Source of the DNA: Hormiphora californensis
Lineage: Eukaryota; Animalia; Ctenophora
Assembly: GCA_020137815.1 (NCBI GenBank)
Contig: CM035352.1
Coordinates: 8,556,001 to 8,620,000 of the forward strand
Length of the DNA stretch: 64,000 nucleotides
Direction of reading: 5' to 3'
Shown here in pieces: positions 1 through 64,000 of this stretch; position 1 is the first letter of the stretch; each line of letters opens with the position of its first letter. A model generated the notes under the pieces. The model was not told where the DNA came from and did not search any database. It worked only from the letters and a program-made list of their open reading frames with translations. Both the position numbers and the translations under genes were made by a program.

Positions 1-250
1 TTTGGCCCACTGATCAATTCTGCCTAAGTCCTCCAGGAGTAGTTTCCTGTCGCCCTCAGTCTGGATTGTTTTGTGAACCTTAGCGTCGTCTGCAAACAAA
101 CGAATAGAGGAATGTTTTAAAACACTGGCAAGGTCGTCCACATATAGAAGAAAAAGAAGTGGAGCTAGGACAGTGCCTTGGGGCACACCAGATTTAACCT
201 CTGCTGACGTAGACATCGCTCCCTGGACCACCACAGATTGAGATCTGCCG
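1..250 (-). mobile_element. 5'-truncated CR1/L2-type LINE reverse-transcriptase fragment in a FERM-gene intron; continues off the window
   Basis: Minus-strand translation reads GRSQSVVVQGAMSTSAEVKSGVPQGTVLAPLLFLLYVDD...IRLFADDAK...LLEDLGRIDQWAK (RT motifs SGVPQG and FADD). The end abuts a 12-bp duplication and an (AG)n tract. Confidence 0.9.
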
Positions 251-547
251 ACAGATCTGCCGACAGAGAGAGAGAGAGAGAGAGAAAGATAGAAAGATAA
301 AGATAGACAGGGAAATAGAGAAAGTGTACGTGAGAGAGTGTCTCATGAGCAAGACACAGAGACCGGAACGAACTTCCGTTCTATTTCACACAACAATAAA
401 AGTACAAAAGGCACGCAATTCCACCATTATTTAGGGAGCAAACAGTAATAACACTTTAGTTACTCTCTCCAATCTTCTAAATACTCCTATATCCCCGAAA
501 GAACCAGGGCAACTTTGTCACCAGCCCCTTCACTCTTCAGAACTTAC

Positions 548-3500
548 CATTGCCTCAAATTTGTGTATTCCATACAGTTCCAACTTTCTAGCGATGTTCA
601 GGAACTGCTGATCCGCACTAGCCGGGCTGAGGCCTCTGAGAAAGGTGATGATAAGGCTTAGAATAAATGGAAGGGAGAAAAGCGGGATAGGAAAATAGTA
701 CTGAGGGGTACGGATTAAGAAATGCCAGAGAATTATATTAAACCTGGTGAAAGACAGTGTTTTCGAAATGAGTGAATTTCAAGAAAGGATGACATACATC
801 GGTAGATATAATGTTGTGAGAAAACCGATTTGGGAGAAAATCGATAAATTAATTGGGTGAAATTGATTTGTTCAAGTGGCGGATAGGCGCGGAACCAGGA
901 AAAGAATTTTCCCACACACACTGATCAAATGACTGCCTGTACATACGATTAGTAATTGTATGGTAATTCACCCGGCCTTCTCACCATACTAACATGTGTA
1001 ATTCTCTCTGTACATACATTTCTCATTCTATCGTTCTCTCTTTCTATCTTTCTTTCTCCCCCTCTCTCTACTTCTACCTACTTTTTCTCACCAAGCAAGT
1101 TAACAATGTATAACACAGCTCAGTCACATGAACTACCCCGAACGCCCCACAAATACACACACTTGCTACCCCACCCCATGGCCATACCAGTGCATTATAA
1201 TAAACACATGCACACACACACATAAACACATTGCATGCTGTAACCGCACTTAATAACCAGTTTACCTCACCCGAATTTCAGAGAGGGGGGAGGATACCAC
1301 TTCCTACTCTCATTCTCCACGTGTGTGTAGTTCAACAAATCTAGCGAGCCCCCCGGCCCCTAGTCTCTCTCTCCTTCCCCCCAAGCCTCTCTCTCTCCCT
1401 CCCTCCCCCTAAATTTGTATAACATCACTATGGCCCTATTTCTACCCCTCTATTCGAATCCTCCAAAATATGTTTCCATGCTCTCTTTCTGTGCCCACCC
1501 CCTGTAATCTTACCGTAAAGATTTGTGGGTGTCACGTATAGACTGTTCCAGGGATGGTGTCTGAAGATAGTTAGAAGTTAGGAAAGCACTGGAAATAAAG
1601 GTAGACATTTCCCTATTTCTCTCCCTTTTTGAAAAGTAAAAAACTCACTAAACATGAACCCCACTCACCAAGACACTAAACCAGAGGCCAGATTGGATGT
1701 AATTGCTAAGTTCATCCTCTGCATAGTCCCCCAGTTCAGCCTGAAGGGCATATGAAGCCAGGAGACACTCTGTAGAGACGGAACATGTGAGTCGCTCCTC
1801 CTGGAGGTCCTTCTTCAACTGACACACAAACAGGTACCTGGGGAGGGTGGAGGGTAACAGGTACCTGGGGAGGGTGGAGGGTAACAGGTACCTGGGGAGG
1901 GTGGAGGGTAACAGGTACCTGGGGAGGGTGGAGGGTAACAGGTACCTGGGGAGGGTGGAGGGTAACAGGTACCTGGGGAGGGTGGAGGGTAACAGGTACC
2001 TGGGGAGGGTAACAGTTACCTGGGGAGGGTGGAGGGTAACAGGTACCTGGGGAGGGTGGAGGGTAACAGGTACCTGTGGAGGGTAACAGGTACCTGGGGA
2101 GGGTGGAGGGTAACAGGTACCTGGGGAGGGTGGAGGGTAACAGGTACCTGGGGGGGTGGAGGGTAACAGGTACCTGGGGAGGGTGGAGGGTAACAGGTAG
2201 CTGTGGAGGGTGGAGGGTAACAGGTACCTGGGGAGGGTGGAGGGTAACAGGTACCTGGGGAGGGTGGAGGGTAACTGCAGGTACCTGTGGTGTGGAATGG
2301 GTGGATAATAGATGCGAGAAAAGAGGAGCTAGCTAGCTACTTGTATCAATAATTGATAAGATAGAAAGACAAAGGGCGTATAATGAGGGAAACAGAGAGG
2401 GATACGGAGAGGGAGACAGAGAGGGAGAAAGAGGTCATACAGGGCTGGGACAGCCTCGACTAAGAAAAGAGGGACAAAGAAAGGGGGCTGAAACACTAAC
2501 CGTGTAGCCTCCTTCTGGACAAGGTTAGGATCAGGCGGATAGAACTTTACCCGGAAATGGAACACTGTCGATGATACTGAAACAATGTTACAAACGTTAA
2601 TTTGGGTTTGCTTGTCGTGTATGTGTCTCATGTCTGTCTGTGGATGTCTGCAGTCTGTCTGTACTCTATACCTCTCTCTATGGTTGTAAGTAAGGGTTCT
2701 GCTACTGTTAGAATTGATGGTCGGTCTGTCTGTTTTTTACTTTGATGTCCAATCAGGCTGTCTGTCTGTCTGTCATATCACGTACCGATCTGTTTGTTGA
2801 TTGGTTTCCTGTTCTGCAACCAACACAACTGATCCTTCTGCTTGGGGTGGGAGAAGGAGATACCAAAGTACTCTGACTCTGTGAGTTCCAGGAAACTAGT
2901 AACCTGGTTCACCAGATCCTGACCCTTGGAACCTTTCTGGAGAGAAAACAAGAGGATGTCACACTCAGGAAAAACTAAGAAGTTGCAATCCTTTGTAGAC
3001 ATGAATTTGTGAGTAGGTATCTGCTGAGCTGGGTAGAGGTGAGACCCCGGTTATCAGTTATGATCAGGTTTATGACGCAGGATTGGGGTCGTAGTAAGCT
3101 AGATGTCTGTGTGTTTGTACACACATGTGTGTGTGTGTTTGTCTGAGTGTGTGTGTTTGTCTGTGTGTTTGTACACACATGTGTGTGCTATTGATGTGAG
3201 ATGGTCACAAGCAACATTAGGATGGAATGCTACTTGTTGCATATATAATGTGGGGGGGGGGAGAGATATATATAATGTGACGCTGTAGCAGAAGGGGCAT
3301 ATATTATTACTACGATACACAGATACAAGGGGCCGTTTCAGATCTGGTTGTTTGCCTGTCAAAGTTTGCCTGCCAGAAACAAATAACTCTCCTGACACGC
3401 TCGAGAAAGGACAAAGGAGAAAAAGTGTGGCTGCCACCCCCCACCCCCCTGCCCAGCCCAAAGTGTCTTCACTCTTCAAACCTACCTCAACACCCCTGAT

Positions 3501-3611
3501 CAACAGCTGTGTCTTTAGACCTACCTCGACCCGACAGGTGATGGTAGTATCATCAAGAAGATGAACTTTGTACTCGATCTTGTTCTTTCCTCCTGCACCT
3601 CCAGAAGACAT
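548..3611 (-). CDS. FERM-domain (band 4.1 family) protein, first six coding exons: 3611-3525, 2936-2786, 2576-2501, 1837-1669, 1560-1514, 635-548; continues off the left end
   Basis: GT-AG exons join in phase to give ...KVHLLDDT...KGQDLVNQVTSFLELTESEYFGI...FHFRVKFYPPDP...RYLFVCQLKKDL...LASYALQAELGDY...GLSPASADQQFLNIARKLELYGIH, the typical FERM N/M-lobe motifs. Confidence 0.92.
1829..2288. repeat. 27-bp minisatellite (CAGGTACCTGGGGAGGGTGGAGGGTAA), about 17 copies, in FERM intron 3
   Basis: Directly visible tandem array whose first unit overlaps the exon-4 acceptor. Confidence 0.95.
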
Positions 3612-4528
3612 GTTATCAGTTGTGTTCAGTGAATCACTACATTCACCTAAAACTCAGAAGAGGGAAACTGTTAGTTTAAATTAGTTAAATTAATCTGAAA
3701 ATCAGGAGGGAAAATCAGGAGGGAAAGGTTTTCAGTCGAGGACTGACATGGGGACTGAGGAGCGGATGGTTGGTGTACTCTACCCTCCCTCAACTATCTG
3801 AATAGAATATAGTCTCCGATTGAATTCAAAGAGGAGCTAAATATAACTCGGCAAACATATTTTATATATTAGCTAAGAGTAATCCTTGCTAAATTATGTA
3901 AGCTAGACGCACAGCGGGAACCTAACACCCAATACACACGATGGAGAGGGGCTAGGAAGCAGATATTGGGTTATATAGGCTACTCGGAACTCTATCGCCC
4001 GCTGATAAAATGATATCGGACACCCCAACATGACACAGAATAATGACACGAGGAGTATGCATGCGTGTCAAAAACTGCAGCCATCCCCCTCCGCATGTCT
4101 TCCCCAACTAGGATACGAAACCTAGAAACCGGCGAAGGGGGGTAGAAATCTAAAGTCGTGCCCAAGGCACGTGCACTAATTACACTCAGCACTCAGCAGT
4201 AGTAAAGCAAGAGATAAACTAAGTACGGACACAGGGAGGGATAGAGGGAAGGATGGAGAGAGGGAGGGATAGCGAGATGGATGGAGGGAGGGATAGCTCT
4301 ATAATAGAGGGAGAGTTGCTCATACTATCGTGACACGTAGCTACATTACACCAATAAGGTGTTATGTTGTGTGGACATTTAATCAGGAACATCTCGGGTC
4401 TCCACTAATCGATAAGAAAATGTAGTCTTGATTAAAGTTTCAATAACAATATCACAATGTATAACAAATTCTGAACCCCAAAATAATACAAATTACATAC
4501 TAAATAAACACCGTAAGGAACACAGTGT

Positions 4529-5308
4529 CTAAGATTGCTTTATCTTGCCACTCTCCTTCATGACCCACAGGAGCTGTGCCGTATAGTGGATTTGGCCTAC
4601 ATCGCATATCTTGGAGAGAAAGTGTCCGGATATACAGTTAGGTGTCCACCACTCTCGCAGTGGTAGGTCTGCCACTTTGAGCACGACAAACCCGACACAA
4701 CACACCATTGCACGTGCAAAGACTGCCCTTGACTTCCCACCTGCTTCAAGGGCAGGACTGAATACAGCCTCGTAACCAACCCGTACAGCCACCAGGATAT
4801 GGAGCGCCAGGGAGACGTCAAAACCGTAATAAAACGGAACAGCAAGGAGGTAACTGAGAAATGAAATCAGAATAACAGGAGGTGATCCACATTTTTCAAC
4901 CATTCGTGTGATAGTTCCCTTGGCTGCACCCTCCGGATAACTACTGATGATCCACAGAGTTGCGTGGCAGAATGTCGTGGTAGTTATCCACTGGTCCAGA
5001 ACAGCTGTCCTCTGGCTCTGGGCCAACATTCGGGCTGTCTGGATCCCGCTGTAGAGCATGGAAAACGTAGCGAACCCCTCACCCCAGAAATCACCCCGAA
5101 ACTTGAAGAACCAATAAATCCCAACTACAAAGTATCCAATGTTCACTAGTGTGTTCATGGGCATGGGTACGTGTTCCGAGACTCCGGGAATGGAGTTGAT
5201 CTTCTCAGCGTACGACTCGTAACCCAGCTCGGTAGTGACTTCATCGAACATTCCAGTCGTTATGGCGGCAATGTGGAGAACGGTAAAGGTAAATGCATAC
5301 AGGAACAT
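4529..5308 (-). CDS. TMEM187: Transmembrane protein 187-like, single exon (likely start at MFLYAF)
   Basis: Multi-pass hydrophobic ORF with GYESYAE, MPMNTLVNIGY, AVLDQWIT and SGHFLSKICDVGQIH motifs, as recalled for TMEM187. Confidence 0.85.
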   Translation of the reverse strand: MFLYAFTFTVLHIAAITTGMFDEVTTELGYESYAEKINSIPGVSEHVPMPMNTLVNIGYFVVGIYWFFKFRGDFWGEGFATFSMLYSGIQTARMLAQSQRTAVLDQWITTTTFCHATLWIISSYPEGAAKGTITRMVEKCGSPPVILISFLSYLLAVPFYYGFDVSLALHILVAVRVGYEAVFSPALEAGGKSRAVFARAMVCCVGFVVLKVADLPLREWWTPNCISGHFLSKICDVGQIHYTAQLLWVMKESGKIKQS

Positions 5309-5524
5309 TGTCTCTAGAGAATAACATAGGATGAAGGTTTTGACAAGTGCTAAAGATGCTTTTAGGTGGCATGAAAGTGTTGTCATTATTATCACTAGAG
5401 TACCCGTTTGCTGGGAACCCGTGACACTGACCTGGTAAATGGTAATTTATCCTCATATAACCGGTGACATTTGTGTTTGATTTTTAAAAGATAATTTGTT
5501 TGTTCCTCATCCTGAGTCTCATAG

Positions 5525-5775
5525 TAGGAGCGGTTAGATCAGCACGTGCAGAAAGTCGCGCGACGCGCGCCACCCTAATAGTAATCTCAGGTTACTCTCA
5601 CGGCTTCATTTCGCATCCAATCCAAAAGTGACCTTCATAAAACCTGTAGATCTCCTCAAGGAGAAGCGAAAACTTGAGGGACATTTCTTGATTGGATGCG
5701 ACCTCGAGGAGCTATGACAATGCGCAAAAAGGGGTGGCACGCGACTTTAACCACGTGGTGATATAACCGCTCCTA
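5525..5775. mobile_element. MITE with ~24-bp terminal inverted repeats
   Basis: TAGGAGCGGTTAGATCAGCACGTG ... CACGTGGTGATATAACCGCTCCTA; non-coding interior. Confidence 0.7.
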
Positions 5776-7531
5776 CACATTGGGTTTTTGAAAAAACGGC
5801 CATTACAATTTTGGCGAGGCGGGTAAATCATTTACTGTAACGCGCGAATTTTCCCAAAAAAGCGCTGCTTTTTTACGCCGCGCGTGGAACCTAAAATTAC
5901 GCGCGCAGTGTAAAATTTTAAAATTCATTGAAAATTTCCTCTCGTTTTATGTCGCCAAAAAAAAGTCGACGAAAAATTCCAAATTCGTGAATTATAAGAA
6001 CTCCGGTCAGTTCTCATCTTGCCAATCCGTTTTCCGGGAACCCCTGGCCAAAGGACATTAAAATTCACATACCGACCAAGTTTCATATCGATTGGATAAG
6101 ATTTTGGGTGGCTACGGTGAAAAATATCGTATTTTTGGCATTTTTAACTTTCCCGACGCGATTTACGACCCTTAAACATTGAGTTACGGGAAATCGCTAT
6201 CAAGTAAAATGAAGTTCAAACGATTCTCTTTCCCCACTATTGCGTTAGTTTTTTGATTTAGAGCCGTTTTCAGGGCCTTAGAAAATAGAAGCGTTTGAAA
6301 AATGTAAGTCTTTTTGTCGCAATGACGTCACCCCGTGACGTCACTGTTGTAAAGATCGGATCAAAAATCTGAGCCCGTACTTACACCCGCCTTGGTCCAA
6401 AGTACCAGTGTACAAATTTTCAGGGGTCTAGCTCAAAAACTGTAGGAGGAGTAGGGAGAAAACAATTATCGGACTAACATTTTGGAAATTATTATATGGA
6501 TTATTAAATCTGTTTACAATAATTTGACACTGTCAAAGGTTACAGGTCAATGGGTTAAAGTGAAAGTATTGGCATACTGTAGGCCTCTCTGAGATGTATT
6601 GTTTATTCGTTATACATACTGCACATTATACAATATACATACTGTACATCCTGGGATATGCTGGGCTCACAGCGATAGAGCTCGTCTTACAAAAGTCAAA
6701 AGACTGCCCTTTCCTAGCCAAAATATAAATTTTTAGTCTGCTCTTTGACTGTCCATTTAACGGCTCAATACAAGTTCTGCTGTTGGAAGAAGTACGATTT
6801 ATCGCTCCTCTGTCATCCTCAACAGCCCTCACTCCAAAAGCGGCTAACAAAAAAGTTGCAAAATCAGTCAGCTCATCAAAAATTTAAAAAAGCGCTTGTA
6901 TCCGCCACGTTCCTTTATGCCTTGAAAATTAAAAAAATAGCTCGTTTCTTTTTGCGCTGAGACCAAAGCGAGAAAAATCAAAAAACAGTTTTGGAAATAA
7001 AAAAAACTTCAGCCGACCGCGATTTTTTAATGAAGCTCCCGACTTCGCACTGCGCGTGCGCGCAGCATTCGCATCGTAATCATTTGACACGGGCGCGTGC
7101 CGCGAATGTACTGCCCATGTATATTTAAATACAAATTTTACAATTACAGTGTACGGCCTGTTATACATGTACAATGTACTGTATAACAAATTCCCTTGTT
7201 TGGTTTATTTAATCACAAACTGAAACACTATAATTTATAATTATTGCAATTGATACTTCATACTATGTATTACTAAAACTAAAAAGTATATGGACCCCAA
7301 GTATATCAAATTCAAACGTTCATTATGAACTTCATACATAATAATATGTAGAATCTTAGTTATCGATTAGCATCTTGCTCGTCGCGTCTAAAAGTTATCT
7401 TACTTCCAAAAGTGTACAACTACACTGTAAATAAAGCCAATGCTCTGACAGTCTACAAGTCCATAAAACTAAAAAGCAAAAGTAAAGCTCAAAGCTGTAA
7501 GCTAAAAGTAAATGGTACTTTTCTTTCCATG

Positions 7532-8836
7532 AAACAGAAAGCTATGTCCGATGATGCAGGAATAGTGGAGACAGTGTTGGCGAACTTGAGGACAGCGGCT
7601 GGTGCCAAGGGTGCGAAAGCTGTCGAAGTTTACGAGTTTGAGGATAGCCACGAGGAAAATGTTAGCCGGATGAAAGTTAAAACTAACGATGAACTGAAAC
7701 CGGTATGTAAGGTTCTGGGAGTACCGCTAGTGGGACGGGACGGGAAATCTCGAGACAAGCGAGAGCTGGCGGACAAGATAGTTCTCCAGATAGAAACGTT
7801 GTTTCCCATTGACTGTCAAGACTGCGGTGAAAAATACAGGATCGAACTTGGGAAAAAACCCATATTGAGGTGCTTTCTGTGTGGGCAAGGGGCACACGCA
7901 TGTAAGTTCTCAGTAGCGGGAAGCAGGCTTGGGTCTGTATGGTTATGCTTTTGCTGCTGGAAGAAAAATGAGGAAAATACTGACAGGGAGGAGCAGAACC
8001 AAGACCCGAATGAGACGGAGGATGAGAAGACAGTCGGCACCGAGAAGGATGGTGACGAGAAGGTCGACGCTGACGACAACAAGGCGGCAGAGAAAAAAGA
8101 AGATACGAGGAAGAAAGGTACAGAGGATGGGGACAAAACATTGGAAATTAACTCCGGAAATGTATGTAGTTACTTTCTGAACAAAAATTGCAGACACGGC
8201 AGAAAAGGAGATCAGTTGGTGAACGGAAAATCATGCCCAAAACTTCACCCGGTACTTTGCAAGAGATTCTGCAACTATGGAGGTTCCAAACGTTATGGCT
8301 GCATCAAGGGAGCGCAGTGCAAGTTTCATCATCCACCCCTGTGTAAGGGTTCCGATGCAAGAAGAGCGTGCTACGACAACCAGTGTAGAATGACACACCT
8401 ATTGCACACTAGTAGGACGAGAGAGGAACCCCAGAACCCCTGGAAACCAGAAGGGTCAAAGCGGACAACGGCATGGAAACCCTCTGCTCAGGTAGGAGAC
8501 ACAGCAGACACGGCGTTTAGAGCTAAGCGGCAGAGGAAAATGCCGGAGACAGAAAAAGTTGGAGGACCAGTAACTAAGGAGTTTCTCCTGGAGACACTGG
8601 AAAAGATAAATGCCGAACCTCGTAAAGAGAAACCAGAAGTGAAGAGGGAAGAGCCCCTAACAAAGGATTTTTTACTGAAAGCACTGGAGGTCATGAAGGC
8701 AGAAATACAGCAATCGGTGGTCCTACAGTTACTGGAGTTCAAGACTCAGGTGGTGGATCCGCTAGGGGGAGGAAATATGAAAACAACTTGGGGAACAGCA
8801 GGAATACACCCCATACTTCAAAGTTTCACCTCCTAA
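7532..8836 (+). CDS. LINE ORF1p with PHD-like finger and several CCCH zinc fingers
   Basis: CQDC...CFLC...HAC...WLCFCC and CSYFLNKNCRHG...CPKLHP, CKRFCNYG...CKFHHP; lies directly upstream of ORF2. Confidence 0.85.
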   Translation, partial: KQKAMSDDAGIVETVLANLRTAAGAKGAKAVEVYEFEDSHEENVSRMKVKTNDELKPVCKVLGVPLVGRDGKSRDKRELADKIVLQIETLFPIDCQDCGEKYRIELGKKPILRCFLCGQGAHACKFSVAGSRLGSVWLCFCCWKKNEENTDREEQNQDPNETEDEKTVGTEKDGDEKVDADDNKAAEKKEDTRKKGTEDGDKTLEINSGNVCSYFLNKNCRHGRKGDQLVNGKSCPKLHPVLCKRFCNYGGSKRYGCIKGAQCKFHHPPLCKGSDARRACYDNQCRMTHLLHTSRTREEPQNPWKPEGSKRTTAWKPSAQVGDTADTAFRAKRQRKMPETEKVGGPVTKEFLLETLEKINAEPRKEKPEVKREEPLTKDFLLKALEVMKAEIQQSVVLQLLEFKTQVVDPLGGGNMKTTWGTAGIHPILQSFTS

Positions 8837-11772
8837 ATGCCAGGAGTTTTTGTCCATCAGCGGAGACTACCTGGAAACTTGAGGTGGTACGAGACATGGT
8901 GGACGACGAGACCACTCCTGTGGCTTTCCTGGGCATAACGGAAACCTGGTGGAGAGGGTATATGGCGGAGGCCCAGCTGAAGATTTCCGGATATAACCTG
9001 GTGAGATGCGATAGGCAGGGCAGGATAGGAGGAGGATGTGCCCTGTATGTCCACTCTAGCCTCGCTATATCAGATCAAGTGGAGTATTCGGACACAAGTA
9101 ACAACCTGGCAGCCGTCTACATGGGCAACACCCACTCAATAGTGGCAGTTATATATCGAGCTGGTACAGATGCAACAGCTTTTCAGAGACTGGTGAAAAA
9201 ACTGCAGACGTTTATTGATACTCATAGCCGGGAAAAAACAGTTCCGGACCTGTGGTTGATGGGTGATTTTAATCTCCCACTCCTGAAATGGAGAGGAGGG
9301 TTGTATGAAACTATTGACCATCCCTTGTACAATATTATGGGTAACTTGGTAGACGATAATTCTCTCAGCCAAATGGTCAATTTTCCTACTAGAGGAGAGA
9401 ACGTCTTAGATCTGGTGCTAACCAACCGTCCCGATTATGTCCTTTCAACTAGGGGTGAGGACCTCGGGATTTCTGATCATGAGATGGTTACATGTACCCT
9501 GACCTACAATTGCACGGCGAAGCCCCCCAGGGACGATCGTGTTATGTCAGACTTTGCGGAACTTAATCTCTTAAAAGCTGACTTTGATAGGCTAAACTCT
9601 GCCTTTGACGAGGTGGACTGGGATCAGCTTCAACTACTGTGTACAGAAATGGAAGACCCCGATGGTAGCTTTTTAGAGGTAGTGAGACTTACGGTCCTCC
9701 AGGTCTGTAAGATCTTCACTGAGCTGAAACGCTGGAAAAGTAAACGGAAGGACAAAACACTCCGGCACCTTCGTAGCAGGAGAAGAAAGTTGAACAAGAG
9801 AATGGTAGACGCAAAAGGCACGACGAAGCTCAAAATTGAGGAGATGGCCGGGAAAATAACGCTCGCCGTCAAAGCTCATGTAAAAGAAAAGGAGCAGGGG
9901 GATGAAGTACGAGCTGCTTCCGCAATCAAAGTGAACCCTAAATTCTTCTACAGTCATGCTAAATCTCTATCCAAGGTCAAATCAGCGGTGGCTCCACTCC
10001 AGAGGCAGGATGGTTCGCTCACTACGAACTCGAAGGAGAAAGCAGAACTCCTACAGAGTCAGTATGTTAGGGTGTTTAGCAACCCACTGGACGTGGACCC
10101 TGAAAAGGCAGTGGAGAACATTGAGGAAAATGAAGCGGAAATAAGCGACATCAGTTTCACGAAGGCGGACATTGAACAGGCACTAAAGGAACTGAAACCG
10201 AATTCAGCGGCCCCTCCTGGTGACATACCGTCCATAGTCTTGAAGAACTGCCGTCGAACCTTGTCCTATCCCATCTGGATTATATGGCAGTCCTCGTTTG
10301 AATCTGGTAAAATACCACCCGTTATGAAGGAGCAGTTCATCTGCCCCATTTTCAAGAAAGGTGATCGTTCAGCACCAGGGAACTATAGACCAGTATCACT
10401 GACATCTCATCTTTCGAAAACCTTTGAGAGAATTATCAGGAATCATCTGACTGAGTTCCTTGAGAGGGCAGAACTACATTGTAACGGTCAACATGGGTTC
10501 AGAAAAGGGAGAAGTACAATGACTCATCTGCTTGCACACATTGACAGGGTTCTCAAACATCTAACGGATAACAACGAAGTTGATGTGCTATATCTGGACT
10601 TCCAGAAAGCGTTTGACCGTGTTGATACTGGGGTCCTACTGAGAAAACTACAAAAATATGGTGTACGAGGAAAGCTACTTGCCTGGATCAAGGAATTCCT
10701 AACAAATAGGAAGCAGGCAGTGCTAGTGGATGGGGAGCAGTCGCGGTGGGAGTGGGTCCTAAGTAGTGTGATCCAGGGAAGCGTGCTGGGCCCTATTTTG
10801 TTCATCTTTTACGTAATCGACTTGAAGGAGTCTTTGTCAAGTGCTGACGCTTTGTCGTTTGCAGACGACACGAAGCTCATACAGGTAATACGGACATTGC
10901 TAGACCAGGCAGAACTCCAGAAGGACTTGGGAAATGTGAGTCAGTGGTCTCTGACTAATAATATGAGACTTCATGAGGAAAAATTTCAACTGGTAAACTA
11001 CTCGCTAGGCAGATCTAAACTCCTGAGAGAGCTGCCTTTCGCTGCAGAAACCTTATCCTATGTTACTTCGGGAGGAACTGTGGTGGAGCCAGAGCAGCAT
11101 GTGAAAGACTTGGGCGTTTGGCTATCGGCGGATGGTACGTGGACTCATCACATTGGTGATATTGTGAGGAGAGCTAACATGATGGCAGGATGGATATTCT
11201 GTGCATTCAGGAGTAGATCCCGTGAGGTACTACTAACCCTATATAAGGCGTTGGTTCGACCGATTTTGGAATACTGCTGTTTGGTGTGGTGTCCAACGAG
11301 AATCGCTGACATCCAGGCAGTAGAGAACGTCCAACGGGCATTTACCCGGAAGATCCAAGGGATGAAGGAGCTGGACTATTGGCAGCGTCTAGAGGCGCTG
11401 GATCTCATGTCCCTCCAGAGAAGACGTCAACGATATGAGATGATACACGTTTGGAAAATCTATCACGGGCTAGTACCCAACTGTGTGCAAATGGAGTTCC
11501 AGATTGGCCGGTTAGGAGTCCAGGCAAAGACACAGAAATACCCTTACTGGGCAGATTCCAAATGGGCAGGTCAGTTGTACAACTCGTTCAGCTTCAGGGC
11601 ACCTCAACTATGGAACAGACTCCCTCGAGAGGTTACTCTTTCAGGCACCCTTCCTGGGTTAAAGGCTAACTTGGGTGCATTCATGAAGCAATTCCATGAC
11701 AGACCACCGGTGCGTGGCTACACGACGGTCCCAAATGATTTCAGAGATGCAGGAAGAAAGAACGTTGTGTGA
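8788..11772 (+). CDS. LINE ORF2p (AP endonuclease + reverse transcriptase); no in-frame ATG before the endonuclease domain
   Basis: Uninterrupted 994-codon frame with LNARS, GITETW, MGDFN, SDH, NYRPVSLTS, QHGFR, LDFQKAFD, QGSVLGP and FADD motifs. Confidence 0.95.
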   Translation: MGNSRNTPHTSKFHLLNARSFCPSAETTWKLEVVRDMVDDETTPVAFLGITETWWRGYMAEAQLKISGYNLVRCDRQGRIGGGCALYVHSSLAISDQVEYSDTSNNLAAVYMGNTHSIVAVIYRAGTDATAFQRLVKKLQTFIDTHSREKTVPDLWLMGDFNLPLLKWRGGLYETIDHPLYNIMGNLVDDNSLSQMVNFPTRGENVLDLVLTNRPDYVLSTRGEDLGISDHEMVTCTLTYNCTAKPPRDDRVMSDFAELNLLKADFDRLNSAFDEVDWDQLQLLCTEMEDPDGSFLEVVRLTVLQVCKIFTELKRWKSKRKDKTLRHLRSRRRKLNKRMVDAKGTTKLKIEEMAGKITLAVKAHVKEKEQGDEVRAASAIKVNPKFFYSHAKSLSKVKSAVAPLQRQDGSLTTNSKEKAELLQSQYVRVFSNPLDVDPEKAVENIEENEAEISDISFTKADIEQALKELKPNSAAPPGDIPSIVLKNCRRTLSYPIWIIWQSSFESGKIPPVMKEQFICPIFKKGDRSAPGNYRPVSLTSHLSKTFERIIRNHLTEFLERAELHCNGQHGFRKGRSTMTHLLAHIDRVLKHLTDNNEVDVLYLDFQKAFDRVDTGVLLRKLQKYGVRGKLLAWIKEFLTNRKQAVLVDGEQSRWEWVLSSVIQGSVLGPILFIFYVIDLKESLSSADALSFADDTKLIQVIRTLLDQAELQKDLGNVSQWSLTNNMRLHEEKFQLVNYSLGRSKLLRELPFAAETLSYVTSGGTVVEPEQHVKDLGVWLSADGTWTHHIGDIVRRANMMAGWIFCAFRSRSREVLLTLYKALVRPILEYCCLVWCPTRIADIQAVENVQRAFTRKIQGMKELDYWQRLEALDLMSLQRRRQRYEMIHVWKIYHGLVPNCVQMEFQIGRLGVQAKTQKYPYWADSKWAGQLYNSFSFRAPQLWNRLPREVTLSGTLPGLKANLGAFMKQFHDRPPVRGYTTVPNDFRDAGRKNVV

Positions 11773-12180
11773 GGCTGTAAATGTTGTTTTGCTGCTCATG
11801 CTGTTTATGTTTTTATGTTAAGTAAGGGACTGTAAATAAACAATTTGACAAGGAGGACCCACGCGATGGGAATTTCATCACGTTTTATGTATTGTGTAAA
11901 AATATAATTGAACTTGAACTTGAACTTGAAAGTTAATGTTATCAATCTCACTTTAAAAAAAGTAAACAGTTCGTTTATGCCAGGCGTCTCCGTCTAGCGG
12001 CCCGGTCTAGATTCATGAAAAGTGTACACACACCAAATCTAGACTGACCACTGACCACTGACCAGTGACTAGTGACTATGTATTTGCGACGCGAGGGCTC
12101 CACTGGGGCCTCCAGCAAGCCACTGAAACTGGCAATTTGGCCGCAGTGAAGCCGCTCTAAAATCCTCCAAGGAACCAAGC

Positions 12181-15120
12181 CTAAGGTAAGTGTCGATATG
12201 ATGAGGAGCACCTACTGAAGGCAGTGGAAGAAGGAGCTGAGTTTCCAAACAATCTATCAAACAGGTCCGTCCAATCAGGCTCATCAGCTATAGAGCTACC
12301 AGGACCTATAGGGAGGGAAATAGGAATTATATAAGAGATAAATAGAGAGAGGGAGTGGGAGATCACAATCCACAAAACACTACTGACCGCCGGTCACTAT
12401 TTGTTGTCTAGATAACATAGCGGTAGTTTGTACCCGACCCAATTCTTTCGAGTACAAACTGGACGAAAAACAGCTAAAAGTTTCAGTGAAACCTCCAATA
12501 TTCCCAATATTTCTTACATTGTTTGGTGGTTATACACTGTTTATCGTGTAGAATTGGGTTGGAATTGGCGGGACACTCGCAAGTAGCAACACATTGCTTG
12601 GTACAGGAGATTGGTGGCCTGTTATCACAGGTAGCGGTACATGCTGAACCACATTCGTTCCACTGTTCTCCCTTCAGACAGTCACCTGTGGAGGTTGTAG
12701 TAGTTAGAAAGAGAACTGTGGTCAGAGCATTGGCCTGGCAGAAGTGACAGAAAGAGTGTGATTCTGCAGTAGGCATCGTATGGTGATTGGTGGTCATAAT
12801 TGTGGGAGTTCCGGAGACCGGATCTCACGCCAGCCATAGTAGAGGGTCTCAGTTCAGCAAGGGGCCGAATTAGGACTCATTCTCATACTATGACATTGTA
12901 TACCTTCGCAGTTTTCAATAAGGTCATTGTTTGCATCGTAAAATAGGGCATTGCAGCCTCCACAGTAGTCAGGTTTGCACTGAGCAGAGGGGTAGTTGGT
13001 ACAGGATGCTGTGTCACACGGATTGGCTGCACATTTTACAGGATCACAGTCAGATGAGTTACCTAAAATTGGGGGGGGGGGGGTTGTAAATATTGTATCG
13101 CCTAGTATAGGGAAGTATAAAGGGTGGGTCGGGCGAACTGATCCTAGTTCGCCCGACCCACCCTTTATATGACAGTTGTTTAATCGCACTGTACGGGAGA
13201 GAACTGTGTTAAAGACCTGAATGGAGCCTACTGACTAACACATGAGAAGGTTGTATCGACCCTGATTAGAACGCAATGTTTGTTTCTATCAGGGATTCAT
13301 GATATAAGATCACGATCAATCTGCTAATAGTGTGAAGCAATATGTGCCTAATCGAGATGAATCTAGCCGAGATCCCTGCTGTATGGCTTGTAAACAGGGT
13401 ATCGGAGCTGGAGGGTTCCGTACAGTTGTAACACTAGTTGGCAGAAACGAGATGCAGCGGCTATAGTCCACCCCCTTTCCAGTATAGGGAAGTGGTCGCT
13501 GGCCGGGTAACAGGGGTATCTCTCGACTCTCATACCCCACATCGGGGATGACAGTGACTCACATTTCTCCTCTGCTACGCCTTTTTGTGAAGTATTGGGT
13601 ATTCAGTGGGGCACTCGCATCTGGGTACACACTGTTCAGTACAAATGATATCACTGGGTGGGTTGGAGCAGGTAGCGGTACAGGCACTTCCACAGTCCTT
13701 CCATATCTCACCACCCTTACATTCTTCTGTGAAAGGGAGGTGGGGGGGGGGTAAAAATCATGACAGGCGGTCTTTAAAACAAGTTGTATGCTACTTATCT
13801 CGCTGGCCAAATCAGGATAATAGGCCTAGTGTCTCTTGGATTCATCCTACCTTCGCAGTTTTCAATAAGGTCATCGTTTGCATCGTAAAATAGGGCATTG
13901 CAGCCTCCACAGTAGTCAGGTTTGCACTGTGCAGAGGGGTAGTTGGTACAGGATGCTGTGTCACACGGATTCACGGCACAGGCTACCTCCTCAACTCCAG
14001 CAGGACATGCGCGACCTGGGATAGAATGGTTTATGGCCAAAATTTGACATGTTCCCAGTTTACCAGCTCTCAAAAGTCAAACTTGGGCCTAGAACTGGCA
14101 CTCGAGGAACAGTTGGTGACGCAGTCACCCCTACACTCTAAAAGCCGACATCACCAAGATGACAAGATCGAGGAACACCTGCTATTTTAACACTTACACT
14201 CGGGGCAGCACTGACCCTCCACGTGTACAAGTTCACCAGTGCAATCATCAGGATTAGCACAGTCCATTACAGCGCACATACCACTTGCCACACCTTTATC
14301 TAGAAAATGGGGGAAACTGAGCTGAGAGCATTGGTTTGGTTGTATTTAGAAACTCGCAGCTTTTATTAGCTTGATAATGAAGAGTCTGGCACACTCAACT
14401 GTTGAGTCAGCAAGATGAGCCTCGATCTAGATCTGCCGAACCCTCATGAAATAAAATGCAGTATGACCAGCTACACAATATGAGCAGCTGGTGAGAACAC
14501 TTGGCAAAACAAGCTCACCTTCCTCGCAGTGACAGTCAGTACAATCGTCTGGTTTCCAGGACTCTCCCACTGTGTAATTCTTACCATCCCAGTGTGTACA
14601 AAAACACCCCTCACATTCTATTGAACCATCTGAGGATGCATTAAGATTTTAGAATGGCGGGATCATGAAGTTGAACAAACATGGCTACCTGGACACCTGG
14701 TGTACCTATCAGGTAAATTCTATACGTCGGTATACTTCAATAATAGGTACTAGCTAGTATGTCAAGGTACCTACTTTTCATGCAGACACAATTTTTGCAG
14801 GATTCAGTTGTCCACTGTTCTGCCTCTCCTCGGCCCTGTCCCTCCGCATCTACACACCGGTATACCCTTCCTGGAAAAAGAATGGTATCAGTGCCTGTAC
14901 GAGACCAAGTTACAAAAAGGACCCGGGCAGTGGGTACCCGGTACTCTCTCACCCCTTACTCAACAAGGTACTTGGGTAGTGTTACTTTCAATAGGTTTTG
15001 TGTAATTGTATTGTTTGTGAAATTGGGGTTCAGGCGAAGGCCCGGGTTCAGAGCGCATATACCATTGTCCTCCTCGGCTGTTGATGTACCGGCAAGCACC
15101 ACGAGAAGGACGGTTATCAC
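12181..15120 (-). CDS. Secreted Cys-rich protein: signal peptide, VWC-like modules, then 2x[six-Cys module + TIL domain], possible GPI tail; about 9 exons, boundaries approximate, start exon not located
   Basis: Exons encode ITVLLVVLAGTSTA; EQWTTESCKNCVC; YTVGESWKPDDCTDCHC; two near-identical NPCDTASCTNYPSAQCKPDYCGGCNALFY exons; and TIL domains CKGGEIWKDCGSACTATC (13727-13563) and CLKGEQWNECGSACTATC (about 12686-12517). Confidence 0.75.
13116..13169. repeat. Perfect ~24-bp-arm palindrome (micro-MITE) in an intron
   Basis: TATAAAGGGTGGGTCGGGCGAACT-gatcct-AGTTCGCCCGACCCACCCTTTATA. Confidence 0.85.
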
Positions 15121-15651
15121 TGGGGGAGGGAGATTTGTTGTTAAATAAACACAATAACACACTCACTTTTTCACTGAGTGAGTGTGTTTTTCAGACTCTC
15201 GTTTCAACGTGTTAGAGTATATTACTAGTCGATGTGTAAGTGCAGTACCACTAACACAGTACTAACACAGTGCAGTACTAACACAGTAACACAGTAACAA
15301 GACAAACCCACCTATAATTCTGTAACCCATTCGCAACATATAAACTTTGATTAACAAAATATGGGGTGTATCACATAAAACTGAGGGTGGAAGTAAAAGA
15401 GAGGAACAGATTAGTTTAGACACGAACAGACGAACAAAGTACATGGACACAACATAACGAGATAAAACGAGAGAATATAAATGCACTAGAAAGCCCATTG
15501 AACACCCCCACCCGTCTCTATGTCTCTCCCCCCTCTTACTCATCATCTCTCCATGTCGGGGTAAAGAATGCGGAGGTTGGTAGTGGTAGAGCGCTGGTGA
15601 TAAGCATCAAGGGAAATCCCGCTGAATAACATGTAGAATCAGGCGATAAAG

Positions 15652-16994
15652 CACGGCGTGCCTGGTGAAATTTTAACACGACCTAGCATGCAACGGGAAA
15701 CCACCACTTGTACGTGGTAGCTGAGGGTCTACAGAATGGCGCTACGGTGCGGGAAAAAAAAGTCCATGCCCTAAAATCGTTTTTTTTTACTTTTATTTGA
15801 TTTGGGTCAAAATTGGCTGTATTAAACGTGGTCCCGAAAAATCCATAATGACTTAGCACACGAAATATGTCACCCCTACCTATTTTTGCACGTAGAATCG
15901 ATTGCCGTTGAAGTCGAATCTCTAAAATGACTGTAAAATGGTCAAAAGTTGATTTTTTACCATTTTTTGGAGGTTTTTGGCCCCTAAACCATTGAAAACG
16001 TTGAGATAGGGATTTGAAACTAGTGCCAATCGTTAAAATGGTCATTTTCCTACCAAGAACCAAGTTTTCGTGTATATCCGATTGATGGTTAGATTTGGGC
16101 AAATTGTTGAAATCTGCCAACTAGGAGAACCGTAACTTGATTTTCTTGTTTTTTGGATTTTGGCATTTTTGACAAACTTCTGATTGAAATGGTCAATCGG
16201 GACCATGCTTAAGTTGTTTATGGGACAATTTTCGACTAAAATCCAAGATTTCATACCAATCCAATGACAGATCGTTGATTTATAGAAAATTTAAGTAGGC
16301 AAAAACGGTCAAAATGACAACTTTTCTTGCTTATTTTCACCGTTTTGCCTACTTAAATTTTCTATAAATCAACGATCTGTTATTGGATTGGTATGAAATC
16401 TTGGATTTTAGTCGAAAATTGTCCCATAAACAACTTAAGCATGGTCCCGATTGACCATTTCAATCAGAAGTTTGTCAAAAATGACAAAATCCAAAAAACA
16501 AGAAAATCAAGTTACGGTTCTCCTAGTTGGCAGATTTCAACAATTTGCCCAAATCTAACCATCAATCGGATATACACGAAAACTTGGTTCTTGGTAGAAA
16601 AATGACCATTTTAACGATTGGCACTAGTTTCAAATTCCTATCTCAACGTTTTCAATGGTTTAGGGGCCAAAAACCTCCAATAAATGGTAAAAAATCAACT
16701 TTTGACCATTTTACAGTCATTTTAGAGATTCGACTTCAACGGCAATCGATTCTACGTGCAAAAATAGGTTGGGGTGACATATTTCGTGTGCTAAGTCATT
16801 ATGGATTTTTCGGGACCACGTTTAATACAGCCAATTTTGACCCAAATCAAATAAAAGTAAAAAAAACGATTTTAGGGCATGGACTTTTTTTTCCCGCACC
16901 GTAGCGCCATTCTGTAGACCCTCAGCTACCACGTACAAGTGGTGGTTTCCCGTTGCATGCTAGGTCGTGTTAAAATTTCACCAGGCACGCCGTG
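15652..16994. mobile_element. Foldback non-autonomous DNA transposon, CMC/Chapaev-like (CAC...GTG ends, 4-bp TSD AAAG)
   Basis: Near-perfect inverted arms of about 660 bp with a ~30-bp spacer; AAAG on both flanks; an empty site is present in the adjacent duplicate at about 17438-17448. Confidence 0.85.
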
Positions 16995-18464
16995 AAAGAT
17001 CCGTAGAATTGTAGACATGTGTAGAGAATCGACGGGGTACGTAGGTAGAAAAGCTTTAGCAATCATGGGGGCCCCAGCAGTACACCACAGGAACAACAAT
17101 CGCAGGAACACGCAACAAACAACAAACAACATGCACGTGCAGTATCCCCCCTCCAATACCCCTCCCAAGGCACCTCCTTGGCAACCCCCTCTATTTGCAC
17201 GTGAGGATAGGACATCCTCCTCCTCATCACGACGTTCATTTGTACTTTATAATAAGGACTAGAAAGCCCATTGTTAAGTCCTACAATAGCCCCCCCCCCA
17301 CCCGTCTCTATGTCTCTCTCCCCATCTTACTCTTCGTCTCTCCATGTTGGGGTAAAGAATACGGAGGTTGGTAGAGTGGTAGAGCGCTGGTGATAAACAT
17401 CAAGGGAAATCCCGCTGAATAAGATGTAGAATCAGGTGATAAGGATCCGTAGAATTGTAGCAGTGTAGAGAATCAAATGGGTGCGTAAGGTAGAAGTAGA
17501 AAGGCTTTTGGCAATCATGGCGGGCCCCCGCAGTAGATCCCAAAATAACACAGGAACAACACAGGAACACGAAAACAAAAACCAACAACATGCACGTGCA
17601 GTATCCCCCCTCCAATAACCCCTCCCAAGCCAACCTCCCAGGGCAACCCCCCACCATGTGCACGTGAGGATAGGCCATACTCCTCCTCACGAGCGTTCAT
17701 GTTTTGCTATTATAATAAGGATGTGAAAATCAGATCTATAATCAAACGGCATATCGCAACGACACGGGTAGAAGGAACGAATGTAAATAAGCGGGTACAG
17801 CTACAGCTGCCTTGTCAACTGTTTCGACCCTCTCTGTGGTGGAAACAAAACAAGGTTACCGGGGGAAAATTTGGGTTTTTTGCACAGTGGAAAAAACAAA
17901 AACCCCTACCGGGTTTGTAAAATTGAAGATGGAAGGGTAAGTAAAACTTTGAACGGGGAATACAAACAAAAAAAAAGAAAGGGAAAAGCAAAAAAAAATT
18001 TTTTGAGGGGGGAAACAAAACCTCCCAAAAATTCCCCTAAAAAATCTTTTGAGGAGGAAGGAATATAGATAATTGATGAAAAAAAAAGGGGGCGGGAAAA
18101 GGGGGAAAAAGGGGGGGAAAGGGAGGAGAAGGGGGTAAGAAGGAGGGAGAGGGGAAGAGGGGGGAAAAGAAGGGGGAAAGGAAAGAGAAAAGGGGGGATC
18201 CAAAATGCCGGCAGGTTTGGGGGCCCCCGGGTAAAGGGGAAAAAAAAAATCGCGGGAAAAACCCAAAAACCAAAACAAACAGGCAGACCCCCCCAACCCC
18301 CAAGGCACCCCCCCCAAAACCCCCCCAGACTTAAAGGCCCCCCCTCACAAACTTCATTAAATCAGATCTATAATCCAACGGCATATCGCACAACACGGGG
18401 AGAAGGAACGAAATGTAAAATAGCGGGTACAGCTACAGCTTGCCTTGTTCAATGTTCGACCCTC

Positions 18465-18573
18465 TCTTGGGTTGGAACAAAACAAGGTACAGCGGGTATA
18501 TTGTTTATTTAGCACATTTGTCAGAGATGAATAAACAACATACCCGCTGTACCTTGCTTTTGATCAAACCCAA
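18465..18573. mobile_element. Small hairpin MITE-like element
   Basis: TCTTGGGTT...CAAGGTACAGCGGGTAT... mirrored by ...ATACCCGCTGTACCTTG...AACCCAAGA. Confidence 0.6.
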
Positions 18574-18729
18574 GATCTGAATCAGCATGGCACAGAGTCA
18601 CAGATGAACTATTGAACTAGTTTATTATACAAACAGAAGGAAAGGGATCAAGCTATTTTGAGGGTGCTGTTATAGAGAGGGAGAGCAGACACGTCACACA
18701 TGGAATGATACCACGTACAAACAATACAT

Positions 18730-18894
<165 letters not shown>

Positions 18895-19698
18895 GGATTA
18901 CACCATGACGGCATGCATCATGATATCACACCACACAGATTGTTAATTCTTCAGAACAATACCGACAAGATCAAGATACAGTGGTTTACTTTTAAACTAG
19001 GCGTGTGAGTACATTGCACGTGGAGCGTATTCGTATTGGAACAGTTTTTACAGAGTTTAACTTTAATCAAAACTCTCATATATAAGAAAATAATTGAACT
19101 TTGTATTTCACACAGTAGCATTTTCTAAACATACACACAGATTAGGGTATTTAATGTAACGGTCTCTCAAAATCACACCAAAACTCTCCAAAAACATTTC
19201 CAATTCCAAAACATTCCAAAAATACACCCGGCACATGTCGTAAGCTGGCATGCGCGCGTCTCTACTACACTGGTCCGCGCTAGGTCACATGATCAGGAAA
19301 CTAGGGGAAGAGAAATGTCGTCGCGCCCTCCAGCTATGCGCGGAGAAAAGTGCGACATTGCGGCACACACAGCTACACACATACACACTAAATTTATATC
19401 TTGAAGATTCAGCTAGCAATTCTAAAATCCTCATATCAGTTCATGTATCCCCTTATCATATCTCCAAGTTAAAACCGTTACATAATCGTTAGAGACTGCA
19501 AAGCGACCAGCGCCTGCTTTTTGTACTTTACATTCAGCCTGAAAAAGCAGTGTTTGGTTAGAGAGAAAGAGAAAGACACAAACAAACAAATACATATTTG
19601 TTTAGTAAAAACTGTACATATTTTGTCTGAAACCGTCAGCCTGACAGGGAGATTAACATCTAACTCACCAAGGTAGAGAGATAGATTGTTCCAACAGT

Positions 19699-20126
19699 CT
19701 AGGAGGCATTAGCATGTTTTAGCCTGTAGTACATCACAATAGCCCCATTGATCTCAGGTCCAATCAGGGGGTTAACTTGAGCAGCGTAGGTACACAGCCA
19801 TGAGATCCAGCAACAGAAGGCAATCAGAATGGACATGACCCAAATTAGCCTGAGTGAGAGGAGGGGAGATAGTTAAAACTTTGAATTTGTGAAAGTAAGA
19901 GAGAACGACAGGGATTTTCACAAAAACTATCTGGATATACTCCTTGATGGCTAACTAAAATGTAGATGGGGTATAAATTGGGTTGACTAAGTATTACTGG
20001 TGATTGTGTTTCTTACTGTGTATTCTCTTTGTTGATCCGTGCAGCTGCGAAGAATCCGATGAGTGCAAAAGCAAGCCAAAAGAGAGTTCCAATAAGGAGG
20101 GCTAACGGGACTGGCAGGGCATGCAT
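19699..20126 (-). CDS. ATP6V0E: V-type proton ATPase subunit e (exons 20126-20017, 19849-19699); absent from the ORF track
   Basis: Spliced product MHALPVPLALLIGTLFWLAFALIGFFAAARINKENTQLIWVMSILIAFCCWISWLCTYAAQVNPLIGPEING...; CCW.SW....AQ.NPLIGP is the subunit-e signature. Confidence 0.9.
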
Positions 20127-20757
20127 GATTCAGCTATGCTACTGGGTAAAAGGTTCGGGTTAGAATATATATGTAGAGACAGTGGGTGGGGTTGGTTTGG
20201 GGAGCATTGAAATACTGTTTTGGTAGGAGTCAGTATTAAACAATAACCAATTTTCATTAACATTAGTAACTAATATCAACCCTAAAAAGTTTCGTACAGC
20301 ATAGCACTACATATCGCATTGCAATTATAAATTCAAGGCTTTATCTAGAAACATAACATACAGCATAACAAATATCGCATAACAATTCTTTAAGTGGTAA
20401 AACTGAATAAGTTAACAATTAACGAAATAAGTTAACAATTAACTGACGCATACAAACGGATACAATAAACTCAAAGAATAACTAACCAATAAACATATGA
20501 ACTGTTAATAACTGACCAGCAGTTAACAAAAAGATTTCGCAAATTTGACAAAACAATCAATAAGATACACATTTGTTTTTTGATATTAGATACACATATT
20601 AGTTTTTAATGTTAGTTGATGATACACACTAAATATATAAAGTTTTAGTTATCAAATTCTTAATAATATTCAATTGATGATACACACTAGTTTTATTAAG
20701 TATAAGGTTTCAAATTCAAGTGTTTATTATTCATTATTCATTATCCATCTTACTCAT

Positions 20758-22419
20758 TTAGTTAGAACTTTCTTCCTCTTTCTCAGGTTTGGTAAGTCTC
20801 TGAAGTTCATCAGCATTCTCCCCAAACATCTCAAAGCAGTCCTCAAGACAATTGGGAAGGGGTCTTCCAAGGGTTTCTGGAATGTTCCGCAAAAGGCCCA
20901 TCGATATCATAAGACAAACCACGATAAACACGTAGATTATGGAGGGAGATATTTCGTTAACCAGGATCACTAACGGAGCAAGGAGAGACCCGATCCGAGC
21001 ACAAGTAGAACAGGTCGACATTCCCACCGAACGAACCAGCGTTGGAAGGATCTCAGAAGTGTAGATGTAGAGAAGAGCAAAAACAGCCCCAGAGAAAGCT
21101 CGACCGGAAGCAACTAACATGGTTTTCATTGTGAAATTTCCACTGATAGGAATGTAGTCGGTTTGGGGGATCGCAGTTAGGATAAGACAAATTAATCCGA
21201 GAGACAAGTAGAGCTGACAGGATTTTTGTCTGCCTATTTTACCCGCTAACACATAAAGAACCATTTTAAAGGGAAAATCAAAACATCCCATTAGGATCAT
21301 CACTAAATATTCGTTTCCCAATGTCGATGCATTGAATTCCAGACCGTAGTAACACACGGACACCGTAAACCAGCAGAAAGAGAAACAAATCAGGGATCGT
21401 CGGAAGAATGGAGTACTCCAAAGTATTCCAAAACTCTGTCCCTGTTTATTAGTAACAGCATGGCCTGTTGGACTGACGAGTTGTATCTTTTCCAACTCCT
21501 GGTAACCGTTAAACTGAGAGATGAAGTTCAAACTATTCAATGCCTCCTGTTTGTAGCCCTTTGAAAATAGCCAATGGGGCGTTTCTGGTAGGATAAAGTA
21601 GAAGATGGCTCCGACAAGACCGAAAATACCAGCTGGTACTATCATTGTATACTGCCAATGAGATGATGCCAGAGCGACCAACCCGGCCACCCCACCACCC
21701 ATGGAGAAGGCAGCTCCTGTCAACATCGCTGTAAAGGTAGCTATTGATTCGGTGGTAAACTCGTAGGATATAATAAACAGGGCGATGGAAGCACCTCCGT
21801 GCATGGCACCAAGTAGGGTCCTGGCTGCCAAGACCAGCCAGATATTGGTCGCCAGACTGTTTGCCGCCAGGAATATTACATGAAGGAGTAGAAAGAGTTC
21901 GGCGCTAAACTTTCGGCCCATCTTATCGACAAGTGAGCTGAGGGGAGAAACGGCGAAGAAAAATCCGACGAAGTAGAAAGTGGTGCCGAGGGAGATGAGA
22001 TATTTGTTGTCACAGTACAAATCAAATTCTGTGACGTAGTTGCTGCGTTCACTGGAGAATTCCCAGTCCAGTCCTCGTTTCAAAGTGCAAATCATGTCTT
22101 CAGGCTCAAGTTTAGAATTCAGGCAACTTTCAGACTTGCAAATAACCTGAAATATATACATTTGTGAGCAATTTTAGATTTTAATTTACTGAAAACACAA
22201 CTCACAATAAATTAATTTTAATAAACTTGGTTAACTTCTCACCTCCGGAAGAACGGAGAGGCTCTGCATTTGGAAGGTAACGTATCCAGCAGCTATACAT
22301 TCAACCACAAGAAGTGTCAGAACTATCACTTGAAACCTTCCCCGGGGATTGGTTGCCGCTATACATTCTTCAATAGTCTTTTCTGCCCGGTCATCATTCA
22401 GACTGATTCCTTTTAGCAT
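20758..22419 (-). CDS. SLC22-like organic cation/MFS transporter, intact copy D (exons 22419-22243, 22146-20758)
   Basis: VTEFDLYC, DKMGRK, LPETPHWL, YIYTSEILPTLVRSVG, RIGSLLAP and PETLGRPLP motifs; splices in phase. Confidence 0.9.
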
Positions 22420-22435
22420 AATTCAGTTGATTTAA

Positions 22436-23825
22436 GGGTACGCTAACCAAAATTTTTTTTCGAGTGCAGGGAAATCTCTCACCGTTGGGTTGTAGGCCAT
22501 GCCAAGGAGACCTCAAATATGCAATTTGAGCTCTCAAGTCGAATTCATATTTTTGCTACAGCTGTTTAAAAAATGTCCTGTAAATACGTTTTTGGCATCT
22601 CAAAAAATTTTTTTAAAAAATGGGAGCATGAAAATTTGGGGATTTGAAGAGGACATGAAGGTGAGTAACCACAAAAAAATTTTTTGCAATCCGAGCTGAT
22701 TTCCGGTCCTGAGATGGATTTCTTTTTTTCCACTTTAACGCCCTATTTGGCAAAGTTCCGAAAACATGTGAAAGCTGTAAATTGGTGAAAAGTTGCGTCT
22801 AACGATTATCTAAGTGGCCATAAATTTTGGGCGTGTCCTTATTTGAGATAAGCTGTACAGAGTTTTTTTTGTGAAAGCCGTCATTTCAGAAATAAATAAA
22901 TTCCCTGTATCTCAAAAACGGCTGATCGTAGAGACCTGAGACTATGCTTAAACGATTCAGAAGGTCCGATTTTGGGGGGGTCTTCTGAGAGACATTTTGC
23001 TCCTACTTCAACCGTTTTTGCTGTAATTGCGAAAAACAAAAACCCATCTTCGCCATCGTGGATTTTTTTAAATTTTGTTTTTGGTGATTATAGGGACCCA
23101 TATGGACCAAATAGTGAAGGAATTAGCTTGTTACACATTTTTCCATAGTTTCGGTCCTTTCTTAGCCAAAATTCCCTAATTACAGGATATTGGAGTTTAG
23201 CTTTTGCCCTTTTCATAGAATTTGTTTTTCGCAATTACAGCAAAAACGGTTGAAGTAGGAGCAAAATGTCTCTCAGAAGACCCCCCCAAAATCGGACCTT
23301 CTGAATCGTTTAAGCATAGTCTCAGGTCTCTACGATCAGCCGTTTTTGAGATACAGGGAATTTATTTATTTCTGAAATGACGGCTTTCACAAAAAAAACT
23401 CTGTACAGCTTATCTCAAATAAGGACACGCCCAAAATTTATGGCCACTTAGATAATCGTTAGACGCAACTTTTCACCAATTTACAGCTTTCACATGTTTT
23501 CGGAACTTTGCCAAATAGGGCGTTAAAGTGGAAAAAAAGAAATCCATCGCAGGACCGGAAATCAGCTCGGATTGCAAAAAATTTTTTTGTGGTTACTCAC
23601 CTTCATGTCCTCTTCAAATCCCCAAATTTTCATGCTCCCATCTTTTAAAAAAATTTTTTGAGATGCCAAAAACGTATTTACAGGACATTTTTTAAACAGC
23701 TGTAGCAAAAATATGAATTCGACTTGAGAGCTCAAATTGCATATTTGAGGTCTCTTTGGCATGGCCTACAACCCTACGGTGAGAGATTTCCCTGCACTCG
23801 AAAAAAATTTTTGGTTAGCGTACCC
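22436..23825. mobile_element. Foldback non-autonomous DNA transposon with TTAA TSD and GGG...CCC ends (Kolobok-like)
   Basis: TTAA|GGGTACGCTAACC ... GGTTAGCGTACCC|TTAA; inverted arms of about 600 bp. Confidence 0.85.
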
Positions 23826-24102
23826 TTAATCAGCATTTAATCAGTCTTGATGGGCCATGCAGCTGTAGGGTTAGAAAGTTTACGATTATATTGGATAGAA
23901 AATGAGTTGAGGAAAACAGGATTAAGTTTAAACTGAAAGGTATAAAACAGAAATTAAATAATAAATGTTTACAGTCCTATAGCGACAAATTCCATTCTGA
24001 AATCTAGATTAAAAGAAAAGTTTCTAAAAACAAATAACAAATAAAAAGCTCAAATAAATAAAAAGAAACTAAAAGATTGATGTGGCATTTAAGCCAGTAG
24101 GA

Positions 24103-25864
24103 CTATTGGTCCTCCCCCTTCTCAAGTTTTGTAAGTCTTTGAAGCTCCCCGGGGGTCTCCCCAAACATTTCTAAGCAGTCCTCAACACAGTTGGGAAGGG
24201 GTTTTCCCAGGGTTTCTGGAATTTTCCGCAAAAGACCCATCGATATCAGAAGACAAACCACGATAAACACGTAGATTATGGAGGGAGATATTTCGTTAAC
24301 CAGGATCACTAACGGAGCAAGGAGAGACCCGATCCGAGCACAAGTAGAGCAGGTCGACATTCCCACCGAACGAACCAGCGTTGGAAGGATCTCAGAAGTG
24401 TAGATATAGATAAGAGCAAAAAGGCCTCCAGAGAAAGCTCGACCGGAAGCAACTAACATGGTTTTCATTGTGAAATTTCCACTGATAGGAATGTAATCAG
24501 TTTGGGGGATCGCAGTTAGGATAAGACAAATTAATGCGAGAGACAAGTAAAGCTGACAAGGATTTTTGTCTGCCTATTTTACCTGCTATCACATAGAGAG
24601 CCATTTTAAAGGGAAAATCAAAACATCCCATCAGCATCATTACCAAATACTCGTTTCCCAAGGTCGACTGCATTGAATTCCAAGCCGTAGTAACAGACAG
24701 AGATTGTAAACCAGCAGAAAGAGAAACAAATCAGGGATCGACGGAAGAATGGTATGCTCCAAAGTATCCCAAAGCTCTGGCCTTGTTTTGAGTCAGTTGA
24801 CTGTCCCGGTTGCACTGACCAACTCAAAGTTATTCAACATTGGATAACCATTGAATCTCGCAATCCTGTTCAAAGCACACACCGCGTCCAGCTCCATCCC
24901 CTTTGAAAAGAGCCAGTGTGGAGTCTCCGTTAAATGGAAATGATACGCGAGGCCTACAAACGCGAAAATAACGGCCGGGGGTATCATTGTCTGCTGCCAA
25001 CAGGGTGAAACCATGGCAACGAAACCGGCTAAGCCTCCTCCCATGGAGAAGGCAGCACTGCTCAACAAGGGTGGCAAATGTGGCAACGGAAGCCGAGGTA
25101 AACTCATAGCCCAGAACAAAGTTGGAGATAGAGGCTCCGCCAAAACAGGCTCCTAGACAAACTCTAAGAAGCAACACTTGCCAAATATTGCTGACCAAAG
25201 TGCTGAGGCAAAGGAATGCAATCAGGAACAAGAAAAAAAGTTCCGTACTAACTTTCCTGCCAAGCCTATCCACGACTGCACTAAGGGGAGAAACGGCGAA
25301 GAAAAATCCGACGAAGTAGAAAGTCGAGCCAAGAGAGATGAGATACTTGTTGTCACAATACAAATCAAACTCTGTGACGTAGTTGCTGCGTTCACTGGAG
25401 AATTCCCAGTCCAATCCTCGTTTCAAAGTGCAAATCATGTCTTCGTCCGCTTCTGATGATGACTTGCATTTTTCAGATAGACAGAAAATCTGAGAGAGTA
25501 ATTAAAGCTTTACTTAACTGGCTATAAGGTGTGTTCCTTCTAATTTCAAAATGCTCGTGAATATGAGGCTATCTTGAGGTTTGTGTACTCACCGATAACT
25601 TTCGTCATTGATACACACAGCTTTTGATGCACATAACATAAGTTATAACCTCAAGATACCAAACTGTTTACATATGGGGGCTTTTACCTCTGGTAGGACT
25701 GAAAGACTCTGCAGTTGGAAAGTTATATACCCTAAACCACCAGTGGCCAGGGTAACGAGAGCAATCACAATCAACTGAAACCTCCCCTTTGGGTTGGTGT
25801 CATTTAGACATTCCTGTATCGTTTTTTCAACCACTTCATCGTTCAAGCTTACCGACTTGAACAT
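24103..25864 (-). pseudogene. SLC22-like copy C (exons 25864-25688, 25489-24103) with several single-base frameshifts; pseudogene or assembly errors
   Basis: Same 177-nt exon 1 and motifs as copy D, but split across several ORFs. Confidence 0.7.
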
Positions 25865-26172
25865 CCAACTATACGCAAGAAATTAGTGATTAGGCCATAA
25901 CACAATAATAAACATGGGACAAAAGATTGAAGAGATTCAAGATAAAAGGCTCAATAAATATACTTCAATGAATGCATGACATGCCAAAATAACTTAATTT
26001 ATATTTTACACTGAACTTACAACAATACAAGAAATAATATTTTATCTGAATAAAACAGTAGTATCACATGACGATTAAAAACTGAAAGACGGCGTGCAAA
26101 TGATGCGTGGAAATAAAAACGCTTCCTATAAATAAGCCCGTTGCTCAAATAAGATTATCCGATGGTTGCCAT

Positions 26173-26388
26173 TATAGGGATCCCTAAAAAAGTTCAGTAT
26201 TTACACAGCGTTTACACCAGTGCACTGTGATTGGCTGAAATTTCTGATGGTGAAAAATTTAAGCCAATCACAGCGTCGGAATCGAAGCGTGGGAAAAATA
26301 TTCTTCCCGCGCTACCGTGGGAAAAATCGTAATGGCTTAACTGGTGTAAACGCTGTGTAAATACTGAACTTTTTTAGGGATCCCTATA
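26173..26388. mobile_element. MITE with ~49-bp perfect TIRs, flanked by TATA
   Basis: TATAGGGATCCCTAAAAAAGTTCAGTATTTACACAGCGTTTACACCAGT and its reverse complement. Confidence 0.85.
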
Positions 26389-26512
26389 GCGACTAATAAT
26401 TGCTCCTTCATAAAATATTCTAAATGACTAACACAATTTTGTGTATATATATGTAACCATCTTGTATTTAAACTAAGTAAGATGAAACAGAAAAAAATGA
26501 TGTGAAAGTGAG

Positions 26513-28423
26513 TTAATCAACCGACTTAGTGAGTGATTCAAGTTCTTCGCGGCTTTCCCCAAACATTTTTAAGCAGTCCTCCGCACAATTGGGAAGGGGT
26601 CGTCCCAAGGTTTCGGGAATGTTCCGCAAAAGGCCCATCGATATCATAAGACAAACCACGATAAACACGTAGATTATGGAGGGAGATATTTCGTTAACCA
26701 GGATCACTAACGGAGCAAGGAGAGACCCGACCCGAGCACAAGTAGAACAGGTCGACATTCCCACTGAACGAACCAGCGTTGGAAGGATCTCAGAAGTGTA
26801 GATGTAGAGGAGAGCAAAAACAGCCCCAGCAAACGCTCTTCCAGAAACAACCAGCATGGTTTTAAGCTGTGAAAGTTACCGCTGACAGAAATATGCTCCG
26901 TTTGAGGGACCGCAGTGAGGACAAGACAAAGTAAACCGAGGGACAAATATAACTGGGATGACTTTTGTCTGCCCATTGAACTCGCCTAAAAAGTAGAGGG
27001 AAATCCTTAACAGGGAAATCTGAGCAGCCCATCAGCATCATAACCAAATACTCATTCCCCAAGGTTCGCCTGCATTGAACTTCCAAGCCGTAAAAGCAGA
27101 TTGACACTGTAAACCAGCAAAAGGAAAAGTAGAGCAGTGATCGACGGAAGAATGGTATGCTCCAAAGAATTCCGAAACTCTGGCCTCGTTTTGAAGTCAG
27201 TTGACTGTCCGGTAGCACTGACCAACTGAACATTTCTCATTATAGGATAACCGTTGAACCTTCGCTAATCCTATTCAAACTAGTGATAGCAGTTTCGTTC
27301 CATTCCCTTGAGAACAAGCCAGTGTGGGGTCTCGGGCATGAGGAAATGAAAGATGACTCCAATAAACGCAAAAACAATGGCTGGAAGCGCCATTGTTTGC
27401 TGCCAACAGGGCGTCACCATGGCAACGAAGACCGGCTACACCACCTCCCATGGAAAAGGCAGCACTGCTCAACATGGCGGCAAAAGTGGCAACGGAAGCA
27501 GAGGTAAACTCGTAAAAGAGTACAAAAGAGGAGATGGAGATACCCCCGTGAAGTGCTCCGAGACACATTCTAACGGCAAGCAACTCTGAAATACTGCTGA
27601 CCAAACTACTCAATCCCAGGAAGATGATGTAAAGTAGGATCCACAGTTCCGTACTAAACTTTCTACCCATCTTATCCACTATTGAGCTTAGAGGAGAAAC
27701 GGCGAAGAAAAATCCGACAAAATACAGGGTCGTGCCCGAGGGAGATGAGATATTTGTTGTCGCAGTACAAATCAAACTCTGTGACGTAGTTACTGCGTTC
27801 ACTGGAGAATTCCCAGTCAAGTCCTCGTTTTCAAAGTGCAAATCATGTCTTCAGGAGGGTCCTGTGCTGACTTGCATTCTTCGGATAGACAGAAAACCTG
27901 AGAGAGAAAAACGAATTTACACTCAAGAGAGGTGATCTCACAGCTGCTTTTTACCGATAGTAGATGTTCGTGAATTGAGGTTGTCTATCTTGAGATAAAT
28001 GTATGTAGATTTGTGCGTCTGTTCTACAATTTGTAGTCTACACTCTACACATCATACCACATACCACACGCACACAATTGTTATGTTATATGTACACTTA
28101 TTGTACAATTGTACACTGCACTAAGCACTTATTGTACTAGATACAAATGTGTACTGAATAAGAAACTAACCTCTGGCAGGACAGAGAGACTCTGAATAAG
28201 AAACTAACCTCTGGCAGGACAGAGAGACTCTGAATAAGAAACTAACCTCTGGCAGGACTGAGAGACTCTGCATATGGAAGGTAACATAGCCACTAGCACC
28301 AGTTGCCAGGATACTTAGAGCAATCACAATCAACTGAAACCGACCCTTTGGGTTAGTATCGTTCAGACATTCCTGTATCGTTTTTTCAACAACGTCATCG
28401 TTCAAACTAACCGACTTGAACAT
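26513..28423 (-). pseudogene. SLC22-like copy B (exons 28423-28247, 27897-26513) with many frameshifts; pseudogene or assembly errors
   Basis: Paralogue of copies C and D, fragmented in the ORF track. Confidence 0.7.
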
Positions 28424-28612
28424 CCGACTGAAATGAAAAAAAAATGAACTAAAATATTAGTAGATCGATGTAAGCATAAGAAGTGAATCATGAAAACGCA
28501 AGGATGATCTGTTAAAAGAATTTAACTTATTAAATTAACATTAGCATAACCGTTTATCAATTTTAAATATATTCATTCAACCCGGAGACAAATCAGAAAC
28601 AATATATAACTT

Positions 28613-30120
28613 TCAATCCTCACTACTGATGCTATCAAGTAGATTTCTCATCTCTGTATCAGTTCTGTTTATCGGCTGCTGTACAATAGCATCCTCTAAC
28701 GTCAAGGGGAGGGGAACATCGAGGGTCTCAGGGGTGTAACTAGCGAGTATGACTGTCAATGTTAGGAGGGCAATGGGTACGATTAAGACTAGGATTGAGT
28801 TGACGTTGTCAAGGAGTAGGATAAATGGGGAGAAGACTGATGTAGCGGCTGAAGCCATGGTACACAGACCAATTCCCCGTGCTCTAAAGTGGGTGGGTAG
28901 GAGCTCAGCAGTATAGATGTAAAGTAGAGGGATCATTGTATCGGATATACTGTCACTAACTACCCCCAGTAACAGGTGCCCCGTGGTCCCTGGTTCGATC
29001 TTGACAACACCGTCCAGCAGTACCGCAACAGCAGTTACCAGTGATACAATCATCAGGGCCTTCTTCCGGCCAGTTACCTGGGCTAGTTTATAGACGAGTA
29101 ACTTCAAGGGGAAGTGCCATCAAGCCTCTATAAATGGGGAGAGAGAAGGCTTCACCTGGTGCACCTGCTGTAGGTAACACTAAGATAACAGGTAGCTGCT
29201 GAGAGCCATGCCACAGCCAGTTTGCAAAGTACAGGGCCCAGTTCTCGAAGTGTTTCGGTGGTCGACTCTGGTTCATTAACTTCTTTCAGCGAAACATTCT
29301 TGAGAAGGGGTCGACGATTTATAGAGGCAACTTCATTGAATGAGACAAGTGTCTGCAGTGTTCTTCCCTGGCTGTAGAACCAATAAGGGGATTCTGGGAT
29401 AGCTAGGTAGATTATAAGGAAGGCAGTTAGAGCAGCACAAATGGGGATATCAAATGTTGTTTGCCACTCGTCTCTATGTAGCCCTAGGTACGACATTAGT
29501 GAGCCTCCCAGGCTAAAACCAATCGAGCCCAGAGTACACAGAAGCCAGCCTGTGGCCTGTGATGTATATTCAAGACACAGTAGAAGACCAGCCAGGGACA
29601 ACCCACCATGCAGGAACCCAAACACAAATCTGAAAAGGAACACCTCCTCGAGGACTGATGAGAATCTCTGGAGGATAAGGGTTAGTAGGAGACCAGCAGA
29701 ATAGTAGACACCAACAGGTCTTCGACCCATCTTATCCACTAAGATCGCTGTCACGTAGACAGTCATAAAGAAACCAACAAAATATGCGGTTATCCCACAT
29801 GATCTCAGGTACTCGGATTCACAGACAAGTCTGTATTCTGTAAGCCAGTTAATTTTCTGTTCATGAAACTTCCATGATTTTTCGTCAAGGCTACAGAGAT
29901 CTGATCCATCTTTGAATGACGGTGAAGTCATTTCCGTGCACTGGGCGCTCATACACTCAATTTCTGGAAACATTGTCAACACTTGAAACTGAAACGTCAC
30001 TAGACCAAGTAAAACGTTGGTAATAAAGTAGAAACTGCCCATGTAAAAGTGGAACCGGCCACATTTTCCAGCCCTTTCAACGGCATCACCAATGGAAATG
30101 TGATCTTTTGAAGCGTTCAT
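28613..30120 (-). CDS. Divergent intronless SLC22-like transporter copy A, with an apparent frameshift near 29150
   Basis: INWLTEYRLVC, DKMGRR and IPESPYW in ORF 29152-30120; YIYTAELLPTHFRARG and PETLDVPLP in ORF 28613-29107. Confidence 0.75.
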
Positions 30121-30703
30121 AAGAGGATCTCAAACCTCTTTCGCCAACGGAGACCTTCTTCATAGGTCTGTAATAATTGAAATGTTTTAGGGATCGAGCT
30201 GGGAAGTGGGAGATAACGGAATGTGGTTACAAATTTGGAAATCGCAAAAAGAAATCACGAACACAAATTCTTAACTTTTTTATTTTATTTTCTGAGCTCA
30301 GAAATCAGCCGCGCAATTACAAACTACGATGCATTTTACGCCGCGCATTATTTAACTGAGCTGAGCTGAGCTTTCTTGATCTTGTTTTGTAAACTTTTTT
30401 TTGCCAGAAAAATTTCCCTTTTTGGTTTTTTTTGAAAAGCGCTGCCTTATCCCGCGGGGGCCAGCAACGTTTGCCAAGGTTTTTTTTGAAAATTCACTAA
30501 CCCCAACACGGATTGGCATCACTTTCCGACAGCCGAAGAGAAGCTGCCGAAGAGAGAAAGGGGGTAACCGTATGAAGAGTTAATTCCCTTTTTGGTGGTT
30601 TTGTGTGGTTCCCGCTATTTTTCTCCCTATTCCGACTTCCCTCTACCCTTTTTAACATGTTCAGGGCTCAAGTTATTTGTTAAAAAGCTTTCTTTTTTAC
30701 AGG

Positions 30704-33700
30704 ATGGAGTTTGTGGGAAGTGTGACTCACCCTACGCTAAGTGCTCAGAAATCTTCGCTGAAAGACGCTCCCTACTTGAGCTCCCTACGAATCCGGAAGC
30801 TCCAAAAGTATCTTAAAGAAAAGAAAATTGATGGATTGTTAGCAGTAAATGGTATAGACAGTCGCTACAGTCCAGATGCCCGTCATTTCATCAACTTTTT
30901 GCTCTTTGGATGCTCCGTGTATCGAAGCGGCAACTATACACGTCAGCAAACTGTGGTGGACATAGATGAGCTAGTGCTGATGGTGCGACAAGAGAAGGTT
31001 CACCTTTACACGAGCAGTGAGACATACGATGCCCTCCTTCCATTCCTCATCAAAATACCGGATCTTGAGATTCACTGTCTGGATCCTTCTCTTTCTGTTG
31101 ATGAGAACGTGGTAGAGGATCATAAAATATACGCCTTTATTTCCATGACGTCAAATGCTCCAAACATTGCCGTCCCCCATAGTGGGAAGAAGTTTGATGC
31201 GATGTCTCTGGAAAAGTGGCCTATTATTCAGGCGTATGCTTTAGAAAACTACGGTTCCAATGGGTTCTTTGGTCTCACTCACAATGTAATTCCTCTAGAC
31301 TTTCAAGATATCTATACGTCATTTGATCTCGGGTCTCTTAATCATCTTCTAACTGAAGTTGCCTCGCTGCTAAGGTACCAGTGGAATTTGTCGATAAGGA
31401 ACGTGGGTATCCAGCTGAAAAATGGGGTCACCGACCTTTCTCCGTCCCTTGATCCCATCAGGAGTTACTTGTCTCACGGTACCGGGGCAGAGAGTGTCCA
31501 ATTTGAGCAACAGAATCATCCGGTAACGGGGGCTCCTCTGTTTCTAACCATGTCCGTCAGCCAACCGGCCATGGTGTGTGGCAGAACGTATTTTGTTCAT
31601 TCCTCCTCCTCATCACCTGACTTGGTTACTCTGTCAATCATCTTTGATTCAATGGTTGCGACAACTCAGCGGTCAATCCAACGATTTGCATCAACTCAGA
31701 ATGCCGGGAAAATCCAGTCCTACTTTTTGAAAAAGTTTGCTGACAAGATCGGCTCAACTAAACACCCCATGCTGAAAACGATCAACCTGAAAACTCTCAA
31801 AATTACCGTTCAAGTGGGTGGATTTAACGTGCGTGGCAAACCAGTCGATCCCTCCAGTAAGAACGCTCTGAAGACTATCTCGGTTTCTATTTCCGGTATT
31901 ACCAGCACGGAGAAGCCAGGAGTAGTGTTGAAGCCTCTGGTACACTGTGAGACATTCATTGACTCTCACCTCCAGGTCGAGAATGGTGATAGCTCCGCTG
32001 ATGATGTCGAGAGTTTGGTGATTACCAATGTCATTCCCACGTATGTTCAATGGAACTCTACTTCTCCGGGGGAATCCGCCTCCTGTTCCATTCTTTCGTC
32101 TGATTTGTATGAAGGAAATGTAGTTGTTAGTGATGGTGAAATGTTTGTCACCTCACCCTTCTCAACTCCTCTCACTATCCCCCTCTCCGCTATAAAGGAA
32201 ATCAGGGTGGCCAAGAATGTAACATCTTCCATCTCCCTGTACATCGAGCACACAGCGGATTGCCTGCCACCCTTCTACAAACGGTTATGTTTGGTATTTT
32301 GGCAACGGGCCAAGGCATTCAAGTATGCCTCCGAGGTGCTCCTTCCCCTCCTCAAGGAAAGTGGTGTCAGCACAAACTCAGATGATCTACCTCCCGATGT
32401 AGAAATCCAGATATCTGCTCTGTCTAGGGAGGAAGCAGTGACACTGGATTGCAGTTATCCTACCCTCTCCAACTTTGCTCCCCACCTCATGCTCAGTTCT
32501 CATGGAAACTTTACCTACAACCAACGAGATATAAACCCATCCATGGTACCAGAAACAACTGACCCCTCTGTTCTGATCACCCTTCTGATCGGAATTCCAG
32601 GGTCGAACCAGGAGAAAATATGTTCCCTGATTACTGAGGAATGTCCGGAACAGCAGTTTATCGTCCTTCGTCAGCCCCTGACCGCCCCGGACCTTTACAG
32701 CACTGAAAACCTCCAAAAGTCCCTCAAGACACTGGCATCGCGGGGTGGTGATCCGCTGCGTGTGATTGTTATTGTCAGTGCTTACGTTTCCCCCGCTGAG
32801 GTCCTTTCCTCAATCATCCAACACCCGGACACCAAGACAAGGAAGGCGTGTCACGTGTCCTGTGTTAACACGTGTGTGGACCTCAGGAACGTGTTCTTGT
32901 GTAACAGGACGGTGTTCCCTAAAGTTCTCGAACAATGCCAGGAGGGATGGTCGAATAATATAATTGTTTCGGGGCAGAGCAAGAAATCAGGGGATGAAAG
33001 GTTGGCGACAATCCGGAAAATTAACTCGGAGTGCCATATTGTTGAGATGATTAGCAATAACTTCATATCGCAAGATGACCTTGAGGAGATTTGTGCACTG
33101 GATGCATTTAGCGAGCCTCCTCTCCCCATTTCCCGGCACCTCTCCTCGCCTGGATGGTATAACAAGGGTTTCAAAGATCGACCTGCCTTCCTAGACATCA
33201 CCCACCTCACGGTCCAGTTTGAAGGTGAGCTTTGCAAAGCACGTTTCATGTCCCACCTCAAGTCACTTCACCAGAAGGAGGGACGGGTGTTTGTAGACAG
33301 ACTGGCTATGAACGGATCCATCTTCTATCTGGGTGGTAGGACCAAGTTTACCGATGACAAATCCATTTACTCGGTAGAGTTCACTCCCCGCAGTGAGGCT
33401 ATCTCTCTGACAACGTTCACTAAACCACTCGCCCCGGGCACACAGAACTGTTTCATGTTCACGGGTCTGGGTCTAACAGAGGCCCAGGTAAAAACCTGGC
33501 TCCAGGGTTGTGTCTCCAGACCTCCGACCAAGAAATCTCCCCTGACCAAGTTCTCCCTGACTAAAGACGAGAAGGAGAGGTTGAAGGATGTGGCGAGCAA
33601 GTCTCCCCTTCCGGAGGGATGGTTTTTCAATGGAACCTACTACGTGTCGATGACATCGGGCAAGAGTACCGAACACCCCGTGTATGGTGAGTTAGTGGAG

Positions 33701-33790
33701 AAGTATGTGGCTGAGAAGAATTGTGAGGTAGAGAGATTTAACAAGCAGGTTGATGATTTTAAAATGTTGTCTCTGTTTGATGGGATTTAG
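30704..33790 (+). CDS. DNAAF9: Dynein axonemal assembly factor 9 (C20orf194/Shulin) homologue, intronless
   Basis: N-terminal DGLLAVNGIDSRY...INFLLFG...EKWPIIQAYALENYGSNGFF and C-terminal LPEGWFFNGTYYV match the recalled C20orf194 sequence; P-loop-like LIGIPGSNQE. Confidence 0.88.
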   Translation: MEFVGSVTHPTLSAQKSSLKDAPYLSSLRIRKLQKYLKEKKIDGLLAVNGIDSRYSPDARHFINFLLFGCSVYRSGNYTRQQTVVDIDELVLMVRQEKVHLYTSSETYDALLPFLIKIPDLEIHCLDPSLSVDENVVEDHKIYAFISMTSNAPNIAVPHSGKKFDAMSLEKWPIIQAYALENYGSNGFFGLTHNVIPLDFQDIYTSFDLGSLNHLLTEVASLLRYQWNLSIRNVGIQLKNGVTDLSPSLDPIRSYLSHGTGAESVQFEQQNHPVTGAPLFLTMSVSQPAMVCGRTYFVHSSSSSPDLVTLSIIFDSMVATTQRSIQRFASTQNAGKIQSYFLKKFADKIGSTKHPMLKTINLKTLKITVQVGGFNVRGKPVDPSSKNALKTISVSISGITSTEKPGVVLKPLVHCETFIDSHLQVENGDSSADDVESLVITNVIPTYVQWNSTSPGESASCSILSSDLYEGNVVVSDGEMFVTSPFSTPLTIPLSAIKEIRVAKNVTSSISLYIEHTADCLPPFYKRLCLVFWQRAKAFKYASEVLLPLLKESGVSTNSDDLPPDVEIQISALSREEAVTLDCSYPTLSNFAPHLMLSSHGNFTYNQRDINPSMVPETTDPSVLITLLIGIPGSNQEKICSLITEECPEQQFIVLRQPLTAPDLYSTENLQKSLKTLASRGGDPLRVIVIVSAYVSPAEVLSSIIQHPDTKTRKACHVSCVNTCVDLRNVFLCNRTVFPKVLEQCQEGWSNNIIVSGQSKKSGDERLATIRKINSECHIVEMISNNFISQDDLEEICALDAFSEPPLPISRHLSSPGWYNKGFKDRPAFLDITHLTVQFEGELCKARFMSHLKSLHQKEGRVFVDRLAMNGSIFYLGGRTKFTDDKSIYSVEFTPRSEAISLTTFTKPLAPGTQNCFMFTGLGLTEAQVKTWLQGCVSRPPTKKSPLTKFSLTKDEKERLKDVASKSPLPEGWFFNGTYYVSMTSGKSTEHPVYGELVEKYVAEKNCEVERFNKQVDDFKMLSLFDGI

Positions 33791-34523
33791 AGAAATCAGG
33801 ACGATAATTGCGGAGATATGAGACGGTTTAAATAGCTTAGATGGAGTGGACCTGCGCAGGTCAAGGGACGGTTTAGATTTCATGACTTAGTAATGTGAAT
33901 AAAGTAACATTTTGCCTTTGGAACAGTTTATTAGAGTTTATTTTTTGCCAGAATTGTGTTGTTTTTTAAAGCGTGTAAAGAGTCACAGAAATGTACATAA
34001 AGTTCACAAATCACCAGATAAATATAACAGGGATCTTTGTTGACCAGAGTTCTCAATACTAGACCGCTATAAATCATATTTTCATACTCACATTTAATTT
34101 ATATTTATACAACTTATAAGTAACACAAGGTATTCAGAATATATGTATCAGTAAGAAATGTATACACTTTTCTATTTGTATAACGATTAACAATCCTGAG
34201 TAATTATTGGTCTACACTCCACTCCCCGTTACCAACAACTTCCTTCCTGATATGAGTTGCCACTCTCCGTCCTCCCATTCTTCTCAGTTCTCCACCACCA
34301 TTTTTAATCCATATATCCCCCAAAACTTTTAGATTGTTTATCGAACAACCATTACATCTCTTTTCCCCTCCTAGCTCAGTAACCTACCACTGTTTATCGA
34401 ACAATAATTATAACTCTCTCCCCCTGGCCCCTCCTAGCTCCCACCATCTAATCCATACATCCTCCCTTCCTTCTCCCCAAAACTTATAATTTATAACCCT
34501 CCCCCTCTCCTATAGCTCCCACC

Positions 34524-37500
34524 ATGGCACAGACCTTCCACCAAGAATACATGGCGGTACCTGCTGTTACCAGGACCTACACCACTGCATGTGTGCTCAC
34601 CACCATAGCAGTTCAACTGGACATCCTCTCACCATTTCAGGTATTATTATAGCGGGTCTATAATGGTGTGTGAGAGAAAATGGGGGAGGCGAATATACCG
34701 AGATTAATTTAGCTAATTCCTAATATATTTTCATCAGTTCTCTGCTCTCTCTCATTCATACGTTGCTGCTGCTGTACTGCTACTGGTACATTCTACTTCC
34801 TAGCTACCGTGTGTGTGCACCCTTTACCTGCATCGTGAATCAAACATCTGAATAGCTTGAGAGAGAGAGAGAGAGAATTTGATTGTTAACATAACTTGAT
34901 TTGTCAATCTGTGAATATGACGAAGACACGCTCTGCTTCTAAATCTGACCCTGTATCCAGCCCGATTCTTGAAATCTTTAATGATCCAGAAAGTGTCAAC
35001 ATCAGCTCGATAGAGGATTTGAAGAAACACTTTAACAGCCCTGCTAGTGTTGAGGATGTCCTCCTTGCTCTGTTTTGTATGAGTCGTCAGCAGCGTGAGA
35101 ATGAGATCCATCTTGAGAAGAAAGTAGTCAGTCTTACCACTGAAGTTGAGCGCCTAACTACTGATCTCGAGAAAGTGGAAGACAGGTTGCTTCGTTCCGA
35201 GGCGTATCAGGGAAGGAACACTGTCCTACTTGCTGGTGTACCCGACTCGACCAACGAGACCCAGAAACTGCTAGAGAACAAGGTTGTCACCACCCTCAAG
35301 CTCGCTGACCCTACCATCAGACCGGAACACCTTGGTATCGTACATCGGAACAAGGCCAAGCCTGCTGGTCCCCGGACGGTTACAGTCGTCTTCAACCGTG
35401 CCCGACAGAAAGACAACGTGATGAGGAAACAGGGGAGAAACAAGATGAAGAGGATCAACTGCTCGGAGACCTGCCCACCTACTTGTACTGACCACCGGGG
35501 AGTTGCAGCAATGCACCGACTATCACCAGCCCTGGCCGATCGCAAGAAGGAAATTGAGAATTTACCGAGTGTTGAATGGGTGTGCTTTTCAGGCCACCGT
35601 CTTTTTACAGTGTGCTATGACAAAGACAAAATTAAACACAACGTAATCCGAGCAAGTGATCTTGAAATGGATTAGTTGGCAGTGAATTTCTGTGTGTTAA
35701 GGAATGTGTTTTAATGGAATGTGCGTGAGAAATCTTCTTTACCTCCTGCACACATTTGTTCTTAAACTTGCTGTTAATTTCCCCATTTTACCCCCTTTAC
35801 CTGTTTCTATACCCTTGTTTTACCTATTCTACTTGTTTGACCCCTCTATCCCTTTTTAACCCCACTAACAATCTTTCTCTCTCTCTCCATTACTGCATGT
35901 CTGTTATGTTTTCATCGTGTGCTGACGTGGAGGTCTGGGCTGTGGTGGTGCTCCTGTGGCGATCTACTATCTTGAGGCTGGTGGGTGTGTCTGTCTCTTA
36001 CTATGTATCAGGTATTTCAATGGCCCTTCTAGTTATCTCGAACCCCTCTATTGTAAATCCTGGTCCTAGAAAACTCAAAGTTATCTTTGCCAATGTTCAG
36101 GGGTTGGTTAGTCCTGGTCATGTTGGATCAGCTGACCCTCCCTTGAATATGACCAAGGTCTATGAAATACAGGACTATGTTTACAGAAATGATATTGATA
36201 TAGTTATTTTTAATGAGACGTGGCTAAAATCTAAAATTGATTCTTCCCTAGTTTTCCCCCGTAACTATAAAGTTTTCCGTCAAGATAGAACTGGGTACAC
36301 ACACCCCCGTGACCCCAATAACCCTCTTAAGTTTAGGGGAAATGGGGGTGGAGTACTTATAGCCCATCGTGAGAATATTGATGTTACCAGTGTTCGTTTC
36401 TCGGGTGTTAGAGCTAGAGCCGAGTTATTAACTATCTCCCTTTCTTTCTCTTCTGGGAAGAAACTATGTGTTTCGACTTTCTACAGAGTCGGAAATTTGA
36501 GTGAGGATAATTTTCTTCAGTTTAAAGAACATTTTAATGCTATTTTCTCTCGTCGTAATGTTTGCAAGCATGTACTTGTTGGAGATCTAAACTTTCCCGG
36601 TGTAGATTGGCCTCTGTCCTATCCCCGCACCGGGATTGAAGACATTTTTCTGCGGTACCTGCTAGATGACTTGGGGCATAGTCAAATGATTAATACCCCC
36701 ACACATATTGGTGGACGTATTTTAGATCTCTGTTTTACAAATGATCCTGAGTGTGTAAATAATTTTGATATTCTTGATTCTGATGTGCTATGTTCGAGTG
36801 ACCACTTTCCTTTTACTTTCAATATTAACATGGACGTGAAAAATGTGAAAGAGGACCGACGTAAAGTGTTACTATTTGATAAGGGTGATTTTGAGAGTAT
36901 ATGTGCTGACTTGAGTGCCATTAACTGGACTAATGTTTTTACTGGTGACATGGAGTATAATGTTTCTGTTTTTAATTCCATCATCACTTCACTCATTGAG
37001 AAGTATATCCCCACTAAACTTGTTAAAAATATTGTCCTTCCCATTTGGTGGAGTAGCGAGTGTGAGAATGCCAGAACTAGAAAAGAGAATCTGCGTAAGC
37101 GTTATAAGAGTTCGGGTCTGAAATCTGATTATGACAATTTTAGTGCTGCTCGTTCTTATTTTAAAAATGTTTGTGATTCTAGAAGTAGAAATTGTCTTGA
37201 TATTGATGATACTGATAACATTAGTAAGAAGTTTTGGAGACAGGTGAAGGTAAACTCCAAATCTACTCGGATACCCAACATTGTTAATGATGGTGTGGTG
37301 TTCAAGTCAGATTCGGAGGGACAAGCTAACTTGTTCAACCAGCACTTTGTTTCTAATTTCTCTAGTCCTAGTAACTACAATATTGAGGAGACTGTTGAAA
37401 ACATTTTTGATGCTGGGGATTTAGCCTCTTATGAATTCAGTGGAAGTGAGATACACTCCGTTCTATCTGCCCTGAATGCTCGTAAGGGGCCTGGCCCTGA

Positions 37501-40500
37501 TGGTATCCATAGCATTGTATTTAAAAAGTGTGCTGGTGTACTTGCATATCCCCTATCCCTGCTCTATAACCAGGCCTACTTCACTAGTGACCTCCCGTCC
37601 ATCTGGAGATCCGCTAATGTAGTACCAGTCCACAAGTCAGGCGATAAAAGAGATGTCAGAAACTACAGACCTATTTCTCTTACTTGTATAGCTATGAAAG
37701 TTTTTGAGAGAATGATGAGTAACCGACTTCTTGACCTCTGTTTTGACAAGATTGATCGACGACAGCACGGTTTTCTCCCTGGGAGATCTTGTCTAAGTCA
37801 GATGATTTCTTTCACGGACACCCTCTTCCAGACTGATAACAACCGACTGACAACTGACATTATATATACCGATTACAAGAAAGCATTTGATAGTGTCAGT
37901 CATGATATCATCTTGGAGAAGCTTACATCCAAATTTGGTATCACGGGTAAATTATTGGGTCTTATTCGTGTTTATCTTATGGGCCGTACCCAAAGAGTTG
38001 CTGTTGGAGGTAGTCTCTCATCCCCCCTGGCTGTTGCTAGTGGGGTACCACAGGGGAGTATTATCGGTCCCCTCTTGTTTGTTCTGTTTATGAATGACGT
38101 GTATGACTGTCTCGAAGGTGATTGTGAGTGTCTTGTTTATGCTGATGATGTCAAGCTCTTTAATAAAATCACTAGTTTTAGAGATCACTTAGACCTACAA
38201 CTCAGTATTGATAACTTGTATCGATGGTCAGTTGATAATAAGATGACTCTACACCCCCTTAAATGTAAAGTAGTTTCTATTTGTTCTTCTCGTTGTGTGC
38301 AAACCTTGGGTCAACTTCCTTTCTTTTATATGAACTATACATTGAATGGAGTTGATCTTATTGGTGTTGACTCTCAGAGAGATTTGGGTGTTTTTGTGTC
38401 ACAAGATTTGTCATGGAAATATCATATAGACTTTATACTTCAGCAGTTCACTGACCGTTTCAACATGCTTCGTAGAACTGTTCACTTCATTAAGAACATT
38501 CACCAGAGACGTATACTGTACCTCTCTCTTGTTAGGTCCCTTCTTGAGCACTGTTCCCAGGTTTGGGCCCCCACTCAGGTGGGTCTCCGTGTAAAGCTTG
38601 AGGCAGCTCAGAAGAGGGCCATCAAGTGGGTGTATGGCGTCAATCCCATTGTGAGTTGGAGTGAGGAAATATATTATCTTAACTTATCCAACATTAGTAT
38701 TCTCCCTATTCACCTTCACTTTCTCTTTAATGATCTCAAGCTGTTCTACAAAGTTATTTCGGGTATTATAAATCTTGATCTTCCCCCTTATCTCTTTCTT
38801 AAGAGCCCTACTGACATCTCTTACCGAACCCGGGCTAACCGTGACATAATTGACCTTGTCGATTTCACCACGGTTGGCTGTACTGTTCAACCTCTGAGCT
38901 CTGCCTTTAGAAACAGCTTTTTTGTCAGAACTTACCCTAAATGGAATGAACTCCCAGTCGAAATCAGACAATCATCTTCCCTTGATATTTTCTCGATTGG
39001 ACTGAAGACCCGCCTATTTAAATCTATTACACCCCCTGCTCCCCCTTAACTTTCCCAGCTACTGCAGACACACCACTCCAGCTCTCCTGCCTCGGACGCC
39101 GCCATTAGACCACCTCCCTCCTCTTCAGCGCACCGTTATCTTCTTCTACCAGCATGCAGTGAAGGGTTGAGAGTTGAGAACTGTTTTTATAGGTTTAATT
39201 AAGAACAATTTTTAATATATATTTTTACTCTGGGTGCCACCTGTTATAGTGGACTGACTCCATGTTGGTGGAGCCCGGGACGTGCGGCTTTATTTATTGA
39301 CATTTATTTATTGTATATAACGTTCTAATTTTTCCATGATAAAAATATATCCCCCAATACACAGCTAACAATATTGTTTCAGTTGTATTTCAATCACTCG
39401 CTTATCTTGAAGAAATACCAGCTGTGGAGACTCTTTACCAACTTTACCTTTTTCGGGACGATAGGATTCAACTTCATATTTAATATGATATTCACCTATC
39501 GCTACTGTCGGATGCTGGAAGAGGGTTCTTTCAGAGGGAGAACAGGTAATAAGTGTGATATTGTATACAGGGTGTTCATGTGGGATACAGGGTGTTCATG
39601 AAGGATCTTTAATGAACACCCTGTATGATACTCTCGTTACCTTTCCAAAACGTACTGACAGAAGAGCCAAATTACTTACTAACGACTCTCCCCTTCTCTA
39701 AGCCGATTTATAACTCTCCCCTTCTCTCTCAGCGGATTTCATTATGATGTTCCTGTTTGGTGGGGTAATCATGACAATAATTGCATGTTTTGTCAACATG
39801 GTATTTCTTGGGCAAGCCTTCACGATCATGTTGGTCTATGTGTGGAGTAAGAGGAATAGGAACGTCAGAATGAACTTCTTTGGCATGCTCAACTTCAACG
39901 CTGACTATCTCCCCTGGGTAATTTTATACATTTCATATCAGTTTGTTATTAATAGTTGTTTTGTTCAAACTCTTTTATAACAGTCTAACTTGGCAAATTA
40001 ATAGCAATCAAACAACTAAATTTAAACAACCCTGAGATTATCTCAGTGAGATATTATCGGTTTGTTATTGTTACATTTGACCAGTTTGCTATTTTGTTGT
40101 TTCCATTGTTCACACCAGTTGTGTGGATATGATACACTACCCCACCAGTCTCTACATGTCACCTTGTTCAAACAAGTTTGTCATTTTACGTGATTTACAC
40201 TGGAAATAGCTTTTACATGCATTATCGATATATTGTCCATCAGTCTGACTCTAAACTCTAAATGCATGATGATCACATATTCTCTCTTCTGTTTAATCTC
40301 TCTCAAATGTTTTCTCAGTATTATATCTCTATGTATCTCCATTCCTCCTTTCTCCCTTCCCATTCACGCCAGTAAGCTTGTGACAATCCCTCTCTCTGTG
40401 TTGAGGGAGAGAGAGCCTCACTTGTAATAAGAGAGTCAGACTCTTTAACACACCTGTGTATTGTTGGCGTGATTCCAACAACAAGGCCACCTGTTTGTTG

Positions 40501-41382
40501 CTATCCTCCCTTCCTAACAAGTTTCACTCCACCTTATATTAGTTCATGCCATAGTCCCCAGTCCCGGGACGTTCCCTCCCCGGGTATATAATCCTAAAAG
40601 CTATAATATGGTACTCTTGTGTCTGTATGTGGTCGGCAGAGCTCGACCTCAATATTCCTCAATCTTTGTCCTCACACCTCTTGTGTATCGGGTCACTGTT
40701 GTTTAGTGTGCAGCTGTTGTTGTTATTTGTTCCCAGTTTTCAGCAACCAATATATATTTCTTGCTCGGTCACGAAATTACCCCTCCGGGCGAGCCCCTCA
40801 ACTGAAATGGGTGACTTTGTAACCCCAATATATATTTCTTGCTCTCTCTCTCAGGTGTTGTTTGGGTTCTCTCTCCTGCTCGACAACTCGGTCCTAGTTG
40901 ATCTAATGGGGATTACAGTGGGACACATCTACTACTACCTAGAGGATGTTCTACCCAGGATCCAGGTAGGAGAATTAGAAGGGCCTCTTTTATATGTCGA
41001 ACAAAGCAAAATGGGCCGGGGCCCGGGGGTATTTTTTGCCTCGCCGCTAGTCGTTACTGTTTCATAACATTCCTGCACATACCATTCCTGCACCTTATAT
41101 CCATCTCTCTAATTCCTCTTATCCATCTAATTCCCCTGATCCATCCATCTATCTAATTCCTCTCTTATCCATATAATTCCTCTAATCCATATCTCTGCAC
41201 AGGGAGGAATGAAGGTGTTGCGAACACCCCGGCTCCTGAAACTAATGTTTGATGAGGCGAGTGAGGAATACGAGGTTGTGGCCGATGAAACAGCACCTCA
41301 ACCAGGTGGTTATAACTGGGGTGAGGGCCCCCAACAACCACAACAACCCGCCCCCGCTCAGGAAGGGGATGGAGAGGAGTAG
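34524..41382 (+). CDS. DERL2: Derlin-2/3 (exons 34524-34640, ~39382-39545, ~39733-39916, ~40855-40965, ~41203-41382)
   Basis: Spliced: [27 protein letters not shown]...SPFQ/LYFN...QLWRLFTNF...[19 protein letters not shown]...VYVWSKRN...YLPW/VL...[18 protein letters not shown]...PGGYNWGEG. Confidence 0.93.
34917..35675 (+). CDS. LINE ORF1p (coiled coil + RRM-like domain)
   Basis: Heptad-rich [26 protein letters not shown] followed by [16 protein letters not shown]...IVHR...TVTVVF. Confidence 0.8.
   Translation: MTKTRSASKSDPVSSPILEIFNDPESVNISSIEDLKKHFNSPASVEDVLLALFCMSRQQRENEIHLEKKVVSLTTEVERLTTDLEKVEDRLLRSEAYQGRNTVLLAGVPDSTNETQKLLENKVVTTLKLADPTIRPEHLGIVHRNKAKPAGPRTVTVVFNRARQKDNVMRKQGRNKMKRINCSETCPPTCTDHRGVAAMHRLSPALADRKKEIENLPSVEWVCFSGHRLFTVCYDKDKIKHNVIRASDLEMD
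35897..39049 (+). CDS. LINE ORF2p (APE + RT) with hydrophobic N-terminal leader ending in NPGP; start codon uncertain
   Basis: [46 protein letters not shown] and YADD motifs; no internal stops. Confidence 0.95.
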   Translation: MSVMFSSCADVEVWAVVVLLWRSTILRLVGVSVSYYVSGISMALLVISNPSIVNPGPRKLKVIFANVQGLVSPGHVGSADPPLNMTKVYEIQDYVYRNDIDIVIFNETWLKSKIDSSLVFPRNYKVFRQDRTGYTHPRDPNNPLKFRGNGGGVLIAHRENIDVTSVRFSGVRARAELLTISLSFSSGKKLCVSTFYRVGNLSEDNFLQFKEHFNAIFSRRNVCKHVLVGDLNFPGVDWPLSYPRTGIEDIFLRYLLDDLGHSQMINTPTHIGGRILDLCFTNDPECVNNFDILDSDVLCSSDHFPFTFNINMDVKNVKEDRRKVLLFDKGDFESICADLSAINWTNVFTGDMEYNVSVFNSIITSLIEKYIPTKLVKNIVLPIWWSSECENARTRKENLRKRYKSSGLKSDYDNFSAARSYFKNVCDSRSRNCLDIDDTDNISKKFWRQVKVNSKSTRIPNIVNDGVVFKSDSEGQANLFNQHFVSNFSSPSNYNIEETVENIFDAGDLASYEFSGSEIHSVLSALNARKGPGPDGIHSIVFKKCAGVLAYPLSLLYNQAYFTSDLPSIWRSANVVPVHKSGDKRDVRNYRPISLTCIAMKVFERMMSNRLLDLCFDKIDRRQHGFLPGRSCLSQMISFTDTLFQTDNNRLTTDIIYTDYKKAFDSVSHDIILEKLTSKFGITGKLLGLIRVYLMGRTQRVAVGGSLSSPLAVASGVPQGSIIGPLLFVLFMNDVYDCLEGDCECLVYADDVKLFNKITSFRDHLDLQLSIDNLYRWSVDNKMTLHPLKCKVVSICSSRCVQTLGQLPFFYMNYTLNGVDLIGVDSQRDLGVFVSQDLSWKYHIDFILQQFTDRFNMLRRTVHFIKNIHQRRILYLSLVRSLLEHCSQVWAPTQVGLRVKLEAAQKRAIKWVYGVNPIVSWSEEIYYLNLSNISILPIHLHFLFNDLKLFYKVISGIINLDLPPYLFLKSPTDISYRTRANRDIIDLVDFTTVGCTVQPLSSAFRNSFFVRTYPKWNELPVEIRQSSSLDIFSIGLKTRLFKSITPPAPP

Positions 41383-41509
41383 AGTGTGTGAGAGAGGTGT
41401 GAGGAGAAACAGAACAGGGTTTAGCAGGGTGGTAATGTATTAGTGAATTGTGTCTGTCTGTGGTTCAATGTGCCAGGGGTGTTCTTAGCGCTGTACAATG
41501 ATAATACAG

Positions 41510-41628
41510 TAACGGGTTGCAACTAAAAATTGTCCCTAATTCCAATTGGCTGTAGAATTTTTCCCTTTTGAGGTACAGCTTTGAGCCAGTTCCACAGCCG
41601 TTTAATAATTTTTAGTTGCCACTCGTTA
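41510..41628. mobile_element. Small MITE between Derlin and the NuiA-like gene
   Basis: TAACGGGTTGCAACTAAAAATT ... AATTTTTAGTTGCCACTCGTTA. Confidence 0.7.
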
Positions 41629-41805
41629 TACAATGTTGAAGCAAGTGGTTATCATGTATAAAATATTATTTTGACTAATTTGATAATTTCAGGGTTGCAT
41701 GCTGACTATGCATTTTACAAAAACTGCCATTCTTTTTACCGTACAATTAACTAATTAATTAATTAATTAATTAACAAACCTTCCTTCTCTGTTCTAGCTT
41801 CCATC

Positions 41806-43475
41806 ATGTACGGTTCCCTTATTATGCGGACCCTTTCCCGGTCCCTAATCCCCTCCTCTGCTCGACTTCTAACTACGGGTGTTCCCCCTACTTCCTTCAA
41901 CCCGGAGACCTACCTCCGGTTCCCCCAGTTTCTCCACGAGATAAATACAAACCTGACCTCGTCTGAACGGAACAAGGGGAGGCTGGTGTACTCTAACAAG
42001 TGTGTCACTGTAGAGGGTGAGGCTCAGGAGACTATGGATGCACTAACGGAGGGAGATAGGGCTGATTTGAAACAGCTCAGTGTGGCATGTAAAGGACTGT
42101 TCTGGCAGAGCGAGATAGACTACACCTGTGTGCCCTGTGTGTTTGTGATGGAGGGAGAGTTTACGGGTGAGAAGTTCCTCACGTCAATCGGCCTACCAAA
42201 ACTATCAGTCAGCGTGGAAACACTTTCCGGTGGTAAGTGTTGAGAATAATACCGCGCGAATTGTCGTATATAACATGGCGGGATGGTGGTAAGTGTTGAG
42301 AATAATATCGCGTGAATTGTCACAATACACATGGCGGGATGGTGGTAAGTGTTGAGAATAATATCGCGCGAATTGTGTCAATTCAACATGGCGGGATGGT
42401 GGTAAGTGTTGAGAATAATATCGCGCTAATTGTCATATATAACATGGCGGGATGGCCGAGTGTTGAGAATAATATGGCGCGAATTGTGCTAATACACATG
42501 GCGGGATGGTGGTAAGTGTTGAGAATAATATCCCGCGAATTGTCGTATATAACATGGCGGGATGGTGGTAAGTGTTGAGAATAATATCGCGCGAATTGTC
42601 ACATTTAACATGGCGGGATGGTGGTAAGTATTGAGAATAATATCGCGTGAATTGTCACATTTAACATGGCGGGATGGTGGTAAGTATTGAGAATAATATC
42701 GCGTGAATTGTCGCATTATACATGGCGGGATGGTGGTAAGTGTTGAGAATAATATCGCGTGAATTGTCACATATAACATGGCGGGATGGTGGTAAGTATT
42801 GAGAATAATATCGCGTGAATTGTCACATTTAACATGGCGGGATGGTGGTAAGTGTTGAGAATAATATCTCGCGAATTGTCACATTTAACATGGCGGGATG
42901 GTGGTAAGTGTTGAGAATAATATCGCGTGAATTGTGCTAATACAACATGGCGGGATGGCCGAGCGGTCTAAGGCGCTGGTTTTAGGCACCAGTCCTCCGG
43001 GGCGTGGGTTCGAATCCCACTTCCGTCAATTTTTTGTTTTGTTTCTCAACATTTTCCAATAATTTATCCCGTATAATTTATTAAATATTTTATTTTAAGG
43101 CCGAAATCCCCTTCCCAACTTTTTCTTTTCCCTCAGAGTATTTACAGAAGTTGCCCATTATTAGCTACCAAGGAGAAGATGCCATGAATGTTTACAGGGC
43201 TCCACTTGATATCATTGTGAAGACCGTGGGAAAATTCGACCAGGTAAAATAATTTCCAGAGAATTTTATTGTCCATTTCTTCCTGGGTGAGACGCAGAAG
43301 TTCACGCTAAACATTCACACCTCTTTATCACACCTTTATCACACATCTCTTTACTCTACAGGTATTCCATGTGACTGTGGGAGAGGGAACCATCAATCCT
43401 GTCCTCCAATTCTTTGTCGCCAAAACGGCCAACGATAAAGTTCTTGGATTTATGTCTGCTTCCGTGAATGAGTAG
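41806..43475 (+). CDS. Putative mitochondria-targeted NuiA-like (nuclease A inhibitor) protein, 215 aa; exons 41806-42232, 43137-43243, 43362-43475
   Basis: GT-AG exons splice in phase (427+107+114 nt). The N-terminus is Arg/Ser/Leu-rich and lacks acidic residues. The C-terminal ~135 aa resemble NuiA: LKQLSVACKGLFWQSEIDY ... FFVAKTANDKVLGFMSASVNE*. Confidence 0.7.
42229..42958 (+). repeat. 13-copy tandem array of a ~56-bp unit (GGTAAGTGTTGAGAATAATATCGCGTGAATTGTCACATTTAACATGGCGGGATGGT)
   Basis: Units start at about 42232, 42288, 42344, 42401, 42456 (variant), 42511, 42567, 42623, 42679, 42735, 42791, 42847 and 42903. Confidence 0.95.
42949..43028 (+). tRNA. tRNA-Leu(UAG), intronic
   Basis: Acceptor stem GGCGGGA/TTCCGTC, D-arm GCCGAGCGGTCTAAGGC, anticodon arm CTGGT-TTTAGGC-ACCAG, long variable arm, T-arm GTGGG-TTCGAAT-CCCAC, followed by an oligo-T Pol III terminator. 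Confidence 0.95.
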
Positions 43476-43862
43476 ATCTACCCCGAGACAAGAAAGAGAG
43501 AGACATTCATCTTCAGCAGATTCATGCTGTTTTCTCATGTGGGGATTTCTTACTAGAACTCTAGTAAACTATAAGAGAGAGAGAGGGCCCGGGGGAGAAA
43601 AGGATTATATATTCCACATCTCTCCCCCTATTCCCGGAGCTAGTAATTAGCTCGATTTAGACACTACATTATTCGTTACACAGCAGTCTACCGATTGGGA
43701 AGGGTTATAACACCCCCTCCCCATATACAACTACTGAGTAGAGCTGTGTCAACATGAAACGATCAGTTGATATGTAAGGCGTTTAAGCTGGTCGTGTTAA
43801 AATCTGGAAAGAGATTTGTCAAAAATAACAAAAAATATCTTAATTCTTATTTAAATATTTAA

Positions 43863-45165
43863 GGGTACACCTGGCATTTTTCATCATCGAGTGCCCAACC
43901 AAATGACTTCACCAGGGTTTAGTTCATACAAAATGGACCTCAAATATGCAATTTTAGCCCTAAAGTCGAATTCATATTTTTGCTACAGCCTATTTTCAAA
44001 GTGGCGTTTTTTCAATTTTTGTCGGAATTTTTAACCTCAGGACCACTTTTTTTGAGATAGAAACATTAAATTCTTGGAATTTGAAGAGAATATAAAGGTG
44101 AATAAGCCCAAAGAAGGATTTTTGAAATGGAGCTTATTTCTGGCCATGAGAACGGTTTACTTTTTTGTTTCTTTGACACGCTGGCTGAGAATGTTCCCAT
44201 GCTTCATTAGAGATGAAAATCTGGAAATAGTTGCTCAAAACGATTATCTATGTGGCCCAAAAATTTTGGAACTTTTCCGCCAAAGATGTGGTGTATAGAG
44301 CTTGTTTTGTGAAACCCGTCATTTTGAAAAAGAGGGAAAATCCCTGTATCTCAAAAACAGATAATTGTAGAGACCTGCGACCAAGCTTAATCGATTCAGA
44401 AGGTCCGATTTTGGGGGGGTCTTCTGAGAGACATTTTGCTCCTACTCCAACCGTTTTTGCTGTAATTGCGAAAAAGGTATCAGCAAGTAAGGGGGAAATC
44501 AGCCCGAAGCAGGCTACTGGAATAGAGTTGTTCCCCCTTTTCATAGAATTGGTTTTTTGCAATTACAGCAAAAACGGTTGGAGTAGGAGCAAAATGTCTC
44601 TCAGAAGACCCCCCCAAAATCGGACCTTCTGAATCGATTAAGCTTGGTCGCAGGTCTCTACGATCATCCGTTTTTGAGATACAGGGAATTTCCCTCTTTT
44701 TCAAAAAGACGGGTTTCACAAAACAAGCTCTGTATACCACATCTTTGGCGGGAAAGTTCCAAAATTTTTGGGCCACATAGATAATCGTTTTGAGCAACTA
44801 TTTCCAGATTTTCATCTCTAATGAAGCATGGGAACATTCTCAGCCAGCGTGTCAAAGAAACAAAAAAGTAAACCGTTCTCATGGCCAGAAATAAGCTCCA
44901 TTTCAAAAATCCTTCTTTGGGCTTATTCACCTTTATATTCTCTTCAAATTCCAAGAATTTAATGTTTCTATCTCAAAAAAAGTGGTCCTGAGGTTAAAAA
45001 TTCCGACAAAAATTGAAAAAACGCCACTTTGAAAATAGGCTGTAGCAAAAATATGAATTCGACTTTAGGGCTAAAATTGCATATTTGAGGTCAATTTTGT
45101 ATGAACTAAACCCTGGTGAAGTCATTTGGTTGGGCACTCGATGATGAAAAACGCCAGGTGTACCC
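43863..45165. mobile_element. Second Kolobok-like foldback element (TTAA TSD), related to 22436-23825
   Basis: TTAA|GGGTACACCTGGC ... GCCAGGTGTACCC|TTAA; arms of about 610 bp; shares the GATTCAGAAGGTCCGATTTTGGGGGGGTCTTCTGAGAGAC block. Confidence 0.87.
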
Positions 45166-46394
45166 TTAATCGTCTGTTACAGTTTTGTTTTAGAAGCTTT
45201 ATTTGTGCTACGTGTGTAGCTACATGTGTTTTTTAAGGACACGAGAAAAGTATACTATAGTTAATGTAGTCTTGAGTTTTAACTTTATCTAAAAACTGGT
45301 TTGTTTCACAATGAATTAAAGCCCCCTCCCCCGCTATCATTATATTCACTACAATGTGCTCATTTCTTGACCAAACCCCACGTTTTATGCAGAAGCAGGG
45401 GTCGAGCAAGGCAAGTAGAAGCAGTGGGGCAGCAGGCAGAACATGACCTTCCCTTTCTGTTTCAGTGGAGGGAGCGAGCCAATAGGACTAGCACGCGCAG
45501 GTTGATAAACAGTTGAGTATGGTAGTGTCAGCTATGTGGTGTGCGCGGCACAACTCTCAACACACGTTTCACAGGTAACAACAACTTGTTATTGTTGGTG
45601 CGCACACGCGAAATAAGTTTTAATGCGATGCAAATGAGCGCGCGTTTTAGAAATTGACGCGCGCTCACGGTGAATCTTCAAATAAAAATTTCAAAACCTT
45701 TTTTTTGTTTTTTTTTGTTTTAGAATTTTCTTAGAAAAGCGTTGAAAAGCGCTGCCTTATCCCGCGCTGCGCGTGGGCCAGCAACGTTTGCCAAAGAAAA
45801 GCGCTGCCTTATCCCGCCAGCAACGTTTGCCAAGAATTTTCTACTCAGCACAACCGCACACGTGTTCCTTTCGCTCAGCACTGAAGGACAGCACTGGCAA
45901 TGAATTCCATTCTTCCAGTGCTCGGAACGAGCTCAGGTTATAAAAATGCTAATTCCGCTGAAAATTTTCGGGTTGCTTCGCCCTCTCGACCCCCAATAGG
46001 GCTTGCAGCACGTGGGCCCTGTTCATGGGGGCTCTGCCACCTACACGCTCCGCCCCTGGTCCCCTTTGTGGGGGCTCTGCCCCTATCCTGGTTATCCTGG
46101 ACCTACACTCGCGGACGCGGCTAAAAGCTGCGTACCGGCCACCGCCCCTGCACTGATGGCAGACTGGATTTGTTTTGACAGACTATTTTTATTGATGCCT
46201 TCCGGCTTTCGTCTTACCAAATTATCTATTTTTGCGAAACCTTTAAGTAGTGTAGAGACGTGGAGAATTGTATCTTACTGCTTGTTTTCCTACCTGAACC
46301 GTTTCACTATATCTTTTGAGGCGATCTACTAATAATATAATCACTTAAGGCATGTGGTTTAAGTAACAGAATGTAATCATCAACAAACCCCGCA

Positions 46395-56361
<9,967 letters not shown>

Positions 56362-56691
56362 TATCTTTGTCTTTATTGGTTCTCTTCCATCCTTCTCTTC
56401 TTTCGAATTTATCAACCTTCTATACGTTCCATTTCGTTCCGTCCCATAGTGATATTGCCAGGTTCTATCTGCGGTCTTTCTCACAACTCTTAATGATTGT
56501 ATATCCTCTCTCCATCTTGTGTGTTGCTCATAAAGTCATTCAATTGGCCGCTCCAGTGTGTCTCATACTTTTTAAAAGAAACATGTTACTAGTTAGAAAG
56601 CGGAGCATAAAAAATATATATGTACAGTATAATATATCTTCACTCTCACATACACCTATCTTCTGAGTTCTACCAGCGTTGAATGGATATA

Positions 56692-56766
56692 CAGTCGGAC
56701 CCCGACTTATCGGGGTGCTCACTGCTCGGGGGAAAGGGTGTTGCCCGGTAAATCGGGGTCCGACTG
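56692..56766. mobile_element. 75-bp Tc1/mariner-type micro-MITE with TA flanks
   Basis: TA|CAGTCGGACCCCGA ... TCGGGGTCCGACTG|TA. Confidence 0.8.
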
Positions 56767-56788
56767 TACATGTTTCAATGATCTAAAT

Positions 56789-57340
56789 CTAGTTAAAAAG
56801 GGGCTGCTCATAACTACAATGATAAAACAGGGTACTAGCAAAGGCCACAGCGGTGGGAAACGTTAACAGGGAAATCAGTACAAGATCAGATTGTGCTAGG
56901 TAAAGGGACATAACATACCACACACACGCAACACACTCACCACACCATGCAACACCAAATATCAGGGTAACACGTGAGGGGTCAATGTGTTTCCTAATTA
57001 TTGGCGGCATTGTATTTAGCATACCCGGTATAATAGCGATAAGGGCACACACAAACACATAGAGGGCCCGCTGGCCCCTCACACATAACATTAGGATCTG
57101 GAGGAGGACCGCTGAGCCGTTACCTATCATAAGGAGGAGCCAGAACGGGATGTGATCCCCCGATAGGCCCCAAAACACCCGACCTATCGCACCGATAAGG
57201 GGCAGGGATAGGCCGACTGTACTGAAGAACTTGTCATAGTGTTTGTATAGGGAAAGCCGCATAGCGAAATCTTTGTAAAGGTCAAAAGCACAGAGAGTCG
57301 TTGTTCCGACCGTCACAGAGCTGAGAAAAAGGACGCACAC
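56789..57340 (-). CDS. C-terminal half of an MFS transporter (oxalate:formate antiporter/MCT-like); upstream exons not found
   Basis: About six TM segments and the MFS loop motif GRVFWGLSGD; preceded by a TTTCAG acceptor. Confidence 0.65.
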   Translation of the reverse strand: MCVLFLSSVTVGTTTLCAFDLYKDFAMRLSLYKHYDKFFSTVGLSLPLIGAIGRVFWGLSGDHIPFWLLLMIGNGSAVLLQILMLCVRGQRALYVFVCALIAIIPGMLNTMPPIIRKHIDPSRVTLIFGVAWCGECVACVWYVMSLYLAQSDLVLISLLTFPTAVAFASTLFYHCSYEQPLFN

Positions 57341-57469
57341 TGAAATGGAGTCTGATGTTAATGCTGGGTGTTAGATAGGGTGTTAGTAGGGTGTTAGTAG
57401 GGTGTTAATACGGTGGTACTTATAGTTGGGTTGTCAGTATAAATTATCAGTGGGATGAATTGGGTACTA

Positions 57470-58490
57470 CAGGGTGTCCCACTGTCTTTGCGTGACCTGC
57501 GATTACTGGTCATGACCGGGTTCCGTCAAATTAATCAAAACTTATCGAAAAATTGGTCAAAATGGTTCTAACAAAAACCAGTGTTCTAGACAATTGTCTG
57601 GCGAACATTTTGGTTGCAAGATTGACTTTCCAAGTCTTACCAATCGTCAGATATATCGTCGTAAAGTCAAAATTACGTGTTCATGAAATCCGACCGGGGT
57701 TTACGTTTTGAAAAATTCACAAATGCAAAGTTGCTCGGATCACATTGCATCCCTCGTAAGAGTTGTAGGAAATTGTCTGGCGGTCATTTTGGTACCCGGG
57801 TTTTTGACCTAGCTAAATGTTTAGAGTGTCTTATGACTGTCTAAAGACGAAATTCAACCAGCATTTTTGAGGGGATCACGTTTCATCAACAAATGGGTAA
57901 AATGATTTGAAATTTACAAGAGCTTCATTGGAATCGTCTAAGGTTCATTTTGATACCATGGTTTTTTCCATAGCTCTACGTTTAAGTTGCGTTATGACTG
58001 TAGGAACATGAAGATTTTTCTGTATGCTGAGTCTTAGTTGGTATCGGCTCACAACCCCTAATTAGGTGGCTCGGTGTCGTGTGTAATCCCATGATAATCA
58101 GCATATATCGTCTCAATTTCATCTAGACACTTGACAGGGTTGTTATGACGATTTGGCAAGGCCCCTGTTAATGTGTAGGATACGCAAGTGATCTATCTCA
58201 ACCCTATCATGCACTAAGATGTTATTCAAGCAGCTATGAGCTTCATAACAGGGCAAAATGCAATGCGATACCTGAGAGCACTTTTGGGAAAATTCCAGTT
58301 CTGACAGTCATAAGACACTCTAAACATTGAGCTAGGATAAAAACCCGGGTACCAAAATGACCGCCAGACAATTTCCTACAACTCTTATGAGGAATGCAAT
58401 GTGATCCGAGCAACTTTGCATTTGTGAATTTTTCAAAACGTAAACCCCGGTCGGATTTCATGAACACGTAATTTTGACTTTACGACGATA
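57470..58490. mobile_element. Truncated Tc1/mariner-like foldback remnant
   Basis: Left terminus TA|CAGGGTGTCCCA; inverted repeat of about 190 bp (57652-57840 vs 58304-58490); right terminus missing. Confidence 0.6.
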
Positions 58491-60039
58491 CACTATGTGG
58501 TCATGTCCGATAGAAATCCGCGCAAATTTTTTTGTGGGACGCGCAAAAACATCGCGCGCCGCGGCTTGCCAGTTTTACTGCGCGCGCTACTTTTTTGCCG
58601 AACATGCTATTTCAAGCTGAAATAACTTTGCTCATCTCCACGGAAACGAAAAATGCCGCCAAAGCTCTTTCATGTCAGACCTTTTCAGTTACACTTTTTG
58701 TTCAGTCAATCTTGCACTGTTTCCTTGCTTTGCTCACTTAACTAGGCTTTTGTTTTTACGCTTGCCTTGCGTTCGCTTTTCATAGTCAGTCCATGAAGTA
58801 GAAATAGTACTAATATAGTATTGAAAATGCAATGAGCTCTTCTAGATATTTGACACTTTGTAATTGATGGCCATCTATCTCTCTCTACTATCTGTCTCCG
58901 AGAGTTAAACTTTCTAGATTAAGTTAACTCTCATCATCAATCTAGTCGACTGGAAATATAACCAAATCCAACTTTTAATTACACACAATCCTCTACGGCC
59001 AATTTACGAACAAGACTGAGACATCAAACTAACAAAATAATATTTTCAGGTCCACCAAAACTACGCCACGGTCGGGTTCGCCTAAAGATCGGGAGGGAAC
59101 TCTTTTCAATTCTTCTGATTTCGTTCTGTTGTTGGCTGGCCCAACGTTTCTGAAAAACTGTGAAAATCTTTAGAAATACCGGGATTCAAGAGAGTGTAAA
59201 TTTGTGTTGCACTGTTAATATTCTTGTTATCTGGATATAAGTGGTTTATCTGTATTTTAGGAAAGGAGGTTCTAGAAAGCTCAACATAACGAATCGGTAG
59301 ATTATACCCCCACTACACCTTTGTACATCAATTCCTCGCATCGTCATTTGCATCGAGAGGACAGGGTGTATTTTCTGAAATCCAACTTCCGTGACATGAT
59401 GGGGTCTACCGACATTTCCCAAATTGTAGAGAGCTTGGCGCGGTGCGCGCAGTTGAACTGGCAGGCTGCGTAGTAATATGTTCGCAAAAGGCAAGCTTCC
59501 CCTCGTCCGACCCGAAGTTGGAATCATATGGGTTTAGTTTGTCGAACCGGCAAGTTGCTAACATTTTCAAATCTTCAATACTTCTCAAATGATCCCATAC
59601 TTTCAGTTAATCCCAAAATCCTATTAAAAATAGAGACCAAAATAACGGCACCAAACTGTGAAATGCCCTTGCATTAGTGCGAGAAGAATAAAATCAATTT
59701 TCTATCTAAAGGCCGAGTTTATAGCAAGAAAGGACTATTTTACAACGAATTCTCTGGTTAGTATGGTAACCAACTCCGTTGTCATGGTAAATCAATCGAA
59801 CTCATTCGGTTCTATCGCCAGCAACTGGATGAAAATTTATCCATTTCATTATGCACAATGCACAGGCTTTGGTTACGAAGTTACCCCTTGCCAGCGTGTG
59901 CACGCGAAGGTCGCCCGGCGACAGAGTGTGAGGTGTCTTCGATACCAAGCACAGGCTTGTGTAACAAAAAGGGGCGTTTTTATAGCTTATTGTTCATCAT
60001 AACCTGAAATAAATGATTTTCATTACTTTCACAAAGGCT

Positions 60040-60920
60040 CAAAGTTTGAATATCAAATTTGCCAAAATTGTGCAGGGGCCACCCCAAAATTAATCTCTAA
60101 GTAATTAATTAATTAATTTTGACTCTTCCCACTTTCTGTAGATTATATTATATGTTTTATGCAGAAGAACATTCCTAGAAAGTTTCAAGTCGATATTTTA
60201 AGCAGAACGGAAAAATAATTTAGTGCATGGGCAAACAAAATGGTGCAAGGGCACATGTTCAGGGGAAATTGCACAAATTGTGCAAGGGCAAATTTTGATT
60301 AATTTGCCTATAATTAATTACCTAATTGATTATTTAATCATACGGCTCTTCTAGTACTCGTAGTTATGCTACTAGAACAGTCATAGAAAGTTGTGTCAAA
60401 ATATTAAACGGTGTGGACACAGTTCGATCATAAAATTGGTGCAAGGGCTGCCCTTGCACCATTTGCCCTTGCACATTGCCTGCCCTTGCACCAAATTCCA
60501 TTTTTTGCACGGCTCTAACTAACTAATTAATTAATTTTGACTATTCCCACTTTTCGAACATCATCTTTTATGATTGAAGAACATTCCTACAAAGTTTCAA
60601 GTCGATATTTTAAGCAGAACGGAAAATAGAATTTGGTGCAAGGGCGCGGTGCAAGGGACAGAACACGCAATGTGCAGGGCACGGTGCCCTTGCACCATTT
60701 TTAATTACCTATAATTAATTAATTAATTAAAAATTCAAAATCCGCCAACGTCATGACAAAAAGGAATACTACAAGAACATGCCTACAAAATTTCAAGTCG
60801 ATATCTCAAACGGTGTGGCCACAATCGTTGACATGTTTTTTGCCCCCCCCCCCCCCCCAAAAAGACCTTTCTTTGTTCTTAATAGGGCCGGATTTTTGGG
60901 TTTTTGTGCAAGGGCAAAAA
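60040..60920. repeat. Composite repeat with GTGCAAGGGC motifs in both orientations and a triplicated TTTCAAGTCGATAT block; probable non-autonomous transposon
   Basis: Visible sub-repeats at about 60170, 60580 and 60775, plus more than 10 GCAAGGG/CCCTTGC motifs. Confidence 0.6.
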
Positions 60921-61364
60921 TTTTTTTTTTCTTTTTTTCGTTTTTTGCTGTTTTCTTCGGGTCGGAGGTGCCTGCCGGCACCTAAATGCGCTGACAAGGG
61001 TCATTTGGTAGACGTGATTCAGCCTCCCTGCTCCTGTCAGGCCAAAGCTCTGACAGCCCTGCTCTGTGCCTGTTGGTACTCTCCTCCTGTAGCGGGAAAA
61101 GATCAGAACGGTGCCTAACTGGTCTTTATGGTTTCATTGCCAGTTTTGGGGAGAAAAGAAAGAACTTGGATTTAAACAATATCTGCCAAAACAATTCGAC
61201 ACACATAGCAATAACACAACATAATATTCATTTTATATTCACAAATGGATTGATATTGCTATATTATGCTAGGTCATAACACTGACAGTACACTCCCCCT
61301 TCTTTCTGAGAAAGTTTCTTCATTCAACTGTAAAAAGTTCCTTTTCGTCCCTCAATTTTACAAT

Positions 61365-62013
61365 TCAGAGTTTCTTGCCCGCCACTTCGACAGCATCAGG
61401 TCCGTATGTTACGTGATATGTGAGCCAGAACATAATTAGAGGTTGAATAAAGGCAATTAGGAGGAGTAGGTTGTTCCGTCTCTTGCTTCCATGTGCAATT
61501 CGGTCTGAACCGGCCGCATCAGGAAGAATGATGTAGCGCAACGTACAAATCTGAAAATAGAGAAATAGTTATTATGCGTGGGATAACATCTACCTGGGTC
61601 CAGGATCGGATAACCCCATGCATACCCCAAACGACCGGATATTATTGGCGAGTAGATCATGCGTTTATACGAGGTATAAATATACTTGGATCTACTCAGA
61701 CTGACTACTCTCCCTCCCCCATAATCTATTTACTACATCATACATGTATTATATGATGTATTAGTTGGCCACATTGATGCCTGAGTGAGATCGAGGTCGC
61801 GCAGCGACCGAGATCGATCTCACATACATTCTTCGCGGAGCGAGAATAGGTTGCAATGGAGCCAAATGTATTAGATCATGTATGCATTGTAGTGACAATC
61901 TACTACATGATGCACTCACCAGGAAATATACAATGGCAGCGCTGCTGTAGAGAAAGGCCAGATAGTACCCCATGGTACCGAGAAATATCGCCATCGTAAC
62001 ACAGATTATCATA
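61365..62013 (-). CDS. YIF1: YIF1 (Yip1-interacting factor), last two exons 62013-61920 and 61550-61365; upstream exons lie off the window
   Basis: MIICVTMAIFLGTMGYYLAFLYSSAAIVYFL/ICTLRYIIL...KRRNNLLLLIAFIQPLIMFWLTYHV matches the recalled YIF1 C-terminus; phases agree. Confidence 0.85.
61765..61865. mobile_element. 101-bp micro-MITE with exact 9-bp TSD ATGTATTAG (Mutator-like)
   Basis: ATGTATTAG|TTGGCCACATTG ... CAATGGAGCCAA|ATGTATTAG. Confidence 0.75.
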
Positions 62014-62261
62014 CTGAAAGGGTGGGTAATTGTTAGTGGTGGGACACACAGGGTCGTGGTAGTTCTGTGGTACCCTTCATGGGGTGACTCTGCAGTCTGC
62101 TTCCCATTGTCTGGCGCCGCCGACCCCATCTGAGCGCACTGTGAGAATCAAATGGGGGTATGACGCCGCCATACAGGCTTCCCAGCCATTGACACACGAA
62201 GGGTACCACCCAACAACCAAAATTATTTTCCTGCTGTAGAGTAGCTGAATCACGTGATCTA

Positions 62262-62395
62262 CTGGTACTGGACAGTAGTCCAAGGTACTGGACAGTAGTC
62301 CAAGGTACTCGACAGTAGTCCAAGGTACTCGACAGTAGTCCAAGGTACTGGACAGTAGTCCAAGGTACTCGACAGTAGTCCAAGGTACTGGACAG
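62262..62395. repeat. 20-bp minisatellite (GACAGTAGTCCAAGGTACTG/C), about 6.5 copies
   Basis: Directly visible. Confidence 0.95.
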
Positions 62396-62404
62396 CGAGA
62401 GTTA

Positions 62405-64000
62405 TGTACTATATAAATCCTATGTTTGTAAAGACCAGCTCATTCCATTACTTTGGTCAGAACTTTGTATTACTTGTACTATACAGATCCAGCCATACCT
62501 CCGACTCCTATCTGACGCCTATCCGACTCCTATCCGACTCCTATCCGACTCCTATCCGACTCCTATCCGACTCTGAGGTCTGCCCTACTCAACGCCTTCT
62601 ACGGGACCAGATCCACTACGAGACCTACTCTACTACGACCAGCGCCTTCTACGAGACCGGATCCACTACAAGGCCTGCTCTACTACCGCGACCAGGTACG
62701 AACTATAAGGGTTCCTACACTAGACATCACAGTACAAGTTACAATACACTAACACTACAAAGTGGTGCTGTGACGTAGTTTGTGTATTGTACGCATAAAG
62801 TGGCTAATTCATATTGTATTGACAGTGACATCAACCAGACAAGACTATCACAAGATTCCGATTTTTCTATCAGCTCAGACAGTTTAAATTTAAGTTTAGA
62901 ACTAGACGATTATTTCTTTACTCCAATAAAAGGGGGTGAAACACATAGTGAGCAAAAAGAAAATTTAAGTTATTACGAAGAGATCGTTGTCATGGCACAG
63001 GATGACCCGGCTGATATTAAACCGCAGGATACTAATACATCCACTGCCAATGCCTCTGCACCGAAATTTACCGAAGAAGAAGTCAAGGTTAAATTTAGGG
63101 ACATGCGCCGAGAATTTACCACAAACTATGCTGCTGCAAATAAACCCAGAACTTTTGACGAAAAAACAATGAGCATCTCTAAATTTATCAAAACTTTTGA
63201 TGATTATAAAGATCTAATCTCTCTGAGTAGAGAGAAAGTATTTAGCAGTTTTTTGACTTATCTCTCAGAGAGAGAAAAAGACAAAATTTACGCTCTCAAA
63301 CTCACACCAAACCAAAAGGTCGATTGGGAGAGTGTAAAACCTGCAATTATTAGCGCGCTCACACCAAAAACTCAAAAAATGGCCACTAAAGTTGAACTTC
63401 GCAAATCGAAACAAGGCGAGGAGGAAACAGCTCTGGACTTCTTCGAAAGACTCGTCAAGTTAACAGACAAATACTACGACAGCGTTAACACCCCGAATCT
63501 CTCAGATGTTGAGAGAGACATTGAAAAGAAGATGAAAGATCGGTTACTTCGGGAAACTTTCCTGTACGGCCTCAAGACGCACGACTATCTGCAGACGTTT
63601 CTTGCCTGAAAGACGTCACGAACAGCAGCTGGCAGAAATCACCATGGAGCGAGAACTAGCACTCAAAGAAGCAATGCTAGCCCGACAGAAAGAAGACAAG
63701 GGTAGTATTGTCACACTACCCATCCCAGCTGTAGATCTAGCCAAGGGGAAACACACATGCCACCTGTACTCACCATAAAACCACCGGTGGAAACAACCAA
63801 GTCGAACGAGCGGAGTAATAACAACATGGACGCATGCTACTCATGTGGGAAATACGGTCATTTCGCCAGAGACTGCCCCTCAAAACAATCAAGAGGACCA
63901 CCACCCTCACCGTGTAGAAAGTGTGGAGGTTGGCACTGGAATAATGAATGCCGGTCCTCAGAAGTACGCATCAAACAACACCAGCAGCCGTTCCAGCAGC
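62405..64000 (+). mobile_element. 5' part of an LTR retrotransposon (Ty3/gypsy-like) in a YIF1 intron: LTR 62405-62759, PBS 62763-62774, disrupted gag from 62992
   Basis: TGTA...TACA-bounded LTR with an internal 11-bp repeat; PBS TGGTGCTGTGAC (tRNA-His-like); gag-like ORF with KQGEEETALDF and zinc knuckles CYSCGKYGHFARDC and CRKCGGWHWNNEC; stops/frameshifts near 63600-63750. Confidence 0.82.

Follow-up and report, generated by a model that had tools for sequence, protein, structure and literature searches.

In the 64-kb window analysed here (the whole stretch of 64,000 nucleotides from Hormiphora californensis), a spliced three-exon gene encodes a protein of which residues 80–215 are homologous to NuiA, the inhibitor of the nuclease NucA from Anabaena/Nostoc PCC 7120 (PF07924; PDB 2O3B chain B and 1J57), a likeness in both profile and fold that exceeds chance. 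On balance, we consider it probable, though by no means assured, that this protein is an inherited mitochondrial inhibitor of a nuclease, the partner of which would belong to the EndoG family. As to its source, descent from a pre-animal eukaryote is more likely than uptake of a bacterial gene by ctenophores. The plausible targets include EndoG and EXOG, mitochondrial nucleases that are conserved and have roles in cell death and mitochondrial DNA upkeep.

The initial annotation had proposed three in-phase exons coding for 215 amino acids, and the gene is indeed made up of three exons with GT–AG boundaries that join into a single open frame of 215 codons plus a stop (Table 1), in agreement with RNA contigs at both junctions. 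The 118-nt GT..AG intron at junction 2 is exactly absent from the contigs X1 and X2, which at junction 1 have a loose end ahead of position 43136 that corresponds to the end of exon 1, with no joint spanning the intron. Both junctions are visible in two of the four sequencing runs compared, namely X1 (study P1, RNA type presumed) and X2 (study P2, an oligo-dT metatranscriptome); X3 covers exon 3 only, its loose end corresponding to the last bases of exon 2, and X4 comes from a more distant relative and is spliced. P0002 and P0037 run into the intron at the same exon 1 end, and the position of intron 2 is common to P0039 and P0041. The 215-residue Logan protein P0014 differs from the window product at 7 of 215 positions. 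No canonical AATAAA was found within positions 43476–44000. The AG acceptor upstream of the ATG is likely a spliced-leader trans-splice site, or else the end of a 5' UTR intron, as judged from its sequence context; the orthologous transcripts L002–L005 (n = 4) carry AT-rich leaders that end in TGAG 1–10 nt upstream of the ATG and resemble the ctenophore spliced leader (PMC8527503). No spliced-leader copy was found within the 64-kb window.

Table 1. Positions of the gene and its features in the window (position 1 is the first nucleotide of the window)
Feature	Position	Strand	Details
AG acceptor after pyrimidine tract	41796..41797	+	from sequence; 8 nt upstream of ATG
Exon 1	41806..42232	+	427 nt; codons 1-142 plus 1 nt; GT donor
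Predicted mitochondrial presequence	41806..41892	+	residues 1 to ~29; from composition
Conserved eukaryote-type segment	41893..42042	+	residues 30-79; no counterpart in bacterial NuiA
NuiA-homologous domain	42043..43472	+	residues 80-215, across all three exons
Contact loop 1	42094..42123	+	residues 97-106; 9/10 invariant in 8 ctenophores
Glu103 in loop 1	42112-42114	+	aligns with NuiA Glu24
Tandem array in intron 1	42229..42958	+	13 copies of 56 bp
Intron 1	42233..43136	+	904 nt, phase 1
tRNA-Leu(TAG) gene nested in intron 1	42948..43029	+	ARAGORN
Exon 2	43137..43243	+	107 nt; pyrimidine-rich AG acceptor
Contact loop 2 in exon 2	43151-43171	+	residues 148-154; aligns with NuiA Asp75-Trp76 loop
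Intron 2	43244..43361	+	118 nt, phase 0
Exon 3	43362..43475	+	114 nt; terminal Glu215 codon 43470-43472, then TAG
3' UTR	43476..43862	+	RNA-contig coverage; X1 contig extends to 43862

Intron 1 contains a tandem array and a tRNA gene. The array holds 12 copies of the donor GTAAG together with the first bases of the tRNA gene, and the first of these donors is the one used in the RNA contigs. In a lobate-like record (P0013, P0052, P0053), the same tRNA, read as peptide, lies directly 5' of exon 2. The upstream neighbour is a Derlin gene. Within the 64-kb window, neither a match to a NucA-like gene at E 1 nor an EndoG/EXOG gene was found; the gene has no neighbouring cognate nuclease gene of the kind that marks the NucA–NuiA nuclease/immunity pair, an adjacency that would not be expected in a eukaryote.

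The proposal that the C-terminal ~135 residues resemble NuiA is supported by profile searches, HHalign and the top fold match, and the NuiA motifs that had been quoted for it agree with the PCC 7120 protein. Comparison with the Pfam family, suggested initially as a check, gave a divided answer. When exon 1 is searched by itself, PF07924 ranks first but weakly (13.8 bits, E 0.073), and the gathering cut-off of 22.1 bits is missed throughout the window lineage (P0001, 13.7 bits; P0006, 18.2 bits; no match for P0014 at E 0.1), while the ctenophore-like orthologues P0007–P0009 (30–33 bits) pass it, as do P0045 and P0047. Since these proteins pass, the homology of the window protein to NuiA holds by transitivity; judged by its sequence, it is a divergent NuiA-family variant whose own lineage has drifted. 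The family profile (alignment A4) had only two PDB matches at E 10, both of them NuiA (1J57 and 2O3B_B), at E 5e-5 and 8e-5 and end to end, and HHalign of this profile against NuiA gave 93% with E 2.9e-7. PDB searches with the ctenophore-only profiles A2 and A3 failed to recover NuiA, and HHalign from ctenophore-only profiles gave E 0.0045. Antibody light chains and a prenyltransferase, returned by PDB sequence searches with exon 1 or the ctenophore-only profiles, were set aside as chance matches.

The Foldseek comparison with the NuiA structure, likewise suggested at the outset, returned NuiA as the top match. For a model built from ctenophore rows only (P0001), chain 2O3B_B was the sole match under E 0.001 (E 1.8e-4; Z 8.0, rmsd 3.5, 113 aligned residues). 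The P0014 model, for which bacterial rows were included, matched NuiA with a Foldseek E of 6.9e-6 (Z 12.0, rmsd 3.2, 127 aligned), and its residues 80–215 superpose on NuiA 1–135. Look-alikes of the family in the Atlas are NuiA/NuiA_2 clusters, with feature scores under 0.9 that make them leads only. Maf1, a repressor of RNA polymerase III, has a similar arrangement of sheet and helices (Z 4.5–6.1) at 4–10% identity, below the NuiA crystal chain. In a representative-only structural search, Maf1 (Z 6.0, 5.6) came ahead of the NMR NuiA chain 1J57 (Z 3.8) because the NuiA crystal chain is absent from the representatives; when included, the crystal chain wins. With this lower Z than NuiA, and with no match to the Maf1 Pfam family in any Pfam scan of family proteins, Maf1 was regarded as a fold look-alike only.

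NuiA and the window-protein domain share an alpha/beta fold, equal length, the same chain end and a net acidic domain, as well as a Gly-Leu-x-x-x-Ser-acid loop and, depending on the alignment register, an aromatic/acidic second loop. In contrast, their identity is 18–24%, and a presequence, an extra segment of 50 residues and spliceosomal introns occur only in the window protein; the Glu24 position is E, D or G across the ctenophore family, and the window protein ends in Glu where NuiA has Thr. In the alignment of eight ctenophore proteins, conservation is concentrated on the loops that align with the nuclease contacts of NuiA: the two loops together with the C-terminal strand show no variation at 21 of their 26 positions, compared with 22 of 108 elsewhere in the domain. 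Within loop 1, the Ser is invariant and the next residue is Asp in P0014 and P0001–P0005, Gly in the Mnemiopsis protein P0006 and Glu in P0007–P0009. The position of Glu103, aligned with NuiA Glu24 (its role is reportedly described in Ghosh 2007), reads D,D,D,D,G,E,E,E in the eight ctenophore rows and E in the window allele, Syssomonas (P0045), P0047 and all 33 of 33 bacterial rows. The initial claim that the Glu of the SE motif is kept is therefore true of the window allele but fails for its closest orthologues, which have Asp or Gly there, and as an argument about this lineage it appears weak. Loop 2 is invariant at 7/7 positions in the eight ctenophore proteins; in alignment A8, its invariant Ser152-Tyr153 aligns with NuiA Asp75-Trp76, which we take to be the second contact site, in a register that depends on the alignment and shifts by one residue in another. 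Tyr153 aligns with a Trp present in 30/33 bacterial rows.

Glu215 occupies the position of NuiA Thr135, in line with the initial observation that the C-terminal position is kept with Glu replacing Thr. Among the eight ctenophore rows, five end in E (one with an extra E) and three in T, which is also the last residue in Syssomonas, P0047 and 33/33 bacterial rows; 7/8 ctenophore proteins stop where NuiA does, and the remaining 1/8 runs one residue further. Both Ser-Glu and terminal Thr are retained in the deeper-branching P0007–P0009, P0045 and P0047. In NuiA, the C-terminal Thr binds the catalytic Mg2+ according to the available text of PMC2790893 and PMC5587815.

The N-terminus of the window protein contains three Arg and no Asp/Glu and has an amphipathic moment of 0.66. 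By a simple composition test, it is Arg-rich, acid-free, amphipathic and poorly conserved, with only 2 of 29 positions invariant among the eight ctenophore proteins. Across the family, 13 of the 14 N-termini examined have 2–4 Arg and at most one acid, the P0001 gene model being the odd one out, which speaks for the earlier suggestion that the first ~25 residues are presequence-like. Translation may in fact begin at residue 8, where there is a second Met, and model confidence is low for residues 1–35. The protein is likely imported into mitochondria; its best 19-residue hydrophobicity is 0.51, with no clear membrane anchor, and such a plain presequence suggests a matrix location. A conserved 50-residue segment (residues 30–79), which the initial annotation did not single out, follows the presequence. 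It is invariant at 21/50 positions in the eight ctenophore proteins, and model confidence is good from residue ~41 onwards. Taken alone, the segment shows weak homology to its Syssomonas counterpart (an equally high score is reached by 36 of 1000 shuffles), and no homology to P0047 was detected. It may confer partner specificity or mediate oligomerisation. The idea of a second start conserved ahead of the NuiA domain was rejected for ctenophores, with Met78 present in only 2/8 rows.

Based on these features, we propose the following hypothetical sequence of events, of which the first step is shown by RNA contigs and the third by profile and model: (i) the three exons are spliced into a message for 215 residues; (ii) the Arg-rich N-terminus is predicted to direct import and then to be removed, so that ~190 residues remain, their default location being the matrix or the inner membrane; (iii) residues 80–215 adopt the alpha/beta fold of NuiA and stop at the same point; (iv) the last residue would bind the catalytic Mg2+ of the nuclease while loops 1 and 2 fill its nucleic-acid groove, blocking the substrate as NuiA does on NucA; (v) in the Pleurobrachia/lobate branch, where the terminal Thr became Glu, the carboxylate could serve as both metal ligand and charge, which would relax the Glu24 equivalent to Asp or Gly. 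In healthy cells, such an inhibitor would protect mitochondrial DNA and RNA from the nuclease. EndoG is a mitochondrial homologue of NucA at the inner membrane, and most reports place it there or in the intermembrane space (PMC2790893, available text; PMC2275078; PMC5915074). The scenario assumes that the target nuclease is present in ctenophores. Several points count against it: the likely matrix location of the window protein, as opposed to the intermembrane space or inner membrane reported for EndoG; the segment 30–79, which NuiA lacks; and the drift of the window lineage, seen in the missed Pfam cut-off and, in the alignment, in the Glu in place of terminal Thr, the Gly at the Glu24 position in Mnemiopsis and the Ser at the Asp75 position.

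The proposed role as a protein brake on EndoG has a counterpart in Drosophila EndoGI (PDB 3ISM), which touches the active-site metal sphere of EndoG and, in the available text of PMC2790893, is described as a nuclear protein with a helical tandem-repeat fold, known only from Drosophila. The folds are unrelated, EndoGI being a tandem all-helical (HEAT-like) protein whereas both models of the window family are single alpha/beta domains, and the window protein is predicted to be mitochondrial rather than nuclear.

Alternatively, the protein could be a mitochondrial, NuiA-derived scaffold that has lost EndoG inhibition and binds another partner, a metal enzyme or the mitochondrial RNA/translation machinery, via its loops and segment 30–79. 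We regard this as rather unlikely, even though several observations lean towards it: the branch of the window has Asp or Gly as its Glu24 equivalent and Glu for the terminal Thr; 21 of 50 positions are invariant in segment 30–79, which is absent from NuiA and hints at another partner; the fold is weakly shared with the polymerase repressor Maf1 (Z 5.1–6.1, 4–10% identity); and a likely matrix location contrasts with the intermembrane space reported for EndoG. However, the canonical Ser-Glu and terminal Thr persist in sister ctenophore proteins, Syssomonas and P0047, the point at which the chain stops is fixed and conservation falls on the loops aligned with NuiA's nuclease contacts, and NuiA stands well above Maf1 in the structural comparison (Z 8.0 versus 6.1; 12.0 versus 5.6). 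That the protein instead neutralises NucA-type nucleases of bacteria, prey or intracellular microbes is highly improbable: orphan nuiA genes do occur in bacteria (a NucA-like gene was present in the fetched flanks of 3/19 Bacteroidota nuiA loci versus 83/103 cyanobacterial ones, 86/122 overall), but a conserved mitochondrial-type presequence would lead to a compartment rarely reached by foreign nucleases, and the contact loops are under strong purifying selection, in keeping with a single, unchanging partner.

Regarding the origin of the gene, orthologues were found in Pleurobrachia, Bolinopsis, Mnemiopsis and further ctenophore-like records. When 1.84 billion representatives were searched with the family profile, 16 matches emerged, comprising 13 ctenophore-family proteins, P0045, P0047 and one repeat artefact (P0046, a Vibrio RTX adhesin, E 5.7e-4), which was dropped; no bacterial NuiA and no sponge, cnidarian, bilaterian or choanoflagellate record was among the 16. 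Divergent orthologues could fall below detection in this search, since P0045 itself reached only E 6.8e-5. The nearest non-ctenophore matches are P0045 (EP00128_P005308 of Syssomonas multiformis, with the same architecture) and the eukaryote-like P0047. Syssomonas is a unicellular opisthokont with a predatory diet and a close relative of animals; P0045 is a single transcriptome protein of this protist, and prey contamination is possible. Like the ctenophore proteins, P0045 and P0047 have a targeting-like N-terminus, an intervening segment with a Pro-x-Phe-Leu motif and a NuiA domain that runs to the last residue; they are uncharacterised, share 19–24% identity with the ctenophore proteins and keep Ser-Glu and terminal Thr. 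With a domain-only ctenophore HMM, P0047 (40.6 bits) and P0045 (31.9 bits) score above the best of 112 bacterial rows (23.2 bits); with P0047 alone as the query, Nostoc NuiAs rank slightly above P0045 (33.4 versus 29.7 bits). In 4/4 tree builds, the eukaryote rows fall together on one side (SH-aLRT 96, 99, 99, 94), all quick searches on 141 columns in which long branches meet and, in 3/4 builds, the tool issued a warning. The bacteria sampled were Cyanobacteria and Bacteroidota only, without fungal or alphaproteobacterial rows. The grouping persists after removal of the long bacterial rows and of P0047; the rebuilds omit 10 rows (2 long bacterial rows and 8 near-duplicates). Eukaryotic NuiA-fold proteins also occur in fungi (PF23151 NuiA_2 and mixed PF07924 clusters), some of them 190–240 residues long with a structural match that reaches into the extra segment (Atlas), while PF23151 matched no ctenophore protein at E 1 and neither P0045 nor P0047 at E 0.1. 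Further searches gave nothing better than E 6–9 for P0009 against plasmids (tblastn), no relative among 63 candidate stretches of viral contigs and no additional relative in a word-based protein search.

These results bear on the part of the initial interpretation that did not hold. NuiA homology, splicing and the presequence-like N-terminus stand, but the acquisition of a bacterial gene by the ctenophore lineage is not supported: the closest non-ctenophore homologues are eukaryotic and already have a targeting-like N-terminus. These homologues group with ctenophores apart from the sampled bacteria and outscore 112 bacterial NuiAs, and NuiA-like clusters are also present in fungi. From these comparisons, a bacterial transfer specific to ctenophores is unlikely, and for the same reasons the bacterial origin is likely much older than ctenophores.

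Two routes other than inheritance have to be weighed. A single origin in a protist lineage followed by eukaryote-to-animal transfer to ctenophores, with the presequence already present, is improbable; it would explain the patchy distribution and the absence from other animals, and 5 of 9 transfers reported for Mnemiopsis in the available text of PMC6005172 came from non-animal eukaryotes, but the named nearest relative is an opisthokont, for which the same text treats vertical descent as possible, and loss in other animals is simple as well. Horizontal transfer of a bacterial nuiA into the ctenophore stem, where introns and presequence were gained, with Syssomonas, P0047 and fungi acquiring theirs separately, strikes us as distinctly improbable. 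It would account for the other animal groups and choanoflagellates missing from the 16 matches, transfers into ctenophores are documented (PMC6005172, available text), bacterial nuiA is commonly plasmid-borne, the eukaryote grouping could reflect long-branch attraction, and homology of the N-terminal segment is weak to Syssomonas and undetected for P0047. Against this, scoring of just the domain ranks the eukaryotic homologues above all bacterial NuiAs sampled, P0045 has equal length and layout with common residues in the extra segment, and the grouping is robust to dropping long bacterial rows and P0047.

Returning to inheritance of the gene, we tentatively raise a broader scenario, which we hold to be possible but doubtful: the fungi–animal ancestor may have had a mitochondrial NuiA–EndoG pair resembling a toxin–antitoxin system, the brake being kept in fungi, Syssomonas and ctenophores and lost in all other animals (Drosophila later re-inventing one, EndoGI), and the terminal Glu of the Pleurobrachia/lobate branch would do the work of both NuiA Thr135 and Glu24.

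Our literature search found no paper on a eukaryotic NuiA, and the structure paper on EndoG/EndoGI, in its available text, did not settle whether animals other than Drosophila have inhibitors of EndoG (PMC2790893). If the proposed function is correct, the window protein would be, within the scope of the searches made, the first NuiA-type inhibitor in an animal and a small natural protein to try against EndoG/EXOG, a question that could be tested directly in Mnemiopsis. If the gene was inherited, it would be common to ctenophores and unicellular relatives and apparently missing in other animals, and would thereby bear on early animal evolution and on the origin of the mitochondrial death machinery from bacterial nuclease–immunity pairs.

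The three-exon gene proposed in the initial annotation is borne out by transcripts: its exons, bounded by GT donors and AG acceptors, give 215 codons and one stop. Contigs of four public runs were compared with 43035-43900. In those of X1 (study P1, a run classed as RNA by automatic guess) and of X2 (study P2, oligo-dT), exactly the 118 nt of intron 2 are absent, and their loose ends preceding exon 2 are the final bases of exon 1, so that both junctions are counted in two of the four runs, from two studies. A contig of X3 covers exon 3, and its loose end corresponds to the last bases of exon 2; that of X4 is a spliced, more distant relative. The independent 215-aa Logan protein P0014 differs from the window product at 7 positions, and the read-through records P0002 and P0037, which come from relatives, have intron 1 in the same position.

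An initial protein search retained 6 proteins out of 15 candidates, among them a Mnemiopsis leidyi protein and the Pleurobrachia bachei model P0001 (95% identity over the matched part); one cluster of this family also contains Bolinopsis microptera. The source of the window is therefore probably Pleurobrachia or an animal very close to it. Through a profile search, P0007-P0009 joined the set, with 44-45% identity. We take these three to be ctenophore proteins because the transcripts L004 and L005 start with a leader ending AATTGAG, which resembles both the leader of L002 and L003 and the one published for ctenophores, ending in AATTTGAG (PMC8527503), and because intron 2 in the genomic read-through P0039 is placed identically to that of the window gene. 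All four transcripts have spliced-leader-like starts (positions 1-30), with a divergent leader variant in L004 and L005.

The C-terminal part is homologous to NuiA, as had been claimed. For exon 1 alone, the top Pfam match is PF07924 at 13.8 bits, below threshold, and the family is seen in four of the six close proteins at 13.7-18.2 bits, none reaching the cut-off of 22.1; P0007-P0009 clear it with 30-33 bits over profile positions 3 or 4 to 130. Counting against the homology, profiles made from ctenophore rows alone failed to pick up NuiA in sequence searches of the PDB. Once the profile included P0045 (Syssomonas) and P0047 (eukaryote-like), the only PDB matches were two NuiA chains, reaching the last residue, and HHalign to NuiA gave 93%. 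An AlphaFold model built from five ctenophore rows (pLDDT 63) had a single Foldseek match below E 0.001, NuiA 2O3B_B (E 1.8e-4), with 1J57 second; a structural aligner placed it on NuiA with Z 8.0 (rmsd 3.5, 113 aligned), Maf1 following at 6.1. Counting against this match, Maf1 ranked first in a fold search restricted to representatives. A second model, of P0014 (pLDDT 82), lays residues 80-215 on NuiA 1-135 with Z 12.0, a value biased towards NuiA because 33 bacterial rows were fed into it. Atlas look-alikes of the Bolinopsis protein, which serve as leads only, are bacterial and fungal NuiA and NuiA_2 clusters.

Ahead of this domain, 13 of the 14 N-termini examined are rich in Arg, free of acidic residues and amphipathic over residues 1 to ~29, in line with the predicted presequence; only the P0001 gene model departs from this, probably because its start has been mis-called. 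Only 2 of the 29 positions are invariant, and such free variation is usual for presequences. Segment 30-79 is without counterpart in bacterial NuiA, and 21 of its 50 positions are invariant among eight ctenophore proteins. In the NuiA domain of the same eight, invariance is 9/10 in loop 1, 7/7 in loop 2, 5/9 in the terminal strand and 22/108 in the rest; these three elements align with NuiA Ser23-Glu24, Asp75-Trp76 and Thr135, respectively. The roles of Glu24 and Asp75/Trp76 were reportedly described by Ghosh in 2007. All 33 bacterial NuiA rows, picked as full-length, retain both Glu24 and the C-terminal Thr, and 109 of 119 complete short bacterial ORFs (some loci being duplicates) end in Glu-Thr; P0007-P0009, P0045 and P0047 also keep both residues. 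In the Pleurobrachia/lobate branch all five rows end in Glu, and position 103, the equivalent of Glu24, is Asp (4) or Gly (1). The Glu said to be kept is thus present in the window allele, but as a variant inside a mostly-Asp lineage. The terminal Thr of NuiA binds metal (PMC2790893, PMC5587815).

The mitochondrial NucA homologues EndoG and EXOG reside at the inner membrane or in the intermembrane space and act on mitochondrial DNA (PMC2790893, PMC2275078 and PMC5915074). We lean towards a role of the NuiA-like protein as a brake on these nucleases, in which it would be sent to the same organelle and its last residue would plug the metal site; in the Pleurobrachia/lobate branch, the terminal Glu would supply both ligand and charge, which could explain the relaxed position 103. 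This is the simplest reading because the predicted compartment is shared and the contact loops and chain end are under selection. Its main rival, a scaffold repurposed for another function, appears rather unlikely; the residues changed in the window's branch, the extra segment and a possible compartment mismatch speak for it. A search of the 64-kb window gave no NucA-like match at E 1.

As to origin, a HMMER profile search of 1.84 billion representatives at E 0.001 returned 16 matches: 13 of the ctenophore family (mostly fragments, placed by similarity), P0045, P0047 and one repeat artefact, which was dropped. At this threshold the representatives yielded no bacterial NuiA and no orthologue from other animals, with a sensitivity barely enough for Syssomonas. 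P0045 is filed in EukProt under the opisthokont Syssomonas multiformis, a unicellular relative of animals; the 234-aa protein starts Arg-rich and, after an intervening segment, has a NuiA domain that scores above the Pfam cut-off. The Logan protein P0047 has a long, Ser-rich N-terminus. The extra segment matches that of Syssomonas weakly (36 of 1000 shuffles equal or better) and that of P0047 not at all. Bacterial NuiA was represented by 68 loci collected via the PCC 7120 protein and, in addition, by genome samples in which PF07924 occurred in 17/401 genomes of Larkinella's phylum, 23/201 of a cyanobacterium's phylum, 89/301 of a cyanobacterial class and 0/14 controls. With a domain-only ctenophore HMM, P0047 (40.6 bits) and P0045 (31.9) outscore all 112 bacterial rows (maximum 23.2, median 8.6). 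Eukaryote rows fall apart from bacterial ones, on one side of the tree, in four of four quick builds (SH-aLRT 96, 99, 99, 94), with long-branch warnings in three; the trees are without fungal NuiA-like rows, although fungal clusters exist. The gene probably descended vertically from a pre-animal eukaryote. Its passage from a protist donor to ctenophores is unlikely, and the ctenophore-specific bacterial acquisition originally proposed is the least probable, given these scores and groupings.

Among the bacterial loci, a NucA-like gene lies in the fetched flanks of 3 of 19 Bacteroidota nuiA loci (L072, L077, L080-L096) versus 83 of 103 cyanobacterial ones; the Bacteroidota genes are mostly orphans. 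In some cyanobacteria (L113-L125), open frames of 290-450 aa that end Trp-Thr, Trp-Ser or Cys-Thr contain two weak NuiA-like repeats, a tandem NuiA variant. One genome titled 'uncultured Acetobacteraceae' (L015 / G002) carries a Nostoc-like nuiA and its class sample overlaps cyanobacteria, so the title is probably wrong.

Features in and around the NuiA-like gene
Feature	Position	Strand	Remarks
Long open frame	8626-11769	+	start looks similar to the LINE ORF
Several tandem open frames	about 20700-30100	-	presumably SLC22/MFS organic-cation transporter copies
DAAF9 (dynein axonemal assembly factor 9) domain matches	30656-33787	+	single open frame >1000 aa
LINE ORF, endonuclease/reverse-transcriptase	35729-39049	+	long open frame
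Derlin (DER1) gene	about 39700-41382	+	ends 423 nt upstream of the NuiA-like gene, same strand
AG acceptor	41796-41797		8 nt ahead of the start codon, after an AT-rich stretch
Exon 1	41806-42232	+	
Tandem array	42229-42958		13 x 56 bp; unit joins intron-1 donor to first bases of tRNA gene
tRNA-Leu(TAG) gene	42948-43029	+	in intron 1, about 110 nt ahead of exon 2
Exon 2	43137-43243	+	
Exon 3	43362-43475	+	
Palindrome, 1.3 kb	43859-45169		617-nt arms, 98% complementary, 77-nt gap

The array carries 12 GTAAG donor copies, the first of which is used by the RNA contigs, and looks like a deletion that fused both intron ends and then expanded. In a lobate-like record (P0013, P0052, P0053), exon 2 is directly preceded by the same tRNA, read as peptide. 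Conservation of the nested tRNA among ctenophore lineages therefore seems likely in this peptide-level, not DNA-level, view. Contigs of X1 and X3 diverge from the window at 43862 into one identical other sequence; the palindrome is thus likely a polymorphic foldback or MITE-type insertion in or just past the 3' UTR. Given the short gap and the trans-splice-like acceptor, Derlin and the NuiA-like gene could be co-transcribed.

The window protein may resemble NuiA in its working mode but misses the Pfam cut-off and the terminal Thr; because these two family features fail, we class it not as an ordinary family member but as a divergent variant from eukaryotes. The Drosophila inhibitor EndoGI is unrelated to it; the authors of the EndoGI work left open whether EndoG inhibitors exist in other eukaryotes (PMC2790893). 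No eukaryotic NuiA appears in the titles and abstract openings of the matches listed for NuiA, EndoG/Nuc1 inhibitors, ctenophore EndoG and ctenophore gene transfer. In the main text of the Mnemiopsis transfer paper (PMC6005172), the words 'nuclease' and 'inhibitor' are absent, and passages of PMC13522737 and PMC5758888 describe NuiA merely as an Anabaena inhibitor. In summary, the gene is real, expressed and ctenophore-wide, and encodes a NuiA-derived protein that is likely mitochondrial; the gene is likely older than animals, and its product is a good candidate for an inhibitor of the EndoG family.
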